In this document: positions 1 through 64,000 of the stretch, piece by piece
Layout of the letters: each line of letters starts with the position of its first letter
How positions within the stretch are numbered: the first letter of the stretch is position 1
Virus record (IMG/VR): IMGVR_UViG_3300023174_004481
Location: 8,542-72,541 of that record
Length of the DNA stretch: 64,000 bases
Source of the DNA: a virus
Direction: 5' to 3' (one strand)
The notes under the pieces: model-generated
Seen by the model: only the letters and a program-made list of their open reading frames with translations
The model's database searches: none
Told to the model about the DNA's origin: nothing
Translations under genes and position numbers: made by a program

Positions 1-2
1 AA

Positions 3-692
3 GACGAAGAGAAAGAAGAAAATCAACCAGACTCTATTATAGATATTGCCAAAGATAATAATTTAAAAGAAGTTAATCTAGTCGAAGATAATATGACTTC
101 CTTTCTGCAAGCCTATACCAATACCAAGAAATATAATATTAACTTAAGATATGGATTAAGGATTTCTATAAACGATGATATGAACGAAAGGTCAGAAGAG
201 TCTCGCCAAAAAACCTCTAAAGTAGTTATATTTTTTAAAAACGAACAAGGCTATAAAGATTTAATTAAAATATTTTCAACTGCTGCAAAAGATGGTTTTT
301 ATTATGAACCAAGAATAGATTTCAAAACTTTAAAATCATTATGGAGTGATAAGAATTTAATATTATGTATTCCATTTTATGATTCTTTCATTTTTAATAA
401 CACATTAAGAGGAACAGTTTGTGTGCCAGATTTAGAGTTTACCAAACCAATATTATTCATTGAAAATAATAGTCTTCCATTTGATCATATCATTAAGGAT
501 AAAGTCTTAGCTTATGCCAAAGCTAATAAACTAGAAACTCTAAACACTAAAAGCATTTACTATAAAAATAGCAAAGATTTTAAAGCATATTTAACCTTCA
601 GATGCATTAATAATCGAACTACTTTAAACAAGCCAGAATTGTCTCATATGACTAGTAACCGTTTTTCTTTTGAAAGCCTAAAGATCAAATGA
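3..692 (+). CDS. Stand-alone PHP domain of DNA polymerase III alpha (5'-partial, begins before the window)
   Basis: The frame is open from base 3 to the ATG at 93 (..SIIDIAKDNNLKEVNLVEDNMTSF). KNEQGYKDLIKI..GFYYEPRID matches the DnaE PHP signature (KN..GY.NL..L.S.A...GFY..PRID). Metal ligands look degenerate. Confidence 0.8.
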   Translation, partial: DEEKEENQPDSIIDIAKDNNLKEVNLVEDNMTSFLQAYTNTKKYNINLRYGLRISINDDMNERSEESRQKTSKVVIFFKNEQGYKDLIKIFSTAAKDGFYYEPRIDFKTLKSLWSDKNLILCIPFYDSFIFNNTLRGTVCVPDLEFTKPILFIENNSLPFDHIIKDKVLAYAKANKLETLNTKSIYYKNSKDFKAYLTFRCINNRTTLNKPELSHMTSNRFSFESLKIK

Positions 693-1186
693 ATAAAAAA
701 GTTAATGAACATGGCACAAAATGCCGACAAAGAGAGGATACAGAAGATCGTCTTATAGATTATAGAAACTGGAAATATAAACAAAAATCTTTATGGACAA
801 CAGATATAGATCAAGTAGAGTGGGGTAGTGAAAATGGAGAAGATGTTCCAGTTGCGATTTTAGAAGTTACTAGGATAGATGGTTATCGAGTTCCACCAGA
901 TTCATATTTTCAAGATATAGTAGATAGAATGTTTATTCGCGATACGCAAGGAAGAAAAGCTGTTAAATTAGCAAATAGATTAAATGTTCCAGTTTTTATT
1001 GTAGCTTATCTTCAAAGTATGACCAAATTTATTATGTATGATATGAAAAAAAGAGATGGATGGAAAATTTTAAATGAAAATCAATATATAGATTGGCATT
1101 ATAAAATTAGAAATATGGAAAGACCGATAGAACAGTTAAAACAAAAACCAGAAATAAAGGAAGATCCTTTTGCGGATTTAATATAA
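689..1186 (+). CDS. Hypothetical protein, possible PD-(D/E)XK nuclease-like fold
   Basis: TTDIDQVEW...VAILEVTR followed by helix Q.R....LA.RLNVPVFIV; ATGA overlap with the PHP gene. Confidence 0.4.
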   Translation: MNKKVNEHGTKCRQREDTEDRLIDYRNWKYKQKSLWTTDIDQVEWGSENGEDVPVAILEVTRIDGYRVPPDSYFQDIVDRMFIRDTQGRKAVKLANRLNVPVFIVAYLQSMTKFIMYDMKKRDGWKILNENQYIDWHYKIRNMERPIEQLKQKPEIKEDPFADLI

Positions 1187-1187
1187 T

Positions 1188-1826
1188 ATGGACGAACATT
1201 TATTAAGATACGATAAGACTAAGACTTTTGTTTTTATTGATTTAGAAACATTTAATCTTTGTTTGAATTTTTGTCATAACTTACCTTGGCAAATTGGAAT
1301 GATAAAAGCTAAAGGTGATTTTAAAACTGATAGCAAAAATTTCTATATTAAATGGAATACTGATTTGAAGATTAGCGATGATGCAGCGAGAATCACAAGA
1401 TACGATCATAAGAAAGTTCAAAAAGAAGGTCTTGATATCAAAGAAGCATTTCCTACAATCAAAGATTGGCTAGATCATGCAGATTATATTGTTGGACATA
1501 ATATTCTTGGTTTTGATATTTTCTTAATTAAAGAACTGTATGAATCAATGGGTTGCCATTGGGATCATTTAATGAATAAGATAATTGATACTAATTGTAT
1601 CGCAAGAGGCATAAAATATGGAACTCCATATAAACCTAATACTGATTTATTAGAATACCAATATAAAATCTATCATACAAAACGAAAAGATGTAAAAAGC
1701 AGCTTGACATTCCTTGGTAAAGAGAATAGTATAGATCATGACTATGATAAACTGCACGATGCGATTAACGATCTTGATCTTAACTTGAAAGTTTGGAATA
1801 AGCTAAAGTGGCAAATTGAGTTATAA
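1188..1826 (+). CDS. DEDDh 3'-5' exonuclease (DnaQ/epsilon-like proofreading subunit)
   Basis: Exo I FIDLET, Exo II VGHNILGFD, IIDT, Exo III LHDAIND. Confidence 0.9.
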   Translation: MDEHLLRYDKTKTFVFIDLETFNLCLNFCHNLPWQIGMIKAKGDFKTDSKNFYIKWNTDLKISDDAARITRYDHKKVQKEGLDIKEAFPTIKDWLDHADYIVGHNILGFDIFLIKELYESMGCHWDHLMNKIIDTNCIARGIKYGTPYKPNTDLLEYQYKIYHTKRKDVKSSLTFLGKENSIDHDYDKLHDAINDLDLNLKVWNKLKWQIEL

Positions 1827-1827
1827 T

Positions 1828-2052
1828 ATGGGATCTCTAGATGATGTATATGATTTGACCCAAAAATTAGAAGATAGTAATATAGAATATCTTCTGATAA
1901 CTGTTCAAAAAGGAAAAAAACAAGGCAAAGCAGATGTATTTTTTCATTTAAAAGATAAAGCTTCTATGAAAATTTTAGCTACTGGATTAGCCGCTTTTGA
2001 TAAAGAAATAGATAAAATAAGAAAAGAACAAGAGGAAAAAGATGACGAATAA
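1828..2052 (+). CDS. Small hypothetical protein
   Basis: Tightly packed ORF between the exonuclease and polymerase; ATG at 1828 preferred over TTG at 1816. Confidence 0.6.
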   Translation: MGSLDDVYDLTQKLEDSNIEYLLITVQKGKKQGKADVFFHLKDKASMKILATGLAAFDKEIDKIRKEQEEKDDE

Positions 2053-4603
2053 GGATTTTAATAGTTTATTTGATCAAGTGGATCTACCTCTTTACGGAGT
2101 TAGGCTTCCAGAATTTAAAATTGATAATCAGTATAAACACGATTTAGAAGTAAGTGAAGATGTATCCAATTATGAATTTTTAAGAGCATTATCTTTAAAA
2201 GGATTTAAGAAATTGAATCTTAAGAAAGATTCGGATTTATATAAAAAATATATTGAAAGAGCAAAGCACGAATTAGAAACCCTTAAAGAATTGGAGTTTA
2301 TTGATTATATTATTTTAGTTTGGAGTGTTATTGATTTTTGTAATAAGAATAATATTCCAGTTGGATTAGGCCGAGGTTCAGCAGCGGGTTCTCTTATATT
2401 ATATCTAATTGGGGTTACTCAAATTGATCCAGTTAAATATGACCTTTATTTCGAAAGATTTATATCTAAGATTAGAGCTAAAAAGCAAGTTGTTGATGGA
2501 GTAACCTATTTGGATGGCAGTTTGATGTGTGACGTAGATTTAGATATTTGTTATTATAATAGACATAAAGTTCTCCAATATCTAGAAGAACAATTCAAAG
2601 GTAAGACTAGTAAAATTTTGACATTAAATACATTAAGCGGAAAACTCTTAATTAAAGAGTGCGGAAAAATTGTTGGTGAAAAATCAGAGCAAGAGATGAC
2701 AGAAGTATCGTCTATGATTCCAAAGATTTTCGGACAAGTCAAAGACATCACAACAGCTTTTGATGAAGTGCCTAAATTTAAAGAATGGTGCGAATCTAAT
2801 AAAGATATTTATGGCGTAGCCCTTAAACTAAGAAACTTAATTAAAAATAAAGGAGTTCATCCATCTGGAGTTTTACTATCTTATAATGATTTAGAAAAAT
2901 CTTGTCCCACTGAATTATCTGGAGATAAAGAAGCGGTATCGAGTTTTGATATGAGTTGGGTTTCATTATTTAATATTAAACTTGATATTCTAGGTTTAAG
3001 AAGCGTTTCTGTAGTAGATGACGTTTGTAAGAGTATTGGTAAAAAAATAACTGATATTGATTTAAATGATGAATCTATATATAGGAACTTACAAGACTTA
3101 AGAAATCCTCATGGGTTATTTCAAATTGAAGCAGAAACTAATTTTAAAGTTTGTCAAAAAGTTAAGCCTAAAAATCTAGAAGAATTAAGCGGAGTTTTAG
3201 CTTTAGCTAGACCTGGAGCTTTGCAATTTGCTGATAAATATGCTGCTCATACTAATTTTCAACAATCAGAAAGTATCCATCCATTCTTCGATGACATATT
3301 AAAAGATACTGGTGGAGTAGCTTTATACCAAGAGCAATTAATGAAGATGGCTCATAAAATTGGCTTCACTCTAGATGAAGCAGAAATTTTGAGAAGAATT
3401 GTAGGTAAAAAGAAAACCGAAGAAATCAAAGCTTGGAAAAAGAAGATTGAAGATAAAATTAAAGAAAATAAACTTCCAAAAGAAGTAGGAGAAATCTTAT
3501 GGAAAATCTTAGAGGATTCAGCAAACTATTCATTTAATAAATCACATTCAATCGCCTATGCAGCTTTAGCCGCGATTACTATTTATTTGAAGTTCAATTA
3601 TCCTCAACAATTCTTTTTGTCTTTATTAAAGATGACTAGAAATGAACCAGATCCAATTGGTGAAATATCTAAAATTCAAAAAGAAATGGGTCATTTCGAT
3701 ATTAAATTATTAAAGCCACATATTATTAAATCTCAGATGGATTTCTCTATTGAAGGTTCAGATATTAGATTTGGGCTATTATCAATTAAAGGTATTTCAG
3801 ATAAATCAATTGAAAAGTTAAACGGATTTAGAAACAAGTATTCTAATAAGTTCGAAATTTTTCAAGCAGCAGAAGAAGCAGATCTTAATATCGGAGTATT
3901 ATGTTCGTTGATTCAAGCTGGAGCTTTAACTGGATTTAAACAATCTAGAAGCAAAATAGTATTAGAGGCTCAACTTTGGAATATATTAACAGCAAAAGAA
4001 AAGAAATACGCAATTTCATTCGCTGAACAATTTGATTATGATCTTATTAAAATTATTAAGCATTTAAATACATTTACTGATGAAAAGAATAAAGTCATAA
4101 TCAAGAGTTCTAGATTAGATACTATTAAATCTAAATATGAACCTTATCTTAAAATATATAATCAAAATAGCAAGAGCGAAAGTTTTGCTAATTGGTATTA
4201 TGAAAAAAGACTCTTGGGCTATACTTACGAAAGAACATTGAAAGATATCTTTAATGAAAAAAGAGAAGATCTATTGTTTATTGATGAAATTATGGATTTG
4301 CCAGTAAATCAAAAAGTAGCACTAGTTGGAGAGGTTACAGATGTATATTCTGGAACATCAAAAAATGAAAAGAAGACTAAATATCTAAGACTTAAAATAT
4401 CAGACGAATCTGGCGATATTACTGTATTATTATTTAATGATAAGATAGAAAATTGTAAAACACTTAATGGGAATAAGAATCCAGAAGAAAAGAATATTGT
4501 TATAGTTAAAGGTATTAAAAAAGAAGATTGTATATTTGCGGATTTGGTAGCTGTTCAAGATCATCAAATATATATGAAATTGAGTGAAATTAAAAAGATT
4601 TGA
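2042..4603 (+). CDS. dnaE: DNA polymerase III alpha catalytic core (family C) lacking the PHP domain
   Basis: GRGSAAGS, FERFI, catalytic DVDLD, HPSGV, KLDILGL, ALARPG, YQEQLM, YSFNKSHS, IRFGLLSIKGI (HhH), C-terminal OB fold. Confidence 0.95.
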   Translation: MTNKDFNSLFDQVDLPLYGVRLPEFKIDNQYKHDLEVSEDVSNYEFLRALSLKGFKKLNLKKDSDLYKKYIERAKHELETLKELEFIDYIILVWSVIDFCNKNNIPVGLGRGSAAGSLILYLIGVTQIDPVKYDLYFERFISKIRAKKQVVDGVTYLDGSLMCDVDLDICYYNRHKVLQYLEEQFKGKTSKILTLNTLSGKLLIKECGKIVGEKSEQEMTEVSSMIPKIFGQVKDITTAFDEVPKFKEWCESNKDIYGVALKLRNLIKNKGVHPSGVLLSYNDLEKSCPTELSGDKEAVSSFDMSWVSLFNIKLDILGLRSVSVVDDVCKSIGKKITDIDLNDESIYRNLQDLRNPHGLFQIEAETNFKVCQKVKPKNLEELSGVLALARPGALQFADKYAAHTNFQQSESIHPFFDDILKDTGGVALYQEQLMKMAHKIGFTLDEAEILRRIVGKKKTEEIKAWKKKIEDKIKENKLPKEVGEILWKILEDSANYSFNKSHSIAYAALAAITIYLKFNYPQQFFLSLLKMTRNEPDPIGEISKIQKEMGHFDIKLLKPHIIKSQMDFSIEGSDIRFGLLSIKGISDKSIEKLNGFRNKYSNKFEIFQAAEEADLNIGVLCSLIQAGALTGFKQSRSKIVLEAQLWNILTAKEKKYAISFAEQFDYDLIKIIKHLNTFTDEKNKVIIKSSRLDTIKSKYEPYLKIYNQNSKSESFANWYYEKRLLGYTYERTLKDIFNEKREDLLFIDEIMDLPVNQKVALVGEVTDVYSGTSKNEKKTKYLRLKISDESGDITVLLFNDKIENCKTLNGNKNPEEKNIVIVKGIKKEDCIFADLVAVQDHQIYMKLSEIKKI

Positions 4604-4628
4604 CATTTTATTAAAGATAATATATCAT
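4600..4628 (+). promoter_or_regulatory. sigma70-like promoter giving a probably leaderless mRNA
   Basis: TTGACA (4600-4605), 17-bp spacer, TATCAT (4623-4628); ATG at 4635. Confidence 0.7.
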
Positions 4629-4634
4629 CACTAT

Positions 4635-5183
4635 ATGATATCATTCTACAAACCTAATAGTAAAAATACTGGAACAGCTTGCAGCTTTACAGTAAATTCA
4701 AAAGACGCTTCAATTTGGAGCTCATTAATTAAGCAATCCTCTTGGAACGAAGCTAAGAAAATTGGCTCATTTTCTGAAAATCAAAATAATCCAAATAAAA
4801 GTGTTAAAATTAAATTCTCTTTAACAGAAGCAGCTGGCCTTTTGGATGCTCTAGAAAGAAATAGCGAATTTTCTGCATATCATACATCAGAAAAGCAATC
4901 CACACAAATTAAATTATCTCCGTATATGAGAGATGATAAGCAAGTTGGATATTCTTATATGGTATCAAAAACAGATAAACAAAATAGCGAAAATAAACAA
5001 TCATATCTAATTGGTTTTTATTTTAACGAAGCTCGACTATTAAAGCAATTTTTATCTTATGCATTAGATTCAGTATTTGAATCTCAAAGAATAGAAACAA
5101 TTAAAAAACTTAAAAATTCTAAAAAAGATAATGACGAAGATCAAAATGATGCCAAAGCTGATAACGATGGCGACCTTTGGTAA
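4635..5183 (+). CDS. Putative ssDNA-binding protein (PC4/Whirly-like) with acidic C-tail
   Basis: Twofold beta-beta-beta-helix pattern (KIKFSLTEAAGL / IGFYFNEARLL); acidic tail ending DNDGDLW; adjacent to the polymerase. Start moved to ATG 4635 on the promoter evidence. Confidence 0.5.
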   Translation: MISFYKPNSKNTGTACSFTVNSKDASIWSSLIKQSSWNEAKKIGSFSENQNNPNKSVKIKFSLTEAAGLLDALERNSEFSAYHTSEKQSTQIKLSPYMRDDKQVGYSYMVSKTDKQNSENKQSYLIGFYFNEARLLKQFLSYALDSVFESQRIETIKKLKNSKKDNDEDQNDAKADNDGDLW

Positions 5184-7105
5184 TGTCTAGAAAAAAGAAA
5201 TTTTTATATCATTCTGATTTTGCTCTAGCCAAAACTGGATTTGGTAGAGTATCAAAAGCTTTATTAACTTATTTATATAAAACTGGTAAGTATGATATTG
5301 TTCATTATTGCTGTGGTATGCAGCAAGGAAATCCAGATCTATTAAAGACTCCTTGGAAATCTATAGGATCGCTACCAAATTCTCAACAAGAATTGGAACA
5401 ATTAAATAGAGATCCAAATCAAGGCAGAATGGCGAGTTATGGAGCTTATCTAATTGATAAAGTTATAGAAGAAGAAAAGCCAGATGCTTATGTTGCTGCC
5501 CAAGATATTTGGGGAGTTGATTATAGTATACCAAAACCTTGGTTTAATAAAATTAAATCTTCTATTTGGACTACTTTAGATTCTTTACCCATACTTCCAA
5601 GTGCGGTAAGTTGTGCTCCTAAATTAAAAAATTATTGGATTTGGAGTGATTTTGCCACGAAAGCTTTACATGATTTAAATCATAAACAAGTAGAAACAGT
5701 TCACGGCCCTATAGATGTTCATAATTTTCATAGACTATCAAACGAACAAAGAGCAAATTTAAGAAATAAATTCAACATTCCTCTTAATGCTTTTATCATT
5801 GGATTTGTATTTAGAAATCAATTAAGAAAAAGCGTTCCTAATCTTTTGGAGGGATACGCTCTTTGGAAAGCTAGAAATCCAGAAGTCAAAAATACTTTTC
5901 TTTTATTGCACACTCATTGGTCTGAAGGATGGAATATATACAAATTGGCAGACGAATATAATGTGCCTAAAAATGAAATATTAACTACTTATGTATGTAG
6001 GAATTGTGGAAATTATGAAATTAAAAATTTCGTTGGACAAAATATAGATTGTAAATTCTGTGGAACTCAAAAATCTCAGATTACAACTAGCGTTGGCTAT
6101 GGAGTAACAGAAGAACAACTTAATGAAGTTTATAACTTGATGGATGTTTATTGTCATCCATTTACTAGCGGTGGACAAGAAATACCCATACAAGAAGCTA
6201 AACTTACAGAATTAATAACATTAGTAACAAATTATTCTTGTGGAGAAGAAATGTGTTATGACGAAGCTAATTCATTTCCCTTAGAATGGGCAGAATATAG
6301 AGAACATGGAACAGAGTTTAGAAAAGCATCAACTTTGCCAAGCTCAATAGCAAAACAACTTCATAAAGCTTGGAAAATGCCACTTAACAAAAGATTAGAA
6401 ATGGGTAAGTTAGCTAGAGAATGGACAGTTGATAACTATTCTTCAGAAATAATTGGTAAAAAATTTGAGGAATTTATAGATTCAGCAGATTTTGCAGATT
6501 ATAACAGTATTTCTATAAGCCCAGAATCTCAAGATCCATTAATTAAAATACCAGAAATTAAAAATGATTCAGAATGGTTAAAATTTTTATATGCTAATAT
6601 TCTTAAAAGACCAGATGTAGACGAGAGTGATGATGGCCATAGATATTGGATGCAGGAAATAGCTAAGGGTATGAAAAGACAAGATATCGAAAACTATTTC
6701 AGACAAGTAGCTTGGCAAGAAAATCAAAAAAATAAACAAATAGATTTCAATGATCTTCTTGATAAAAATGATAAAGGCAAAAGGATTCTATATATTATAC
6801 CAGAAGATGAATCTGACGTATTTATGAGTACTAGTATATTTCCTTCTATTAAAAAAATGTATCCAGATCATAATTTATATGTTGCAACTAAAAATGAATA
6901 TTTTGAAATTTTAGAAGGCAATCCAAACATATATAAAGTAATTCCCTTTGTACCACAAATGGAAAACCAAATATGGTGCGAAGGAAATAAAGATCATGAA
7001 GGATATTTTGAAATTGCATTTTTACCATATATTGGTACACAAAAAATATTAAATTACCTTCATAATGGTAAAGATAAACTTGAATTTGATATAAAAAACT
7101 TTTAA
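5183..7105 (+). CDS. GT-B (GT4-like) glycosyltransferase with a Zn-ribbon insertion and a C-terminal GT9-like N-lobe
   Basis: TGFGRV, FRNQLRK, LNEVYNLMDVYCHPFTSGGQEIPIQEA; CRNC..CKFC insert; C-terminal DVF..IKKMYPD.NLYVATK...ILEGNPNI. Confidence 0.85.
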   Translation: MSRKKKFLYHSDFALAKTGFGRVSKALLTYLYKTGKYDIVHYCCGMQQGNPDLLKTPWKSIGSLPNSQQELEQLNRDPNQGRMASYGAYLIDKVIEEEKPDAYVAAQDIWGVDYSIPKPWFNKIKSSIWTTLDSLPILPSAVSCAPKLKNYWIWSDFATKALHDLNHKQVETVHGPIDVHNFHRLSNEQRANLRNKFNIPLNAFIIGFVFRNQLRKSVPNLLEGYALWKARNPEVKNTFLLLHTHWSEGWNIYKLADEYNVPKNEILTTYVCRNCGNYEIKNFVGQNIDCKFCGTQKSQITTSVGYGVTEEQLNEVYNLMDVYCHPFTSGGQEIPIQEAKLTELITLVTNYSCGEEMCYDEANSFPLEWAEYREHGTEFRKASTLPSSIAKQLHKAWKMPLNKRLEMGKLAREWTVDNYSSEIIGKKFEEFIDSADFADYNSISISPESQDPLIKIPEIKNDSEWLKFLYANILKRPDVDESDDGHRYWMQEIAKGMKRQDIENYFRQVAWQENQKNKQIDFNDLLDKNDKGKRILYIIPEDESDVFMSTSIFPSIKKMYPDHNLYVATKNEYFEILEGNPNIYKVIPFVPQMENQIWCEGNKDHEGYFEIAFLPYIGTQKILNYLHNGKDKLEFDIKNF

Positions 7106-7112
7106 TATCAAT

Positions 7113-8267
7113 ATGCATACCATAGAAGCATTTGCATCATCTTGTGGATTAAAAATATCAAAACCCTACATTTATGAAAAGTATTACCCAATCTATTTAA
7201 ATAAATATATAGTCATAGAAACTAATGATGTAAAGTATCAATCTAAAAACTATGATTATTGGCAAGAAGTTATTAATTTAATTTTGCCATATTTAAAAGA
7301 AAATGATATTAATGTATTACAATTTTGCAATCAAAATGATCCAAAGTTAATAAATACTTATAGTGTTACTGCTCTTACTTATAATCAAAAGGCTTATTTA
7401 ATAAAAAATTCAATTTGTTATATAGGCTCTAATTCATTTGGTTTACAAATAGCATCTCATTATAATAAGAAAATTATAGGGCTATATTCAAATATGTACG
7501 CTTCTCAGAATAAACCATATTGGAGCAATCCAGATGAAGTTAAATTAATTGAAGCATTTGAATCTAATTCAAAACCATCTTATATGCCTCAAGAAAATCC
7601 CAAGGTTATAAATAATTTAAAACCAGATGTGGTCTCAAAGTCAATTTTAGATTTATTAAACATTAAACATAAATTTCAATATAAATTTTTGAATATTGGA
7701 AATAATTATAATAATAAAACTATTGAAATGCTTCCAAATATGATCATTGATCCGACTAAAATTTCTACCCCCAACATTATAATAAGGATGGATTTGGAGC
7801 ATAATGAACAATTTTTAGAAATGCAATTATCAACAATGAAATGTATCTTATTAACAAATAAAACTATATCCGAGGATATAATTAAAAAATACAAGCAAAA
7901 TATTCTTCAAATTATATATAAAATTGAAGAAGATAACGACCATAAATTCGTGCAATTTCTTAAAAATCAAAATATAAGTTATGCTCTAGTATCTCATTTA
8001 CCTCAATCAGAAATAGATAGAATTAAGATAAATTATATGGATCTAGGTTTAATCTCAAAAATTAATAATGCAAATAAAAATAATTACCCTAATGTAAAAT
8101 ACTATAAGAGTAATAGATTTATCTTGAGTAATAACAAATTATATATGAGCGAAGCTGCAGTGCAAAAAGATTTACCAATTAAAGATTTTAATAATAATAT
8201 TCAAGAAGTGATTGATACTGAATTGTTTTGGGATAATGCAGATAATTATGCTTTTTTAGTTGACTAG
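7113..8267 (+). CDS. GT9 (heptosyltransferase-like) C-lobe protein
   Basis: KNYDYWQEV...VLQ...TYNQKAYLIKNSICYIGSNSF..QIA...KKIIGLY resembles the GT9 nucleotide-sugar lobe. Confidence 0.55.
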   Translation: MHTIEAFASSCGLKISKPYIYEKYYPIYLNKYIVIETNDVKYQSKNYDYWQEVINLILPYLKENDINVLQFCNQNDPKLINTYSVTALTYNQKAYLIKNSICYIGSNSFGLQIASHYNKKIIGLYSNMYASQNKPYWSNPDEVKLIEAFESNSKPSYMPQENPKVINNLKPDVVSKSILDLLNIKHKFQYKFLNIGNNYNNKTIEMLPNMIIDPTKISTPNIIIRMDLEHNEQFLEMQLSTMKCILLTNKTISEDIIKKYKQNILQIIYKIEEDNDHKFVQFLKNQNISYALVSHLPQSEIDRIKINYMDLGLISKINNANKNNYPNVKYYKSNRFILSNNKLYMSEAAVQKDLPIKDFNNNIQEVIDTELFWDNADNYAFLVD

Positions 8268-8288
8268 TTTATATAAATAGACTATCAT
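8260..8288 (+). promoter_or_regulatory. sigma70-like promoter
   Basis: TTGACT, 17-bp spacer, TATCAT; ATG at 8296. Confidence 0.65.
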
Positions 8289-8295
8289 ACTAATA

Positions 8296-9108
8296 ATGAG
8301 CCCAAAAATTAAACAACAAGATCAAACTGCTTCGATGGGAAGCTCCGCACTTTTCGATACTAATATCAATATTGCGCCAGAATTAAATGAACCAGTACTA
8401 GAAGTAGTTCCTCCAAAACTTATCACAAGAAACAAATATGGTTTAATTGAAGATAAAAATACCAATTATACATATAATGATGATGGTACTATTAATTGGC
8501 GTAAAATGGTTAAGCATGAATATCTAGTTCCTAATAGACAAAAAACACAAGAAACAGATGTATCCAAATTAGAAGACAAAGATCTTCTTATTCTTCTTGG
8601 AGGAATCAAAGAACTTGCTCAGATCAGAGGTTATACTAGTGTTTCATACAAAGTAGTAGCTGCCAGCGAAAGCTATTTTGCTACTTCTTGTAAGATTACT
8701 TGGATTCCTAATTACGAAACAAATGGCAAGGTTATTGAATTCGAAGCTCTTGCTGATGCTACTTTAAATAATACTAAGAGTTTTGCTAGATACTTTTTAG
8801 CGGCAATTGCAGAGAATAGAGCCTTTGTAAGGTGTGTTCGTAATTTCTTAAAAATTAATATTGTTTCTCAAGAAGAATTAGGTGATGCTAAAATTCTTGA
8901 AGAAGCAGTGTCTTCAAATGAAAGTCCAACTTCTCCACAAGTTTTATTGGAGAAAGTTATGAAAGAAAAAAAAATAACATTTGAAACTTTAAAAGAACGG
9001 TTATTAAAAGAAAAGTTTGAAAACGCAGAGAGTTTGAATTGTACTCAAGATATTCCAAAATCTAAAATATTCGAACTAATAGAAAGAATTAAAAAGATTA
9101 AAAATTAA
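8296..9108 (+). CDS. Rad52/Sak-like ssDNA annealing protein
   Basis: LLGGIKELA, CKITW..FEALADA, AIAENRAFVRCVRNFL resembles the Rad52-fold AE.RA..RA.R motif. Confidence 0.55.
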   Translation: MSPKIKQQDQTASMGSSALFDTNINIAPELNEPVLEVVPPKLITRNKYGLIEDKNTNYTYNDDGTINWRKMVKHEYLVPNRQKTQETDVSKLEDKDLLILLGGIKELAQIRGYTSVSYKVVAASESYFATSCKITWIPNYETNGKVIEFEALADATLNNTKSFARYFLAAIAENRAFVRCVRNFLKINIVSQEELGDAKILEEAVSSNESPTSPQVLLEKVMKEKKITFETLKERLLKEKFENAESLNCTQDIPKSKIFELIERIKKIKN

Positions 9109-12100
9109 TTAATAAACGGTATATTATAATACGGTATTCTGACCGCAATATTATTTATGGTTGTCGCTAAATAACCTCTTGGTGTAGCTGGCAACGCTGC
9201 AGCTCCTCCAGCTGTGCCAACTGTCGTTCCAGTAATTCCAGTTATACTTATATCAGTTATATTTGTTTTGCCAGAAATATATAAACCACTTGTAGGTGAA
9301 GCAAGTATTCTTGCGTAAATTTTACCAGCAGGATTATTTGCTGGTAGCACTGGGTAATTATGATAAACCCCACTCCTTTTGTAAAAAAGTATACTAATAT
9401 CATCTATTCCTATTAATCCACTATTCATTTCTAAAACTCCACTACTTATTTCAATATTAGGATCTGATTGGGTCCCGTTATCATAATATCCACCACTTGC
9501 ATAATTATTATACTTAAATATAAAACTCTTAAAACCTTTATTAAAATTAAAATTATTTTGACCATAGTCATCTTGCATAGTAAATCTATATGCATTTAAT
9601 TGAGAATAAAGATTCGTCGACACCGATCCCATTGATATATTAGATCCTCCATATAGTACTATATTAGATGCACTTAATTGCATATCTGATCTAATAAGCT
9701 CTAAATTACCTCGAGTACCACCCGCACTAGTAGGATAAGAAGAGTTAGTTATATACCAATTTCCTGTATTATAAATATCTCTTCTTAAACATCCACTAAG
9801 ATCGCTTGCGCTAACTGTATTATCTAGATCATTTTGCAATGCAGTAGCCGAATCACTATAACTTCCTAAAAACATTAAATTATTAAACACATTTCTATTA
9901 TCACTAGAGTTATTCCATTTATATACTTGAGAAATGCCATTTGGAAGAGATCCATAATTTACTGCTATTGATGCCGTGCCAAGTCCAGTTTTATATACTC
10001 CAGTTTCCTCAAATCTTTGCGTATATCTATTTATTAAATTTTCTTCAAAATTCGAAGCAAATCTAAAAGCAGCCCATCCACTTTTGACAACAGCACCTGG
10101 AGTTTTTGAATTAATAACTGGTACACTAGTTGAAAAACTACCATTTGAAGTTGAATTAGCTTTTCTTACTTGTATACCATTATTATATAAATCAAGTATT
10201 ACATCATAATTTGATTGTTTTGTAGCTTTAGTTAAATATGAATTTATACTTGCTGTAGTTAAAAGTCCAGTTTTTGATTCTTGGTCTGTGAAAAATACAT
10301 AGCCATTTCCTACATCTTGAGGTGTTTGCGCTGAGATATAAATATTATTACTAGCAGTAATATTGAGCACAGAGTTTGTGAAATTCATTCTAGGAACAAT
10401 TGGGTTATTGTAAAAATATCCTTGTACATATCCATTAACTTGAGTATATGGCGCAGAAGATACTGATGCTTGAGAAGTGTATTTAACGCCAGTTCTTTCT
10501 TTTGCATCTATGGCTAACCAAAATCCACTCATAGTATAATCTTTTAATATTAAAGCCATTTCATCTGAATTAATTCCAGTGAACGCTGACAAACTATCAA
10601 TATCATCTATATTTAAATTATATTGTCTTATAGTATTTTGCTGGGCAACAGCAGAACTAAATGTTCCAGTCCCAAAAGTTAATCTATAAGTTAAATCTAA
10701 ATTGTTAAAATCTTTTACAGTTGGAGCTAAATTTTGTAAACTCCAATTGAAATTGAAATTTGATCCAGCAAAAAGATTTGCGGCATTTAAAATAACACTA
10801 GATGGACTACCTCCATTATTATAATTAAAATTATTAAATACTAGTATGTTAGTTAAATCTTTTAAAGTTTCAGATACATATAGAAAATTTCCAGCTGTAT
10901 AAGATCTAGAATAATAACCATCTGTACTTAAACCATAAATTCTAAAATAATAACGTGTATTATTTTGACTTGGAATAAATCGTCCTGTAATTGGATTTAC
11001 TGTAGTAGCTAAATTTGCAGTCTCAATTAAAAATGATTGGTTTGGCACAAGAACACTAACACCTTTCAAATTAACTAGCTGTCTACCAAGATCTGCACTC
11101 GTAAAATCACTTCCAGCTTTCGCGTAAACTTTCCAAAAGCTTGTATCAAAATTAATTGTAGAAACTGGCACACCAATTGTATATTGTAAGTATAAATCGG
11201 TAATCAATTGAAAAGCCAATGAACTTGGATAACTTGCTTCTAATTGACTTGTTCCTTGTTCTAGTGGCGGAGCATCTGTTAAACTAATTCCAGATTCTAC
11301 AAATAAGTATTTACTTGGGTTATGTTCAATTGCATTTATATTATATTTATTTCCTTCCAATTCAGTTAATCCAATGACTCTGTAAAGTTCAGTTTCTAAA
11401 TCTTGATTGTTAGTTGCATTTACTGCTACATTTATTGTCCATATAGCTCCAGTTTGTAAAATATAATTTGTTGAATCAAATACTTTATTCGTATTTAATT
11501 TAACTAAAGTTTTTTCTGGATCATAACCTACGGCTCCGACCATATTGCTTAGATTAAATGTTCCAGATTGTATTTCTGGTCTTTGATAACTTGAAACAAA
11601 ATCTGAATAATTTGTTCCAGCAACTCTATAAGTTGGGGTTAAAATTTCAAAATTAAATTGATTAGCGCCCCTAGATGATATATATGAATTTATTTTATTA
11701 TATTCGCCATCTAATATAAAACTATGAGTTCCATTTTCAAGAGATATACCCAACACTCTTCCACCCAATCTATTTAAAACTCTGTTTGAATCTTGAATTT
11801 TTATTAAATCTCCAGGTTTTAAATACAGAGCGTCTAATCCTGCGGTAAAATCAACAGTTTCTGTTTCTAATTGTTCGCTAGCTAAAGCCCATCTTCCAAG
11901 TCTATAAGCTTGACCTCGACTAGTACAACCAAAAGCTGTAAGTTCTAATTTTCTAATTCCATATTTTCTAACTGCATCTGGATCTTCTACATATTCAACT
12001 ACTGGTTTAGCAAAATTAGTCATATCATTATATCTTACTACCGCAATACTATTTCTTACCTTTTTGCTACTACTAGAATAGTTAAAGTCTCCATTTTCTA

Positions 12101-13937
12101 CATTAGCATTAGTAAATAAAACAAATGGATCTTGAGGTATATCAGCAATTGCATAAATTGATCCATTCGCATAGTAAGACATTCCTCTAAATATACTAGC
12201 AAAATCATTTAATAAATTAAAAGCATCAGAAAAATCATTTATAATTGCATTACAAGTAAATCTTGGTTCTACACCACCATAACCATCAGAAACTAAAGTA
12301 TCGCAATATCTTGAAATTTTATATAAATTCCATTTATCTACATTATAACTTTCTATGTATTTACCTAATCCATATCTAGTGTTTGTTAAAAGATCATAAT
12401 AACACCATACAGGATTATCTGTCCATTTTAATTCAGCACTAAAAGTACCATCCCAATCTCCAGTATAAGTTTTTTTAATTGTATCATAATTAGATGGCAC
12501 TTTGACTTTTAATAAATTAACATCATATGATCTACTTGGTACATCTTGAAAATAATCAGTAGTAAATAAATTTTTAAAAATAGCAACTTTTGGATATATA
12601 TATTGTTCAGAAAAAACTTCAGTTATAGCATGCACGCTACACGAATCTCTCAAATTTAATACTGTACTATCTTGTTTAGTTCTTTCAATTTGAACTCTCC
12701 ACCCAAGATGACTTTTCTCATCTGCTTTAAAATAAGGACTTAAATCAAAAGTAAAAGTATCTATAAATCCACTACTTATTTTACCTTTTGATTGTTTATT
12801 TTCGCTTATAACAATAGATGGACCACTTGTAGTTAATTTAATTATTTTTATATTGTATGTTATATCTCGATCTCTTATGTCTCCTAAAGTTTGCGAAATT
12901 TTGACTGTTTGTCCACAACCTAAATTAAAATCTTGTCGATCAATATTTGGATCATTTTGTTGATCAAATAAATTATCAATTTTTATTGCAACTATAAAAT
13001 TACTAACATCTGTACTTTTGAAATCATAAGATTTTTTAAATCCTGGTCCATATTTTAAAATATCTCCTATAGATAATGTTCTAGTTGCATTAGATAAAGA
13101 TTTATTTCCTTGTAAATTACTCTGTAAAGAGCTTGGCGCTATTTGATTTCCATAATCATATCTAAAATTTATAGAAGAATAATTATATTGACCATTTTCA
13201 TCTACTACTGGAACATTTCTCCAAAAAACAGATTGTAAATATCCACCTATATAAGGAGTAAAATTAGCAGAATCCCAGCCAATATTTCCAACTCTACCTG
13301 CATAATTATATTTTCCACTCACCAAACCTTCTATAGGTCCTTCACAAATTAAATCTGTTACTTCTGTTTCGGTTCTTGATATCGCTCTTGAAATACCAGG
13401 TTTATCTTTAATACCTTCTGTTTCTTCTTTTGGAGTATGCGGATCTGGAGGAGGGCTTGGATAACATGGTGGTGGTCCTCCTTTATTATGTACAAAAATA
13501 TCTTCTGCAATATAAGTATGATATTTCTCTACTGTAAAATTATAAACAGTATATTCTTTATCAATAATTTCTATTTTATCAATTTTTAATTTTTCGTTAA
13601 ATCTACTTATGATTAAATCAGTTTGAATAAAATTTTTAATTTCAATAAATTCATTATTTTGATTTAAAAATGGATGATTTGGAGTAGTCCGAATTTTCTT
13701 ATCTTTGAAAAATATATCTATAACTTTTTCATTTTCATGTATAAATGTATTTTCAACTTTACTAATTTTTATAGATAAGTCTTTATCGAAACAAAATACT
13801 AAATCTCCAATTTTAATATCTTCAATATTTTTATATCCAAAAGGAGTATATATTTTTGTTCCAGCTACAAAACATCCTGCTCCTCTAATAATTTTAGGAT
13901 ATATTTTTTTTCTATTATTTTGCTCTAATTTTTCCAT
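9105..13937 (-). CDS. Tail tip / central fibre protein J-like, with an N-terminal Hint domain
   Basis: HTPKE, DLICEGPIEGL, YTGDWDGTF..WTDNPVWCYYDLLTN.RYGLG, YCDTLVSDGYGGVEPRFTCN, AFGCTSRGQAYRLGRW are hallmark lambda gpJ motifs. Confidence 0.95.
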   Translation of the reverse strand: MEKLEQNNRKKIYPKIIRGAGCFVAGTKIYTPFGYKNIEDIKIGDLVFCFDKDLSIKISKVENTFIHENEKVIDIFFKDKKIRTTPNHPFLNQNNEFIEIKNFIQTDLIISRFNEKLKIDKIEIIDKEYTVYNFTVEKYHTYIAEDIFVHNKGGPPPCYPSPPPDPHTPKEETEGIKDKPGISRAISRTETEVTDLICEGPIEGLVSGKYNYAGRVGNIGWDSANFTPYIGGYLQSVFWRNVPVVDENGQYNYSSINFRYDYGNQIAPSSLQSNLQGNKSLSNATRTLSIGDILKYGPGFKKSYDFKSTDVSNFIVAIKIDNLFDQQNDPNIDRQDFNLGCGQTVKISQTLGDIRDRDITYNIKIIKLTTSGPSIVISENKQSKGKISSGFIDTFTFDLSPYFKADEKSHLGWRVQIERTKQDSTVLNLRDSCSVHAITEVFSEQYIYPKVAIFKNLFTTDYFQDVPSRSYDVNLLKVKVPSNYDTIKKTYTGDWDGTFSAELKWTDNPVWCYYDLLTNTRYGLGKYIESYNVDKWNLYKISRYCDTLVSDGYGGVEPRFTCNAIINDFSDAFNLLNDFASIFRGMSYYANGSIYAIADIPQDPFVLFTNANVENGDFNYSSSSKKVRNSIAVVRYNDMTNFAKPVVEYVEDPDAVRKYGIRKLELTAFGCTSRGQAYRLGRWALASEQLETETVDFTAGLDALYLKPGDLIKIQDSNRVLNRLGGRVLGISLENGTHSFILDGEYNKINSYISSRGANQFNFEILTPTYRVAGTNYSDFVSSYQRPEIQSGTFNLSNMVGAVGYDPEKTLVKLNTNKVFDSTNYILQTGAIWTINVAVNATNNQDLETELYRVIGLTELEGNKYNINAIEHNPSKYLFVESGISLTDAPPLEQGTSQLEASYPSSLAFQLITDLYLQYTIGVPVSTINFDTSFWKVYAKAGSDFTSADLGRQLVNLKGVSVLVPNQSFLIETANLATTVNPITGRFIPSQNNTRYYFRIYGLSTDGYYSRSYTAGNFLYVSETLKDLTNILVFNNFNYNNGGSPSSVILNAANLFAGSNFNFNWSLQNLAPTVKDFNNLDLTYRLTFGTGTFSSAVAQQNTIRQYNLNIDDIDSLSAFTGINSDEMALILKDYTMSGFWLAIDAKERTGVKYTSQASVSSAPYTQVNGYVQGYFYNNPIVPRMNFTNSVLNITASNNIYISAQTPQDVGNGYVFFTDQESKTGLLTTASINSYLTKATKQSNYDVILDLYNNGIQVRKANSTSNGSFSTSVPVINSKTPGAVVKSGWAAFRFASNFEENLINRYTQRFEETGVYKTGLGTASIAVNYGSLPNGISQVYKWNNSSDNRNVFNNLMFLGSYSDSATALQNDLDNTVSASDLSGCLRRDIYNTGNWYITNSSYPTSAGGTRGNLELIRSDMQLSASNIVLYGGSNISMGSVSTNLYSQLNAYRFTMQDDYGQNNFNFNKGFKSFIFKYNNYASGGYYDNGTQSDPNIEISSGVLEMNSGLIGIDDISILFYKRSGVYHNYPVLPANNPAGKIYARILASPTSGLYISGKTNITDISITGITGTTVGTAGGAAALPATPRGYLATTINNIAVRIPYYNIPFIN
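13485..13874 (-). other. Hint (intein-like/BIL-type) domain of 130 aa, no homing endonuclease
   Basis: CFVAGTKI...IEDIKIGD (block A), TTPNHPF (block B), VYNFTVEKYHTYIA..IFVHN (blocks F/G); the following residue is Lys. Confidence 0.93.
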
Positions 13938-13939
13938 AG

Positions 13940-14650
13940 TTAAGTCGTTCTAGTTGTAGTATTAGAGGCATTTTCTATATATGAAGTTGCATAAGTTGCA
14001 CTTATTGTCTTTGATCCAATTAAAAGTCTGCCATACCCTATTGGAATTGGTCCGCCTTCTCCAGCTGTATTTGTTGGCCCATCAAAAAGATAAGATTTTC
14101 CACCTCCACTTTTACTTCCAGCAACATTTGGAGCATTAAATTCTGGAGCTACAAATGGAGGAGGCGAAGATAATAAAGCTAAAAATCCAACTGCAGCTAA
14201 ACCTATTCCAGCTACTACTAAAGATGCCGCTAATAAACCGAATACTCCAGCTGAAGCAGCAATACCAACTCCAGTAAAAATCAAAGCTATTCCTAAAATT
14301 ACTGGAATAATTTGGAAAAATCCACCACCACCACCAGATCCCTCTAAAATAGGTATAATATCTATAGATTCTAAAACTTGCTCTTCAAAAGAAGTTAATA
14401 AATTTGAATTGATTACTTTATCAAAATCATTTTTAATCTCTTCTTCTGGTTTAAAAACTTTAAAATCTTTTTTGTTTATTAATATTCTATATTTAATATT
14501 TTGTTTATCTAATTCGTAAAGATTTTTATATAGAATTCCAGTATTCGCTTCGATAGCTCGAATAGCTTCACTTACGCTATTAATTGCTAAATTCCAATTT
14601 GCTTTATTTAATTTTTCTGCTAAAATTCCATGTAATTCTACTTTTACCAT
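13940..14650 (-). CDS. Tail assembly protein I-like (ubiquitin-like N-domain)
   Basis: V.LHG.LA, SVSEAIRAI, IIPILEGSGG, hydrophobic segment, SYLFDGPTNT..EGGPIPIGYGRLLIGS..IS. Confidence 0.9.
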   Translation of the reverse strand: MVKVELHGILAEKLNKANWNLAINSVSEAIRAIEANTGILYKNLYELDKQNIKYRILINKKDFKVFKPEEEIKNDFDKVINSNLLTSFEEQVLESIDIIPILEGSGGGGGFFQIIPVILGIALIFTGVGIAASAGVFGLLAASLVVAGIGLAAVGFLALLSSPPPFVAPEFNAPNVAGSKSGGGKSYLFDGPTNTAGEGGPIPIGYGRLLIGSKTISATYATSYIENASNTTTRTT

Positions 14651-14652
14651 AA

Positions 14653-15738
14653 TTATAATTCCTTATTTGTTGCTGGGAATCCACCAAATGGAAGATTAGT
14701 TGCATATCTTTTTCTGCAACCTCTTAATTTTTTAGAGCATTGATCCGCAATCCAATAATTTGTATCATAAGGAGATTTTGTATTTGAAGAAATTTTAGAA
14801 ACAAAATAATTTTTAATTTCATTTGCAATAATAAAAACATATTCACCTTTATTATATGAAGTATTTTTATTCCATTCTCCCCTATTAGTTAAAGATCCCA
14901 AACCAATTAAATTAGTAATTAACTCATCTTTTTCATTTGCAATTGGCTTTCCTTGATTTAATCTTGTTGAATAAGGATTATTAGTTTCAGAATATTCACA
15001 ACCTTCTCCTCTATAATCAAAAGAGCAAGAAGTACTATATAAAGTCCTCAATGGAAGTCTGATATTTTCTAAATCTAAAATTGAACTTAATTCATACTCT
15101 AAAACATTTTTATTTTCTTTTAATTTTCTATCAATATAATAAATATCTGCAGCTAACTCAGCATTATTATCTGGATCAATTTGGAAATCATCATCATTAA
15201 TTATACCACCATTACTTTTAAAATTAACTGCATCTAAATATTTTAAAAAAGTTCTTCTTCTTAAGATTTTTAAACCAATGATATCTCCTATGTTTCTTAT
15301 TTGACTTTTAATTTGAGTAAAAAAAGTATTGTAATATGCATTTTGCGCACGGTTTGAAAAAGTCATTTTTGGTTTTGGTAATGTTCCTCTACTTACAGTT
15401 TCAAAACCTTCTATTATTATTGGAAACGGTATATATCTTTTACCCTTCCAAATTAATTGTCCAAATAAATCTGGAGAAGTAAGATTAACACTTGTATTTT
15501 CCATCATGATATTTACATTATGAAATCTTAAAACTCCAGGAGTATCAACCGAACTACCACCATAAGGAGGTGGTATACTGCCAGCAAAACTTATTTCCGC
15601 TAAACTTGTATTATTTCTATCTAAACCAAATTTACTAAAATCTAATTCATAGAAGCTAATAAGTAAAGAAGGCGCAAATTTTGAAGATTCTGAAAATATT
15701 TTCTTTGATCCAGCGGAGACTGATTGATTTACGCTCAT
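14653..15738 (-). CDS. Minor tail protein L-like (4-Cys Fe-S type)
   Basis: W.G..Y.PFPI..EGFE, RRRTFLKYLDAVNF, YYIDRK, YELSS.LD, C..YRGEGC...CSK...GC..R...PFGGFP. Confidence 0.93.
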   Translation of the reverse strand: MSVNQSVSAGSKKIFSESSKFAPSLLISFYELDFSKFGLDRNNTSLAEISFAGSIPPPYGGSSVDTPGVLRFHNVNIMMENTSVNLTSPDLFGQLIWKGKRYIPFPIIIEGFETVSRGTLPKPKMTFSNRAQNAYYNTFFTQIKSQIRNIGDIIGLKILRRRTFLKYLDAVNFKSNGGIINDDDFQIDPDNNAELAADIYYIDRKLKENKNVLEYELSSILDLENIRLPLRTLYSTSCSFDYRGEGCEYSETNNPYSTRLNQGKPIANEKDELITNLIGLGSLTNRGEWNKNTSYNKGEYVFIIANEIKNYFVSKISSNTKSPYDTNYWIADQCSKKLRGCRKRYATNLPFGGFPATNKEL

Positions 15739-16277
15739 AGATTTGCGGTTTCAACAAATGTAGTATTTACTGTATAGTTGTTGAAAAAATTATAATTTAA
15801 CGTCCACTCTTCACACACAAATCTTTTAGGATAAGTTTGCGAACTATCAAAATTATATGGAAATGGTGGATCAAAAAAGAAACCTTCAGCAGATCTTCTT
15901 TTATGCAAAAAATGAGCAATTGCTTTTGTTTCGTTTTTGTCTCTTCCTTCAAATGTTAAACTGAATCTTAAAGAATTATTATTTATTCCATCTGCAACTC
16001 TTTGTTCGTATCCATCTCCAAATTTAATAACACTAACTGTTGGCTTTAATTTTAGATCTGAATTATTATAACTAGCTTTCCAACAAAAATCTGGTTTAGT
16101 TAAAGTTCCATACGTTTTATAACCTCCCCAAAAAGCAGATGATGAGCTTGGGGTATTATTTCTATTGTTATCTACTAAACTATAATAATATATTGAATTG
16201 TATAAAACTATATAATTTTTATAATAAGTGCTACTAGCACTATATTGAGGCACATTATATAATGATGAATCAGCCAT
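15735..16277 (-). CDS. Minor tail protein M-like with an N-terminal CBM5/12-like module
   Basis: P.V...KFGDGYEQR..DGINN, F.FDPP, FVCEEW, TFVE. Confidence 0.9.
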   Translation of the reverse strand: MADSSLYNVPQYSASSTYYKNYIVLYNSIYYYSLVDNNRNNTPSSSSAFWGGYKTYGTLTKPDFCWKASYNNSDLKLKPTVSVIKFGDGYEQRVADGINNNSLRFSLTFEGRDKNETKAIAHFLHKRRSAEGFFFDPPFPYNFDSSQTYPKRFVCEEWTLNYNFFNNYTVNTTFVETANL

Positions 16278-16307
16278 ATTAATCCTTTTACCTTGTGGTA
16301 TTAATTA

Positions 16308-16332
16308 TTACACTTAGTTATGCAAGGTGTAA
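16308..16332. promoter_or_regulatory. Divergent pair of GTGTAA late-promoter motifs
   Basis: TTACAC 16308-16313 faces gene M; GTGTAA 16327-16332 lies 9 nt before ATG 16342. Confidence 0.75.
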
Positions 16333-16341
16333 TTAATTATA

Positions 16342-18114
16342 ATGCTATCCAGAACAGTAAGACAAGATCAAAAAGTATATATAAACAATAATGAAATTGT
16401 TGGCATTCAAGAATTTAATGCTGATTATAATACCCCAATAGAAATCGTCAAAAGTTTAGGAATGGAAGCAGTATCTTACTATAACAATAATAATATATTA
16501 GCTGAAATTTCAATTAATAAGTTATTGATAGATAATGATCCTTTTATTAACTTTGTTGATTATGATCAAGTATTTGGTGGTCACGTTGAATATAAAGACA
16601 AATATTTTGCATTTAATTCTGGTATATTGAATAATTATAGACTTAACTGTTCTGTAAATGAAATTCCAAGATTAAGCGTAACTTTGAATGCTTTAGGAGA
16701 TTTTGGCAGTGGAGTAAATAAACCAAATAAAGATTCATTAATAAAACCACACATTGATATAACTGACTACGCTGATATAGAGATAGACTTGGATGATTTT
16801 AAATTTAATAGACTACAAGCAATTGATATAAATATAAATTCTGAAAAAAATATAATCTACGCTCTAGGAAGCTCTTATCCAAAAGAAATAAAAATTATTC
16901 CTCCAATTGTAGTCGATTTACAATTTACAGTCAAAGCAGATGATTATAATTTTAAGAATACAAGAGATTTAATATGCAAATACAAAGTAGATTCATTTAG
17001 TATAAAATTTAATAAATTCAAAGATCCTTCTAGTGAGTTATTTAATTTTACTTTCAATCAAGCTATATTCATGGGAGAAACATTTCAAGGCTCGGTAGAT
17101 TCATCTGCAAATATTATAATAAAATATCAAGGTTTAATTTATAACGAAAGAACAATGACTCATCCTCCTGCAATGGGTGGAGCACAAGGCGCGCCACCTC
17201 TTGTTATACCAATTGTAAGACCTCCAGTTCCATTAACAACAACTCCGCCCCCGCCTCCAGCTTTACCTAATCAAGGTTTTGATGGAGCGACTGTACCACC
17301 TCCGCCTTCATCACCTCCTACTACTACGACTACTACTACGACTACTACGACCACTACGACCACTACAACTACCACGACAACAATTGGACCAGTTGGTTGT
17401 ACTACTGCTTATGTTGGATTTGGTGGAAGTACTGGATCTGGAAGAGAAAAACATGAAATTTTATCTTTTTCTTTTTCTAACGCTTTTCATACAATTACAA
17501 ATATTAGTTCATCTGATGTAAATTTTGTAGGAGGTGCACGTTATTCAAATTCTTTTATTTTAACTGAAGATGAATATGATTCTGCTGGAAATTTTTATTT
17601 AAAAAATCCATTACGTTTTAAATTAACAAAAGATGCGAATGTTTTACCATTTTCTGTATTTTTTACGATGAAAATGACTGTTGGACCTAATCCTGGAATT
17701 GGAAGAGCAGATGGTATAACTTTTATAATTCAAAGTCAATCTGTATCAGCAGGTGGTACTGGAGGAGGAATTGGATATATGGGAATCACACAAAGTATTG
17801 GAGTAGCTTTTGATACTTTTAACAATGGTAGCATGGATAACAATCAAAACAATAACATTGAATTTGATATTAATGGGAATGTGACATCAAGCATTAGTCA
17901 AGTTAATTTAAACTCAAATGTAATGGATTTAGCAGATGGACAAATAAAATATGTTTGGATAGATTATTCTGGAGGCGATAATTTAGGTATATTAAGTGTT
18001 TACATAAGTAATTCATCAAGTAAACCAGCTTCACCTTCTCTTATGATACAATCACAAAGTTTAGAATCTCCATTTCCTTGCTTAACCACCACTACAACTA
18101 CTACTCCTTTGTAG
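16342..18114 (+). CDS. Tail-tube-fold protein fused via a Pro/Thr stalk to a circularly permuted L-type lectin
   Basis: N-terminal tube-like repeats (GIQEFNADY..LG; RLQAIDIN..IYALG..P..PPIVVDLQF); poly-Thr; lectin motifs ADGITF, GGGIGY, VAFDTFNN, YVWIDY, VGFGGSTG. Confidence 0.7.
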   Translation: MLSRTVRQDQKVYINNNEIVGIQEFNADYNTPIEIVKSLGMEAVSYYNNNNILAEISINKLLIDNDPFINFVDYDQVFGGHVEYKDKYFAFNSGILNNYRLNCSVNEIPRLSVTLNALGDFGSGVNKPNKDSLIKPHIDITDYADIEIDLDDFKFNRLQAIDININSEKNIIYALGSSYPKEIKIIPPIVVDLQFTVKADDYNFKNTRDLICKYKVDSFSIKFNKFKDPSSELFNFTFNQAIFMGETFQGSVDSSANIIIKYQGLIYNERTMTHPPAMGGAQGAPPLVIPIVRPPVPLTTTPPPPPALPNQGFDGATVPPPPSSPPTTTTTTTTTTTTTTTTTTTTTIGPVGCTTAYVGFGGSTGSGREKHEILSFSFSNAFHTITNISSSDVNFVGGARYSNSFILTEDEYDSAGNFYLKNPLRFKLTKDANVLPFSVFFTMKMTVGPNPGIGRADGITFIIQSQSVSAGGTGGGIGYMGITQSIGVAFDTFNNGSMDNNQNNNIEFDINGNVTSSISQVNLNSNVMDLADGQIKYVWIDYSGGDNLGILSVYISNSSSKPASPSLMIQSQSLESPFPCLTTTTTTTPL

Positions 18115-18121
18115 CAAACTA

Positions 18122-18958
18122 TTATTTATTAGATAATTTTTTAATTTCTTGTTCTAATGAAGCAAGTTTATTATCTATTTTAAAGAAAATATCTTCTAGC
18201 ATTTTTGCTGCAACCTCATCTTCAATATCTGGATATGGTAAATTTAAATATGGAAGCTTGTTGTTTATTATATAAAAAAATTCTTTGTGTTTTTTAATTT
18301 GCGATAAATCGCTTGTTGTTTTTAATAAATATTTATTAGTTATAATAGTTCCACTTTTAAGATCATTTGGTAAATCATTTAACAATGTAATTACTATAAA
18401 GTTATCTCCATGAACTATATTTTTTATTAAATTTGATTGAAAATTTTTGTTACTAACTTTTCTATAAAAATAATCTATTAAAATTTTTGAACCATCATCA
18501 CTTATAAAATATAAATTTTCTTCTGGAATATCTGGATATCCGCCTTTTTGTAATACCTCTAGATCTATTGATCCGTCTTCATTGATTTCTGATACCTCAA
18601 GAATTGTATCTTTATCTTCAAGATTAAGTCTCTTTTCTAAAAGAAATTTTTGCCCTCTGAAAAAATTACCACTTTTTTCTATTACTTTAGAATACCCAAA
18701 AAATTCATATTCATCATAATATATATCAACATAATCATTCTCAATAAAATCTAAAGTATTTTCAAAAATATGTATCTTATTTTGTCCCTCTAGGCTTTTG
18801 AATTTTTTTTCTATTTTATAATTATCAAAATCGTCAATTCTTGCAGATGAAAAATCTGTATCAAATACTATAAACATACCTTTTCTAATAGGTATACTAG
18901 ACATTGACCCATGAATCAATATTCCATCTTTAATTACTGAAGCTGTATATCTTTCCAT
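18122..18958 (-). CDS. Hypothetical protein, acidic, with C-terminal coiled coil
   Basis: Long ORF in the tail module. Confidence 0.6.
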   Translation of the reverse strand: MERYTASVIKDGILIHGSMSSIPIRKGMFIVFDTDFSSARIDDFDNYKIEKKFKSLEGQNKIHIFENTLDFIENDYVDIYYDEYEFFGYSKVIEKSGNFFRGQKFLLEKRLNLEDKDTILEVSEINEDGSIDLEVLQKGGYPDIPEENLYFISDDGSKILIDYFYRKVSNKNFQSNLIKNIVHGDNFIVITLLNDLPNDLKSGTIITNKYLLKTTSDLSQIKKHKEFFYIINNKLPYLNLPYPDIEDEVAAKMLEDIFFKIDNKLASLEQEIKKLSNK

Positions 18959-18965
18959 TTATATA

Positions 18966-19817
18966 TTATATGAAATATTTTAAAGATATTCTAGAGTTTA
19001 TAACATCATTAACCTTAACATTGTAATTTTTGCTCATTAAAAATCCAGATTTTAATTGGAAATTAATTCCAGTTGGATTGGTTTGTATACCAGATAATCC
19101 AGATAATATAATATTAGTATCTTCTATTATGTTATTTATATTTCTTATGTTTAAATTATATACGTCTAATTCCGCTGATAAATCAATCTGCTCTTTGCTA
19201 AATACTACTCTATGTGGATAAGTTTCATTGATATTATAAATGGGGGTTATATCTGCTTTGTATGTAAAATCTAATTTTTTAACGTCATGATTACTAAATT
19301 CATTAAAATTATCATTAAAATATATATTAGCCAATGATCCATGTGCATATGAATTTGTATTTACTCCAGTAACTCCAGTATAACTTATTGGTAAAGATCC
19401 AGTAAAACTATTACTTCCAAAATTAAAAAATACAAATTCTGCTTGATTTTTAACTAAAGAATGAGGATCAATTGACATACCAAAAGATCTTAAATATCCA
19501 GATGTAAAAGTACTATTTCCACATTTTATTGAAAAATTATTTTTTTGACCAGATTGTAATAAAATATTATTTAAAAAAATATAATCATTTGGTATTTGAC
19601 TTATAAAATTAATAGATATTACAGAAGTTGCACCATTACTATTAACTCCTCTGTATGGAGTTTTTCTTTCTATTTGAAATGAAAAATCTGCATTTGGATT
19701 TACATCTATAACTAAATTATCTGCTACGCAATCATATGAATAGTAATTAGTTTCGGAAGAACCACTTGTAGTAAAACGATCTATCTGTATTGGAAGATTT
19801 TTATATGAATAAAACAT
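18966..19817 (-). CDS. Tail tube-like / distal tail protein
   Basis: Tube-fold pattern (SGYLRSFGMSIDP; LDFTYKADITPIY.I...P); paralogous to 19817..20632. Confidence 0.55.
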   Translation of the reverse strand: MFYSYKNLPIQIDRFTTSGSSETNYYSYDCVADNLVIDVNPNADFSFQIERKTPYRGVNSNGATSVISINFISQIPNDYIFLNNILLQSGQKNNFSIKCGNSTFTSGYLRSFGMSIDPHSLVKNQAEFVFFNFGSNSFTGSLPISYTGVTGVNTNSYAHGSLANIYFNDNFNEFSNHDVKKLDFTYKADITPIYNINETYPHRVVFSKEQIDLSAELDVYNLNIRNINNIIEDTNIILSGLSGIQTNPTGINFQLKSGFLMSKNYNVKVNDVINSRISLKYFI

Positions 19818-20632
19818 TAATAATATTTTGTAAATCTTCTTCTAGTTGTAGTAATTCCATCTACAGCGCTACTTCCTTCTATGGTCGTGCTCTGTGCACC
19901 ACTTATTAGCATCGAATAACTTGATCCAGGGCAACACAATGGCTCAATTGCAAAAGTTATAACTCTCGAATCTCCAGTATAAACTACTCTTCTATACAAA
20001 GCTTCACTCATCTCGAACTCTTCCGATGCACCATTGAATTTTACGGTTCTTGGTATTTGAGTATTTAAAACTTTAACTGGTAGATATTCTGCTTTAAAAC
20101 TATAAGATAAATTAAATAGATTAGTATAATCTTCCGTTTGCCCAAGAAAACTATTTGGAGTGGCATTAATTGCGGCTCTTGATCCATGTAAAAAATTAGA
20201 ATTTAAAGATTGTTGAGTTGTGTACGTTCCAATCTGTCCAGTTGGAGGAAAAAAAGTAAAGAACGATGCTTGTGCATTTACAATTTTATCAGGCTCTACT
20301 GTAAAAGAAAAACTATCTAAATAACATCCAGTGAATCTTAAACCAGCAATATCTATATCTCCACTTGGCGGAACATCTGTAAAATTATTTTTCATATTAT
20401 CTATGAAGCTTTTTACAAGATCATCATTTTGAATATTGTATTGAAAAGAAATATTATGAGTAACTACATCATTAGGTACTTGAGAATAAAATGCTTGTCT
20501 CTTTCCAAGTGATTTAACTTGTGTTATATTATTGGTTGTAGAGAATGTTATATTTGTTGCTGGTATTCCCCCAGTAACTCCATTACATAACAATCTAACT
20601 GGTGTATATTTAAAAGAATAAACGTCACTCAT
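19817..20632 (-). CDS. Tail tube-like / distal tail protein
   Basis: CYLDSFSFTVEP..IVNAQASF, FLHGS, LSYSFKAEY.PV; paralogue of the adjacent gene. Confidence 0.55.
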   Translation of the reverse strand: MSDVYSFKYTPVRLLCNGVTGGIPATNITFSTTNNITQVKSLGKRQAFYSQVPNDVVTHNISFQYNIQNDDLVKSFIDNMKNNFTDVPPSGDIDIAGLRFTGCYLDSFSFTVEPDKIVNAQASFFTFFPPTGQIGTYTTQQSLNSNFLHGSRAAINATPNSFLGQTEDYTNLFNLSYSFKAEYLPVKVLNTQIPRTVKFNGASEEFEMSEALYRRVVYTGDSRVITFAIEPLCCPGSSYSMLISGAQSTTIEGSSAVDGITTTRRRFTKYY

Positions 20633-20774
20633 TAGTTAAAATTACACTTTAAAGTGTTTATTAAGAATATAAAATTAGCCATATTATTCTGTCGTTGCTT
20701 ACGCAATGTCCTGTTATTTTGTAAAGTTTCTCCCGAAAACAGTTAAAATATTCAGTCTGATAGGTTTTTTAAAT

Positions 20775-21035
20775 CAATTTATTAATATTTTCAATTTTAA
20801 ATGAAAATTTACTTATTGTTACCAATAAGATTGGACTATATCTTATTTATATTGCTATAAATTCGGGCGCTCGTGTCTCTTTTATTGTTGCGGTAACTCA
20901 AGAATTAGTCTCTACACCTTCTTATATCTTTATATCCGCGATATAAGCTTGGCTCGGTATTGTCCTAAATATGTCAAAGAACTATTTTTTATTTTTAGGG
21001 TTTCCACCGAATTCACCCGATAGGGCCAATTCATT
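20775..21035 (-). ncRNA. Group I intron-type ribozyme core, free-standing in an intergenic region
   Basis: On the minus strand: P3 UCGGGUG (21020-21014) pairs with CGCCCGA (20869-20863); P AAUUCGGUGGAAAC; Q AAUACCGAGCCAAG; R GAAGGUGUAGAGACU; S AAGAUAUAGUCC (20844-20833); P8 AUUUAUA-GCAA-UAUAAAU; P9 CUUAUUG-GUAA-CAAUAAG; candidate omega-G at 20775. Confidence 0.9.
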
Positions 21036-21040
21036 AGTAT

Positions 21041-21046
21041 TTACAC
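21041..21046 (-). promoter_or_regulatory. GTGTAA late-promoter motif directly upstream of the ribozyme core
   Basis: Same motif as in front of the virion genes, but no ORF follows it. Confidence 0.6.
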
Positions 21047-21074
21047 CAATTATTGGTTATTTATTTTAATAAAT

Positions 21075-24000
21075 TTAACAAAGAGAGGGTAATGATATAA
21101 AATTAGCGGGCCAAGGTGAGGTTGAAAATGGATAACCATTTTTGCTTGGACAATAATAAATATTAGCATTATAAGGCATTGGGAAATAGCCAACGCTAGG
21201 TGCATTTCCAAGGAAGTATACGTTTACAGGCCCAGGTGGTATATGAGCAAAAGCATAATCTTGGATACTTATTATTGTAGATGGAATAGTAATATTAGTT
21301 AATCCTGTACAATTAGTAAATGCATTGGTTGCTATAACTAATAAATTATTACCCAAATTTATACCAGTTAATTCGGAACAATTAACAAATGCGGCTACTC
21401 TAATATATTGAATACCATTTCCCATGTTCGCATATTTTAATTTACCACAATTAGCAAATGCCATATCTTGAATATCTATGAGATTATTTCCAATAGTATT
21501 TACTCCTGTTAATTCAGGACAATCGGCAAATGCAACTGTTTCCAAGTTTATTACGCTATTAGGTATAGTTAAAGATTTTAATTTTTGACAAGAACGAAAT
21601 GCGCCGAGTCCTATATTAGATACTCCATTTCCAAGATTTATATTTTCTAATTCTATACATGACCTAAACGCATACATTCCAATACCAGTGCAAGTATCAG
21701 GTATAGTTAAAGATTTTAATTTTTCACAAGAATCAAATGCACGGGTTTTAATATTATTTAGAGTATTTGAAAGAACAACGCCACTTAAGTTAGAGCAATA
21801 AGCAAATACGTCTTCATTAATTGTAGTTATGCCGTTTCCAATTATAACACCAGTTAATCCTGTGCAATAATAAAAAGCGTTAGACTCAATACTAGTAACA
21901 GTATTTGGAATTGTAATATTTTTAATTTTTACATAAGGATTAGACGCAAAAGCATAATCTTGAATAGTATTCACTTCCCTTCCAATATCAACTCCAGTTA
22001 AATCTTTACCAAAAGTAACACCATAGTCACTAAATGTAATTGTGGAATTCGAATGTGTAGAAACACTTCCATTTGAATAATAAAAAGTAGTGTTGGCAGG
22101 ACCAGGAGTAGTTGTTGTAGTTGTAGTTGTAGTAGTTGGTCCAACTGTAGTTGTAGTGCTAGTTGTTACCCCAGGACAAGAAGCGCTATAGCTATAATAT
22201 ACTCCATAACTACAATCTTCTGTATTTAAAATTTTAACATTAACAGTTAAATTATTTATTCCTGCTAATTTTGCAAATGAGAATGTTCCAGAAGAATTTG
22301 TTGTTCTTGATAATATTTTTACGCTATTATAATACAATTCAAACAATAATTCATATCCATTATCAGAAGAGTATGTAAAAATTATATTTCCAGTAGAAGT
22401 AGTTCCTAAATTTAGTAATCTTCTATGATTACAATAATAATCTACAAAATTAGTATCATCTGAATCAGTATAAGTAATTCCACAAGATCCATTTAATTCT
22501 ATTGGAGCAAGAGTTGTTGTTGTTGTAGTCGTTGTTGTTGTGGTTGTGGTTGTTGTTCTAGAACAATTTATACTATATTCATAATTATATTCATCACAAA
22601 ATCCGTCTTCTGGACCATCAATAGCTACAATAACTTTATCATACGCATCATTTTTAATAAAAGAATATGAACCATTATTATTTGAAATTATTGATGTTCC
22701 ATTATTAGAACTAACATAAGAGGTTCCATCCACAATATCAACTTTAATAAGTAATACGCTATTAGTTACATTTAAATTATAAATATAAAATGTTAAATTA
22801 GAAGTGCTGTACCAATTAAAAGTTAATATTCCATTTTGACTTCCAACATTTACTTCTCTAGCACCATAACATCTTCCAGGTAATGTTTTTCCATAATTCC
22901 ATATTTCATCTGATGTATAATATGTTGTATTACATGTTCCAAAAGTACAATAAGGCGCGAATGGATGTCTTGGAGTCGTTGTTGTAGTTGTGGTAGTTGT
23001 AGTTGTTGTCGTAGGAGGAGGAGTCGTGCTAGTGGTAGTAGTAGTTGTGGTCGTTGTCGTAGTAGTTATAATATAAGTATAAAATTTAGGATGACTTTTT
23101 CCTACAATCATAAAATATGCAACATCGTCTGATGCAATTGCAATCCAATTATCATTTTGTGAAGAAATTGTTACCTCTTGAAATGGTTCATCATTTCTGC
23201 TTACTAATATTTTATTTGTATCAGGTAAAACTAATGCTGGTTTGTTAATGGATATAACTCTAACTATGCCATCTTGCCATGATGTATTTCTATTATAATT
23301 AATAGTTTTTAAATCCGATAAAATATATGGACTAAAAGTTGAGCTGGTTTTCTTTTCCCAAGAATCGCCATAATCACTTATATAGTAAGATTCACTTGCA
23401 GACGTAATATTTAAATTTGTAAATTCATTTATAGTATTGTATATGCCTTTACTAATTTGATAACCATTACTAACAATTGGAGATTCACTAGTTTGAACCC
23501 AATTTATTCCATCTTCTGACCAAGCTGTTCTACCCAAAGAATCTATCACAATAAAACGACTATCTTTCGTAGCCACTCCAACCCAATATCCAACAAAAGG
23601 TAATGATCGTTTTGTCCAATTTATTCCATCTGTAGAAGTGGCGTAATTTACTCCATAAGCAAAACTTTCTCCACTATACGAAACCGCTACCCAAAGATTT
23701 AATGTATTATTATAAGCCGCAGCAGACCAATTTAAAGATGGCATTGAATTAGTAAAAGACCAATCTCTTCCATTTGATGAATACAATGCAAAATTACAAT
23801 TTCCATATAAATTAATATTACTATCTCCACAAAGTATTAAAAATTTTCCATTACCATAACAAATTCTTTTAACTTTACATTGATCTGGTAGAGTTGGTAA
23901 ACTAGCACTAGTCCAATCAATTTTATTTTCTGTGATATAAACTTTATTGTTATTTCCTAAAACTATCCAAGTATCAGTTGTCCCATTTTTTCCAAAAACA

Positions 24001-24674
24001 GCATCTATTGGTACTCCAGATGGATAAGGGGTCGTACTTGTGGTAGTGGTTGTTGTCGTAGTAGTTGTAGTAGTTGTGGTAGTTGTAGTCGATGTTATTG
24101 CATTACAAGGATCTATAGTTGTAGGAGTATTCGCAGCAACACATTGATTAAATATTTTTCGATCTGTAATTATATCATAAATTGTTATCCAATTCAATGC
24201 AGGATCACATTGTCCCAAACCAAAACCAGCATCTTCATTATTTTGTAATGCACATCTTAATTCAAATATTAATTGACCATCTACAGAACTAGAAGAAATT
24301 TGATTAATTTGTAATGGATTTAAAAGCAAATAATCATAAAGATCTCCACCACTAAGGTCTATATTATTTAAACTTACTTTTCCTAAATTTATATTATTAA
24401 TATAAATATAAAAATCAGAACCATCAGAATATCTGTATGCTGGACATGGCCCATTTGCATGATCATGTCTTATTTCAATATTTAAATTAGATAAACATGG
24501 ATTTGGAGTTGTGGTTGTGGTTGTGGTGGTTGTAGTTGTATTAGGTCCAATGGTAGTTGTAGTAGTAGTTGTGGTTGGAATTGGACCGCAACAGCTTAAA
24601 TAATCATTGCCATAAATATCTACTACTCCTGGTGGTAAGTATATTCTATTATCTGGGCCATTAATACAATCCAT
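21075..24674 (-). CDS. Multidomain virion/adhesin protein: Cys-rich modules, poly-Thr linkers, BNR-like propeller, C-terminal BspA-type LRR (LRR_5)
   Basis: Repeated S.DG..W motifs; IP..V..I...AF..C..L..I.IGN repeats; at least 6 Thr tracts. Confidence 0.8.
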   Translation of the reverse strand: MDCINGPDNRIYLPPGVVDIYGNDYLSCCGPIPTTTTTTTTIGPNTTTTTTTTTTTPNPCLSNLNIEIRHDHANGPCPAYRYSDGSDFYIYINNINLGKVSLNNIDLSGGDLYDYLLLNPLQINQISSSSVDGQLIFELRCALQNNEDAGFGLGQCDPALNWITIYDIITDRKIFNQCVAANTPTTIDPCNAITSTTTTTTTTTTTTTTTTTSTTPYPSGVPIDAVFGKNGTTDTWIVLGNNNKVYITENKIDWTSASLPTLPDQCKVKRICYGNGKFLILCGDSNINLYGNCNFALYSSNGRDWSFTNSMPSLNWSAAAYNNTLNLWVAVSYSGESFAYGVNYATSTDGINWTKRSLPFVGYWVGVATKDSRFIVIDSLGRTAWSEDGINWVQTSESPIVSNGYQISKGIYNTINEFTNLNITSASESYYISDYGDSWEKKTSSTFSPYILSDLKTINYNRNTSWQDGIVRVISINKPALVLPDTNKILVSRNDEPFQEVTISSQNDNWIAIASDDVAYFMIVGKSHPKFYTYIITTTTTTTTTTTTSTTPPPTTTTTTTTTTTTTPRHPFAPYCTFGTCNTTYYTSDEIWNYGKTLPGRCYGAREVNVGSQNGILTFNWYSTSNLTFYIYNLNVTNSVLLIKVDIVDGTSYVSSNNGTSIISNNNGSYSFIKNDAYDKVIVAIDGPEDGFCDEYNYEYSINCSRTTTTTTTTTTTTTTTLAPIELNGSCGITYTDSDDTNFVDYYCNHRRLLNLGTTSTGNIIFTYSSDNGYELLFELYYNSVKILSRTTNSSGTFSFAKLAGINNLTVNVKILNTEDCSYGVYYSYSASCPGVTTSTTTTVGPTTTTTTTTTTPGPANTTFYYSNGSVSTHSNSTITFSDYGVTFGKDLTGVDIGREVNTIQDYAFASNPYVKIKNITIPNTVTSIESNAFYYCTGLTGVIIGNGITTINEDVFAYCSNLSGVVLSNTLNNIKTRAFDSCEKLKSLTIPDTCTGIGMYAFRSCIELENINLGNGVSNIGLGAFRSCQKLKSLTIPNSVINLETVAFADCPELTGVNTIGNNLIDIQDMAFANCGKLKYANMGNGIQYIRVAAFVNCSELTGINLGNNLLVIATNAFTNCTGLTNITIPSTIISIQDYAFAHIPPGPVNVYFLGNAPSVGYFPMPYNANIYYCPSKNGYPFSTSPWPANFISLPSLC

Positions 24675-24702
24675 ATTTTAAATTACACACTTAATCATTT
24701 TT

Positions 24703-24731
24703 TTGAATTTTCTTAAAAAGATATATATAAT
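24703..24731 (+). promoter_or_regulatory. sigma70-like promoter for the inverted two-gene unit
   Basis: TTGAAT, 17-bp spacer, TATAAT; ATG at 24741. Confidence 0.65.
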
Positions 24732-24740
24732 TAGATATAC

Positions 24741-25157
24741 ATGAATATACCATTAAATTATGAATATTTATCTAAATTAGCTTTAGATCTTATACAAAAA
24801 AATCCTCAATTTAAGAATGAACTTCAAGCATTTGCGCCAGAAATTTATGCAGATATACAAAGTTATAGCACAAATCCAAACTGCTCTTGTAGGGCTAAAG
24901 TAGAAGCTTATATTAATAATAATAGAGAAATATCTGTTAATTTTATTAATAATTTTATAAATAACAACAATTTGACTATAGATCTAAAAGATATTGAAAA
25001 TAAATATAAAGTCGTTAATTATTCTGGTAAAGTAGAAAAAGTCAAAATATCAGAATGGCCAGCATTTAGAGATAAGATTGTAAACGAAAAAGCAGTGTAT
25101 AGAGCATTCTCTGTTGCGAATATAGATAATGAATACGTTAACGTATTCTTTTTATGA
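24741..25157 (+). CDS. Hypothetical protein with a CSC motif
   Basis: NPNCSCR; ATGA overlap with the next gene. Confidence 0.65.
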   Translation: MNIPLNYEYLSKLALDLIQKNPQFKNELQAFAPEIYADIQSYSTNPNCSCRAKVEAYINNNREISVNFINNFINNNNLTIDLKDIENKYKVVNYSGKVEKVKISEWPAFRDKIVNEKAVYRAFSVANIDNEYVNVFFL

Positions 25158-25441
25158 TATTTTTTGAACTTCTTACTTATATTATATTAAGTTTAGGAGT
25201 TAGTTTTGTTTGGAGTTTTTCTGATATATTTGCGCCAGTAAGAAATTTTATAGCTAAAATTCCATATATTAGGCGACCTTTATTATGTCCAGAATGTTCT
25301 AGTTTTTGGATGGGAATTTTTACTAGTTTATTCTATAATCCACTTTATAATATTCTTGGAATTTTTTCTTTTCCATTTTGTGGATTATCGACGCATCTTT
25401 TTGCTTGTTTTTTATATAAAGTATATTTTAAACTTAAATAA
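25154..25441 (+). CDS. Small membrane protein with CxxC (DUF1360-like)
   Basis: Hydrophobic segments; IF.PVR; LLCPECSSFW.G resembles the DUF1360 motif. Confidence 0.6.
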   Translation: MIFFELLTYIILSLGVSFVWSFSDIFAPVRNFIAKIPYIRRPLLCPECSSFWMGIFTSLFYNPLYNILGIFSFPFCGLSTHLFACFLYKVYFKLK

Positions 25442-25443
25442 AT

Positions 25444-26976
25444 TTATAATTTATAATCTATAGTTATTGGAAACACTGTTTCTTTGTCGGAAGTTTTAAC
25501 ATTTAAAAATGAAACAAATAATTGTCCAGATGGTATTTGCCCAGTATTTTTTATTGAAAAATATATATCATTTTGAAAACTTCCAGATTGGCCACTACAT
25601 ATAATGTTATGATAATTTGGTAATGATCCAGAAATGCCCGTTTCAAAATATACAGATCCAGATTTATTTAAAATTTTTATATTTTCATTAGAGGAATAAG
25701 CCTCCCAATACATACTTGATTCAATACATGGTTTAAAAAATCCAGAAGAAATTTTATTTAGACTTTTAGTTCCAGAAACTCCGCTGCCAATATTATAAAC
25801 ACTTAATCCTAAAGTTATTTTTGGATACAAACCACTTGCTCCAGTATATACTGGTATATGTGAACCAATATTATATGTTTTAAATCCATTTATATTTTCT
25901 AAATGAGATCCAGTATATTTAAAATAAAAATTATCAAAAGCTGATTTTGGATTATAATTATTTACTGTATAAACAATTGGTAAATTTAATCCAGTAATAT
26001 TGAAGCTGACATCAGGTTGATAAATTCCACTTATATTTATATATCCAGTATATTCTTTGTTTACTTGTAATCCATCTGTATTTATAGTATAACTTATGCT
26101 TTTTTTATTAAAAAATCTTTTTCTGTGAGGTTTTCTATATATTGATCCTGCTCTTACTAAGATTCCAGTTGATCTTCCACTTACGAAAGGAGATTCAATA
26201 TTTATTCTAGGACTTAAAGATTTTACATTATATTTAAAATTATAATTTCCAGTATTGCTGACGTTAAAAGTTCCAAATATTTTTTCTCCAATAATTCCAC
26301 TATGAAAAAATCTATGATTTTGATTATTTTCATCATTTAAATTAAAATAATTTTCTGCATTAACCTCTGTACCCACACTTAAATAAGCTGTTTTAGAATT
26401 AGTTCCAGGATTAGTGGAAAAATCTCCAGTAGATAAAAAGAATTGATACCTTAAAGTTCCTGGTGAAACTTTTTGTTTTTTAATTTTAAAATCATCTTCA
26501 GTTTGAATTACTCCACTATCACTAAATCTAGATATCATTATGCAATTTACTTCTTGACCAATTAAATCTCCTAAAGACCCACCTCCAGATATATAAACTT
26601 CATTATACCCAACTGCTGCACCAGTTACAGTATATTTATATCCATATTTTCCAGCTAAATTCGCGGGAATACCTTCATCTACTAAATCTCCACTAGAAGC
26701 AAATACGGTTTGACCCATATCTCCAACTTGAGTACCAGAATGTAAAATTAATTCAAATATATTTTTATATGGAAAAGAAAATATAGCTTTTGGTCTTGTT
26801 GGTGTCCAATATCCTAATACAGTTCTATCAAAAGTTTTATTATTATTTAAACTTGTAAAATTTTTTAATTTTATATAATCTCCAGAAAACGGAGGAGAAT
26901 CTACGATCCAAAAAGGGTTAGACTTTGTAGAAGCTACATTTAAAATTTCTATATTTGTTATATCTCCTGCTGGCAT
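25444..26976 (-). CDS. Putative virion structural protein, SG/TG-rich
   Basis: GTGTAA motif at 26994-26999; beta-rich; about 27 S/T-G dipeptides counted by eye. Confidence 0.6.
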   Translation of the reverse strand: MPAGDITNIEILNVASTKSNPFWIVDSPPFSGDYIKLKNFTSLNNNKTFDRTVLGYWTPTRPKAIFSFPYKNIFELILHSGTQVGDMGQTVFASSGDLVDEGIPANLAGKYGYKYTVTGAAVGYNEVYISGGGSLGDLIGQEVNCIMISRFSDSGVIQTEDDFKIKKQKVSPGTLRYQFFLSTGDFSTNPGTNSKTAYLSVGTEVNAENYFNLNDENNQNHRFFHSGIIGEKIFGTFNVSNTGNYNFKYNVKSLSPRINIESPFVSGRSTGILVRAGSIYRKPHRKRFFNKKSISYTINTDGLQVNKEYTGYINISGIYQPDVSFNITGLNLPIVYTVNNYNPKSAFDNFYFKYTGSHLENINGFKTYNIGSHIPVYTGASGLYPKITLGLSVYNIGSGVSGTKSLNKISSGFFKPCIESSMYWEAYSSNENIKILNKSGSVYFETGISGSLPNYHNIICSGQSGSFQNDIYFSIKNTGQIPSGQLFVSFLNVKTSDKETVFPITIDYKL

Positions 26977-27007
26977 AAATCTTTACCTTAAAATTACACT
27001 CATAAAA

Positions 27008-28270
27008 TTAAGCGCTAACTGTGAATTTAAGTGCCGTAGCTGTAGTACAACCTGGTGGAGGTGGCGGCGGTGGTGGTGGAGGTGGCGGCGGTGGTGGTGG
27101 AGGTGGTGGAGGTGGCGGAGGTGGCGGAGGTGGTGGTGGTCCTGGTGGCGGTGGCGGGGGTGGTGGAGGCGCGCCAGTCGTTGTTGTAGTTGTTGTAGTT
27201 GTAGGACAAGGAGTTGTAGTAGTTGTGGTGGTAGTTGTGCAAGCTGTATCACAACAATTATTATAATTAAATGTAAAAGTAAAGCTTTGTCCATTTGATC
27301 CATTATATATTCTAGAATCAAGAACACAAGAACTTGTTAATGCATTACCAACTTTTTTATATCCAATAAATTTAATAATACCTTCGTTGTTATTATTATT
27401 TACTTGTGTGTTTCTCATTTCAAGAGTATTTGTTGATAATTTCTTTATTAAACTTGGATTGAAATAATAAACATTCATTAAATCAATAGGACATGAAAAT
27501 CCTGCTCCTGCTCCTGATATATTAATGCTAGTATTTGTACTAGCTATAAATAATGAACCTACTTGAGCATTTTGATTCAAGTTTAATGCACCAATATAAC
27601 TATTATTTAAATAAACATTAAAATTATCATCTTTTGAAGCATTTTCATTACAAATTTGAATAGTCCAAATATCTATCAAACAAGGACAAGGAGCAATTGT
27701 AGTTGTAGTTGTAGTTGTAGTTGTTGGTGGAATAGGAGGTAATGTTGTTGTAGTAGTAGTCACAGGTGGACGACGAGTTGTAGTTGTAGTTGTGGTTGTC
27801 GTTCCTACTGAGATACAACACTCGTATGCTGGCCCACCAATAGGTGATTGTACAATTATTCCAGAAGGAATAAGACCAGATAAACCACTTGGACTTAAAT
27901 AATTTACTTCTGGAAAACAACAAAATTCACTTGATAAATCTAAACAATTTACTTGAGTTAATGGAGTTGTGGTAGTTGTTGTTGTTGTAGTTGTAGTTGT
28001 GCTTGGAGTAAAACAGTATCCACTTGGAAAATTGCTATAATCTAAACAATCTACTACTTCATAACATTCATAACAAGTTTTAATATTATTATAACAATCT
28101 TGTGTATAATTATAATTATTATCTCCTACTGGAAATGGAACTGGATATTTACCTTGATTAATACAATCTTGTGCAGTTTTTACTAATGGTGAATGATATG
28201 TTCCAGAGTAGGATGAGCAACCACAATCTCCTATAGTTGATTCTAAATCGTTGCATCTATTTATACTCAT
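27008..28270 (-). CDS. Cys-rich protein with poly-Thr and poly-Pro tracts
   Basis: GTGTAA at 28286-28291; the domain DDNFNVYLNN..IG.LNL resembles FYIYINN..LG.VSLN in 21075..24674. Confidence 0.7.
   Translation of the reverse strand: MSINRCNDLESTIGDCGCSSYSGTYHSPLVKTAQDCINQGKYPVPFPVGDNNYNYTQDCYNNIKTCYECYEVVDCLDYSNFPSGYCFTPSTTTTTTTTTTTTPLTQVNCLDLSSEFCCFPEVNYLSPSGLSGLIPSGIIVQSPIGGPAYECCISVGTTTTTTTTTRRPPVTTTTTTLPPIPPTTTTTTTTTIAPCPCLIDIWTIQICNENASKDDNFNVYLNNSYIGALNLNQNAQVGSLFIASTNTSINISGAGAGFSCPIDLMNVYYFNPSLIKKLSTNTLEMRNTQVNNNNNEGIIKFIGYKKVGNALTSSCVLDSRIYNGSNGQSFTFTFNYNNCCDTACTTTTTTTTTPCPTTTTTTTTTGAPPPPPPPPPGPPPPPPPPPPPPPPPPPPPPPPPPPPPPPGCTTATALKFTVSA
27053..27170 (-). repeat. CCN codon run encoding about 38 prolines broken by one Gly
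   Basis: (GGT/GGA/GGC)n on the + strand; a GC island in an AT-rich genome. Confidence 0.9.
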
Positions 28271-28376
28271 AATGTTATATTAAAATTACACTTATCTCAA
28301 CAATTACTAATAAAGCATGAATGATTTGATTAATGGGTTTAGAAGGAATAGTTATCATATGTTAAAAAATTATATT

Positions 28377-31157
<2,781 letters not shown>

Positions 31158-31162
31158 ATTTT

Positions 31163-34100
31163 TTAAATTGGTGAATTTTTATTTAATAATCCGCCAGGAC
31201 GTTTTTGTTCAATTATAGTAGTAATAACATTTGTTTTAATTAATTCAGTTAAAGCTTTATATTTTTGTGATGACTCTCTATTACCTGTTGAATCATTTGA
31301 GTCATCGTCTCCTGATCCAGATGATGAAGAATTTTGATTTTGTGCTACTTTATTATCAGCTTCTACATTTACAGATATATTTATATTATTAACCATTCCT
31401 TCGCTTGATTTTTTCTCACTTAAATTAGTATTTAAATCTGTTAAAGCGCTAATTAAACTTGGTAGTGTATTATTTTCTTCTTGATTAATTTTTGTGTATT
31501 CTATATTTTTTTCATTAAAAATTGTATTAGAGTTTTTATCCTTAGTTGGCGTCATCTCATTTAGCTTATTTAAAATACCATTTAAAGTGGTAATATTTTC
31601 TTCATTAACTTTGCTTGCTTCTATATTAGTTATTTGAGTTGAATTTACATTTTCTGGATTTTTATTTAATTGATTATTTGTATTTGTGGTTTGAATAACA
31701 GTAGTTAAATTATTTATTGCTTCAATTAAATAATTAGAAGGATCTTCGTTAACTGTTGAAATTTGAGTTGATCCAACTTGTCCACCTTTTGCAAATTTAT
31801 TTACTGATCCTTTATTTAATTTTTCAAAGAATCCTGAGCCGTACTTTTTAACTGCTTCTTTATTGACTACGTATTCTCCATTCATTAATAATGCTGGAAT
31901 ATCATCACCAGCTTGTCCACCATCTGCAAATCTAAATCGATTGCTTACTTCTAATCCATTACTTCTTGTATTTGATACTGTATTATAAGCTGGTCGATTT
32001 GAACTTTGTAAAGCATTTTGTAAAAATGGTGAGCCAATTCCTCCAGCTGCCAATAAACCTAAAGTTGGTAAATTTTTAGAAGAGAGTAGACTACCTAATC
32101 CGCCACCACTTGTTCCGCCAGCCCCACCATATAAACTAGTTATTGCTCCATAATTACTTCCAAGTGCGCTTGTTGTTCCACCCATACCACCTGGAAGTGC
32201 ATAAGCGCTTGCTCCTCCACCACCACCAAATAGACTACTTAATCCACCGCCACCTCCTCCAAATAAACTTCCTAATCCACCCCCACCCATACTTCCCAAC
32301 AGTCCTCCACCAATTGCCATTGCAGCATTTATATATCCACTTGTTATAAGATTACTTTTTCTTTGGTTATAGGCATTTAACGCTTCTTCATAAGCTGATC
32401 TAGCTTGAACATAAGACATTTTATTTTGCATTAAATTATCTTGTATATAAGAAACATAATCATAGAAATCTTGTTCTGTTTGCATTCTTTCTTCATTTTT
32501 ACGACTTGTTGGATCAGATAATGCATAATTAGAAAGATTTGGATCAGTAACGCTTTGCCCCTTCAATTGATTTAAATAATCTTCTTCTGCTCGTATGCCA
32601 CCAGCTAAATCTTTTGTATTTAATCCAGCTGTATTTTCATAACCAGTAACTACATATTTATTATCAAAATTTTTGCTAATTCCACCGCCATCAGCCATAC
32701 CTTTAGTTGATCCTACATTTAAAGATTCTAAAAATCCCATTCCATAAGCTTGTTGTACGCTTCTAACGGCTCTTTTATTTAAAACATATTCTCCTTTAGA
32801 AAGCATCGCTGGAACATCATCAACCATTCCAGATCCATCTTTTACATATCCACCAGAAGCATAACCTTTTACTAATCCACCTCTTGAAAATCCAAATAAA
32901 CTTCCCAATCCACCTCCTCCGCCCCCTCCTAAAAGCCCTTGGAATTGATTAAAAATTCCACCAAAAAGTAATTTAGTTGCTATTTGAGTAGAAATTTGTT
33001 GGACTTGTTGTAATACTTGAACAGCAAAGTCATTGAAAGCATCCCCAGCGCTTTGCGTGCTATTTGCAAAACCCATTAATGCATTAGAAAATGAATCTTG
33101 TATATTTCTTGCTACATCTGTTGCTGATTGATTTAAATCTTGAAAAAGTTGAGTTCCATTGTAACTCATTGAATTAACAAAATTAGTTGTTATACCTTCA
33201 ACAGAATTATATCCTGGTCTACGAGCTAAACCTTGTTGTCTTTCTAATTCTTTATTTGCATATTCTGTAGAACTCAAATAACCATCAGCAAGATCTTTTA
33301 AATCTTTAGCATGTTCGACTCTAATTTTTTCTAATTCATTTGCTCTTTCGCTTTGAGTATTTGATTCTTCTAAAGCTCTATTTAATTCTATTCTAGCTTG
33401 CAGTATATTAATTTCACCAGATTCTAATCTAGATAAAGTACTTTCTAAATTCTTTTGGTATTCATTACTAATTGATAATCCTGCATTATAATTTTGTACA
33501 TTTCTAACTATTGCGTCGTATTGTTGAACATATTCTTTAGCAAGTTCTGAATTAGCTTCTTCTCCAGCGTATTTTTGTTTTATTTGTTCAACTTGTTGTT
33601 TTGCAAGTGATACTAAGTCTTGCGCTTTCATTTTAGCTTCACCAGCATCTATATTTGTACCACCATTTAATTGACTTTGTATATTTTGATTAATTCTATT
33701 GCCTTCTTGTTCAGCTACAACTTGTTTAATTGTTTGATCCAAACTTGCTTGAGCTTCTTGACTCAAAGGTTTAGTGCTGCCAGTTAATTGTTGTAAAAGA
33801 CTAGTAGATCCTCCGCCCTGTCCTCCTGGTTTCCCATTTGGAGCAATAGTATTTAAGGTATTATTTCCTAATTCTATACCATTTGTCGTAATATCTTCAA
33901 TTTTAGTTTTAATTGTTTCTATATTGATTTCTGTTTTATTAAGAGATTCAAATTGTTTTGTAGCTATATCTGTCGCATCTTTTTGATTAATATTAATTCC
34001 AAATGTTTTTGATAATTGTAAAAGATTTTGGCTTTGACCCTCTATAATAGCTTTTCTTAATTCTGGATTTACAGTTTGTGGTCCAACACCAAATTGTTTT

Positions 34101-37100
34101 AATTCATCATACATTCCTAATGCACCACGGCCACGAGTGGTTGGATTTTGAGAGCCATATAAATATCTATTTGTTCCAAATTGACTAGATCTAGCATTAA
34201 TATCATTTCTTCTTAATGATTCCAAACCACCACCAAAGGATATAGTTTGTAAATCTTTTGTGAATTGTATTCTTTGTTGGATTTCTTTTAATCTAATTTC
34301 TTTTTCAGCACTAAAAATATCTTGTAGTTGTTTTAATCTAGCTTGAGATTCTGGCAATTCTTTATATTGAGTTCTTGTAAGTGAATTTATTAATGACTGA
34401 GCAGCCTGAACTGTTTCTTTTCCATATTTTGCTGATCCATCTGCATATTCTTTTAATTGACCAATTAATCCATTCAAATATTCATTTACTTGATCTAAAG
34501 GAATATTTTGTATTTGATCTGATGCATTTTTTACAACTCCAGCAAAAGCTTTTGTTCCAGCATCATTTTTACCAGCTAATCCAGATAATGTTTCTCCAAA
34601 AAGATTTGGACCTAATTTTTCTCTTATGCTTCTATTTTCTTGTAATAAATCTGCTTGATATTTTAAATTAGCTTCTGCTTCGTTTAATTGTGATTCTATA
34701 TTAATATTACTAAATTCACCAAAAAATAATTTAGCATTTTCTAGCAAACTATTTTTTCCGCTTTGTAATTTTTTAAGATTAATTTGCACTTCGGTTTCTG
34801 CATTTGTAAAATTAAGATTTGTTTCGGTTATTGATTTAGTTATGTTATTTAAATACCCATCTATAACATTTGTAAAAGCTTGAGCTTCGTTTTCGTTTTT
34901 TAAAGCTGCTGCAGTTGTACTCAAACCAGCAGATCTACCCTTTATTGATTGTATAATTAATTCTGGATTTTTTCTTAATTGATTAGCTTGTTCTAATGCT
35001 GCTCCATAATTTCCAGATTTTAATCCAGCCTCTTCTATTTGTCTTGCGGTCGATTCTGCAATAGCTTGTAATTTTTTAGGATCTTTTATGAATTCTTCTA
35101 CTAAATTTTTATATCTTTCAGAATATTGATCTATTGTTTCGCCAGCTTTTTGATCTGCAATATAAAATTCATCAAATTGTTTGGAAACTAAATCTGATAT
35201 CGTTGTTAATTGTCCACTAAATTTTCCTACTGCTACAGTTCCTGTAGTTGCATTTAAAGCTCCTGGTTTTACTCTTCCTTCTGCTCCTTGAAGTCCAATT
35301 GTCCTAGCCATAGCTTCTTGTAAAGTTTCTGGCGCTTTATATGTAGCATATGCAGTTTGATATTCTAATTGTTTTTGTTCTTGTTGTCTTACTTCTAAGG
35401 CTTCGGTTTGTATTGATTGAATTTTCAACGTATCACCTTTACCATATGCACCTATTAAATCTTGTCTTAAATTTTCTGGTATACTAGCTAATGTTGATCC
35501 TAATTTTTGTTGTAATTTTCCTATATCATTTGCACTTAATCCAGCACTATTTCTTAATTTGTCTGTTATGGCATTAAATTGAGAAAATGAATCGTTTAAT
35601 TTATTAAGATCTTCTTGAGATTGCTCTAAACGTTTTTTAAATTTATCAATTCCTTCTTGATTCGCTGCTTTATCTAAATCATTTAAAGTAGTAATTAATC
35701 CTACTAATCCGCCAATAATCGCTCCAGGCAATCCTCCAACAGCTGCTCCAGTAGCCGTAAAACTAGCTGCATTAGAAAGCCCAGAAATTGCTGCTCGTGT
35801 TCGCACATTTTCTTCTGGAATAAATTGTTGCGCGACTCCACCAGCTATTGGTATACCTATAGATGCAGCTAACGCACTACTTTGTAGTCGATCTTTGAAT
35901 GCGTAATTAGGTATATATCCTTTTGCTGCTCCAGATATTCTTGCTGAATTTAGATCTTTAAATCTAGCAATGCCTTGACTTAAACCAGCTGGTTCATCTT
36001 TTGTATTATAAATTCCTAATCCCATTGGATTTTGTGAATTAGATAATCTTGAATCTTGACCAACTCTTACGGAACCTGGTGATACTCCAGCAGAAATTTC
36101 TCTTGCAATTGATTGCATTAATGGAGAATAATTTGGTATAAAGCCAGAAGATTTATTTACATTATTACTTTTAACAAATTGTTTAACTGAAGCTTGACGA
36201 TTAGCTAAATCCTTTTCATTTCCACTAAATATTTCTTTTCCTAAAACTCCAGATGCAGATATAATTTTTTCTGCCATACTTTTTCTATTACCAGCACTAC
36301 TATCATTAATTTTAAAATCTGCTAATGGAGTATTGTAACCAAACAATTTTTTAAGTTCTGGATTAGAGGATAAAACGTCAAAATTTACTCCCTCTACAGC
36401 TGCACTTTCTGCTCCAAGTGCAAGCCCCATTCCAACTTCAAATGCTGCTCCAGCTGCAGCACCTAAAGCTCCAGCAGCACCAGGAGTTCTTTTAATTGCA
36501 GATATAACGCTTGGTCCATTAGGTACGGAGGCTGGTGGTTTAATTGAAGAAGCGTATTTTATTGTGCCAGTTGCAACACCTTTTTCAATTTCTTGATAAA
36601 CATCTCTGATTCCAGTTTCAGATCTTGAACCATAAGTACGAACTGGCCATTTTACAGTAAGTCCATTATCAAAAGTATATGATCCAACTGGAGAAGTCAA
36701 TCCTCCATGAGGAACTAACATTGTAGCTATACCATTTGCATCTAATACAGATGTTGTTTTAACTTTTGCTGCTAATGCTTTTTTAATTTCGGATTGACTT
36801 GCGGTTAATCCAGTTTCTCCTATTGCAAATTTTTTAGTATTACCAATTCTTTGTAAATTATTTTCATTCGCTCTTATTACTTCATTTGAAGCCGTAGCAA
36901 AATTTGGTATATATCCCATTGCTGCATATGGATTAAATCCTAATTTTTTTTCAAAAGCTTCTGCGTAATTTCTTCCAGCGCTACTACCTTCAGGAGGCAT
37001 AATTGCTGGTTGAGACATTCCAGCAAATTGTTTAACTTGTTCTGCTTTATTATAAACAATCTGACCTTCTCCAGGAATATTCATTTTTGATACTGAACCA

Positions 37101-38788
37101 GGTTTATAGCCGCCAAGATAAGCGCCGTAAACTTCTGCTTGTTCTGAAGAAGAAAAATTAGGAATAAATCCACTACTTTTTGCTGTGATTTTTCCTCCAG
37201 TAGAAGTTACTCCTCTGCCAATTAAATTTGTTGTTAAAGTTGCTGAAATTGCTGCGGATTGCTGTCTAGCTGTAGTTTGCGCTCTTATTACTGATAAAAT
37301 TTGATTTTCTACTTCTAATAAACTTAATTCTTTACTTAAAATTCCTTGAATAAGATTTGGATTTTGAGCAAGAATTGAATTAATTCTTTCTTGAATTTGT
37401 GCTTGTTGTTGAGATCCTTTGTTTAATTCTAAAATTTGACCTACTGCTTGTGTACTAAATTTAGCTAAATTAATAAATAATTTTCCTACGACTGCTCCAA
37501 TCAACGCTAATCCTGGTCCACTTATATAATTTCCTAAACCTTCTAAAAATCCTTTAGCAATTTTTTCTCCTGGTCCTTTTGCATCAGATAAACTAAATGA
37601 TTCTAATGCTGTGTTAATATTTCCAAGAACATTTTCAATCGCAGGAGCTAAAGTCAAGCCGCCAACTTCAGCACCTAATTTTGTAAAATTTGCTAATGTT
37701 TTATTTATTAAAGCAGATAAAGTTTGATTTAATTGTTCATTTCTTTTTACTGCTGCATCTGTAGCTCCACTGCTTGTATTTAATGCACTATTATAAGTAG
37801 AATATTCCTTACTTAAATCTCCTAATGCGGCTTTTAAAATATTGATTTGAAAAACTCCACCAACTAATTCAGCTACATTTGCTCTTTGTGAATCAGATAA
37901 TCCATCAAATCTTTGAGACAATTGAGTTAAAGTATCTATCGCTGGACGAAAACTACCATCTAAATTTCTAACTTGTAAACCTAATTGTTCTAATTGATCT
38001 AAAACTTCTGTTCTTTCTAGTCTTGTAAAAATTGTTTTTAAAGAGTTTCCAATTACAGCTCCACCTCTAGCGGTAGTTTGCTGTACGCTAGTGATTAATG
38101 CAATCAATTGATCAAAATTAACTCCCACACTTTCGGCAGATGATCCTACTCGTTGAATTGCTTGAGCAAGATCTCCACTACTAACAGCAAAAGCTGCGTC
38201 AACTGTTGCTAATTTATTAACAATTTCAGTTGAATCTAAAGCAGCTTTATTAAAACTATTAATTGTCGCAGTAAGGGCTTCTGTACTAGATACAACATCC
38301 AATCCACTTAATCTAGTTAAAATTAGTGCATCTCTTGTTCTTTTTAAAGTTTCTTCTACTCCAAGACCTTGACGAGAGAATTCAACGGCAGCTTGAGATA
38401 CAGCTTCAAAACTTTGTCCAGTTTGTCCTGCTACTTTAAATAATTGATCTCCAAAACTTGTAAGATTTTTAGAACTTAAACCTAATATACTATTAATATC
38501 TGTTAGATTTTTTTGTACATTAATTGTTGTTCTTATTAAATTTTCAAAACCTTTTTGAATTGCAAAAATAGCGCCAGCAGAAGCACCGAATGCAAGAACA
38601 CGAGCATTAGATGCGTCTAATGATTTTTTAAATTCATCTACTGCACCAGTAATTCTCCCAAGAGGTTGAGAAAAGGCTTTTTCGTTTAATCCCTTTAATT
38701 GGTAATTTTTATTAAGCGCATTAGATATATCCCTTTCAAGGGGTCTTGTATCTGCACCAATTGGAATTGAGCCTACTACATTTGCCAT
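31163..38788 (-). CDS. Tape measure protein (TP901-type core) with C-terminal modules
   Basis: AVEFSRQGL, LILTRLSGLD, LA.VDAAFAVS..DLA.AI.R.GS, RGGAVIGNSLKTIFTRL; A.GG and DDVPAMLSKGEYV motifs; 2541 aa. Confidence 0.93.
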   Translation of the reverse strand: MANVVGSIPIGADTRPLERDISNALNKNYQLKGLNEKAFSQPLGRITGAVDEFKKSLDASNARVLAFGASAGAIFAIQKGFENLIRTTINVQKNLTDINSILGLSSKNLTSFGDQLFKVAGQTGQSFEAVSQAAVEFSRQGLGVEETLKRTRDALILTRLSGLDVVSSTEALTATINSFNKAALDSTEIVNKLATVDAAFAVSSGDLAQAIQRVGSSAESVGVNFDQLIALITSVQQTTARGGAVIGNSLKTIFTRLERTEVLDQLEQLGLQVRNLDGSFRPAIDTLTQLSQRFDGLSDSQRANVAELVGGVFQINILKAALGDLSKEYSTYNSALNTSSGATDAAVKRNEQLNQTLSALINKTLANFTKLGAEVGGLTLAPAIENVLGNINTALESFSLSDAKGPGEKIAKGFLEGLGNYISGPGLALIGAVVGKLFINLAKFSTQAVGQILELNKGSQQQAQIQERINSILAQNPNLIQGILSKELSLLEVENQILSVIRAQTTARQQSAAISATLTTNLIGRGVTSTGGKITAKSSGFIPNFSSSEQAEVYGAYLGGYKPGSVSKMNIPGEGQIVYNKAEQVKQFAGMSQPAIMPPEGSSAGRNYAEAFEKKLGFNPYAAMGYIPNFATASNEVIRANENNLQRIGNTKKFAIGETGLTASQSEIKKALAAKVKTTSVLDANGIATMLVPHGGLTSPVGSYTFDNGLTVKWPVRTYGSRSETGIRDVYQEIEKGVATGTIKYASSIKPPASVPNGPSVISAIKRTPGAAGALGAAAGAAFEVGMGLALGAESAAVEGVNFDVLSSNPELKKLFGYNTPLADFKINDSSAGNRKSMAEKIISASGVLGKEIFSGNEKDLANRQASVKQFVKSNNVNKSSGFIPNYSPLMQSIAREISAGVSPGSVRVGQDSRLSNSQNPMGLGIYNTKDEPAGLSQGIARFKDLNSARISGAAKGYIPNYAFKDRLQSSALAASIGIPIAGGVAQQFIPEENVRTRAAISGLSNAASFTATGAAVGGLPGAIIGGLVGLITTLNDLDKAANQEGIDKFKKRLEQSQEDLNKLNDSFSQFNAITDKLRNSAGLSANDIGKLQQKLGSTLASIPENLRQDLIGAYGKGDTLKIQSIQTEALEVRQQEQKQLEYQTAYATYKAPETLQEAMARTIGLQGAEGRVKPGALNATTGTVAVGKFSGQLTTISDLVSKQFDEFYIADQKAGETIDQYSERYKNLVEEFIKDPKKLQAIAESTARQIEEAGLKSGNYGAALEQANQLRKNPELIIQSIKGRSAGLSTTAAALKNENEAQAFTNVIDGYLNNITKSITETNLNFTNAETEVQINLKKLQSGKNSLLENAKLFFGEFSNINIESQLNEAEANLKYQADLLQENRSIREKLGPNLFGETLSGLAGKNDAGTKAFAGVVKNASDQIQNIPLDQVNEYLNGLIGQLKEYADGSAKYGKETVQAAQSLINSLTRTQYKELPESQARLKQLQDIFSAEKEIRLKEIQQRIQFTKDLQTISFGGGLESLRRNDINARSSQFGTNRYLYGSQNPTTRGRGALGMYDELKQFGVGPQTVNPELRKAIIEGQSQNLLQLSKTFGININQKDATDIATKQFESLNKTEINIETIKTKIEDITTNGIELGNNTLNTIAPNGKPGGQGGGSTSLLQQLTGSTKPLSQEAQASLDQTIKQVVAEQEGNRINQNIQSQLNGGTNIDAGEAKMKAQDLVSLAKQQVEQIKQKYAGEEANSELAKEYVQQYDAIVRNVQNYNAGLSISNEYQKNLESTLSRLESGEINILQARIELNRALEESNTQSERANELEKIRVEHAKDLKDLADGYLSSTEYANKELERQQGLARRPGYNSVEGITTNFVNSMSYNGTQLFQDLNQSATDVARNIQDSFSNALMGFANSTQSAGDAFNDFAVQVLQQVQQISTQIATKLLFGGIFNQFQGLLGGGGGGGLGSLFGFSRGGLVKGYASGGYVKDGSGMVDDVPAMLSKGEYVLNKRAVRSVQQAYGMGFLESLNVGSTKGMADGGGISKNFDNKYVVTGYENTAGLNTKDLAGGIRAEEDYLNQLKGQSVTDPNLSNYALSDPTSRKNEERMQTEQDFYDYVSYIQDNLMQNKMSYVQARSAYEEALNAYNQRKSNLITSGYINAAMAIGGGLLGSMGGGGLGSLFGGGGGGLSSLFGGGGGASAYALPGGMGGTTSALGSNYGAITSLYGGAGGTSGGGLGSLLSSKNLPTLGLLAAGGIGSPFLQNALQSSNRPAYNTVSNTRSNGLEVSNRFRFADGGQAGDDIPALLMNGEYVVNKEAVKKYGSGFFEKLNKGSVNKFAKGGQVGSTQISTVNEDPSNYLIEAINNLTTVIQTTNTNNQLNKNPENVNSTQITNIEASKVNEENITTLNGILNKLNEMTPTKDKNSNTIFNEKNIEYTKINQEENNTLPSLISALTDLNTNLSEKKSSEGMVNNINISVNVEADNKVAQNQNSSSSGSGDDDSNDSTGNRESSQKYKALTELIKTNVITTIIEQKRPGGLLNKNSPI

Positions 38789-38825
38789 CCTTATACCTCT
38801 TTCCTGTGATAAATTACACTAAATA

Positions 38826-39815
38826 TTAAGCATTATGTAATTTTATGAGGTCTTGGAATGATAATGATCCGCCTTTCTTTTCTGCTTCTTTTACTAAGCT
38901 TATTCCGTCTTTATTTTCTATACCCATTCTTTTTAGATCCTTATCAGAAGCACCAACTACAGATGAACCCAGTACATCTTCTTTTTTAGTATTAGCTACT
39001 GTTTTATTTGCATTTCTGGATCCTTCATACCAATCAATCAATGCTTCTGGATCACTAAGCACATTTTCTGGTGGTTTTGTTGTACTGTTACTAATAATAT
39101 TTTTAAAGAATTTAGCACACGAAAATAATTCAGTTTGTACAAATGTTAGATTCACAATAGGTTTACCGAAAAATATATATGGATCATCTTCGCATAAATA
39201 AAATGAATTTAAAAAGAAGTTAGATAATGCAATTTTCTTTATATTTTTATCATTTAATTGAACCAAGCCAATACTATATTTTGTATATAATTCATATAGT
39301 TCTTTATATTCTAATTGCTCAAATTCTTGTTCTGTTAATAGTTTTTGCTTTAAATCTGTATCTTTGTAAAGAGAGCAATAGACATAATATTCGTTAAGTT
39401 TTTTATTTGTATATGTCTCTAATGTTGTTCCTAATAATTCTTGTTTTTCAGTTAATATATCATTTAATATTTTATTATTTTCTTTAATTTGACTATTGAT
39501 CTGATCTATATCCCTAATTAATATTAATTTTGATTTTGTATAATTTAAGTCTTTTATAAATTGGCTAATCTTCTTGATTTCCTCTTCTTTTGCGATAGAC
39601 CAATTATCTTTTTCTATTAAATTCTTTATTTGAGTCTCTTCATCAAGAAGGCCCATTTTCCTAGCTTTATGCTCTATGGCTAGTTTTTTGGTGTTTATTA
39701 CATTTAAATCTTGCAAACCAAAGTGTTTTATATAAAATGATGATGTATCGTCGGTATAAAACGAATAACCGTTTAATATATCATGATAAAGTAATTTATA
39801 TTCCTCTTGGTTCAA
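38826..39815 (-). CDS. Putative tail assembly chaperone
   Basis: Immediately before the tape measure; FFGKPI.NLT..Q.EL, PP......DP.AL..W. Confidence 0.55.
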   Translation of the reverse strand: MNQEEYKLLYHDILNGYSFYTDDTSSFYIKHFGLQDLNVINTKKLAIEHKARKMGLLDEETQIKNLIEKDNWSIAKEEEIKKISQFIKDLNYTKSKLILIRDIDQINSQIKENNKILNDILTEKQELLGTTLETYTNKKLNEYYVYCSLYKDTDLKQKLLTEQEFEQLEYKELYELYTKYSIGLVQLNDKNIKKIALSNFFLNSFYLCEDDPYIFFGKPIVNLTFVQTELFSCAKFFKNIISNSTTKPPENVLSDPEALIDWYEGSRNANKTVANTKKEDVLGSSVVGASDKDLKRMGIENKDGISLVKEAEKKGGSLSFQDLIKLHNA

Positions 39816-39817
39816 GA

Positions 39818-40558
39818 TTATACATTTTCAAAAGTTACCAATTTTTCGAATTCTTCTTGTGTGCTAGCTCTTCCCATATACCAAAAGCTAACATAAAAAG
39901 CAAACTTTTTAACAACAGTTTTTAACCATTCATCTTGATTATCTTCAATTCCATCATAAATACTTAATCTCTCATCATATGATCCATCTCCAAAAATAGC
40001 AACTTCTTTTCCATCTTTATCTATCATATAAGATAAATGTAAAATCCACCATAAAATGGTTTTATTTCTGGCTCTATTTTCGGCAGTTTGATCAAATAAA
40101 CTAGCTTGTGCAATTTCAAAATCTTGAATTTCAGTTCTTAGATTAATAATTTCTCCTGTTAATTTTTCAAAAATCTCTTGCTCTTCTGGAGTTCTTTCGC
40201 TCTTATCTTTAATCGATAATTTTTGAAATTCATTTTGCTTTTCAAAAAGTTTAATATAAAAATCTGCGTATTTCTCCTTATCTTTATCGCTTAATGCTCC
40301 ACCATCATTAGAATATCTTTTAGACAAAAGAGATCTGGTTAAAAGTCCAGCTTTGATTCCTTCTGATAGTTTTACTGCGTAGAATAATTCTGCTTCTTCA
40401 AATAATCCCCTAGTAGGTTTTCTAATAAAGAAATTACGTTGTATAGTTTCTTTAGCTTTAGATGTAATTTTAATTTCTTTTCCATCCTCCATCTTAGATT
40501 CAATCTTATCTATTTCTTCTTCTTTTTTTACTATAAATTCATATATTTTTTTGTTCAT
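39818..40558 (-). CDS. Putative tail assembly chaperone
   Basis: Located between tube and tape measure; IRKPTR, AGLLTR, TAENRA; helical. Confidence 0.55.
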   Translation of the reverse strand: MNKKIYEFIVKKEEEIDKIESKMEDGKEIKITSKAKETIQRNFFIRKPTRGLFEEAELFYAVKLSEGIKAGLLTRSLLSKRYSNDGGALSDKDKEKYADFYIKLFEKQNEFQKLSIKDKSERTPEEQEIFEKLTGEIINLRTEIQDFEIAQASLFDQTAENRARNKTILWWILHLSYMIDKDGKEVAIFGDGSYDERLSIYDGIEDNQDEWLKTVVKKFAFYVSFWYMGRASTQEEFEKLVTFENV

Positions 40559-40561
40559 ATT

Positions 40562-40816
40562 TTATACTCCTACTTTTAAAGATTCAATAAAGCCTTTAGT
40601 CTTTTTGTAATTAGCATTTCCACCAATTAATTTTATAAAGTTATTCTGCTTTTCTTCATTCCAAGAATTATATTGATTTAAAAAATTTGGATTTCTAAAT
40701 GTAATCAAAGAGGGATTTTTAATTCCTAGTTTGTTTAATTCTCTTTGTATTGTTTGCATTTCCAAATTAGCTTGGATAATTGCATCAATAGGGAAGCTAA
40801 TGTATTTATTTCTCAT
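40562..40816 (-). CDS. Small hypothetical protein (start uncertain)
   Basis: ORF overlaps the upstream gene; an internal ATG is the more plausible start. Confidence 0.5.
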   Translation of the reverse strand: MRNKYISFPIDAIIQANLEMQTIQRELNKLGIKNPSLITFRNPNFLNQYNSWNEEKQNNFIKLIGGNANYKKTKGFIESLKVGV

Positions 40817-41105
40817 TTTCATCTTTAAATTCCATTTTAATAAATTCAAAATTTTTCTCTATCTCTCTTATAGATTCATTTCCTATATCAAGTATTTTCT
40901 TTCTTAAGTAATTATATCTATTATCATCAAAATAATCTATATTTTTTAATGTATTTGAATCAATTTTATTATTAAGCTTTTCTAGCATGGATTTATGATC
41001 TTCTTGAATATCTTCTATTAAATTAAGATATCTTTTATATAAATTAACTAAACTTTTATGTATTTGAAAAGATACGTAATCTTTAACTTTATTATCGTTT
41101 TGCAT
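40806..41105 (-). CDS. Small helical hypothetical protein
   Basis: GTGTAA at 41144-41149 and AAGG-rich leader. Confidence 0.65.
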   Translation of the reverse strand: MQNDNKVKDYVSFQIHKSLVNLYKRYLNLIEDIQEDHKSMLEKLNNKIDSNTLKNIDYFDDNRYNYLRKKILDIGNESIREIEKNFEFIKMEFKDENEK

Positions 41106-41150
41106 AACTTATACCTTTTGACCGACCTTTTACCTACATATGTTTACACT

Positions 41151-41176
41151 AAAAACCCCGCCGAAGCGGGGCTTTT
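41151..41176 (-). terminator. Intrinsic terminator after the major tail tube gene
   Basis: CCCCGC-UUCG-GCGGGG followed by UUUUU on the minus strand (possibly bidirectional). Confidence 0.9.
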
Positions 41177-41203
41177 AATATTAACAATTAATTATTAATT
41201 ATA

Positions 41204-42301
41204 TTACGGTGCTGGAGCATCAATAAACAATCCCTTAGTAGTTTCACTTGGTCCGCCCAAGAATGCTGAGTATTGTAGTGAGATTGATTTATTTGCTCCG
41301 ATTGAACTTGTGAATGATTGAGATGTTAGTTTTGCTCCTTTTAGAGTATATTTTAATGCCCTAGCTTGCTCGCCACCTTCGCAAGTTTTTGGAGATAACA
41401 TATTGATTACTAGATCTGCATCTGCACAATCCGAAGCAATTACTGAAGCAAGATTTTCTGCTTCTAGTTCTCCGAGTACTGCGTTAATTGATGCAGTAAC
41501 TGTTACTGGGAATGTGATTTCTCTTGAGAAAGCAAATCTATTTCCTAGCTTTTGGATTGGATCTCTTCCAAGATCAAAGCTAATTGTAAAATCTTGAATT
41601 TTTAGATCTTCCTCTACTACGCCTTTTGCACCAGAGAATGTTACTGTGATATCACCTGGTCTTAAAGCTGAAAATCCAGCTCCAGTTGTTAAACCAGAAA
41701 TACCGAATTTTCCAGTAGCTTCACTGCCGTCTGCAGGATTAATTGCTGGTACATTTCCAGTAGTAGAATCATAAAATCTCATGTTCAAACCTTCGGCTGA
41801 AACTGAAACTGTTGGGAAACCTCCTACTGCAGCATTAATACTATAAGAAGTTAATCCTGCGTTTCCAATTCCAATAACTTTTCCATTTGTCATTACGTCT
41901 GTTTCATTTAAATTAGCGTCTGTTCCTTCTGGAGCAACTACGATATAATAATTTTTAACATCTTCGGCGTTTGCTCCGCCACTTAAAATATTTCTAAGAG
42001 CTGGCACTGTAGCATTGCCATCTGTTCCCAAAGCCAATCCTAGATTTGCTTCGTTTTCGCCAGAATTTGCATAGTAAGAAAAATCTAAACTAACTGTTGG
42101 AGCTTCGAGAATAACTTGATCAAGTGCGCCGATTTGACCAAATTGATTTACATTTTGTCTAGCGATATTAAAACTATAGTTTGCGCTTTGTACGCGGTTC
42201 AATTGTTTTGATTCACCATAAGCTGCGTTTACGCTACCAGCTCCTCCGCTTGGTCCTACAAAAACTGCTTCTGATTGATAAATTACTCTTTTTCTTGACA
42301 T
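41204..42301 (-). CDS. Major tail tube protein with a tandemly duplicated tube fold
   Basis: RVQSANYSFNIARQNVNQFG..EAPTVSLDF repeated as IQDFTISFDLGRDPIQKLG..FPVTVTASI; strong SD (AAGGAG); followed by a terminator. Confidence 0.85.
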   Translation of the reverse strand: MSRKRVIYQSEAVFVGPSGGAGSVNAAYGESKQLNRVQSANYSFNIARQNVNQFGQIGALDQVILEAPTVSLDFSYYANSGENEANLGLALGTDGNATVPALRNILSGGANAEDVKNYYIVVAPEGTDANLNETDVMTNGKVIGIGNAGLTSYSINAAVGGFPTVSVSAEGLNMRFYDSTTGNVPAINPADGSEATGKFGISGLTTGAGFSALRPGDITVTFSGAKGVVEEDLKIQDFTISFDLGRDPIQKLGNRFAFSREITFPVTVTASINAVLGELEAENLASVIASDCADADLVINMLSPKTCEGGEQARALKYTLKGAKLTSQSFTSSIGANKSISLQYSAFLGGPSETTKGLFIDAPAP

Positions 42302-42361
42302 ATAAAAATTCTCCTTAAGTTATACTGTTTATTACATTGTTTTTAAAGCAAAGAGAAATAA

Positions 42362-43216
42362 TTATGCATGTGGATATCTGAAATCTGATAGTTCAAAATC
42401 CACAAAAGCACTGAATATTTCTGGATTAACGTTATTTTGATATTCATACCTATATGGTATGATTTTGCTAACATTGACAGTTTTAACATAGATTAAATTT
42501 GGATTAACTATACCAGAAACAAGATTAATATAATTAAAATTATTATTCTTGGTTATACCATAATTATCAAAAGGCATATTGCTTTGTGATATTAAAGGCA
42601 TATTTTTTCTGGCTGTATCTCTTAAAATGGAGCAAACTGCGTCCAAAGAGAACAAATTATCTGCCATTACTATTGCTCTTACTTGTAATAAAGTCTCATC
42701 TTGACCACCTAAAGCGAATGGTTTATTTTGACCACCATTGTTTTTTAAAAATATAGCTGGATAAGTTAATGCCGAAGTAGATATTCCAGTAGGATTTTGT
42801 GTTACTTTAGGGTTAATTTCAAATTTTGTTTCAAATATTAATTGTTCTTCAGCTAAACTAGTTAAATATATATTAAAATCTTTAACAGCGTAATTACCAC
42901 TTATTCCGCTACCAGCTGGATCAGAAGAAAAGAATGCATATCCTACATTTGGATTAATACCAGAAAATCCACTAGTTCCTGGATTTATATATGCACCATT
43001 CAAATATATGCCAGACATTAAATTAGCACCAGTAATAGATGAGTCTGCTACTACTTGTTTAAATGGTAAACTATAAGTATAAAATCCATTAACCAAACTA
43101 TCAACAGGATAAAAATTACCAGAATAATTAGTAAAAGCTTCACCTTTAGATAATATTTGATTATCCAACCAAAGCAGCATATTTGACATTACTATATTAT
43201 CAACTTGAGGTTTCAT
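42362..43216 (-). CDS. Putative tail terminator/completion protein
   Basis: Just upstream of the tube gene; YPAIFL, FALGG.D, RAIV.AD..F.LD. Confidence 0.55.
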   Translation of the reverse strand: MKPQVDNIVMSNMLLWLDNQILSKGEAFTNYSGNFYPVDSLVNGFYTYSLPFKQVVADSSITGANLMSGIYLNGAYINPGTSGFSGINPNVGYAFFSSDPAGSGISGNYAVKDFNIYLTSLAEEQLIFETKFEINPKVTQNPTGISTSALTYPAIFLKNNGGQNKPFALGGQDETLLQVRAIVMADNLFSLDAVCSILRDTARKNMPLISQSNMPFDNYGITKNNNFNYINLVSGIVNPNLIYVKTVNVSKIIPYRYEYQNNVNPEIFSAFVDFELSDFRYPHA

Positions 43217-43809
43217 CTTTTGATTTTGGTATAAAATTTATTCATTATCTCGCTCATATATGATATAGGTCTAAAGTCTCCTTGTCTAAATGATCTTCTT
43301 CCTTGTAAGCCTTTTCCAGATCTACTATTTTTAAACATTCTGCCGTAAATATATGCTCCAAATCCAGAGATGCCGTTTTCTATTCCTTTAATCCAACTGT
43401 TTCCTTGTTCAAATGGCAAAGATCCAACTGATTCAATTTCTTCAATTGAAGGAGCGACAACATCAAATTCAAAAGATAAATTAAGATCATTATTAGAAGC
43501 TTTTACTTTAGGATTTAAAGTTACAGTATTTAATTTATCTCTTACCACTTCTGTTGGATTAGATCCTTCTTGAAATCCTATATAAGTTGTTAAATTTCCA
43601 ACTCCATTTAAAGTTTGTGAAATATTTTCTGAATCAGCGCCAGCTTCTAATTCTTTAGTAACAGGATGATCATTATAATCTTCTAAAAGTTCTTGTTTTA
43701 TTTTACTAATTTCTTTTTGAGCTTGCTTTAGCGCTTGCTCTTTTAACGAGGAAAGATCAAAAGATTTTAATTCTTTTAATAAAACTGATTTGTTTATAGT
43801 CACAGACAT
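43213..43809 (-). CDS. Neck / tail-completion protein (HK97 gp10-like)
   Basis: Position; HPVT.E, SW..GIE.GISG, SRSGKGLQ. Confidence 0.5.
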   Translation of the reverse strand: MSVTINKSVLLKELKSFDLSSLKEQALKQAQKEISKIKQELLEDYNDHPVTKELEAGADSENISQTLNGVGNLTTYIGFQEGSNPTEVVRDKLNTVTLNPKVKASNNDLNLSFEFDVVAPSIEEIESVGSLPFEQGNSWIKGIENGISGFGAYIYGRMFKNSRSGKGLQGRRSFRQGDFRPISYMSEIMNKFYTKIKR

Positions 43810-44258
43810 TATGTTATCTCCTTGATGATAAATTCATAATATTGTTTTGTAAAATAATATTTTACTGTTCCGCTAGATATAACATTAAAAGATTTTCCAT
43901 CAAATACAATTTTTTCTGTTTTTTCTTTTGCTATGTAATCTTTAGCAGCAGAATCTACAATCATCGTTACATAATTTTGACTTGCAACATAAGCGTTGAT
44001 ATCTGCTATTAAATTTAAATCTTGATTGTTGTTATATTTTACAACAGCATAAAAATCTTGACTTCGTGGAATGTATTCTACTTGCTGAGAAGTTGCTTGT
44101 CCATTTTGACCATAACCAAATAGTTGAGTATCTATATTATTTTTAATTTTTTTAATTGGCTCTTTATGGACTGTGATTAGTCTTTTAAAAGTATCAAACC
44201 ATTGGGTTGCTGATTCAGAAAACCAAGCTTCATCATTTGCTGATATAAAGCTTGCCAT
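43809..44258 (-). CDS. Putative head-closure protein
   Basis: Position and size; beta-rich, KIVFDGKSF. Confidence 0.5.
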   Translation of the reverse strand: MASFISANDEAWFSESATQWFDTFKRLITVHKEPIKKIKNNIDTQLFGYGQNGQATSQQVEYIPRSQDFYAVVKYNNNQDLNLIADINAYVASQNYVTMIVDSAAKDYIAKEKTEKIVFDGKSFNVISSGTVKYYFTKQYYEFIIKEIT

Positions 44259-44262
44259 AAGT

Positions 44263-44775
44263 TTATAAACTTTCTATATTTCTACTGTAGCTATAAGATC
44301 TGCCTGGAGCTTCGATTGTATCATCTCCAGCAACTTGAAGAGGTTTTGCTTCATTAAGATTGTAATTCTTAGTAAGAATTTGTAATTCGTCATTAATTTG
44401 TTTTCTTAATTCTGCATAAGTTTTTGCTAATTCGTTTTTATTTACTCTTTTTGCTCTGAATCCATTTTGATCTATTTCAATTGTGCTATCTGTGCTAGCT
44501 GCACCAAGAGCATTTCTAAAAAGCCTCTCGTAATAGTGCATACTATAGATCATTTTAAATATACTTTTTTCTATATCTTTAAACTCATCTCCACTATCTT
44601 CTAGTACACCAATTTCAAGAGTATCTTCTGTAATATAATATTTTTTATTAATAAGAATGTTAAGATCGCCAATATTGGTTCTTAGCCAAAAAGCTATACT
44701 AGCTAAGCTAAGATCACTTGGCTCGCCTAATTCGCGATAAATTTCGTCTGATATATCTACAATTTTATTGGTCAT
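44263..44775 (-). CDS. Putative head-tail adaptor
   Basis: Position; helical; WLR.N.G.LN; GTGTAA at 44786-44791. Confidence 0.5.
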   Translation of the reverse strand: MTNKIVDISDEIYRELGEPSDLSLASIAFWLRTNIGDLNILINKKYYITEDTLEIGVLEDSGDEFKDIEKSIFKMIYSMHYYERLFRNALGAASTDSTIEIDQNGFRAKRVNKNELAKTYAELRKQINDELQILTKNYNLNEAKPLQVAGDDTIEAPGRSYSYSRNIESL

Positions 44776-44834
44776 ATAATAGATATTACACTATATAATA
44801 TATATTATAATCAAATTCTGAGGGTTATTTTAAT

Positions 44835-44894
44835 TTAATTTAAATAATTCCATCTTAGCCCAATGACTAAGGTAGTTTTATATAAATCATATAT
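44835..44894 (-). pseudogene. Orphan C-terminal fragment of a sixth array paralogue
   Basis: An out-of-frame reading IYDLYKTTLVIGLRWNYLN* resembles IYSLYKSTLGKGLGLP*. Confidence 0.6.
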
Positions 44895-45711
44895 AATTTA
44901 CATTTTGTCCAAGAGTCTTTTTAAATATACTTTTTAATAACTCTCTGTTAGAAAAAGTATTATAACTATTAAAAATAGCCACAAAATCAAACAAAGTTGT
45001 GCTTGTGCTGTTGTTTCTAGTTAGGATACTTAATGTACTCGGAGAAGTTCTAGTAAGACTAGCAGAGATTGGAGTTGTTGCACCAAAACGAGTAGTATCT
45101 AATATAGTAGTAATTGAAACGTTCGCCCTTGAATAAGCTATGCAATTAGGAATATTTAACATTGACGCAGTTGCGGCGCCATTTGCATAATTTCTAATTG
45201 CATCACTTCTAAAATAATTAAATGCAACTTGTCCTGTCCCTCCCGTGCTTCTATGACCATAAACTGTAGAATCTGTTGAAGAATATCTCATAGCGAAAAA
45301 TTCTGAACTTACATTTGTTGCTGTGCCTATAGGAGTAAAAAATGCTATAAAATTTGGCCCTTGAATTAAATCATTTATAATAAAATTAGATACATCTATA
45401 GTTGAAGAAAGATTAGGATCTAATAAAATTCCATTAGGAGTCCAAATTCCGTTATTAGTTATTGATCCATTAAATGCTGATTTTGCGAATCCTCCAAGGC
45501 TATAAACTGTGGTGCCAGAACCTGCATTATGAGGCTGACGCATTGGCCAACAAACCATATCGTCCCAAATTCCTATTTTTTTTATTTCAATAACAAATTG
45601 ATTTAATTGCCTTAAACTTTGCATGCTTAAACTTTGATTACCGCCAGCTATTATTCTAGCGTTATAAGCTAATACATCATTATCCATTCCGTATGTTTTA
45701 TTGGTTATCAT
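44887..45711 (-). CDS. Array paralogue 5 (conserved ends, variable LamG-like core)
   Basis: D.D..AY..RI..G, W.MR..HNAGSGTTVYSLGG, FKKTLG. Confidence 0.75.
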   Translation of the reverse strand: MITNKTYGMDNDVLAYNARIIAGGNQSLSMQSLRQLNQFVIEIKKIGIWDDMVCWPMRQPHNAGSGTTVYSLGGFAKSAFNGSITNNGIWTPNGILLDPNLSSTIDVSNFIINDLIQGPNFIAFFTPIGTATNVSSEFFAMRYSSTDSTVYGHRSTGGTGQVAFNYFRSDAIRNYANGAATASMLNIPNCIAYSRANVSITTILDTTRFGATTPISASLTRTSPSTLSILTRNNSTSTTLFDFVAIFNSYNTFSNRELLKSIFKKTLGQNVNYI

Positions 45712-46550
45712 GGTAGAGTTATTCCTTTGCCAATTGTACTTTTAAATAAACTTTCAAAACTTACAAAATTAATATCAATATCAAAAAAACAATGAAAAAT
45801 ATGAGTACCATGAAAGCCTGTTCCAAAACTTCCATTAGATGATTGAATAGATCCAGAGCTCCATCTACCACCAAATATAATACGATCATAAGATATTGTT
45901 CTTGGAATGTTAGTATTAGATGTAGAAGCTGATGTAAGAGTCGAAGAAGAATTTCTGCTTTCCGCTAATATTGTAGAAGAGTTAAAAGATCCTTTTACTA
46001 TTTTAAAAAGAGTATTTCCTGAAATATTGCTTGTGGAGTTGCTTTTTGATTCTGCGCCCCAACTAGTTCCACTACTACTTATTCCAAGAATTGAAATACC
46101 ATTGTTATAATAATTATTCGTACTAAGACTACTAACATAAGGATAACCATTTGTGAAATTTTCCATACCAGCAGGAGTACTCATAAATATAGAAAATAAA
46201 CTACATGTTTCAAGCAAATTGGGTCTTAGATTACAAGTTACATAATTAGAAAGAGAAGTTGTGGCATTTGCTATGCATACTAATCCTCTATCATTCCAAC
46301 TTGCAGTTGAAATATTATTGATTATACCATTATTAAAACTATCTCTAAAAGAGTAAAGAATATTACCACTTCCTACGTTATGATTTTTTCTAAAAAACCA
46401 AGCTTCTATCATATTATTGTATATACCAAGATCTTTTAAGCCTCTTATGAATTGATCTATTGAAATTATATCAGTTGGAGTTTGAATACCATTATAATTA
46501 AGGCGTTTTATATATTTTTTTGTATCGTTGTCTAATTGATAAAATCTCAT
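45708..46550 (-). CDS. Array paralogue 4
   Basis: MRFYQLD.DTK.Y; KSTIGKGITLP. Confidence 0.75.
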   Translation of the reverse strand: MRFYQLDNDTKKYIKRLNYNGIQTPTDIISIDQFIRGLKDLGIYNNMIEAWFFRKNHNVGSGNILYSFRDSFNNGIINNISTASWNDRGLVCIANATTSLSNYVTCNLRPNLLETCSLFSIFMSTPAGMENFTNGYPYVSSLSTNNYYNNGISILGISSSGTSWGAESKSNSTSNISGNTLFKIVKGSFNSSTILAESRNSSSTLTSASTSNTNIPRTISYDRIIFGGRWSSGSIQSSNGSFGTGFHGTHIFHCFFDIDINFVSFESLFKSTIGKGITLP

Positions 46551-47347
46551 GGTAGTCCAAGTCCTTTCCCAAGAGTAGATTTATAAAGTGAATAAATTAA
46601 ATCAATTGAATTTATATTACTTGGTAAAAAAATTGCACAAAACGAAGCAGTCATTGGATTTGCAAGATCTAAAGAGCCAGCGTTCCATCTGCCATTTATT
46701 TGAAGCCTATTTAATGTTGCAGTTCCAGATGTTGGAGATGCTCCGCTTGCTGATGTTCCATTTCGAAGATTTCTAATCCTTATAGTTCCACCAACTGAAG
46801 ATGAAATAGAATGAAAAACAAAATTAGTAGAAGCAGACATTCCATTTAAAATTGCGGTACTAGTAAGAAAATCTCCACTTGAATTTCTGTGAAATCCTTG
46901 AGCGTCTCCAGCTCCACCATTTGATGCAAAACGTATCTCGTTAGAATAAAAAGTAGAAGAAGACTGAACACCAAATATCATTGGATAAGAACCATAAGTA
47001 GTTCCATTTCCTGCGCCACAAAATAAAACTGTAACATCTTGACCAAGATCAATTAAACTTGCACTGATTTGTTGTGTACTGGAAAGAGATATACCGTTGC
47101 TTGCCCAAATTCCATCATGTGTTGCGGTTTGCATATTTAATCCGCCGAGTGAATAAACTATATTACCAGATCCAGCATTTTGATTTGATCTTAATGGCCA
47201 AAATGCTATATTTCCCCATAAATTTAAATCTTTTAATGCAACAACAAAATCATTAACAGAATAAATATCAGCTGGAGTTTTAATTCCATCAACAGCCATT
47301 CTTTTAAGATAGGCTTTTGTATCTCTGTCTAGTTTATAATATTTCAT
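46547..47347 (-). CDS. Array paralogue 3
   Basis: MKYYKLD.DTKAY; KSTLGKGLGLP. Confidence 0.75.
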   Translation of the reverse strand: MKYYKLDRDTKAYLKRMAVDGIKTPADIYSVNDFVVALKDLNLWGNIAFWPLRSNQNAGSGNIVYSLGGLNMQTATHDGIWASNGISLSSTQQISASLIDLGQDVTVLFCGAGNGTTYGSYPMIFGVQSSSTFYSNEIRFASNGGAGDAQGFHRNSSGDFLTSTAILNGMSASTNFVFHSISSSVGGTIRIRNLRNGTSASGASPTSGTATLNRLQINGRWNAGSLDLANPMTASFCAIFLPSNINSIDLIYSLYKSTLGKGLGLP

Positions 47348-48117
47348 GCTAGTCCAAGTCCTTTGCCTATTGTAGATTTATATAAAGAATAATAATTTAA
47401 ATATAAAGGATTAATATTATCATTAAAGATGACAACAGAAGAAGTTGTTGGATTTGGGTTTGAGCCAGCTGTAAGCCTATAATAAAAATCACCATTTGTT
47501 GTTCCATCTATATCCCAATTAAAACTTGCATTTGTTCCACCAGATTTATATGTTGTGCCAAAATAACCTTCAAAAGAAGTTGCTGATTTTAAAGAAAATA
47601 ATGTGCTTTTAAAATTATTTGAAGTTATTTGAGATCCAAGATTGAATTGTTGACCACCATCGTTTCGATATCCTAAATATTCTCTATTACCTCCTGGAAA
47701 AAAGAAATACCTATCTCTTGAAGCGCTAAGATGACCAAAAGCTATACTACTTGTATATCCACCAAAATTTGTATTATCTATTACATGAGTACTGAACGGA
47801 CTATTTTTAAATTTATATCCTCTTATAATAATATTCGAATTATCGATCCCGAAAAATAAACCATTAAAAGTCCAAACCGCGCTAGTAATAGTTCCATTAT
47901 ATAAACTATTTTTTAATGCATAAACTGTACTCCCTGATCCAGAATTTTGCTGTTGTCTTAATAGCCAAATCTCTTCTACGCTATTCCAAATATTTAAAAG
48001 TTTCAATCCTTTTACAAAATCACTAACACTATTAATATCAGCTGGACATTTATATCCAGCATCTACTATGCGCTTTGCATAATTTTTAACATCAATATCA
48101 AGATCATAAAATCTCAT
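47344..48117 (-). CDS. Array paralogue 2
   Basis: MRFYDLD.DVK.Y; KSTIGKGLGLA. Confidence 0.75.
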   Translation of the reverse strand: MRFYDLDIDVKNYAKRIVDAGYKCPADINSVSDFVKGLKLLNIWNSVEEIWLLRQQQNSGSGSTVYALKNSLYNGTITSAVWTFNGLFFGIDNSNIIIRGYKFKNSPFSTHVIDNTNFGGYTSSIAFGHLSASRDRYFFFPGGNREYLGYRNDGGQQFNLGSQITSNNFKSTLFSLKSATSFEGYFGTTYKSGGTNASFNWDIDGTTNGDFYYRLTAGSNPNPTTSSVVIFNDNINPLYLNYYSLYKSTIGKGLGLA

Positions 48118-48890
48118 GGTAATCCAAGTCCTTTTCCTATAGTTGATTTAACAATAGAATAAAAAGTATCAATCTGTGCTGATGAAAAAGCTCTGTCTGA
48201 AACTAATCCAAAAGATGTTGTACCTAATGATAATGGGCCTCCTCTTGGAAGCCAATCTCCAAAAGTTATTAAAGATGAAGGCGCAAAACTCATTGATATA
48301 TTTGATGTTGTTGCTGTTGAATTATTAGCTTTAAAAAGCAAAGTGTTAGTATCATAACTTGCGGCTAATTGATTGAATATTCCAACTGCAGTTGTAACTC
48401 CAAAATTATCATTTCCAGATCCATTATAAGCATCTAAACTTAATCTATCTGGACTAATTAGCGTTTTTAAAGCAAATCTGACTGTATTTAAATTACCATA
48501 AGAAATAGCTGGAGCTTCTGCAGAACTTCTTTTGGATACTGCAATTAAAGTTCTGTTAACTCTGCCTCCATTTGACTCTAATATAGCAGTCATATATTGC
48601 GTAGATACAGTCCTTATAATTCCAGTATTATCCCATACCATAGAAGCAGAAGACATTGTAGCATTATATCTATCATTTTTAAGAGCATATACAGTTGTTC
48701 CAGTTCCAATATTATGGTCTTTTCTCATTAACCAAACATCTAAAATATCAATCCAAAGATTATTAATCTTTAATTTTTTTATAAAATCACTAACATTAAC
48801 TATATCAGACGGAATTCTTCCGCCAGCTTTTACGATTCTGTTTGCGTAAGCTTTTGCATCAACATCAATATCATAGTATCTTTTATACAT
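48114..48890 (-). CDS. Array paralogue 1
   Basis: MYKRYYDIDVDAKAY; KSTIGKGLGLP; LamG-like GTTSFGLVSDRAFSSAQI. Confidence 0.75.
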   Translation of the reverse strand: MYKRYYDIDVDAKAYANRIVKAGGRIPSDIVNVSDFIKKLKINNLWIDILDVWLMRKDHNIGTGTTVYALKNDRYNATMSSASMVWDNTGIIRTVSTQYMTAILESNGGRVNRTLIAVSKRSSAEAPAISYGNLNTVRFALKTLISPDRLSLDAYNGSGNDNFGVTTAVGIFNQLAASYDTNTLLFKANNSTATTSNISMSFAPSSLITFGDWLPRGGPLSLGTTSFGLVSDRAFSSAQIDTFYSIVKSTIGKGLGLP

Positions 48891-49750
48891 TAAACTAGTT
48901 CCCAAGAAATATATTTAATATTTGTGCTTGGATAAGCTGCTACGCTAACTGGGCCATTATATTTTGGGGTGAAATCAAGGAAGTTTCCGCCATTATTATC
49001 AAATTCACTAGCTCCACCTTTTAATATAAGATTAAAACTACTACCAGTTATAACAGCGCCAGTTACTCCAAAGCTAACGCCAGTTGTTACCGTTGCTCCT
49101 GCACCAAATTTAAGATAAATATTTCCTGTGCCATAATTAGTAATACCCCAAGCAAGTCTACTATTATTGCCACTTAGTATTGTACCAACTCCAGTTTGTA
49201 TGGAATAATTGCTAGCATAACCACCAACTGGAGGAAATGCTGTGACACTATCAATATCTTTATCAAGATCTGCTTGAAGAGTTAGTGCGCCACCACCTTG
49301 AGAGTCAATATTTAATACTGCATTTGCATTTCTACCGTATTGAGGAAAAAATCCAGAAGCTACATCAACTGCTCGTCCTCCAACTGCTCCAAATTCAATT
49401 GGAACTCCTGATGAATATAATCCAGTACTAGTTCCAGATCCAGTTATATATCCAGTTAAATAACCAGAACAAAAATCATACTCTTCACTTGGCACATCAT
49501 AAAATATTTGCAATTTATCAGTATTGGCCATTGAGGTTGTATTATAACCCAATAAAAATCCGCTAGTTGAATTAACAGCTCCTGTAGTTGCTGAATCTGC
49601 GAAATTGTATATTATTTGTCCGCTACTTACATTAGTAATTAATAGTAGACTCTCAAGATTTACTGGATTTTGAGGTCCGTAAAGAGATGTTGGAAAATTA
49701 ACAATTTTGCTACTTGCTAAGAATTGGTATCCTGTTATAAGTTTTTTCAT
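48890..49750 (-). CDS. Virion structural protein
   Basis: LLLITNV..GQIIYNFA, M...DKLQIFYD (common phage fibre N-module); C-terminal R....I.N.G...IYLKFG module. Confidence 0.6.
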   Translation of the reverse strand: MKKLITGYQFLASSKIVNFPTSLYGPQNPVNLESLLLITNVSSGQIIYNFADSATTGAVNSTSGFLLGYNTTSMANTDKLQIFYDVPSEEYDFCSGYLTGYITGSGTSTGLYSSGVPIEFGAVGGRAVDVASGFFPQYGRNANAVLNIDSQGGGALTLQADLDKDIDSVTAFPPVGGYASNYSIQTGVGTILSGNNSRLAWGITNYGTGNIYLKFGAGATVTTGVSFGVTGAVITGSSFNLILKGGASEFDNNGGNFLDFTPKYNGPVSVAAYPSTNIKYISWELV

Positions 49751-49779
49751 ATATGTTTAAATAGATTACACCTTTTATA

Positions 49780-52700
49780 TTATAGGGCTATAGCATATGC
49801 TAATGCTAATTTTTTTGTATTTTCAATTTGAGTATTTAAATTAGACCCAGTTGAAGCTAAATTTGTGATCGTTGCATAAGTAGATGTTAAAGTTCCACTT
49901 AGAGAATTGATATTGCTATTTAAACTTGAACCAGTAGAAGCAAGATTTGAGATAGTCGCATAATTAGATGTTAGAGTTCCGCTTAAAGAATTTATACTGC
50001 TAACTAAAGTAGAGCCTGTTGATGCAAGATTAGTGATTGTGGCGTAAGTTGAGGTTAAAGTACCACTTAATGAACTAATATTAGAGTTTAAAGTAGAACC
50101 AGTGCTTGCGATGTTTGTTGCTAACGTACTTCCAGTCAAAGCAACATTCGAAATGGTAGCGTAAGTGTTGCTTAAGTTATTGATATTCGTTTGCAAGGTT
50201 GAGCCAGTGCTTGCAATATTTCCTGCTAACGTACTTCCAGTCAAACCAACATTCGTTGTTAACGTATTGATATTCGTTTGAAACGTCGAACCAGTCAAAC
50301 CAATATTCGAAATAGTAGCGTACTTGCCATCAACAAAACCGCTATAAGCGGTTATATCTTGAACTGATGCGATATCAGGTAAAGTTGAAAGGTCGCTATT
50401 TCTGGTACTAACTCCAAATTTAAATTTATTGCTATGATCAAAACCAATAATTGGACCAGTATCATTTACTCCCGTTAAACCACTTCCAGTAACAAAGAAT
50501 ATTCCACCATCTACTGCGCCACCAGTAAGATTCAAAAGAACATAAGGACTTTGAACATTAAAATTATTAGTACTAATAATAGTTTCAGTTCCAGTAACAA
50601 AAAGATTATTAATATAAACATTATCTCTAAAAGTTTTAATTCCGCCAACGCTTTGATTTCCATAAAGTAAAACTGAACTGCCACTTAGTGAATTTATACT
50701 ATTTTGTAAAGTATTACCTGTTGAACTTAAATTATTAGATATAGAATTATCTTGAGTATTAACATATCCGCTTAAGTCATTGATTTTTGTATTTAATGTA
50801 GAACCAGTACTAGCAAGATTAATGATGGTAGCATAAGTAGATGTTAGCGTTCCACTCAATGATCCAATCTTATTGTCTAATGAGTTGCCTGTTGAGCTTA
50901 TGTTACTTTGTAGTGTAGAACCAGTGCTTGCTAGATTATTAATTGTTGCATAAGTACTAGTAAGAGTTCCGCTCAAAGAGCTGATACTATTATTTAAAGT
51001 AGAACCAGTTGATGCTAAATTTGTTATTGTAGAATAAGTATTTACTACATCTCCAGTATAACCAGTAAAAGTAGATCGTACTATAACTGGATCACCACTA
51101 ATTTTTATTGATTCTTCTGTAATTATTATTGAATTTAAACCAATTTTAATTCCATTCCAAAAGAAACCGCTTTTTTGAACAACTAAATCTTCTGTAAAAG
51201 TTTTATTTCCGCTTATGGTTTGATTGCCAGTATTATAAACTAAATTATTAGCTAATATATTTCCAACTACTTGTAATTTTTCAGAAGGTATATTTGTTCC
51301 AATTCCTATATTACCATTATTTTTTATATATAATCTCTCAATACCACTGTTTGGATTTTCCGCTGTATAAAATACTATATCTCCACCTTGATTATTATAT
51401 AATTCAAATTCATTGCCATTCATACAGACTTGTGCGCCCTGACCTGATCCACCATTATTTAAAATTTCTAAAAGTGTTAATGCATTATTAGATTGGAGAC
51501 TTAATGTATATGGAGAACTTCGATCTAATATAGCATCACCAATTACTAAATGACCAGTTTTGATTTGATTGCCAGTGGTATAAATTAAATTATTTGCTAT
51601 AATATTTCCATTTACTTGTAATTTTTCAGATGGAGAACTTGTGCCTATACCTACGCTGCCACTATTTGTAATTCTCAACCTTTCATCTCCAGCACTATGA
51701 TTTGGTGACGTAAAAAATAATATATCTCCACCTTGCCAATTATATTGTTCAAAATCATTACGATTTATTCCAATAAACGCTCCTTCACCAGATCCACCGC
51801 TATTTAAAATTTCTAAAAATGTATCTTGATAATTCGTTTGGAGACTTAATGTATATGGAGAATTTGGATCTACTATAGTATCACCGATTATCAAACGACC
51901 ACTTTTAATTTGATTTCCAGTTGTATAAAGAATTGTATTTGGTAACCTAGCTTCTTCACCACTTAAAAGAACACCAGTACCATTTACAGTAGGACGATTG
52001 ATAAATTGTCCATTAGATTTTGTAACGTAATTTCCAGTAAGAGTTCCACTCAAAGAATTTATACTAGAATTTAATGTATTACCTGTAGAATTTAAATTTG
52101 TTATTGTGGCATAAGTTGAACTCGCTGTAGAAGAAGTTAGATAAGAACTAAGATCTACTCCAGTTATAAAACCACTAGGATTAGATTTGAGATAGTAATT
52201 TCCTGTTAATGTACCGCTTAAACTATTAATGTTTTGAGAGAGTGTAGATCCTGTATTTTGTAATTGACTATCAGTTGCATATGTTGCATCAAGATTTCCA
52301 GTAAATCCAGTGAAAACAGAATTAAGAGAATTTATACTAGAAACCAAAGTAGAACCAGTAGAGGCAAGATTTGTAATAGTAGCATAAGTATTTGATGCAG
52401 AAGATGATGTAAGATAATTTCCTGTTAAAGTTCCGCTTAGTGAGTTGATAGTATTAATTAAAGTAGCACCAGTATTTGCAAGTTGAGTATCACTTGCAAA
52501 TGTAGCATCTAAAGTTCCAGTATATCCTGTGAACAATCCGCTTAAAGAAATAATATTATTATTTAAATTAGATCCAGTAGATGAAAGATTAGTAATAGTT
52601 GCGTATGTACTAGATGCAGTAGATGAAGTTAAATAATTACCAGTAAGAGTACCACTTAAACTATTAATACTATTAACTAAAGTACTTCCTGTGTTAGCTA

Positions 52701-53598
52701 AATTAGTTGTTGTTGCATAATTACTTGTCAAAGTCCCACTTAATGAACCAATCTTAGTTTCTAATGTACTGCCAGTACTTGCAAGATTATTTGCTACTGC
52801 TGTAACGCTAGCGTCTGTTGCATAAACGTTATCAAGATTATTAATCTGATTTTGTAGATTTGAACCTGTGGACGCGAGATTAATTATTGTAGCATAGTTA
52901 GAAGTTAGAGCTCCACTCAAAGAAGATATACTAGAGTTTAAAGTAGTTCCAGTTGAATTTAAATTACTTATTGTAGCATAAGTATTAGATGCAACATTTG
53001 TTGTAAGATAATTTCCAGTTAAAGTTCCGCTAAGAGAATTAATTTTATTTTCTAAATTCAAACCTGTTAAACTTAAATTAGATGAAAGTATATTTATATT
53101 GCTTTGAAGAGAAGATCCAGTAGATGCTAAGTTATTTGATATACTTGAATCTTGAGAATTTACATAACCACTTAGATTATCTATTTTAATATTTAATGTA
53201 TTACCAGTTGAATTTAATTGAGAATCTGTTGCATAAGTTGCGTCTAAAGTTCCAGTATATCCAGTAAACAATCCACTTAAATTATTTATTGAAGTATTTA
53301 AATTGGCGCCAGTATTATTTAAATTAGTTGTTAATGAGTTTACTGCTGATTGAAAATATCCACTATTACCAGAAATAAAAATTGTATTAAGACCACTATT
53401 ATAAACTATATTTCCATCTGCTCCAGTTATAATAATGTTTTCTGCAGTTAGTGAATTTATTGATGTAGGATTGCCTTTTTCGCCTCTTGGTCCTTGAGGT
53501 CCAGGAATAGAAATGTTAGTAGCTAAAACTTGCGTTGGTGATGTTACATCAACACTAATTGTACTAGGCAAATTAACATCTACTGTAATGTCTGCCAT
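49780..53598 (-). CDS. Long coiled-coil fibre protein
   Basis: More than 20 copies of YATI.NLASTGSTL...I.SLSGTL; short collagen segment GPQGPRGEKG; GIGT..PSEKLQV.GN repeats; LALAYAIAL trimerisation-type end. Confidence 0.8.
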   Translation of the reverse strand: MADITVDVNLPSTISVDVTSPTQVLATNISIPGPQGPRGEKGNPTSINSLTAENIIITGADGNIVYNSGLNTIFISGNSGYFQSAVNSLTTNLNNTGANLNTSINNLSGLFTGYTGTLDATYATDSQLNSTGNTLNIKIDNLSGYVNSQDSSISNNLASTGSSLQSNINILSSNLSLTGLNLENKINSLSGTLTGNYLTTNVASNTYATISNLNSTGTTLNSSISSLSGALTSNYATIINLASTGSNLQNQINNLDNVYATDASVTAVANNLASTGSTLETKIGSLSGTLTSNYATTTNLANTGSTLVNSINSLSGTLTGNYLTSSTASSTYATITNLSSTGSNLNNNIISLSGLFTGYTGTLDATFASDTQLANTGATLINTINSLSGTLTGNYLTSSSASNTYATITNLASTGSTLVSSINSLNSVFTGFTGNLDATYATDSQLQNTGSTLSQNINSLSGTLTGNYYLKSNPSGFITGVDLSSYLTSSTASSTYATITNLNSTGNTLNSSINSLSGTLTGNYVTKSNGQFINRPTVNGTGVLLSGEEARLPNTILYTTGNQIKSGRLIIGDTIVDPNSPYTLSLQTNYQDTFLEILNSGGSGEGAFIGINRNDFEQYNWQGGDILFFTSPNHSAGDERLRITNSGSVGIGTSSPSEKLQVNGNIIANNLIYTTGNQIKTGHLVIGDAILDRSSPYTLSLQSNNALTLLEILNNGGSGQGAQVCMNGNEFELYNNQGGDIVFYTAENPNSGIERLYIKNNGNIGIGTNIPSEKLQVVGNILANNLVYNTGNQTISGNKTFTEDLVVQKSGFFWNGIKIGLNSIIITEESIKISGDPVIVRSTFTGYTGDVVNTYSTITNLASTGSTLNNSISSLSGTLTSTYATINNLASTGSTLQSNISSTGNSLDNKIGSLSGTLTSTYATIINLASTGSTLNTKINDLSGYVNTQDNSISNNLSSTGNTLQNSINSLSGSSVLLYGNQSVGGIKTFRDNVYINNLFVTGTETIISTNNFNVQSPYVLLNLTGGAVDGGIFFVTGSGLTGVNDTGPIIGFDHSNKFKFGVSTRNSDLSTLPDIASVQDITAYSGFVDGKYATISNIGLTGSTFQTNINTLTTNVGLTGSTLAGNIASTGSTLQTNINNLSNTYATISNVALTGSTLATNIASTGSTLNSNISSLSGTLTSTYATITNLASTGSTLVSSINSLSGTLTSNYATISNLASTGSSLNSNINSLSGTLTSTYATITNLASTGSNLNTQIENTKKLALAYAIAL

Positions 53599-53602
53599 AA
53601 AT

Positions 53603-53947
53603 TTATCTCGTTACTTCTGGTAAAATTGAAAACTTTCCTCGCATTAATTTAATAGTATTTCCAGTAGGTATTCCAGATGGATATCTTTCAATATCATAAA
53701 TATGATCGCTAACTGGAAGATCTTGTGAAATATAAGAATTAATATTAATTGCAATCGTACCAGATGTACTATTAGTAATAGTAGGATTTAAATCTAATAA
53801 AACTCCTGTAGCACCATAATTAGTGCGAACTTGACCTCTTACCTGATAGCCACTTAAATTTAGTGCTGTTCCGTTGCTATCTTTTAAATTTAACGTTAAT
53901 TGTATATAGTCGCCTTGATACCCAGTAATATTGTAAAATGTTGCCAT
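53603..53947 (-). CDS. BppU-N-like fibre attachment protein
   Basis: YQGD....L.LKD..G..LNLSGY..RGQVR...YDIE...GKF.I.PEVTR. Confidence 0.7.
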   Translation of the reverse strand: MATFYNITGYQGDYIQLTLNLKDSNGTALNLSGYQVRGQVRTNYGATGVLLDLNPTITNSTSGTIAININSYISQDLPVSDHIYDIERYPSGIPTGNTIKLMRGKFSILPEVTR

Positions 53948-53972
53948 GTTAAATATTACACTTTAATTGATA

Positions 53973-54125
53973 TTATTTTTTGTATAATTCTTTTGTTACG
54001 TCGTCTGCAGAACCCATAGTTGGGGTTTCTGGATATTTAGTAGGTAATTCTCTGCTTTCATAGCTTTGTTCTGAACAACCATTTAAAATCAATAATAAAG
54101 GTAATATTAACACTAACTTTTTCAT
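53973..54125 (-). CDS. 50-aa lipoprotein absent from the ORF track
   Basis: MKKLVLILPLLLILNG-CSEQSYESRELPTKYPETP..KK*; lipobox LNGC; own GTGTAA at 54134-54139. Confidence 0.7.
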   Translation of the reverse strand: MKKLVLILPLLLILNGCSEQSYESRELPTKYPETPTMGSADDVTKELYKK

Positions 54126-54133
54126 AAAGACTA

Positions 54134-54760
54134 TTACACTTTTAAGGAATCTTCTATTAATTTAGCTTCTGCATCTCGCCTGCGACTCATGCCCTTTTCT
54201 ATGCTTCCACCAATCCATATTCTTTTCATGCTTCTTATTTGATTAGCTATAAAAGTTAATGCTTTTTGATCATAATTAGATACTAATTTCATGCCATCTC
54301 TTATTAATTTCATTTCGCGGCGACGATCACCTTCTAAAGCTGCTCCTCTATTAAATACAAGACTAACTAATCCACCTTTTGCATCTTCTGGAAGATTATC
54401 AAAATTAGGAAAAGTTTGGCGCGTTAAATTATAGAATTTAGTTACTGTTTTATTATTAAATACTTTAAGAGCAAGATCCCAAGGAATAGTTATATCTTTT
54501 AATCCTCTAATAAGATCTTTTGCGGCTATGCCTTTTATGCCAACAATTTTATATAATCTATCAAAATCTTTTTGAGGCAATTCTTTCCAGTCATTTGTGA
54601 ATTCTGTTTTATTCACATATCCCAAATCATAACCAACACCAATTGTAACTCCGCTTTGCTCTCCTGGCCATGCTGGACTTTTTAAAAATTTATTATAATA
54701 GTTTTCGCCACCGCCAACTTCAAATTCGAGAATAAGATCTAAGGATTTTTTATTCAACAT
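54134..54760 (-). CDS. Endolysin, pesticin/T4-lysozyme-like muramidase
   Basis: LILEFE, WPG..SGVTIGVGYDLG, LVSLVFNRG, MKRIW, RRRDAEA. Start set at MLNKK. Confidence 0.85.
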   Translation of the reverse strand: MLNKKSLDLILEFEVGGGENYYNKFLKSPAWPGEQSGVTIGVGYDLGYVNKTEFTNDWKELPQKDFDRLYKIVGIKGIAAKDLIRGLKDITIPWDLALKVFNNKTVTKFYNLTRQTFPNFDNLPEDAKGGLVSLVFNRGAALEGDRRREMKLIRDGMKLVSNYDQKALTFIANQIRSMKRIWIGGSIEKGMSRRRDAEAKLIEDSLKV

Positions 54761-54762
54761 AA

Positions 54763-55425
54763 TTAAATTGCAGATATTGTAACTGTTCCGCTCCATCCAC
54801 CATAAGATGTATAAGTTCCTATTAAATTACCTATTCCGATTGGAGCCACATATCCTTTATCAATCTCAGCAATTAATGTAATTACCCAATTTGCTCCACT
54901 ATAATATACTTTATAAGTATTTGTCTCATCATAATAAATTGGTCGTGGAATGCCAACCGCATTTTTCAAACCACTATCATAAAATCTCAAATTATCTATA
55001 TTTGGAACTGCGCTTATACCTGTTGCTTTATATACATATACCCTGTTTCCAAGATTTATTTTTCCACCACCAAGATTTTCTTTTTTAATAGAAATTTTAT
55101 TTTTATATTCAGATATTGTAACAGTTCCAGTTGTAGAAACAAATGTGGCTGGATATGATCCAGTTGTAATATCTGTTGCTCCTATTTTCGTCCAACTATT
55201 TGTAGTGAAAGTTCCAATATTAGCTATAGGTCCTATATACCAAGCCTCAACTCCAATAGTGTTATACCAGATAGCATATTGACCATTTTCACTATAAAAA
55301 GATTTTTTACCATTATAAATTAAACCACTATCATAAAATCTCAAACCATTAATATTAGGCGATAGCCCTGTTCCAAAAGCTTTATATAGATAATCTCTAG
55401 TTTTAGGTATTATTAATCTGCCCAT
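54763..55425 (-). CDS. Hypothetical protein with an internal domain duplication
   Basis: YKA.G....PNI..LRFYDSGL occurs twice. Confidence 0.65.
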   Translation of the reverse strand: MGRLIIPKTRDYLYKAFGTGLSPNINGLRFYDSGLIYNGKKSFYSENGQYAIWYNTIGVEAWYIGPIANIGTFTTNSWTKIGATDITTGSYPATFVSTTGTVTISEYKNKISIKKENLGGGKINLGNRVYVYKATGISAVPNIDNLRFYDSGLKNAVGIPRPIYYDETNTYKVYYSGANWVITLIAEIDKGYVAPIGIGNLIGTYTSYGGWSGTVTISAI

Positions 55426-55430
55426 TTTAT

Positions 55431-55847
55431 TTAATTATTAATTTTATCTATGGTCTTGTCTAGTATATTATCTTGAGGAACTTTTTCTTTTAACCAACTA
55501 TTAAGAACTCCAAAATAAACAAGATGTTCACTATCAATTAAAAACAATTCATTACGAAAATTGTCTTTATAAGGAGTTATTCCAGAGTCTTCGTTTAGAT
55601 CAATTGCTTTTTCTTTTTTAAATTTGATTCTGTACATTTTAATTAGATTATTATATCGTTCGCGCGCCTGACGAGTAATAAGCGCATCATCACCAACAAA
55701 AGAAATTAATCCTCCATTGTCTTTTTGATATTGCTTAGGAGTAGTTGCGTCATATGAAGATTTATCATCTTCTATTTTATTTGGAGTTACAGTAGCGCAA
55801 CCAATTAGAATAACATTAAGAACTAATACGCTTACGAATTTCTTCAA
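55431..55847 (-). CDS. Lipoprotein (o-spanin candidate)
   Basis: Lipobox LIGC; overlaps the 3' end of the upstream TM/coiled-coil gene. Confidence 0.6.
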   Translation of the reverse strand: MKKFVSVLVLNVILIGCATVTPNKIEDDKSSYDATTPKQYQKDNGGLISFVGDDALITRQARERYNNLIKMYRIKFKKEKAIDLNEDSGITPYKDNFRNELFLIDSEHLVYFGVLNSWLKEKVPQDNILDKTIDKINN

Positions 55848-56016
55848 GATTTTTCTCCTGTACTTCTTTTTCTATTTCACTTTGATGACTAACTTCTTTT
55901 TGAGCTTCTTGGCGCTCTTTCATTTCTTTTGTATTCTTAGCACCGAATACATTATTAATTGCTGCGAATATTCCAGATACTGCTGAAAGTAGTGCTGTTA
56001 ATATTCCAGTTGGCAT
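55816..56016 (-). CDS. Small membrane-anchored coiled-coil protein (i-spanin candidate)
   Basis: N-terminal hydrophobic helix followed by a charged coiled coil. Confidence 0.5.
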   Translation of the reverse strand: MPTGILTALLSAVSGIFAAINNVFGAKNTKEMKERQEAQKEVSHQSEIEKEVQEKNLEEIRKRISS

Positions 56017-56018
56017 GA

Positions 56019-56468
56019 TTACTCTACGTAACTTGCTGTAGCATCTTTACATCCAGATGCAATAGCATTAAGTACCTTAATAGCAAGTGCGGTATTACCA
56101 TCTAATCTTGCAAATTGTTGAGCGTAAATATCTTTGATAACACTAACATAATTTACCCAATGAGTTTTTTCTTCTGGAAGATAATCAACAAGAGCTTTTT
56201 GAAGTTGATCTGGAGTTGGAGCAGTTCCAACTGTTAATCCTTCAACGATTGCTGCAACATGATTAATCATTTTAGCTTTTTCAATTCTATCACTACCAGA
56301 AACGGCTTGATCAAGAACAACTGTGCAAGCAAGCACAACTGCTGGTTTAACATAAGGTAGTGCATTTGAAACACTTGTTGCTGGATCAACTTGACCAGTT
56401 GGAGTTGTAGCACAAGCACCAAGAAATACGCTCAAAAGAGCAACTGCGACTAATTGTAATTTATTCAT
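56019..56468 (-). CDS. Lipoprotein
   Basis: Signal peptide with lipobox LGAC. Confidence 0.7.
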   Translation of the reverse strand: MNKLQLVAVALLSVFLGACATTPTGQVDPATSVSNALPYVKPAVVLACTVVLDQAVSGSDRIEKAKMINHVAAIVEGLTVGTAPTPDQLQKALVDYLPEEKTHWVNYVSVIKDIYAQQFARLDGNTALAIKVLNAIASGCKDATASYVE

Positions 56469-56749
56469 ATGTTTTCTCCATTTGTTCTATCTTTTGCTTC
56501 AGTTGTTTGAGCTACTGTTCCACCAGTAACTGCTGCATCTTTTACTGTTAATGCAAAGACGATACCTGATACAACTGCAACTAATTTTGAAATTCCAAGA
56601 ATATAAATTTCTGCTTGATCTGGAAGAAATGTTACTAATGAAGGATCAGAGTGAATTGCTATTGCTGTGCAAACTGCTACAACTGTAACTATTCCAGATG
56701 AGCTAGATCTCCAATTTGGGCCAAATATTTTAGATAGCATAGTTTTCAT
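56465..56749 (-). CDS. Holin-like membrane protein
   Basis: NWRSS.SGI, two TM helices, KD..VTGG; first gene of the lysis cassette; GTGTAA at 56756-56761. Confidence 0.65.
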   Translation of the reverse strand: MKTMLSKIFGPNWRSSSSGIVTVVAVCTAIAIHSDPSLVTFLPDQAEIYILGISKLVAVVSGIVFALTVKDAAVTGGTVAQTTEAKDRTNGENI

Positions 56750-56800
56750 AATATATTACACTATATTATAATAATATATATTTATAAAATCTAATATTAA

Positions 56801-59800
56801 TTATGATTCTGGGTTAGTTACTATTAACTGATCACTTGAGTTGAAATATCTTAATCTCTGAATTAGTGATGCATTTTTAAATAGTGTTGTGTTATATCCA
56901 GAATATACATGAGTTGATGATGTAAAAACTATATTGTTAATATCATCTTCACTAGTGTTAAATATAAAACCGCTTCCTATTGTGTTATACTGAAAATTGT
57001 TTCCTATGGTGTTATTGTTAAAATAGTTTCCTATGGTGTTACTGTTAAAATAGTTTCCTATGGTGTTAACTCCAAAACTAAACCCTATAGTATTAGCCGC
57101 AAAATAGTTTCCTATAGTGTTGTCGTAAAAATTATCTTTTGTAGTATTGCCGTGAAAATTGTTTCCTATAATGTTACCTTCAGCACCAGCTCCAATCATA
57201 TTAGTATAGCAACTGTTTCCTATGTTATTGGTGGCAAAACTATTTCCAACAAAATTTTGATAAAAATAATTTCCTATAGTATTGATATTGAAATAACTTC
57301 CAATAAAATTAGTATTGAAAACGTTTCCGATTTTATTGTAAGCAAATTGGCTTGAAATAGTATTACCAAAATTACTACTTTCTAAAGCATTAAAAAAGAA
57401 ATTATCTCCAATATTATTATAACTAAAATTAATCCCAATAGTATTATTGTTGAAACCACGTCCAATCATATTAGAATAAAAAAAGTCTCCAATAGTATTA
57501 GCATAAAAATATTCTGCGATAAGATTAAAAAAACAATTATTCCCAATAGTGTTATTGTTTGTATTAGAACCAAACATTACATTGTTATGTCCACCTTTTA
57601 TTTTTATATTATAAGTATTATTTAATAAAAAAGTTCCTAATCCAGTAAAAGTAGAAGTAAAAGTTGGTTGTTGAATTCTTGAACTAGGAATGGCTGGTAA
57701 TTGTATTATAAAATCACCTACATTATATTCATCATATAAACCCACAAACGCAAGACCTTCTTCTGTAGGAAAATAAGTTCCACTTTCAACAAAATCTGAT
57801 ACAGGTGTCCAAAAATTAGTATTAGTTAAAGCATTTCCACTATTACCTGTAACTAATGAATAATAAAGTTTGCCACGATTAGAATTATTTCCAGTTTCTT
57901 TAACAAAATTTAATCTAGTATATTGATAATTTCCAGAATAATTAGGAACAGAACTAACATCTGGTTTACAGCAATTAACTGTTATATTTCTCCAGTCGTA
58001 AGGAATATCAATATTAAGAATATTATCTATTCTTCTGTAAATCCAACCTTTAAAGTTTGGTATAGCTGCATTATTATTTATCTGTCCCCAAGAGTAGGAA
58101 CCACTTGCATCTATATTATAATAAATTGTATCTTGAGGATAAGTTTCTGATTGAGCTATGTGGTATATTTTATTTTTAGAAAGCGCAGTAACAATAAGGG
58201 GTTCTATAACAGTTCCTGATTTTACTGTTTGATCATTGATTGATTGATTGTTCCATTTAAGAATAAAATCTGAAATTCTATATAATTGGCCGCTAAATAA
58301 ACCATTACTTGCTATTAGTCCTGTTAAGTTTGAATATGTGGTATTTAAAATTTGTCCAGTATTGTAAACTAAATTAGTAGTATAAACTTTATCAAAAACT
58401 CCAGTTAAAGTATTTCCAGAAATTAAACCAGAAACAATTAGTCCGTTTTTTAATTCCATTATTGCGTTAGACTGATCAATTGTTAATATATCTGATGCAC
58501 TTCCATACGTTCCTGTTTTATAAATAGTAATTGAACTATTGTGTTGATTACTTCCTGGTGCACCAAAAAATGGATTTACTTGTATATTGCCATCTAAATA
58601 AATTGTTCCTTTAGATGTACTAGCATTGTTTCTTCCAACAGATAGATTTAAATTACCAGGAGTAGATACAGCATTTCCAGCATATAAATTTAAATTACCT
58701 CCGCTTGTAGCTCCAGATGCACTAGAAATAGTTATACTATCTCCAGAATCTCCATTAAAAGATGCAAAATTAGTTATAATATTAATGCCACTTCCAGAAA
58801 CTCCAGAAATATTGCTCATAAATACTGGACTTGCAAATGTTTTTACTCCACTTATACTTTGAATGCCAGTATTATAAACTACGTTAGGAGCAACTATACC
58901 AGTTGCAAACGTTTTAATACCGCTGACAGTTTGAGTACCAGTATTATAAACAACATTAGGAATGACTACTCCAGTTGCAAAAGTTTTTACTCCACTAATG
59001 GTTTGATTGCCAGTATTATAAACAAGATTAATTGCGCTAATTGAATTTGTAGAAGTAACAACTCCGCTTGTTATAGTTATATCTACTCCAGAAAGATTTA
59101 AAGTATCCATGTTACTTAAATCAAGAGCATTGAAATATCCAGTGCCAGAAACTTGAAGATTACCAGACATTACTACTCCTGTTGTAAATGTTTTACTTCC
59201 ACTTATAGTTTGAGTTCCACTAGTTTGTACAACTGTATTTGAAATTTGACCAGCTTCTCCGCTTAATAATATTCCAGTGCCATTTACAGTTGGTCTATCA
59301 ATAAAAGCTTTAACTCCACTTATTGTTTGATTGCTAGTATTATAAACTAAGTTATCTGCATAAAGATTTCCATCTATTAATTCATCTGTTTTAGAAATAT
59401 AAATTTGTCCATTATAAGAAACTAAAGATTGATACTTTCCATCACTACTAATTGAAACCTCATAACAAATTCCAATTCCATTTCTTTTCAAGGTCCAAGT
59501 ATTACCATAATCTATAGAAACATAAACTCCATCATTACCAGCAAGCGCGGTTTGATATTTACCATTGCTACTTATTGAAATTGAACTCCAATTTCTACTG
59601 CTATCTTTTATTACCCAAGTATTACCATAATCTGCAGAAATATAAATTTCAAATCCATTTCCAACTGCTGTTTGATACTTTCCATCACTACTAATTGAAA
59701 TATTTTGCCACATTTTGGAAGTTGCTTTTGCTGCCCAAGTATCACCATAATCATTAGATATATAAATATTTCCATTTTGAGCAGTTGCAGATTGATATTT

Positions 59801-62581
59801 TCCATCGTTGCTTATTGAAATTGAATTCCAACTTAAAGTATTAGTATTTTTACGAGTCCAAGTATTGCCGTAATTATTGGAAATATAAATACCACCTCCA
59901 CTTATAGTTGCAGATTGATATTTTCCATCACTACTAATTGAAACTGAATTCCAAGCTCCAGATTGAGTACCAGTAAAAGTCCAAGTATTACCATAATCAG
60001 AAGATATATATATAAAGCCACCTGTTACAACCGCTGTTTGATACTTGCCATCGCTACTGATTGATACGCTCCACCAGAGTCTATTAATGTCTTTTGCTGC
60101 CCAAGTATTACCATAATCTGTAGAAACGTAAATTTGTCCAGCATTAACTATAGCAGTTTGATATTTACCATCGCTACTGATTGAGATGCCATACCAAGCG
60201 CGATTACTTTGTTTAGCAGTCCAAATGCTTCCAAAATTACTATCAACTAATCTACTAGTATTTTGAGAAAGTTTTGTTGTTCCTAAAAAATATCCTCCAT
60301 CATAATTTCCAGAATATCCTATTCCAGTAAGATATCCACTTGGTTTTGAAATTTGTAAAAGATTATCTTGAATTACTAAATTATTAGTAAAATTTTTAAT
60401 TCCACTTATGATTTGATTTCCAGTATTATAAACAAGATTTTTAGGGATTGGATGAGTATGATCTATTTTAGAATAAATATCTGTTGATCCATTTGATCCA
60501 CTATTTGTTAAAGGAATTGCTGGTAAATTATATGGACTTGTTGATCTAAAAGACCACTCACCATTACTTTCAGTAAACCAATCATATGTTATATTACTTT
60601 CCCAATTTGAATTGGTATTTTGACTTATGACCGTAGGATAGTTTTCTGCTCGTTCTGCTGAATTTTCGTTATCTCCATATATATATTTTAAAATCCATGT
60701 TTTAGAATTATTTGTTAATGATATTGAATTTCCTGGCCAAGTTATTGTAGATAAAGAATTTCCTGTATTAGTTGATTGTAATGTATAAGCAGTTGTTCCC
60801 TCACAAACTCCACTTAAAATCCAATAATTTGAAGGTAATTTATAAAGATAATTTAATGTACTAAAAGCGGTATCTTGTCCTATTCCAGTATATTCAATAT
60901 AAATTTGCGAAAAATAAGCATTTCCTTTAGTAGTTGGATTTTGAGTATCTGAAAAAAGAGTTAAAGAAGCTTCAGAAGGTACTCCTAAAATATTATTTAC
61001 AGAATTAAAATTATTAACTTTTAAACTATATTGATGAGCAAGTTCATAATAATAATCATTACCACCATAACGGTCACTATAAAAACTAAGAAGATATCTA
61101 AATACTGAACTAGGCCATTCTCTATATATTTTTTTTCCTCCTAATGCATATTGATCATATGGACTATTATAATCTCCACTTAAAAAACAATGTAAATTAC
61201 CAAAATAATTAACTTCCTCAGTTACTTCTACTTCATCAGGGTCATTATTATAAAAGGTATTTATTGTACCTATTTTAAAAACTTGAGTAAAAATATCTGA
61301 ATAAAACCAAAGTCCAGTTGGATAATTTGTAGGAGTTGATGTTAATACTTTATCCCACCTATTATATTTTTTAATATATAGTCCATCATTTATTTTACTA
61401 AAAATTGTTCCAACGCCAGCAGAAGGATTATTATATTTTATATAAAGTCCTGCATTGTCATTACTTGAAAGATCTATGCTTCCCCCAGTTCCTCCTACTG
61501 CATCCTGTCTTTGTCCTGCTGATAAATTTATACTTCCACCATTACTCTCAAAAGCAGATGATAAATTTATAGAGCCTCCAACTATAAATCCTCCTCCATC
61601 TGAAACTCCACTAGATACTATTGAGCCTCCGCCATGTGAAAGGTTAATGCTTCCACCACCATTTGAAAGATTTATACTTCCGCCTGGAGTTTGTTCATTT
61701 TGTCCTCCAGCTAAATTAATACTTCCACCAGGAGCATTTTCAGGATTGCCAGCATTTAAATTTATAGAACCGCCATATGAAAAATTGTCATCATTTATGG
61801 AACCTATGCTAGATATATTACCACCATTATTTGAAAGATTTATTGATCCACCAGTTGCAGTAATATTATTATATTGATCAAATTGACCATTAGATATAAT
61901 ATCTCCTCCTGCTTTAGAAAGATCTAATACTCCTCCATTAGATGAAAGATTTATGTATCCTCCACTACCTGATTCTGTAGAATTTAAATTTATAAAACCG
62001 CCATTGAGATATTGACCATTACTGCCATATGCATTTGCTTCTATGTATCCACCAACTGCTGCTTGGCCTCCACCATTTAGTTGTATATATCCGCCATGTG
62101 AATCTTCTCCTCCAGCATTTAATTGTATATAACCTGCATTAGATCTATAACCTCCATTTGCTTGAATAGATCCACCAGCTCCAGCATTTGCATCCTGAGT
62201 TATACCTCCTCCTCTTAATTGAATAAATCCTCCATTACCGCCATTACCTATTTGGTATTCTGGTTCTGGCTCTTCTGGGTTTAATCCTCCTCCTCTTAAA
62301 TCAATAAATCCACCATCACCACCTCTTGCCCCATAAATTGAAGAAGAACTTCCTCCATCTAAATAAATATTTCCACCTACTCCGCCAATTCCAGCATTAG
62401 CACTAGTTCCACTTCCTGCAGTTATAATAGAAGTATCAAGATAAATTGCACCAGTTGAAAAAATTTTAGTCCCAGATATAATTTGAGTACCAGTATTATA
62501 AACTAGATTGGGAGCAATTACTTCGTTATTAAAACGACCACTATTTGATAGTAATGTCTTAGCTTTAAATCTTTGTGCCAT
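56801..62581 (-). CDS. Large mosaic tail fibre/adhesin
   Basis: GG.I.L Gly-rich repeats; 7-bladed SISSDGKYQ..YGNTW propeller; NLVYNTGNQTISG.KTF repeats; N.IG..F decapeptide beta-helix. Confidence 0.8.
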   Translation of the reverse strand: MAQRFKAKTLLSNSGRFNNEVIAPNLVYNTGTQIISGTKIFSTGAIYLDTSIITAGSGTSANAGIGGVGGNIYLDGGSSSSIYGARGGDGGFIDLRGGGLNPEEPEPEYQIGNGGNGGFIQLRGGGITQDANAGAGGSIQANGGYRSNAGYIQLNAGGEDSHGGYIQLNGGGQAAVGGYIEANAYGSNGQYLNGGFINLNSTESGSGGYINLSSNGGVLDLSKAGGDIISNGQFDQYNNITATGGSINLSNNGGNISSIGSINDDNFSYGGSINLNAGNPENAPGGSINLAGGQNEQTPGGSINLSNGGGSINLSHGGGSIVSSGVSDGGGFIVGGSINLSSAFESNGGSINLSAGQRQDAVGGTGGSIDLSSNDNAGLYIKYNNPSAGVGTIFSKINDGLYIKKYNRWDKVLTSTPTNYPTGLWFYSDIFTQVFKIGTINTFYNNDPDEVEVTEEVNYFGNLHCFLSGDYNSPYDQYALGGKKIYREWPSSVFRYLLSFYSDRYGGNDYYYELAHQYSLKVNNFNSVNNILGVPSEASLTLFSDTQNPTTKGNAYFSQIYIEYTGIGQDTAFSTLNYLYKLPSNYWILSGVCEGTTAYTLQSTNTGNSLSTITWPGNSISLTNNSKTWILKYIYGDNENSAERAENYPTVISQNTNSNWESNITYDWFTESNGEWSFRSTSPYNLPAIPLTNSGSNGSTDIYSKIDHTHPIPKNLVYNTGNQIISGIKNFTNNLVIQDNLLQISKPSGYLTGIGYSGNYDGGYFLGTTKLSQNTSRLVDSNFGSIWTAKQSNRAWYGISISSDGKYQTAIVNAGQIYVSTDYGNTWAAKDINRLWWSVSISSDGKYQTAVVTGGFIYISSDYGNTWTFTGTQSGAWNSVSISSDGKYQSATISGGGIYISNNYGNTWTRKNTNTLSWNSISISNDGKYQSATAQNGNIYISNDYGDTWAAKATSKMWQNISISSDGKYQTAVGNGFEIYISADYGNTWVIKDSSRNWSSISISSNGKYQTALAGNDGVYVSIDYGNTWTLKRNGIGICYEVSISSDGKYQSLVSYNGQIYISKTDELIDGNLYADNLVYNTSNQTISGVKAFIDRPTVNGTGILLSGEAGQISNTVVQTSGTQTISGSKTFTTGVVMSGNLQVSGTGYFNALDLSNMDTLNLSGVDITITSGVVTSTNSISAINLVYNTGNQTISGVKTFATGVVIPNVVYNTGTQTVSGIKTFATGIVAPNVVYNTGIQSISGVKTFASPVFMSNISGVSGSGINIITNFASFNGDSGDSITISSASGATSGGNLNLYAGNAVSTPGNLNLSVGRNNASTSKGTIYLDGNIQVNPFFGAPGSNQHNSSITIYKTGTYGSASDILTIDQSNAIMELKNGLIVSGLISGNTLTGVFDKVYTTNLVYNTGQILNTTYSNLTGLIASNGLFSGQLYRISDFILKWNNQSINDQTVKSGTVIEPLIVTALSKNKIYHIAQSETYPQDTIYYNIDASGSYSWGQINNNAAIPNFKGWIYRRIDNILNIDIPYDWRNITVNCCKPDVSSVPNYSGNYQYTRLNFVKETGNNSNRGKLYYSLVTGNSGNALTNTNFWTPVSDFVESGTYFPTEEGLAFVGLYDEYNVGDFIIQLPAIPSSRIQQPTFTSTFTGLGTFLLNNTYNIKIKGGHNNVMFGSNTNNNTIGNNCFFNLIAEYFYANTIGDFFYSNMIGRGFNNNTIGINFSYNNIGDNFFFNALESSNFGNTISSQFAYNKIGNVFNTNFIGSYFNINTIGNYFYQNFVGNSFATNNIGNSCYTNMIGAGAEGNIIGNNFHGNTTKDNFYDNTIGNYFAANTIGFSFGVNTIGNYFNSNTIGNYFNNNTIGNNFQYNTIGSGFIFNTSEDDINNIVFTSSTHVYSGYNTTLFKNASLIQRLRYFNSSDQLIVTNPES

Positions 62582-62653
62582 ATATTTGTTGTTATTAGCT
62601 TACGCTAAATTGCTGCTTTTTTAGGGCAGACTAACAACCAATATTACACAAAA

Positions 62654-62992
62654 TTATCGGCCTTCTGCTAGAATATCTCTTGCAGTTTTACTTAATTTAA
62701 TATTATTTTTTGTTTTTGGTGCTGGTTGATAAAGAGAAACGTGTTTGTTGAATTCTTTTTCTAATCTTTTTACTAGAGTCTCTCTATTGTCTACTGGAAT
62801 AAGACCTACTTTAACTGCGTGAGCTTGAAGATCGCTTTTAGTTAATTCTTTTAAATATTTTTGATACTCTGCAAGCACTAGTGTTCCATATTTAGATTGA
62901 CCAGAATCTCCCCAAATTTGGTCTAGTGTTCTTGGGCTTTCTACTTGTCCGTGAGTTTGTGTTAATGAATCTAATTTACTTTTCTTTGGCAT
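62654..62992 (-). CDS. Small basic protein with a Rho-N/HeH-like module
   Basis: LTKSDLQAHAVKVGL....RETLVKRL; directly after the capsid gene. Confidence 0.6.
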   Translation of the reverse strand: MPKKSKLDSLTQTHGQVESPRTLDQIWGDSGQSKYGTLVLAEYQKYLKELTKSDLQAHAVKVGLIPVDNRETLVKRLEKEFNKHVSLYQPAPKTKNNIKLSKTARDILAEGR

Positions 62993-63009
62993 ATTTTCTC
63001 CTATACTAT

Positions 63010-63038
63010 ATTCTATATATTAAAACTTGAAATGTCTA
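63010..63038 (-). promoter_or_regulatory. sigma70-like promoter
   Basis: TAGACA, 17-bp spacer, TAGAAT on the minus strand; SD AGGAG before ATG 62992. Confidence 0.55.
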
Positions 63039-63040
63039 AT

Positions 63041-63079
63041 AAAAAAAGAAGCCCACAGGGATTATCCTGTGGGCCTCTT
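63041..63079 (-). terminator. Intrinsic terminator after the major capsid gene
   Basis: GCCCACAGG stem followed by UUCUUUUUUU on the minus strand. Confidence 0.9.
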
Positions 63080-63099
63080 AATATTAATCTAAAGATTAA

Positions 63100-63999
63100 T
63101 TAGGTGCGCTTGATGGAGATACCAGCAACTGCACGAGAATCGATACAAACGCGGCCTTCTTCGAGAGAACCGTAGAATCCGATTTTCTCAGAACGGGCAA
63201 CGAATTGATCGTCAGGCATTGCAGTGAAGGTACTGCCAGAATCAGCGTTACGGGCAATTGGACGAACAAATGCATCTTTAGTTAGGTCAAGACCTACGAT
63301 GACATCATCTCCGTCAGCAAAAGTTCCGCTATAGAACTCATTAAAGAGTTTGTTGTACTTTTGGTTTGAGCCAAGTTCAACTAGTTCATGGATACTGATT
63401 CCATAAATCTCTTGAGTTCCACCACCACGATAGATCTCTTCACGAACACCAGCTGGAAGATCGTTGATTGGAGCAACGGTTGTTGCAGATGGTACGCTGC
63501 TATTAGCATAACCACCACCAACTGGATTATAAGCGAATGCACGGATGTCACTCATAGTTTCTGGACTAACGAAGATATCGGTTAGACCATAGGAACTATT
63601 AGTTGTGCCACCAGCATAAGATCTATTTAATCTTTTAACATTCTTTACTAAAGTATTAAGTTTAGAAAGTGTGAAAGATTCTGTACTTCCACCTTGAGCT
63701 ACAGTGTTGCCACTATCAGCCAAAGCTTTTAGTACTACTGCCCAAGCGTTACGTTCTTGTTTGATAAGAACTTCATTGGTCATTCTCTCGATTGCTTTTG
63801 AAGCAACATCAAGACGACCACGACGGGCATAACGTTTTAGGAAAGAAACTGCGCTATCTAGACGATAGGTAGAAACTTTCAATTCAGATAGACCTTCAAC
63901 TGTTGAAGTTGGAAGACCACCTGCTACATTTTGACTCCAAACGGAGACTAGACCTTCACCTTCGCCTTGGAATAGATCAAGAGGGATAGAAGGACTATC
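63100..63999 (-). CDS. Major capsid protein, HK97-like (5'-partial)
   Basis: The frame is open to the window end; P-domain-like IFVSPE, GFYG.LEEGR; strongly biased codons; followed by a terminator. Confidence 0.8.
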   Translation of the reverse strand, partial: DSPSIPLDLFQGEGEGLVSVWSQNVAGGLPTSTVEGLSELKVSTYRLDSAVSFLKRYARRGRLDVASKAIERMTNEVLIKQERNAWAVVLKALADSGNTVAQGGSTESFTLSKLNTLVKNVKRLNRSYAGGTTNSSYGLTDIFVSPETMSDIRAFAYNPVGGGYANSSVPSATTVAPINDLPAGVREEIYRGGGTQEIYGISIHELVELGSNQKYNKLFNEFYSGTFADGDDVIVGLDLTKDAFVRPIARNADSGSTFTAMPDDQFVARSEKIGFYGSLEEGRVCIDSRAVAGISIKRT

Positions 64000-64000
64000 A

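Follow-up and report, generated by a model that had tools for sequence, protein, structure and literature searches.

The locus examined here raises the question of why a lambda-like tail-tip protein carries an intein-like (Hint) domain close to its N-terminus, and what becomes of this domain when the residue that follows it is a lysine. The protein, a J-like tip attachment (central tail fibre) protein of 1610 amino acids, is encoded as a single open frame at 9105..13937, minus strand, of the DNA analysed, which comes from an uncultured phage (64,000 nucleotides, hereafter the window); all features described below lie on the same strand. Its Pfam matches are Phage-tail_3 and FNIII-A_GpJ, and its sequence matches in the PDB are lambda gpJ and the F2-pyocin fibre (E 1e-69 to 1e-85; lambda gpJ chains 8IYK/9E7M, E ~1e-69). 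Immediately upstream is the gene of a 236-residue gpI-like tail assembly protein (13940..14650; phrog_32 'tail assembly protein', E 2.2e-31), and the genes of a gpL-like minor tail protein (14653..15738; Pfam Phage_tail_L, E 9.8e-35) and of a gpM-like minor tail protein (15735..16277; Pfam Phage_min_tail, E 2.3e-20) complete the order M-like, L-like, gpI-like, J. As judged by its domains, its similarity to solved gpJ and the M-L-I-J gene order, the host protein is a lambda gpJ-like tip attachment protein. Lambda J starts with MGKGSSKGHTPRE...SEGPIEGPV, its beginning being just as a preliminary description of this DNA had given it, and can be aligned with ...KGG...PHTPKE...CEGPIEGLV of the phage J, the two sharing the N-terminal motif HTPxE...EGPIEG. 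This alignment bears out the earlier placement of the Hint domain within the N-terminal Gly/Lys motif of J. The parts of PMC10721106 and PMC11101478 consulted do not say where in the virion the gpJ N-terminus lies.

The J frame begins with a 21-residue leader (...IIRGAG), continues with CFVAGT...DIFVHN (residues 22-151, 130 amino acids) and then reads KGGPPPCYPSPPPDPHTPKE. The leader, which ends in ...YPKIIRGAG (13875..13937) and is predicted to be disordered (pLDDT <50), constitutes the N-extein, and the whole 1459-residue J constitutes the C-extein. Residues 22-151 (13485..13874) form a mini Hint of the type-A BIL (bacterial intein-like) or PT-HINT kind, as indicated by Pfam, by similarity to the solved domain 2LWY and by an AlphaFold2 model; the interval 13485-13937 marked in the preliminary description is thus exactly leader plus Hint, residues 1-151. 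All four splicing blocks are intact. The first residue of the Hint, Cys22 (codon at 13872..13874), is the predicted thioester nucleophile at Gly21|Cys22, block B is represented by T85-P-N-H88 (TxxH; 13674..13685), and the C-terminal His150-Asn151 (13485..13490) is the predicted site of Asn cyclisation. The +1 residue is Lys152 (AAA codon, 13482..13484). It is followed by a Gly/Pro-rich linker, G153-E171 (GGPPPCYPSPPPDPHTPKE; 13425..13481), which runs into the HTPxE motif of J, alignable with GHTPRE of lambda J; across 37 J proteins P160, P164, P166, P169 and E171 of this linker do not vary at all, and H167 and T168 hardly do. The Hint has no endonuclease domain, its His-Asn end runs straight into the J linker with no adduct (sterol) recognition region after it, and no homing endonuclease was matched by Pfam or PHROG among the neighbouring genes scanned. 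In the 72.5-kb phage record, estimated to be 47% complete, we found no Hint beyond the one in J. The GC content of the Hint is 19.2%; the remainder of J, taken in 390-nt windows, averages 29.3% and nowhere falls below 24.9%.

In the AlphaFold2 model, residues 22-151 have a Hint (Hedgehog/intein) fold, with pLDDT ~90 across residues 21-152 and flanks predicted to be flexible. A Foldseek search with this model returned 65 PDB matches at E<=0.001; among the matches listed all are Hint domains, with BILs first, and the top five places are taken by the BIL domains 6Y75/6TMM and 2LWY. Sequence profiles point the same way: PT-HINT (PF07591), with 46.6 bits (E 5.3e-12), passes its cut-off of 27.7, whereas Intein_splicing reaches 29.4 bits, under its cut-off of 35.8, and only with neighbouring stretches summed comes to 36.5, just at that cut-off. 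Among solved structures the C. thermocellum BIL 2LWY is nearest in sequence, matched over the full length with E 2.3e-15, while the best true intein among the PDB sequence matches is weaker (E 3.6e-5). The earlier claim that J contains a Hint domain is therefore sound, and the catalytic residues of the domain are complete.

According to the parts of the reviews consulted, type-A BILs keep the His-Asn pair, lack a +1 nucleophile and yield mostly cleavage products; they can nevertheless splice, in that C-terminal cleavage frees an amine, which then attacks the thioester at the N-terminal junction. Such ligation without a side-chain nucleophile is known from a few in vitro cases. Judged by its sequence, the Hint of J is a type-A BIL (PT-HINT) domain: it combines a Hint fold, an N-terminal Cys, TxxH, His-Asn and the lack of a +1 nucleophile with a sequence nearer to BILs than to inteins, features that it shares with 2LWY (TM 0.85 on the target). 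The main grounds for calling it a BIL and not an intein are the +1 residue and the 2LWY match. The likeness to BIL and pretoxin Hints, which the same reviews describe as mainly autocleaving, had been proposed before and is supported here, and by analogy N- and C-terminal cleavage, and possibly nucleophile-free ligation, would be expected. The setting is different. BILs are located, as far as the review consulted describes, in hypervariable regions of bacterial proteins that are not conserved, and the hosts of type-A BILs are variable secreted proteins of bacteria, whereas the phage Hint has a single fixed insertion site, in the conserved Gly/Lys motif of a conserved tail-tip protein, and its presence/absence pattern and horizontal exchange are those of an intein. 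The type-A BILs compared also lack the combination of a tiny 21-residue N-extein with a 1459-residue J as C-extein. Class-1 mini-inteins such as gp41-1 and NpuDnaB resemble it in fold, blocks, sporadic presence at a conserved site in an essential gene and absence of an endonuclease, but differ in that the phage Hints have Lys or Gly/Ile/Arg at +1, and sequence similarity to them is weaker. A Hog domain, as in Hedgehog proteins, carries an adduct region behind the Hint and does not cleave at a C-terminal Asn; it does not describe the domain of J. The top Foldseek match, BIL2 of Tetrahymena thermophila BUBL (6Y75/6TMM; E 6e-12), is eukaryotic, has ubiquitin-like domains on its flanks and shares 24% identity.

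To see how general the lysine is, we read the +1 residue in 29 Hints of J proteins, 21 of them found in 19 of 42 J proteins and 8 more coming from loci. It is Lys in 14, Gly in 13, Ile in one and Arg in one, and Cys, Ser or Thr in none (0/29), while true inteins among the same search hits, which served as a positive control, read HN|C. The canonical intein reading was rejected on this count, as the preliminary description had anticipated in stating that a +1 Lys excludes canonical class-1 splicing. The clade of 130-132-residue J Hints, 14 in number, has Lys at +1 throughout. More widely, we surveyed the 272 full-length Hints found in 142 of the 148 nearest representatives in a library of 1.84 billion proteins: 149 of them have Lys at +1, 74 are followed by KGG, and 124 have Gly at -1. 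Lysine is thus the modal +1 residue, and so a trait of the whole Hint clade. Position 1 of the Hint is Cys in 21/21 aligned J Hints and 269/272 library Hints; in the J Hints block B has His in 21/21 and Thr in 20/21, and the terminal Asn is present in 21/21 and the penultimate His in 19/21 (the other two read SN); the library Hints end in HN in 267/272. Of 50,697 GenBank phage records, 8 have a match to the Hint with E<=1e-3, and in none does identity exceed 41%; none of these eight carries a J annotation over the match, and one such region (H31) encodes hypothetical proteins only. In the literature outside subscription journals, as far as the parts consulted go, we found no J-type tail-tip protein described as carrying a Hint.

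The distribution of the Hint among J proteins is sporadic. In a J tree of 51 rows, 24 proteins with the Hint and 27 without it are interleaved, so that at least 9 gains or losses are required, of which starred branches make 8 unavoidable, and one J without Hint (P0006) shows 94% identity over 810 columns. In all Hint-bearing J the insertion site is the same Gly run, and the Hint-less relatives have the same ...YPKIIRGAG leader motif followed directly by that run; the motif is equally well kept with and without the Hint. The histories of Hint and J body also differ. Identity is 69% for the Hint versus 90% for the J body in one comparison (P0001-P0004) and 85% versus 59% in another (P0001-P0009), and dS between the window and one relative (L036) is 0.39 for the Hint and 0.94 for the J body. 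Hint and J give conflicting trees, an AU test rejecting a single clade of the P0001-4 Hints (p 1.0e-5) for groups that were picked after the pairwise Hint and J identities were known. This conflict could also arise if recombination took place inside the J body and the Hint itself did not move. As judged from these comparisons, the Hint behaves as an optional, horizontally exchanged passenger, not as a built-in assembly switch. At the same time it is under purifying selection (dN/dS 0.24-0.31) and, since the catalytic residues are kept as well, it is not decayed. The comparison of J N-termini with and without the Hint that the preliminary description had proposed thus gave sporadic presence, the outcome it had itself named as refuting its idea of a domesticated switch; its word 'decayed' for such an element is wrong, however.

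The reading that we consider probable is that a mini Hint of the type-A BIL kind sits in the Gly run of J as a mobile passenger and is predicted to excise itself. The Hint occupies the Gly run of the conserved J N-terminal motif [I/L]-[R/K]-G-A-G-(G)n-K. It would be gained, lost and swapped among the J alleles that related AT-rich phages carry, and the probable route is recombination in the flanking conserved sequence, as the Hint has no endonuclease domain of its own. Self-excision most likely proceeds, as the conserved residues suggest, through a Cys22 thioester and Asn151 cyclisation. Cys22, aided by His88 of block B, would form the thioester at Gly21|Cys22, cyclisation of Asn151 would cut Asn151|Lys152, and the 130-residue Hint would leave the J precursor, so that mature J would begin with Lys152. 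With neither Cys nor Ser nor Thr at +1, the canonical route through a branched ester cannot operate. The 21-residue leader may then simply be lost (cleavage only), or may be re-attached when an amine of Lys152 attacks the thioester, by the nucleophile-free route proposed for type-A BILs. Conservation of the leader is unexpected under pure cleavage with leader loss; cleavage and ligation are both possible.

Other explanations ask either for more or for less of the domain. The preliminary description had suggested a domesticated maturation switch, in which the Hint is fixed and required for tail-tip assembly and a timed self-cleavage exposes the KGG N-terminus. The purifying selection, the retention of Lys152 in 14/14 close Hints and the recurrence of N-terminal Hints among J-like proteins at a greater distance (P0042/44, together with 7 of the 148 library representatives) count in favour of such a switch, but it sits badly with the Hint-less J at 94% identity, with the 27 of 51 J proteins that lack the Hint in an interleaved pattern of at least nine changes, and with the differing histories of Hint and J body. 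As leader and linker are kept in the Hint-less phages, the Hint is not needed for assembly, and we regard the switch as improbable. About as improbable is an inactive relic or structural decoration that stays on mature J and is never removed. The flexible predicted flanks suggest that an exposed N-terminal domain might be tolerated; against this, none of the catalytic Cys, block B His and terminal Asn varies, dN/dS of the Hint is 0.24-0.31, and selection on precisely the catalytic set argues for chemistry rather than for a scaffold.

Chemistry of two other kinds has to be weighed against self-excision by a BIL. The leader could be conjugated in the manner of Hedgehog or BUBL proteins, the Gly21 thioester passing it to an outside nucleophile such as a lysine of another tail protein, a lipid or a host molecule. 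In the consulted part of the text of its structure providers, Tetrahymena BIL2, the top fold match, is described as having its thioester resolved by a lysine amine of another domain to give an isopeptide bond, and some relatives (P0039, P0041 and P0043) have large Ig/LamG-type modules ahead of the Hint; with N-exteins of 720-1090 residues, as in some relatives, a whole module would be transferred. Yet the adduct-recognition region is absent, a 21-residue leader is an odd cargo and the Hint is optional among J proteins, which together make this outcome very unlikely. Splicing as an intein with another nucleophile, for example Cys158 at +7 of KGGPPPC, could draw on the four intact blocks, on the Intein_splicing scores and on the intein-like combination of conserved site and sporadic distribution. 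It is hard to credit at all, given the 0/29 Cys, Ser or Thr at +1 and nearest relatives that are BILs and not inteins. Cys158 itself was rejected as a surrogate nucleophile: 5 of the 12 Hint-bearing J proteins of the K type (P0009-13) have no downstream Cys and have poly-Pro instead.

Within the BIL reading, a more specific and tentative proposal, which we think rather unlikely to be correct as a whole, gives the lysine a role of its own. Lys152 would be a built-in acyl acceptor whose epsilon-amine resolves the Gly21 thioester before or after cyclisation of Asn151, mature J would carry the leader on the side chain of its N-terminal Lys, and G|C...HN|KGG would mark a lysine-directed ligase module. 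Such an isopeptide 'side-chain splice' would chemically resemble the lysine-directed splicing that is reported of Tetrahymena BIL2. If this were so, hundreds of G|C...HN|KGG Hints would represent a natural nucleophile-free ligase module that spreads via phage tail proteins. The signature also covers tandem arrays linked by just K, KG or KGG.

In J, a Hint of the BIL type behaves as inteins do, being optional, exchanged between alleles and located at a single conserved position in a virion protein that is essential. With a 21-residue leader and a defined C-extein, three products can be told apart, namely a free Lys152 N-terminus, a linear ligation product and an epsilon-branched one, which makes J a clean natural test bed for cleavage versus ligation by BILs in vivo. 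Cleavage only would mean that self-cutting inserts of a purely parasitic kind are tolerated in phage tail genes, while ligation to lysine, if real, would provide a compact new tool for protein engineering.

The J-like ORF, which encodes the lambda-gpJ-like tail-tip protein J (9105–13937, minus strand), is one open frame of 1610 codons preceded on the same strand by the M-like (15735–16277), L-like (14653–15738) and gpI-like (13940–14650; phrog_32) genes, with the tape measure gene at 31163–38788. Its product matches the Pfam families PT-HINT (PF07591; residues 30–151, 46.6 bits against a cut-off of 27.7), Phage-tail_3 and FNIII-A_GpJ, and Intein_splicing below threshold (29.4 bits, cut-off 35.8); the J body aligns with solved chains of lambda gpJ and F-pyocin fibre at E values of 1e-69 to 1e-85. 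The leader (N-extein, residues 1–21), ending in KKIYPKIIRGAG, and the Hint domain (residues 22–151; CFVAGT ... TTPNHPF ... VYNFTVEKYHTYIAEDIFVHN) together occupy 13485–13937 on the minus strand, the interval first singled out. The minus-strand codons of Cys22 (13872–13874), His150-Asn151 (13485–13490) and Lys152 (13482–13484) were checked against the bases; Lys152 is followed by GGPPPCYPSPPPDPHTPKE and, further on, by CEGPIEGLV. Lambda J starts MGKGSSKGHTPRE and continues to SEGPIEGPV, and from this alignment the Hint therefore sits in a short Gly/Lys-rich N-terminal tail before the conserved HTPxE motif. The domain lacks an endonuclease, and no second Hint was found anywhere in the source record, a 72.5-kb viral contig of ~30% GC and an estimated completeness of 47%.

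A search with J residues 1–420 returned 109 proteins, 42 of them J-type. Nineteen of these 42 carry one or two Hints ahead of the J body (21 Hints in total), and the other 23 have an unbroken ...RGAGGGG(G)n... at the Hint site. At +1, the residue after the last Asn of the Hint, the 21 domains have K (12), G (7), I (1) or R (1), and eight further Hints from metagenome and viral loci have K (2) or G (6). Cys, Ser or Thr thus occurs at +1 in none of 29 J Hints; as a control, true inteins among the same matches (in radical-SAM-like, DNA polymerase III and other proteins) read HN/C. The preliminary description, which placed a Hint with Lys at +1 in the N-terminal tail of J, was correct, as was its view that canonical splicing is impossible, the residue required for the branched ester being absent. 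Hints were present in 11 of 90 scanned loci, three of the 11 being the window's own record, and in 8 of 56 other locus rows whose J N-terminus could be assessed, several of these rows showing one contig obtained from two collections. They come as single domains of 130–132 aa followed by K, as in the window; as tandem pairs of 143–144 aa with a Gly run after each (P0014/15, L004/5, L037/38); or behind a module of ~720–1090 aa that precedes both Hint and J (P0039, P0041, P0043). That N-terminal module has He_PIG / LamG Pfam matches and joins J through a Hint with G, I or R at +1, which may connect two virion proteins as a self-cutting linker. In some Hint-less J (P0019, P0020, P0036, P0037; L032) odd inserts such as GALVFGGRRS, GALLMGRRRS and GAGGRRRGGGS replace the plain Gly run, and may be what the imprecise loss of a Hint left behind.

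The closest solved structure by sequence is 2LWY, deposited as 'bacterial intein-like domain' (whole-domain alignment, E 2.3e-15); the best-matching true intein is gp41-1 (E 3.6e-5). An AlphaFold2 model of the Hint region, built from 14 sequences, has a pLDDT of ~90 at residues 21–152 and <50 in the leader and at residues 153–200, and in Foldseek the first places go to the Tetrahymena BIL2 domain (6Y75/6TMM) and the C. thermocellum bacterial intein-like domain (BIL; 2LWY), with mini-inteins below. Reviews describe type-A BILs as Hint domains in which the C-terminal His-Asn is retained and a +1 nucleophile is lacking; they yield chiefly N- and C-cleavage products, and splicing can occur once C-terminal cleavage has released an amine that attacks the N-terminal thioester (PMC4031507; PMC7664689; PMC7765530). 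The J Hint has every sequence-level feature of this definition and is a type-A BIL by every criterion of sequence and fold; its location is not a hypervariable region of a non-conserved bacterial protein. It differs from described type-A BILs in its host, a phage virion protein, and in its conserved insertion site, intein-like population behaviour and G/C...HN/KGG signature. In the literature listings and passages searched, no J-type protein was described as carrying a Hint, and of 50,697 GenBank phage records 8 match the Hint, none of them under a J annotation.

Lys152 might have been no more than the original extein residue, since many Hint-less J read ...GGGK(S/Q)C... and lambda reads GKGSSKG. 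A comparison of the 130-aa Hint by itself with a library of 1.84 billion representative proteins gave 9801 matches at E<=0.001, and the best 148 new representatives, 142 of which yielded 272 full-length Hints, told otherwise. These nearest Hints begin with Cys (269/272), end in HN (267/272), have Gly at -1, the residue before the Cys, in 124 of 272, and have at +1 most commonly Lys (149), then A (23), G (21), C (18), T (17), R (13) and S (10), with KGG directly after the Asn in 74. A Lys following His-Asn therefore characterises the Hint clade and not J, and it is not obligatory, because A, G and R are also found there. Seven more J-like proteins with N-terminal Hints were among the 148. Four library representatives (P0110, P0112, P0113, P0125) contain arrays of 4–9 tandem Hints whose sole joints are K, KG, KGG or KGGGG, the Cys of the next Hint lying 0–4 residues from the preceding +1 Lys. 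Related Hints also occur in alpha-2-macroglobulin-type proteins (P0057, P0063, P0065, P0069-70, P0073, P0075-77, P0079-81, P0084-90, P0093-95, P0099, P0103-104), several source-named as Patescibacteria or candidate phyla, and have similar short motifs on both sides (for example AEKGG/C ... HN/EKGG or DKGG), reminiscent of a target that has been duplicated. A Hint of the same type also interrupts a Gly run (GSGGS/C ... AHN/KGGGGG) in a phage tape measure protein (P0048; 2797 aa, PF10145), and the module is therefore not confined to tip and fibre proteins.

P0006 is Hint-less and 94% identical to the window's J across 810 columns. In a maximum-likelihood phylogeny built from 51 J bodies (24 Hint-bearing, 27 Hint-less; Hint columns left out), Hint presence requires at least nine changes, eight of them forced by starred branches, against a mean of 17.1 for shuffled labels. 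P0001 and P0004 are 69% identical in the Hint and 90% in the J body, P0001 and P0009 85% and 59%. In a tree of 29 Hints, with the groups named after these pairwise identities had been seen, the AU test rejected a single clade of the P0001-4 Hints (p 1.0e-5; 0.0097 with P0005 added); the J bodies of P0001-4 and P0006 form a fully supported group, unlike their Hints. Recombination inside J could also produce this conflict. Between the window and L036, a locus compared with it, dS is 0.39 in the Hint and 0.94 in the next 420 J codons, and Hint dN/dS in three comparisons (0.24–0.31) is similar to that of the J body (0.16–0.32). The segment held in common has sharp borders (GCA GGA / TGT ... CAT AAY / AAA GGA GGA), with unrelated leaders and linkers outside, and the Hint (13485–13874) has a GC of 19.2% and a GC3 of 6.2%, below every 390-nt window in the rest of J (mean GC 29.3%, minimum 24.9%). 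Together, these observations describe an element that is functional and under selection but dispensable, and that passes from one J allele to another. The domesticated maturation switch of the preliminary description does not survive the sporadic presence that was to tell it from a selfish, decayed intein; 'decayed' does not fit either, given the intact catalytic set and the dN/dS.

Both the N-S acyl shift set (Cys22, block B Thr/His) and the Asn cyclisation set (His150-Asn151) are intact and conserved, and the Hint probably removes itself from J. A thioester would form at Gly21/Cys22, and cyclisation of Asn151 would free Lys152 as the new J N-terminus. The 21-aa leader would then be either lost, with cleavage only, or re-attached to an amine of Lys152, and we see these outcomes as nearly balanced. 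Ligation accords with a leader motif equally conserved in Hint-bearing and Hint-less J, and it would give an N-terminus, ...RGAG-KGG..., that differs in length from those of Hint-less J by no more than one residue. Cleavage only is what BILs mostly perform, according to the passages cited (PMC4031507; PMC7664689), and it agrees with the entire lack of such a leader in more distant J proteins and with the large separate module ahead of the Hint in P0039-type proteins. In Tetrahymena BIL2 the structure providers name a lysine epsilon-amine as acyl acceptor (PMC8616854, passage cited); by analogy the epsilon-amine of Lys152 might accept the acyl group, which we consider unlikely. The other idea raised earlier, that the leader is handed to a different molecule, has no support.

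Antisense to the Hint and leader lies an 82-aa TTG-started ORF (13705–13953, plus strand), probably spurious given the AT-rich DNA and no support. Elsewhere in the window, DNA polymerase III alpha functions are divided among separate plus-strand ORFs (93–692, 1188–1826, 2042–4603) that supply a PHP domain, an exonuclease of the RNase_T type and a polymerase core that includes fingers, HHH and OB domains; in related phages this polymerase holds inteins (P0092, P0097). A legume-lectin-domain protein encoded on the opposite strand within the tail module (16342–18114, plus), a 1199-aa BspA-type leucine-rich-repeat protein (21075–24674, minus) and a second lectin-domain protein (28377–31157, minus) are possible adhesins. 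Probable fibres or receptor-binding proteins are the very large products of 56801–62581 and 49780–53598 (minus strand; 1926 and 1272 aa), each of which has a BppL_N lower-baseplate N-terminal motif.

Follow-up and report, generated by a model that had tools for sequence, protein, structure and literature searches.

To our knowledge, nearly all natural group I ribozymes are introns, which have to excise themselves from a host gene. The locus described here raises the question of what such a ribozyme does in a phage when it lies in a 442-nt gap between two genes that are both complete. A first-pass annotation had described it as an orphan group I ribozyme with its own late promoter, and had offered three readings: a ribozyme acting in trans, a circularly permuted intron that makes an RNA circle, or an element that processes the RNA downstream of it. 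We followed this up in the window (the whole stretch of 64,000 nt that was analysed) and in related sequences, and the coordinates of the features are collected in Table 1.

Table 1. Features assigned at the ribozyme locus of the window; the arrow in a sequence marks the predicted splice point.
Feature	Coordinates	Strand	Basis
Catalytic core P3-P9.1, ending in the putative omega-G, G20775	20775..21020	-	RF00028, 66 bits; helices mapped on the window and counted on 20 sequences
P3 (7 bp)	21020-21014 with 20869-20863	-	Helix mapping
P7	20910-20906 with 20838-20834	-	Helix mapping
P9 (GUAA loop)	20829-20812	-	Helix mapping
P9.1	20808-20787	-	Helix mapping
Putative internal guide UUGGCC, 3' strand of P1; G21027 would pair with the splice-site U	21024..21029	-	Position of the G fixed; co-varies with the site
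Extended form of the guide, AAUUGGCC	21031-21024	-	Window only
Putative displaced 5' splice site GGCU↓AAUU, 5' strand of P1; predicted cut U20677/A20676	20673..20680	-	Sole GGCT in the 520 nt after the core
Predicted cargo, 98 nt between omega-G and the splice-site U	20677..20774	-	Expected circle, U20677 joined to A20774
GTGTAA gene-start/promoter-like motif before the ribozyme	21041..21046	-	20 nt before P3; kept in relatives
Second GTGTAA (20647-20642) and ATG (20632-20630) of the 271-aa gene	20630..20647	-	Same layout in L002, L120, L118, L150 and L192
Direct repeat copy 1, in the end of the LRR gene, with the weaker splice-site look-alike GCU↓AAUU	21090..21107	-	18 nt, 89% identity, spacing 428
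Direct repeat copy 2, which begins at the displaced splice site	20662..20679	-	Repeat search

Catalytic core and its neighbourhood

The gap is bounded upstream by the gene of a 1199-aa BspA-type LRR protein (24674-21075, minus strand; PF13306, E 3e-73) and downstream by that of a 271-aa protein (20632-19817, minus strand). Both Open Reading Frames (ORFs) are complete, as the first-pass annotation had stated; no ORF of at least 60 aa was found inside the gap, and the tRNA search found no tRNA, which agrees with the earlier reading on that point too. Using Pfam and PHROGs, LRR_5 and lectin domains only were assigned to the neighbour proteins in the window, and the neighbouring genes of the relatives gave no match. 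Among the other genes of the window are those of a DNA polymerase and of minor tail proteins, indicating a tailed phage; its source is fresh water.

In a local Rfam search, the group I intron family RF00028 matches 20812-21089 on the minus strand with 66.0 bits (gathering cut-off 50; E 2e-16), and the IMG/VR record from which the window comes, a 72.5-kb phage fragment with an estimated completeness of 47%, gives the same match as a single hit. The scores of the relatives are 68-74 bits. Despite the 66 bits obtained locally, RF00028 was missed when the whole window was run at the Rfam gathering cut-offs; we put this down to the speed filters, which can hide AT-rich group I cores. When 20500-21300 was searched with E up to 10, RF00028 and three chance-level hits were reported and nothing else. 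The model of the lariat-capping ribozyme GIR1 had no match in that region at this threshold, and group II intron families were absent from the Rfam hits, both in the whole window and locally in 20500-21300. With blastn against the phage database, only a 97-nt core match to Clostridium phage introns was obtained. The presence of a group I core at this locus is confirmed.

In order to compare the core among phages, we collected relatives of the element. With the downstream 271-aa protein as query we obtained L002 and L003, which have the same arrangement as the window; two conserved core motifs scanned over IMG/VR and followed by BLAST gave L021, L065, L120, L118, L150, L135 and L158; and a two-motif pattern gave 25 metagenome stretches and one genome stretch. 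Once duplicates were removed, 28 distinct cores remained, 23 from family members and 5 from outgroups (L205, L208, L211, L212 and L216), which are ordinary-looking or GC-rich and were excluded from all family counts; L224 and L225 joined the family set later. L193 and L200 have no downstream sequence and L194 has no 5' part, and the denominators used below are 22 for the 5' region, 21 for the region from omega-G to the splice site and 20 where both ends are needed. Freshwater metagenomes contain 25 distinct versions of the element.

The helices P3, P4, P5, P6/P6a, P7, P7.1, P7.2, P8 (GCAA loop), P9 (GUAA loop) and P9.1 were assigned in the window, whose sequence pairs at all 65 listed positions of 12 helices, G-U wobbles counted. 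In the alignment A2 (20 sequences, 65 pairs), 94.5% of 1298 cells are standard pairs, compared with 83.1% in shuffled alignments, where none of 500 shuffles reaches the observed value; these sequences are related to each other, and the shuffles overstate their independence. When the partners were slid by 1-3 columns, 35-45% of the cells were paired. Changes on both sides are found in 34 of the 65 core pairs, and P7, which holds the guanosine site, is invariant in all 20 sequences. The first-pass annotation had described a core with intact and pairing elements, and had named an Infernal comparison with RF00028 and covariation across related phages as the ways to check it; the former comes out above the cut-off (66.0 against 50) and the latter finds the double changes given above. 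On this comparison, the group I core is complete and has been maintained by selection.

Subgroup IA, the common type in phages and that of the T4 td and Twort introns, has helices between P7 and P3' among its features. With P7.1 and P7.2 at this place, we take the window element to be of the IA type. At the other end of the core, conservation between the window and its closest relative, L002, stops directly after G20775, which supports the omega-G proposed there at first. In all 21 members, a G could be set as omega-G 8-13 nt past P9.1, where close pairs of sequences start to differ, at positions chosen by hand. The three frames that follow G20775 hold 1, 6 and 19 sense codons before a stop, as read from the sequence, in line with the earlier statement that all of them stop within 20 codons.

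Some side features of the core also vary among members. The conserved stretch AGTTCTTTGA/AA is located inside L5 in the window (20975-20986, minus strand) and in the P5 loop in most members, while in a subgroup with a short P5 it stands instead between GTGTAA and the guide (leaders of L196, L199, L202, L204, L209, L215 and L198); the element seems to have shifted its position within the RNA. In P3, an A-C mismatch is present in L118, L150 and L192 (3 of 20 cells unpaired in A2), and in their close relatives L224 and L225 the 3' strand has U at this position, so that an A-U pair is restored.

The putative guide and its displaced splice site

In an ordinary group I intron of this kind, P1 would be sought before the core together with a 5' exon. 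Here, the putative internal guide lies 3 nt before P3, at the 5' end of the RNA, and its target site lies 98 nt after omega-G (20775). In the window, AAUUGGCC (21031-21024) can pair with GGCU↓AAUU (20680-20673) through 8 contiguous pairs including a U-G wobble, and GGCT is absent from the 250 nt before the guide. In all 22 relatives, the distance from the guide G to P3 is exactly 7 nt, which leaves no room for P2.

To search for sites in the relatives, the guide was defined as the four bases at -7 to -4, and its wobble-complement was looked for on both sides of the core. Downstream, 19 of 20 relatives have the cognate 4-mer followed by AA. Upstream, within 250 nt, 4 of 22 relatives have their cognate 4-mer, and AA follows it in none. 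Five types of guide and site occur (GGCC with GGCU, GCCC with GGGU, GCCU with AGGU, GCCA with UGGU, and GGUC with GACU). Of 100 tests for non-cognate site types, 6 gave a site. When the guide labels were permuted 100,000 times, 19 matches were never reached; the sequences are related, and about four independent guide changes were counted among them.

The pairs of P1 were also counted in A2, the 3' ends of which were aligned at the chosen sites, so that these counts lean to the model and the cognate-site search and permutation serve as the neutral test. All 80 cells of the four core pairs hold standard pairs. At the wobble position, 19 members have G-U and one (L202) has G-C. The three flanking pairs are G-C in 12 and C-G in 8 members, C-G in 19 and U-A in 1, and C-G in 17, U-A in 2 and A-U in 1, with 8, 1 and 3 double changes, respectively. 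Parts in the order guide, core, omega-G, cargo and target U were found throughout, with coordinates for 21 members. From the above, we regard a guide-first P1 architecture as very probable.

Two members have particular sites. L202 is the sole one with C for U at the expected site (GGCC↓AAAC, about 2661-2664, minus strand), and in it a GGCU occurs earlier in the cargo, followed by UUUU. L002 contains two candidate sites (5875-5878 and 5943-5946, plus strand), each after a similar hairpin, and the end of its cargo looks duplicated.

These results bear on the permuted arrangement that the first-pass annotation had considered. Of its three readings, the permuted intron that makes an RNA circle has the best support, but its layout has to be changed: P1 and P2 had been sought downstream, while the guide is at the 5' end (21029-21024) and only the GGCU↓AAUU strand is downstream. 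The GNRA hairpin at 20706-20695, its candidate for P1/P2, falls within the predicted circle and is not assignable to either helix.

Laboratory trans-cleaving ribozymes likewise carry their guide at the 5' end, and a guide of 4-8 nt could find many targets. The ribozyme might then bind other phage or host RNAs that contain GGCU, and cleave them or splice itself onto them. However, 19 of 20 relatives have their site in cis at a constant place, and site and guide co-vary, which would be unexpected if the targets were elsewhere, and no candidate target was identified. We give such an action in trans very little weight against a guide that pairs in cis.

The site is close to a gene start in many members. 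In 13 of 21, the ATG of a large late gene, to which Pfam and PHROGs assigned no family, follows it at a distance of 4-13 nt; in the clade of the window, the 271-aa gene has its own GTGTAA after the site instead of this contact between site and ATG. Where the G-rich site abuts the ATG, it could be read as a ribosome-binding site too. We also looked by eye for P10, and the first bases of the cargo pair with the 5' side of the guide in L002, L065, L021 and L196, while the pairing is not convincing in L118, L150, L120, L135 and L209. P10 is inconsistent among members and was dropped as evidence.

Probable transcription unit, predicted cargo and proposed reaction

The GTGTAA that had been noticed about 20 nt before P3 is placed at 21046-21041. 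It precedes the guide in 21 of the 22 relatives with 5' sequence (the remaining one has GTGTAT), and the distance from its end to the guide G is 8 nt in most members. In the window, GTGTAA is rarer than expected (16 copies vs 30.5), and an ATG of an ORF of at least 80 aa follows within 30 nt in 11 of the 16 copies, compared with 4 of 117 for four control hexamers. For ordinary genes, the spacing from GTGTAA to ATG is mostly 6-17 nt. The link to gene starts holds in most of the twelve related loci checked, with L065 and L196 as weak exceptions. Scanning 20300-21400 for sigma-70 promoters and terminators produced no useful hit on the strand of the ribozyme. Of the "own late promoter" annotated at first, an own gene-start or promoter-like motif stands, while we infer its role as a promoter, and the label "late", from the position of the motif. 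If GTGTAA is a promoter, many late mRNAs would be leaderless or nearly so.

In this phage group generally, GTGTAA(T) appears as a gene-start-linked motif 6-30 nt before ATGs (in the window, e.g. 24688, 26999, 28291, 44791, 49771 and 53961). One further copy, GTGTAAA at 41149 (minus strand), comes directly after a strong terminator-like hairpin, has no long ORF starting within 30 nt, and may head another non-coding or short-ORF unit.

The surroundings of the ribozyme differ among relatives. In L021 and L065, the gene upstream of it is on the opposite strand. A homologue of the 271-aa protein is encoded in 12 loci. The ribozyme is present in 8 of them, and in L220 the upstream sequence is too short for a decision; L221, L222 and L223 are natural empty sites, with the homologue and its GTGTAA, different upstream genes and no ribozyme. 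A terminator-like hairpin stands 21 nt (L202) and 28 nt (L194) after the site, and then come a fresh GTGTAA and the next gene. Together with the leading GTGTAA, the opposite-strand genes, empty sites and terminators indicate that the ribozyme is probably a separate and optional transcription unit. At this locus, we found no interrupted gene whose exons would be joined to restore a product, as a group I intron in the strict sense has. The comparison supports the view that the window element is not an ordinary cis-splicing intron and has no host gene, and with it the central reading of the first-pass annotation, of a non-intron element with its own motif.

A direct repeat (Table 1) brackets a 428-bp unit in which the ribozyme and the cargo follow the tail of the LRR gene. 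The final residues of the LRR protein are encoded by copy 1. From copy 2, a frame is open for 15 codons, to a TAA that overlaps the ATG of the next gene by one base. It resembles an earlier end of the LRR gene and would fit an insertion of the unit with target duplication. The repeat may be the footprint of an insertion or a duplication. In L118, L120, L002 and L150, such flanking repeats were not found, the matches being only the two GTGTAA regions and AT-rich stretches; a gapped look-alike in L118 was seen by eye only and is unconfirmed.

Since copy 1 of the repeat puts GCU↓AAUU 76 nt upstream of the guide, where 7 pairs with AAUUGGC are possible, an ordinary intron could be drawn at the 3' end of the LRR gene, cut at 21105/21104 and joined past G20775, changing the last residues of the protein. 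An in-frame stop shortly after the 5' splice site is usual in phage introns, which would fit. However, the exact cognate 4-mer is absent upstream in the window, L002 as the closest relative with the LRR gene has no upstream site, the last ~65 nt of the upstream gene contain no GGG in L118 and L150, and L021 and L065 have no upstream gene on the same strand at all. Moreover, the spliced product would gain one codon only before a stop, and the homologous upstream genes of L120 and L118 end at matching residues without splicing. Splicing of this kind is, in our estimate, highly improbable.

The repeat also suggests a past rearrangement, and three related phages are without the element, so that a decaying, inactive intron remnant left behind by recombination could be imagined as well. 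A remnant is hard to reconcile with 34 pairs with compensatory changes, a P7 invariant in 20 of 20 sequences, an Rfam score above the cut-off, and as many as 25 distinct versions in freshwater metagenomes. Decay is scarcely credible as the explanation.

The cargo predicted for the guide-first arrangement is short. The predicted circles of the relatives are 86-149 nt, and that of L002 is 179 or 247 nt. None of 21 predicted circles has a stop-free frame, and a coding cargo was rejected. The fold of the window cargo has an MFE of -8.4 kcal/mol (z +0.36), and folds as good as this were reached by 125 of 200 shuffles. The cargos of the window, L120, L118, L150 and L192 have AAYAGGACA followed by a hairpin in common, and in their joint fold 4 of 17 predicted pairs co-vary, with a consensus energy of -0.48. 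With a fold no better than shuffles and few co-varying pairs, we do not claim a structured cargo for the window. Cargo sequences are poorly conserved between clades. In one clade, the cargo is a conserved rod, in which 11 of 31 pairs co-vary and the ends pair with each other. An Rfam search of seven relatives (57 kb, E up to 0.1) found no family that matches any cargo, at a search size at which RF00028 itself was reported in just 2 of the 7.

Among the sequencing runs, 23 were listed and 5 were recorded as RNA, and four RNA runs were compared, as contigs only, at 85% likeness. The contigs all fall within 20767-21019 and come from relatives at 85-99% likeness; their presence in an RNA library is not proof of transcription. 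They show no joints, none of them bridges omega-G or the splice site by 31 letters, and the cargo and its flanks are uncovered.

As a side observation, GCGTAAGC has 3 copies in the window (0.39 expected), two of them on the minus strand. One of these is located at 20697-20704 in the predicted circle and the other in the leader of a 1926-aa gene (62588-62649), just after its GTGTAA; both are a few bases before AUGGC.

The reaction that we propose would run as follows. Transcription would start just after GTGTAA (21046-21041). The 5' end of the RNA would then coincide with the guide AAUUGGCC (21031-21024), 3 nt upstream of P3, or lie close to it, and there would be neither P2 nor a 5' exon. The guide would pair with GGCU↓AAUU (20680-20673), 98 nt beyond omega-G, to give P1 with the usual U-G wobble. 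In the first step, free guanosine or GTP bound in P7 would attack after U20677, so that the downstream RNA is cut off and carries the added G. In the second step, the 3'-OH of U20677 would attack the bond after omega-G (G20775). The products would be a circle of 98 nt (20774-20677, U20677 joined to A20774), the free linear ribozyme and the cut downstream RNA. In 13 of 21 relatives, where the cut would fall 4-13 nt before the ATG of the late gene, it would also leave a near-leaderless mRNA. We lean towards this full two-step, circle-making reaction of a guide-first group I ribozyme, though with less assurance than towards P1 itself; we put forward as predictions the promoter, the activity of the ribozyme in vivo, and the circle with whatever function it may have. 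For the circle of the window, a function is unsupported, its cargo folding no better than shuffles and being poorly conserved across clades.

The same P1 could also serve a leader or processing ribozyme, in which the RNA is cut after U20677, and maybe hydrolysed after omega-G, and the ends stay unjoined, so that RNA ends are set, such as those of an mRNA with a short leader. The distance from the site to the ATG in 13 of 21 members is similar to the usual spacing from GTGTAA to ATG, the window cargo is weakly structured, the cargo sequence differs between clades and P10 is inconsistent, all of which would suit processing alone. But the next gene in the clade of the window has its own GTGTAA after the site, and the terminators after the site in L202 and L194 mean that no mRNA would be matured there. 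A G is kept where conservation ends in 21 of 21 members (at hand-chosen positions), and both this G and the rod-shaped cargo of one clade, with its co-varying pairs and paired ends, count against cutting only. The inconsistency of P10 is not an obstacle to joining, since an engineered analogue needs P1 alone and ligates without P10 (PMC10457212). Processing without joining is unlikely in our view, though it has to be taken seriously and is less improbable than the alternatives discussed before.

In a wider sense, the two-step, circle-making ribozyme would belong to a freshwater tailed-phage family of promoter-driven, guide-first group I genes that were domesticated from mobile introns and make small functional circular RNAs; in many members the same reaction would trim the message of a late gene to a near-leaderless form, and the 18-nt repeats around the 428-bp unit of the window may record its movement or origin. 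We hold the chances for and against this wider picture to be about even.

Comparison with known systems

A normal-order counterpart is provided by the outgroup L216 (Virgibacillus halotolerans), in which a 573-nt insert without ORF splits a tail/tape-measure gene, the downstream part of which matches PF10145 from profile position 22 (E 9e-30). Its order is GGCU↓AAAA, then UUGGCC 10 nt later, a GUAA-capped hairpin (P2) and P3. The frame is open up to the splice-site U and again directly after AAUUUG, with the splice points read from the sequence. This normal order indicates that the GGCC of the family is homologous to a real guide, and supports the context assigned to omega-G. The window shares with L216 the core with P7.1 and P7.2, the guide UUGGCC, a splice site of the form GGCU↓AA and an omega-G context of the AAUUUG type. 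However, L216 has a P1 hairpin before P2 and interrupts and restores a gene, whereas the window has no P2, no 5' exon and no host gene, and its site is downstream.

Permuted intron-exon (PIE) constructs are derived from the T4 td and Anabaena pre-tRNA introns. They have splice sites in reversed order and a circularised exon, as is predicted here. In PIE, the intron is split inside a loop and its halves flank the exon, whereas in the window the break is in the P1 loop, with few "intron" nucleotides after the cargo.

The layout is closer in two engineered designs. A Tetrahymena construct with a guide-first layout circularises its cargo, and P1 alone is sufficient in vitro without P10 (2023, PMC10457212); a similar engineered construct was described by Cui et al. 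(2023, PMC10415121). Such "self-targeting and splicing" constructs share with the window family the guide, core, omega-G, cargo and a target ending in U, and P1 forms between the two ends of the transcript, so that two transesterifications (here predicted) close the cargo. They are described there as man-made, with an IC1 eukaryotic ribozyme, a long coding cargo and a T7 promoter, whereas the window family is natural and phage-borne, of the IA type, with a non-coding cargo of 86-149 nt (up to 247 in L002) and a gene-start motif, and is known from sequence alone.

In nature, the giant ND5-717 group I intron of mushroom-coral mitochondria back-splices (Chi et al. 2019, as cited in Roth et al. 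2021, PMC8637638). It is likewise a natural group I intron whose exons are out of order and joined by back-splicing (here predicted), but on that account it repairs the protein-coding mRNA of an organelle, whereas the element proposed here is a compact RNA gene that would have its own promoter and a small non-coding cargo. Bacterial circularly permuted group II introns stand alone, interrupt no ORF and make RNA circles (Roth et al. 2021, PMC8637638). As presented in that source, they are another class of ribozyme with branching chemistry, and no group II model matches the window. GIR1 is described there as making a 3-nt lariat by branching with a remodelled core (PMC8637638). Neither GIR1 nor the family of the group I ribozyme of Clostridioides difficile matched the window in Rfam. 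The latter ribozyme, which is controlled by c-di-GMP, is a normal-order intron fused to a riboswitch. Like the window element, both are group I-derived RNAs that lie before a coding region; they shape the 5' end of the mRNA or its ribosome-binding site, as the window family may do for the 5' end.

In a literature search over the main texts of mostly non-subscription journals, no phage or bacterial group I ribozyme was found that is natural, permuted and free-standing; the nearest natural cases are the back-splicing intron of coral mitochondria and the permuted group II introns. Strong covariation with no host gene to repair points to selection on the products themselves. If the proposed reaction is true, phages use group I chemistry for another purpose, namely circular RNA and/or the 5' ends of mRNAs, and the circular-RNA design of the engineers already exists in nature in a compact form. 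The question of functional circular RNAs in bacteria and phages would then become testable on a transcript of ~400 nt.

What the first reader, a model, noticed from the sequence alone, without database searches (positions are those of the whole stretch)
62588..62649. Structured leader of the giant fibre gene resembles the RNA downstream of the ribozyme
Seen on the minus strand right after GTGTAA: GUUGUUA-GU-CUGC(CCUAAAAAA)GCAG-CAAU-UUAGC(GUAA)GCUAA-UAACAAC-AAAUAU-AUGGCA. This has the same layout as 20763-20689 (AG.CUG..CAG, 4-nt linker, GC-GUAA-GC hairpin, closing stem, 6 nt, AUGGC), 42 kb away, with compensatory differences. Inference: a recurrent phage RNA motif, either a translational operator or a GNRA-bearing docking substrate for the orphan ribozyme in trans.
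Basis: partly seen in the sequence, partly recalled or inferred. Interest (0 to 1): 0.7.

Follow-up and report, generated by a model that had tools for sequence, protein, structure and literature searches.

The report
Conserved RNA leader of fibre genes
A small folded RNA just upstream of a phage tail-fibre gene is real and conserved in related lake phages, but it is unrelated to the sequence beside the ribozyme it was compared with, and its probable job of tuning fibre production is untested.

Summary
The fold described at 62588-62649 (minus strand) is there exactly as written. It has a 7-bp closing helix, a 4-bp hairpin with an A-rich loop and a 5-bp GUAA hairpin. It lies between a GTGTAAT box and the ATG of the 1926-aa fibre gene.

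A leader-blind protein search recovered 33 more fibre-gene starts from metagenomes, and all 33 carry the same core. On 31 distinct sequences, 93.3% of cells pair, and 10 of 17 pairs change on both sides; 0 of 500 shuffles reach either value. The hairpin loop varies only at the N of GNRA. The junction nucleotides are invariant.

The element is single-copy per phage record. It always sits 5-13 nt before the start codon. It has no Rfam match.

The claimed twin at 20689-20763 fails every test: covariance-model E = 8.7, a fold no better than shuffles, and no conservation in the homologous ribozyme locus. Eight other leader-bearing records have no group I intron hit.

Best reading: a new cis-acting 5'-UTR RNA of one fibre-gene family, most likely a translation-control operator. 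That mechanism is inferred, not shown. It is not a ribozyme substrate.

The parts
62643..62649 (-). GTGTAAT box, a late-promoter-like motif (function inferred)
   Evidence: All 13 GTGTAAT copies in the window lie 6-62 nt upstream of an ATG on the same strand. 12 of them sit at the start of a listed ORF of at least 60 aa. 74 of 80 relatives have GTGTAA after the upstream gene's stop. The spacing to ATG is 6-15 nt in 65 of them and 59-63 nt only in the 5 with this leader.
62632..62638 (-). P1 5' strand (GUUGUUA)
   Evidence: It pairs with 62588-62594. On 31 sequences 86% of cells pair and 4 of 7 pairs change on both sides. The helix is weak in the distant classes, with a C.A mismatch in 18 sequences.
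62612..62631 (-). P2 hairpin: G62631-C62612, bulged U62630, CUGC/GCAG, loop CCUAAAAAA
   Evidence: 100% of cells pair and 4 of 5 pairs covary: CUGC/GCAG, UCGC/GCGA, CUAUC-GAAA-GAUAG.
62609..62611 (-). Junction J2/3 (AAU)
   Evidence: The first A is invariant in 31 sequences. Together with the invariant UAG(U) before P2 and the C after it, this forms the conserved junction.
62595..62608 (-). P3 hairpin UUAGC-GUAA-GCUAA (GNRA tetraloop)
   Evidence: 96.8% of cells pair and 2 pairs covary, with a U.G intermediate in L128. The loop is G-N-A-A in 26 of 31 sequences (N = U 1, C 14, A 11).
62588..62594 (-). P1 3' strand (UAACAAC)
62579..62587 (-). A/U-rich spacer AAAUAU and the ATG of the fibre gene (ORF 56801-62581, 1926 aa)
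   Evidence: Pfam BppL_N. The element ends 5-13 nt before the start codon in all 31 sequences.
20689..20763 (-). 'Site 2': variable sequence between the ribozyme core and the next GTGTAAT box. It is not a copy of the leader.
20812..21089 (-). Group I intron-like ribozyme (context only)
   Evidence: RF00028 at 66 bits against a gathering score of 50. Homologues score 73.3 bits in L132 and L133.

Best explanation
The 51-nt element at 62638-62588 (minus strand) is a genuine, selected RNA structure in the 5' untranslated leader of a family of phage tail-fibre genes. Its core is two hairpins (P2, P3) joined by an invariant junction. In the window's clade a helix (P1) closes them into a three-way junction.

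The gene family is defined by the N-terminus MA(Q/N)xFKAK...APNLVYNTG. The element is therefore not specific to the giant gene. It is transcribed with the gene from the GTGTAAT box and acts in cis.

Most likely it is a translation-initiation control element, that is, an operator recognised by a trans-acting factor through its conserved junction. This would set how much or when fibre is made, in a phage whose other late genes have almost no leader.

Shown: the structure, its conservation, its strand, its single-copy and gene-specific distribution, and its fixed position before the start codon. Inferred: that GTGTAAT is a promoter, that the RNA controls translation, and that a factor binds it.

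The resemblance to 20689-20763 and any tie to the ribozyme are chance.

My confidence that the structure is real and conserved is about 0.9. The figure below is for the proposed mechanism.
For: 1. Unbiased recovery. A metagenome scan with peptide patterns from the fibre N-terminus gave 35 loci. 33 of them are gene starts, and all 33 carry the core upstream.

2. Covariation. This was measured on a sequence-only MAFFT alignment of 31 distinct leaders.
- 93.3% of cells pair, against 84.1% in shuffles (0 of 500 reach it).
- 10 of 17 pairs change on both sides, against 4.8 expected (0 of 500).
- Slid controls give 23-65% paired.
- RNAalifold independently predicts P2 and P3, with 5 of 9 pairs compensatory and none broken.

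3. Strand. The P3 loop is GNAA in 26 of 31 sequences and varies only at N. The gene is on the same strand, and no ORF of at least 60 aa lies opposite.

4. Sequence-level selection. The window's class and class II differ by only 6% in the core. The adjacent coding sequence is 66% identical, and 53% at third codon positions. The junction nucleotides are invariant.

5. Anchoring. The distance from the element to the start codon is 5-13 nt in 31 of 31 sequences. The distance from GTGTAA to the element is -1 to 36 nt.

6. Gene-specific and single-copy. There is one copy each in G000, G005 (133.6 kb, 87% complete), G006, G011 and G012. There is none in the complete relatives G007 and G008. There are no further copies in 88 loci totalling 454,502 bases.

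7. The exception among late genes. The usual GTGTAA-to-ATG spacing is 6-15 nt with no Shine-Dalgarno sequence.
Against: - There is no expression, 5'-end or binding data of any kind.
- Thermodynamic modelling does not show occlusion of the ribosome site. The 12 nt before the start codon are predicted mostly unpaired (mean 0.81, against 0.73 when the upstream part is shuffled). In 14 of 31 leaders they are more open than in at least 85 of 100 shuffles. Only L114 is clearly closed.
- P1 is weak or ambiguous outside the window's clade and is absent from the RNAalifold consensus.
- The two loops swap type between classes (GNRA or CYUAAAA), so they cannot both be specific contact sites.
- Several covarying pairs are differences between classes, so the number of independent events is small, roughly eight.
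- If GTGTAAT acts like a -10 element, transcription may begin inside P1 in the window's clade.
Confidence: 0.4

Rival explanations
1. The element is an mRNA 5' stabiliser or processing module. In this view a compact fold at or near the 5' end protects the fibre mRNA from 5'-end-dependent decay. Alternatively it is cut, for example as a tRNA-like substrate, to leave a short-leader mRNA like the other late genes.
For: In the window's clade P1 begins 5 nt after GTGTAA, so the fold would sit at the very 5' end. P1 (7 bp) stacked on P3 (5 bp) with no linker, plus a 4-bp side arm with a 9-nt loop, has the dimensions of an acceptor/T-stem stack with a D-arm. That follows from the sequence; the tRNA dimensions are recalled. 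The ribosome site is predicted open.
Against: In 18 of 31 leaders the element lies 33-36 nt from the GTGTAA box, behind another hairpin, so a 5'-terminal position is not conserved. A generic stabiliser does not need 94% sequence identity or an invariant junction. ARAGORN finds no tRNA-like gene, and there is no T-loop. The genes downstream range from 305 to 1926 aa, so mRNA length is not the common factor.
Confidence: 0.2
2. The element is a nut-like processive antitermination site. A U-rich BoxA-like strand followed by a GNRA-fold hairpin would load host Nus factors and a phage protein onto RNA polymerase. Transcription would then read through the long fibre gene and the late genes behind it.
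For: In classes II and III (15 of 31 leaders) the strand just 5' of P2 matches 8 of 9 positions of the E. coli rrn BoxA. I derived that BoxA from passages of PMC3177189. P3 is a 5-bp hairpin with a GNRA loop, and the same paper describes BoxB as a stem-loop recognised as a GNRA fold. The element lies in a promoter-proximal leader.
Against: The window's own leader matches only 6 of 9 BoxA positions, and that strand is paired in P1. The 9-mer pattern has no match anywhere in the window. It occurs 3-7 times per relative genome, close to chance. A fixed distance to the start codon is not expected of a nut site. There is one site per genome. No N-like protein was identified. The host and its BoxA are unknown.
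Confidence: 0.1
3. The element is a ligand- or temperature-sensing switch, that is, a small riboswitch or RNA thermometer. The marginally stable A/U-rich P1 would open or close the start region.
For: Covarying helices surround the invariant junction. P1 is A/U-rich and forms only partly at 37 C in the model, more at 15 C. In class II the 3' strand of P1 overlaps an AAGGA Shine-Dalgarno sequence.
Against: The junction has only about 4 unpaired nucleotides. An alternative long-hairpin fold has no covariation support: 80.2% paired, 1 pair changed on both sides, and 82 of 500 shuffles reach its score. Shine-Dalgarno overlap is not conserved across classes, and the window's class has none. No Rfam riboswitch matches.
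Confidence: 0.1
4. The element is a DNA-level cassette boundary. In this view the conserved leader plus the N-terminal codons serve mainly as a homology patch for swapping fibre modules between phages, like the PeSL promoter/stem-loop cassettes of T4-type phages. They could also serve as a protein-binding DNA site.
For: The leader and the first 32 or so codons are conserved, while the rest of the fibre differs in length and sequence (305 to 1926 aa). The core is 94% identical between classes whose coding sequence is 66% identical, which would fit recent exchange. PeSL papers exist (PMC2839356, PMC4122927; seen only as a search listing and the start of each abstract).
Against: Compensatory changes keep the helices while the sequence changes, which homology-driven recombination does not explain. 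The GNRA constraint applies to one strand only. There is a single copy per genome, whereas PeSLs are many per genome (that point is recalled).
Confidence: 0.07
5. This is the first reader's reading: the leader and 20689-20763 are two copies of one motif, and the leader is a GNRA-bearing substrate or docking partner of the group I ribozyme acting in trans.
For: Both sites hold GCGUAAGC (3 copies in the window against 0.39 expected), followed 17-18 nt downstream by AUGGC. G000 does hold a group I-like ribozyme.
Against: Covariance-model E is 8.7, with no hit from the close-relative model. The alignment score lies within about the top 5% of background. Site 2 is unstructured and is not conserved in L132 or L133, where conservation decays just after P9.1. 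No intron hit was found in 8 other leader-bearing records, and no leader in the 2 other ribozyme-bearing records. GNRA hairpins are common here.
Confidence: 0.03

Closest known systems
Phage translational operators in 5' leaders, such as the Mu com-mom hairpin, the T4 RegA, gp32 and gp43 operators, and the MS2 coat-protein hairpin
   Same: A small, gene-specific structured RNA sits next to the start codon of a phage gene, with sequence-level conservation that suggests a specific binder.
   Different: No binder is known. This element has two hairpins and a junction rather than one hairpin or a pseudoknot. There is no homology: nothing in Rfam 15 matches. The ribosome site is predicted open, not occluded.
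Lambda-type nut sites and rrn antitermination leaders, with BoxA, spacer and BoxB (PMC3177189, passages read)
   Same: A U-rich single-stranded box is followed by a 5-bp hairpin with a GNRA fold, in a promoter-proximal leader. Classes II and III match BoxA at 8 of 9 positions.
   Different: The window's copy matches 6 of 9 positions and is base-paired. An extra hairpin lies between the box and the GNRA hairpin. The loop is a tetraloop, not a pentaloop. The element is at a fixed distance from the start codon and occurs once per genome.
5'-terminal stabiliser stem-loops of bacterial and phage mRNAs, such as the ompA leader (recalled)
   Same: In the window's clade the fold would lie at the extreme 5' end of the transcript.
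   Different: In most relatives it is internal to the leader. Its sequence is conserved far beyond what a generic hairpin needs.
PeSL mobile regulatory cassettes of T4-type phages (PMC2839356, PMC4122927; search listing only)
   Same: A promoter and stem-loop unit borders variable genes, so it may also serve module exchange.
   Different: PeSLs combine an early promoter with a terminator and are repeated many times per genome (recalled). This element is single-copy, lies downstream of the promoter box and has covarying helices.
Peripheral GNRA hairpins of group I introns (L2, L9) and their receptors
   Same: A GUAA tetraloop on a short helix. The window's own ribozyme has a GUAA-capped P9.
   Different: There is no sequence or model similarity to the ribozyme region and no co-occurrence with it.

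Membership tests
Any Rfam 15 family | A covariance-model match on the leader's strand | tested here: not met
   There were 0 hits at gathering score in the whole window. No minus-strand hit at E<=10 in 62500-62750. No hit in the leader region of 6 relatives at E<=1.
Same motif as 20689-20763 | A significant score of site 2 against a model of the leader family | tested here: not met
   R1 gives no hit at E<=10. R2 gives 11.4 bits, E 8.7, the 36th of 38 hits.
Same motif as 20689-20763 | Site 2 is itself structured and conserved | tested here: not met
   z -0.33, with 71 of 200 shuffles folding as well. It is not alignable in the homologous locus L132 or L133.
Trans substrate of the group I ribozyme | The leader and a group I ribozyme occur together in the same phages | tested here: inconclusive
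   Only G000 has both. 8 other leader-bearing records have no RF00028 hit, and 2 ribozyme-bearing records have no leader. All of these records are fragments (15-87% complete).
Trans substrate of the group I ribozyme | Pairing with the internal guide sequence, or cleavage or ligation of the leader | not testable with these tools
   This needs an in vitro reaction. The ribozyme's guide sequence and exons are themselves undefined.
Lambda-type nut site | An 8-9 nt BoxA matching the host consensus and left single-stranded | tested here: not met
   The window's strand matches 6 of 9 positions and is paired in P1. The pattern has 0 matches in the window. Classes II and III match 8 of 9. The host is unknown.
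Lambda-type nut site | A BoxB-like hairpin with a GNRA fold | tested here: met
   P3 has a 5-bp stem and a GNAA loop in 26 of 31 sequences. It is a tetraloop, whereas BoxB has a pentaloop (that point is recalled).
Lambda-type nut site | A cognate N-like protein and downstream terminators that are read through | not tested
   I did not search for these.
tRNA or tRNA-like element | Detection as a tRNA or tmRNA; presence of a T-loop | tested here: not met
   ARAGORN finds 0 genes in the window. The loop of P3 is a 4-nt GNRA, not a 7-nt T-loop.
Intrinsic terminator | A G+C-rich stem followed by a run of U | tested here: not met
   No terminator-like site was called at the leader. The only one in 62300-63100 is at 63079-63046.
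Repeated palindromic or mobile element (REP, MITE or PeSL type) | Several copies per genome | tested here: not met
   One copy each in G000, G005, G006, G011 and G012. No further copy in 454,502 bases of relatives.
Riboswitch | Ligand-dependent change of structure | not testable with these tools
   Only indirect evidence is available: an invariant junction, and an alternative fold with no covariation support.

The most novel reading that the evidence does not exclude
The invariant junction of this two-hairpin RNA is the binding site of a factor not yet identified, either a phage or host protein or a small molecule. If so, the element is a new class of riboregulator. It would gate synthesis of the host-recognition fibre in a phage lineage whose other late mRNAs are nearly leaderless. 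A related form of this reading is a nut-like site that loads antitermination factors.
Probability: 0.15. Interest if true: 0.7.

Novelty: new variant of a known kind. Interest (0 to 1): 0.4.

Why it matters
Tail fibres decide which hosts a phage can infect. Here a conserved RNA leader and a conserved N-terminal adaptor of about 35 residues head fibres of very different length and sequence. If the RNA controls how much or when fibre is made, it is a regulatory handle on host recognition in an uncultured group of freshwater phages of about 170 kb.

It would also be a clean new RNA motif (about 50 nt, strong covariation, invariant junction) for structure and ligand or protein studies.

The negative result matters too. 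The proposed link between this leader and the orphan group I ribozyme should not be pursued on the present evidence.

Tried and rejected
- Site 2 as a second copy: rejected.
- Ribosome-site occlusion by P1 as the mechanism: partition-function models at 37 C and 15 C leave -12..-1 mostly open. I therefore keep only 'translation control' in general. The assumed 5' ends are guesses, and 37 C is not a lake temperature.
- Alternative long hairpin (hairpin-1 loop pairing with the 5' strand of hairpin 2): it is nearly isoenergetic in the window's clade but has no covariation.
- Possible pairing of the 5' strand of P2 with the start codon region (UGCC with GGCA), and an 11-nt-receptor-like pairing in the window's clade: noticed only; not conserved in L109 or L110; not tested further.
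- BoxA reading: see the rivals.
- Exact-pattern scans of viral contigs returned only the same 5 contigs, and later 8.
- The genome-contig scan gave one hit inside a 398-aa ORF of a higher-GC MAG contig, with no P2 or P1 beside it. I judged it a chance match.
- L089, L125, L126 and L141 are internal repeats of the fibre motif, not gene starts. I left them out of the leader counts.
- The 'phages' collection gave no DNA match to the leader region. The DnaE-like polymerase has only distant hits there, with the best rows at 26-32% identity. The phage has no cultured close relative and its host is unknown.
- Papers. A search for the GTGTAA box with 'phage' and 'promoter' gave nothing relevant among the 15 papers listed of 2,147. 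A search for structured RNAs before tail-fibre genes listed 15 of 63 papers, none describing this motif. These two searches are my only basis for saying I found it nowhere in print. Passages of PMC7029224 say late promoters could not be predicted in pelagimyophages. I found no evidence that this phage belongs to that group.
- Sequencing runs: no RNA holder was listed. I did not use read laying, because only DNA contigs were on offer.

Full report
**What is at the coordinates**

On the minus strand the upstream 112-aa gene stops at 62656-62654. A GTGTAAT box follows at 62649-62643, then ATTG, then the element:
- P1 5' strand GUUGUUA, 62638-62632.
- G62631 and U62630.
- P2, CUGC-CCUAAAAAA-GCAG, 62629-62613.
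- C62612 and the linker AAU.
- P3, UUAGC-GUAA-GCUAA, 62608-62595.
- P1 3' strand UAACAAC, 62594-62588.
- Spacer AAAUAU, then the ATG at 62581.

That ATG opens a 1926-aa ORF (56801-62581) with Pfam BppL_N matches.

ViennaRNA finds the same three-helix fold. On energy alone it is only mildly unusual: z -1.4 to -1.6, with 11-15 of 200 shuffles folding as well.

**The genomic setting**

The window is part of an IMG/VR virus record of 72.5 kb, estimated 47% complete, with about 30% G+C. It has a DnaE-like polymerase and no close cultured relative.

GTGTAAT occurs 13 times in the window. That is no more than chance in number (10.9 expected). All 13 copies, however, lie 6-62 nt upstream of an ATG on the same strand, and 12 sit at the start of a listed ORF.

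Among 80 relatives found through the upstream 112-aa protein, 74 have GTGTAA after the stop codon. The spacing to the next ATG is 6-15 nt in 65 of them, and 8-10 nt in 46. It is 59-63 nt only in the 5 that carry this leader.

I read GTGTAAT as a late-promoter-like box that gives very short leaders without a Shine-Dalgarno sequence. This is an inference. The fibre leader is then a structured insert of about 50 nt between the box and the ATG.

**Is the structure selected?**

The 5 close relatives add one compensatory change and some loop variation, which is too little to decide.

I then searched metagenome contigs with peptide patterns from the fibre N-terminus, so the search was blind to the leader. 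It returned 35 loci. 33 are gene starts with MA(Q/N)xFKAK...APNLVYNTG, and all 33 have the core upstream.

The window and those starts give 31 distinct leaders, which I aligned with MAFFT.
- RNAalifold, which was not told my structure, predicts P2 and P3. 5 of its 9 pairs are compensatory and none is broken.
- Counting my three-helix structure, 93.3% of cells pair, against 84.1% in shuffles.
- 10 of 17 pairs change on both sides, against 4.8 expected.
- No shuffle out of 500 reaches either value, and slid controls give 23-65% paired.

The helices behave as follows:
- P2 switches among CUGC/GCAG, UCGC/GCGA and CUAUC-GAAA-GAUAG.
- P3 switches among UUAGC/GCUAA, UUAGU/ACUAA (with a U.G intermediate in L128) and UUGG/CCAA.
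- P1 is well formed in the window's clade. Elsewhere it is weaker, with a C.A mismatch in 18 sequences.

The universal core is therefore two hairpins and a junction. The three-way junction is secure only for the window's clade.

The loop of P3 is G-N-A-A in 26 of 31 sequences, varying only at N. The nucleotides UAG(U) before P2 and C-A after it are invariant. This points to an RNA on the gene's strand.

Between the window's class and class II the core is 94% identical, while the first 96 nt of coding sequence are 66% identical and third codon positions 53%. Sequence, and not only shape, is under constraint.

**Distribution**

The model R2 finds one copy each in G000, G005 (133.6 kb, 87% complete), G006, G011 and G012. 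It finds none in two complete relatives of 172-175 kb. It finds nothing beyond the known copies in 88 loci.

The genes behind the leader range from 305 to 1926 aa. The leader therefore belongs to the fibre family's conserved head, not to the giant size of this particular gene.

The element ends 5-13 nt before the start codon in all 31 sequences. Its distance from the GTGTAA box runs from -1 to 36 nt. No Rfam family matches.

**The second site and the ribozyme**

A group I intron-like ribozyme is present at 20812-21089, scoring 66 bits. The whole-window scan with fast filters missed it.

Site 2 (20689-20763) lies between that ribozyme and the GTGTAAT box of the next gene.
- It scores 11.4 bits, E 8.7, against R2, the 36th of 38 chance-level hits. 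It gets no hit from R1.
- Its local alignment score to the leader is matched by 4.7% of windows and 6% of shuffles.
- It does not fold better than shuffles.
- In the only homologous ribozyme loci (L132 and L133, 73.3 bits), similarity runs from a GTGTAA box before P3 to just past P9.1 and then decays. No GCGTAAGC hairpin is present there.
- GNRA hairpins are common in this genome.

8 other leader-bearing records lack any RF00028 hit, and the 2 ribozyme-bearing records lack the leader. All are fragments. So the likeness is chance, and the trans-substrate idea has no support.

**How it most likely works**

Three things argue for a cis-acting element that controls translation initiation through a specific binder at the junction. 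It keeps a fixed place just before the start codon. It is restricted to one gene family. Its sequence is tightly conserved. I put this at about 0.4.

I could not show simple occlusion. The modelled ribosome site is mostly open, and in 14 of 31 leaders it is unusually so. An alternative long hairpin has no covariation support.

The rivals, with my estimates, are:
- A 5' stabiliser or processing module, 0.2. The fold is 5'-terminal in the window's clade and has tRNA-like helix lengths, but ARAGORN finds nothing.
- A nut-like antitermination site, 0.1. Classes II and III match BoxA at 8 of 9 positions, but the window's own copy does not.
- A ligand or temperature switch, 0.1.
- A DNA-level exchange cassette like PeSLs, 0.07.

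No expression data could be obtained (see Tried and rejected).

**Verdict**

The leader fold is real and turns out to be a conserved, previously uncatalogued RNA motif of a phage fibre-gene family. The twin site and the ribozyme link are not real.

Novelty: a new variant of a known kind, namely a structured cis-acting leader RNA.

Interest: 0.4. The covariation is solid and the gene context is relevant to host range, but the function is unknown and the family is small, seen in freshwater metagenomes only.

Noticed in passing
window 16307-62649: 13 GTGTAAT sites (16313-, 16327+, 20647-, 24688-, 26999-, 28291-, 38819-, 44791-, 49771-, 53961-, 54139-, 56761-, 62649-): GTGTAAT, preceded by A/T-rich sequence, sits 6-30 nt before the ATG of late-strand genes. 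The spacing peaks sharply at 8-10 nt in relatives, and these genes have no Shine-Dalgarno sequence. This looks like a lineage-specific late promoter that gives nearly leaderless mRNAs. Genes with longer spacing (38819, 16313) do have an AGGA-like sequence.
   Followed up: partly
window 20633-21089 (-); L132 and L133 601-1200: The group I-like ribozyme scores 66 bits and was missed by the whole-window gathering scan. It follows the stop codon of the LRR gene. In L132 and L133 the homologous ribozyme follows a different gene. Conservation starts at a GTGTAA box about 25-35 nt before P3, and no 5' exon is conserved. A short TGGCTAAT stretch further downstream is shared, and it heads mini-frames of 14-16 codons. 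The ribozyme may be transcribed from its own box rather than being a classical intron.
   Followed up: partly
window 63046-63079 (-) and 63010-63038 (-): A strong intrinsic-terminator-like hairpin (14 pairs and a T run) is followed by a sigma-70-like promoter (10 of 12 positions), just upstream of the 112-aa gene. The fibre gene may therefore also be co-transcribed from there.
   Followed up: no
window 53603-53947 (-): In most of the 80 relatives the 112-aa gene is followed directly by a homologue of this 114-aa gene (phrog_1084). In the window's clade the fibre gene and several small genes (about 54.1-62.6 kb) lie between them. In other relatives the leader-bearing fibre lies a few kb further on.
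   Followed up: partly
L105-L124 (class II and III leaders), about 90-100 nt before the start codon: Distant relatives have longer leaders. These carry an extra AGAATT...AATTCT hairpin followed by a T run, a palindrome overlapping the GTGTAAT box, an AAGGA Shine-Dalgarno sequence, and in class II a GTG start codon.
   Followed up: partly
G007:C1:156181-162246; L141 1501-1584; L089 221-388: The peptide motif of the fibre N-terminus (...EVIAPNLVYNTG.Q.ISG.K.F...) recurs inside very large fibre frames of relatives. G007 has 6 matches in open frames of 1477 and 1873 aa.
   Followed up: no
window 44887-49750 (-) and 18122-20632 (-): There are runs of six and three consecutive ORFs of similar size (257-286 aa). 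Whether they are paralogues was not tested.
   Followed up: no
L137 4457-4479 (MAG contig): A 23-nt match to the leader's second hairpin lies inside a 398-aa ORF of a higher-GC bacterial contig, with no neighbouring P2 or P1. I judged it a chance match.
   Followed up: yes
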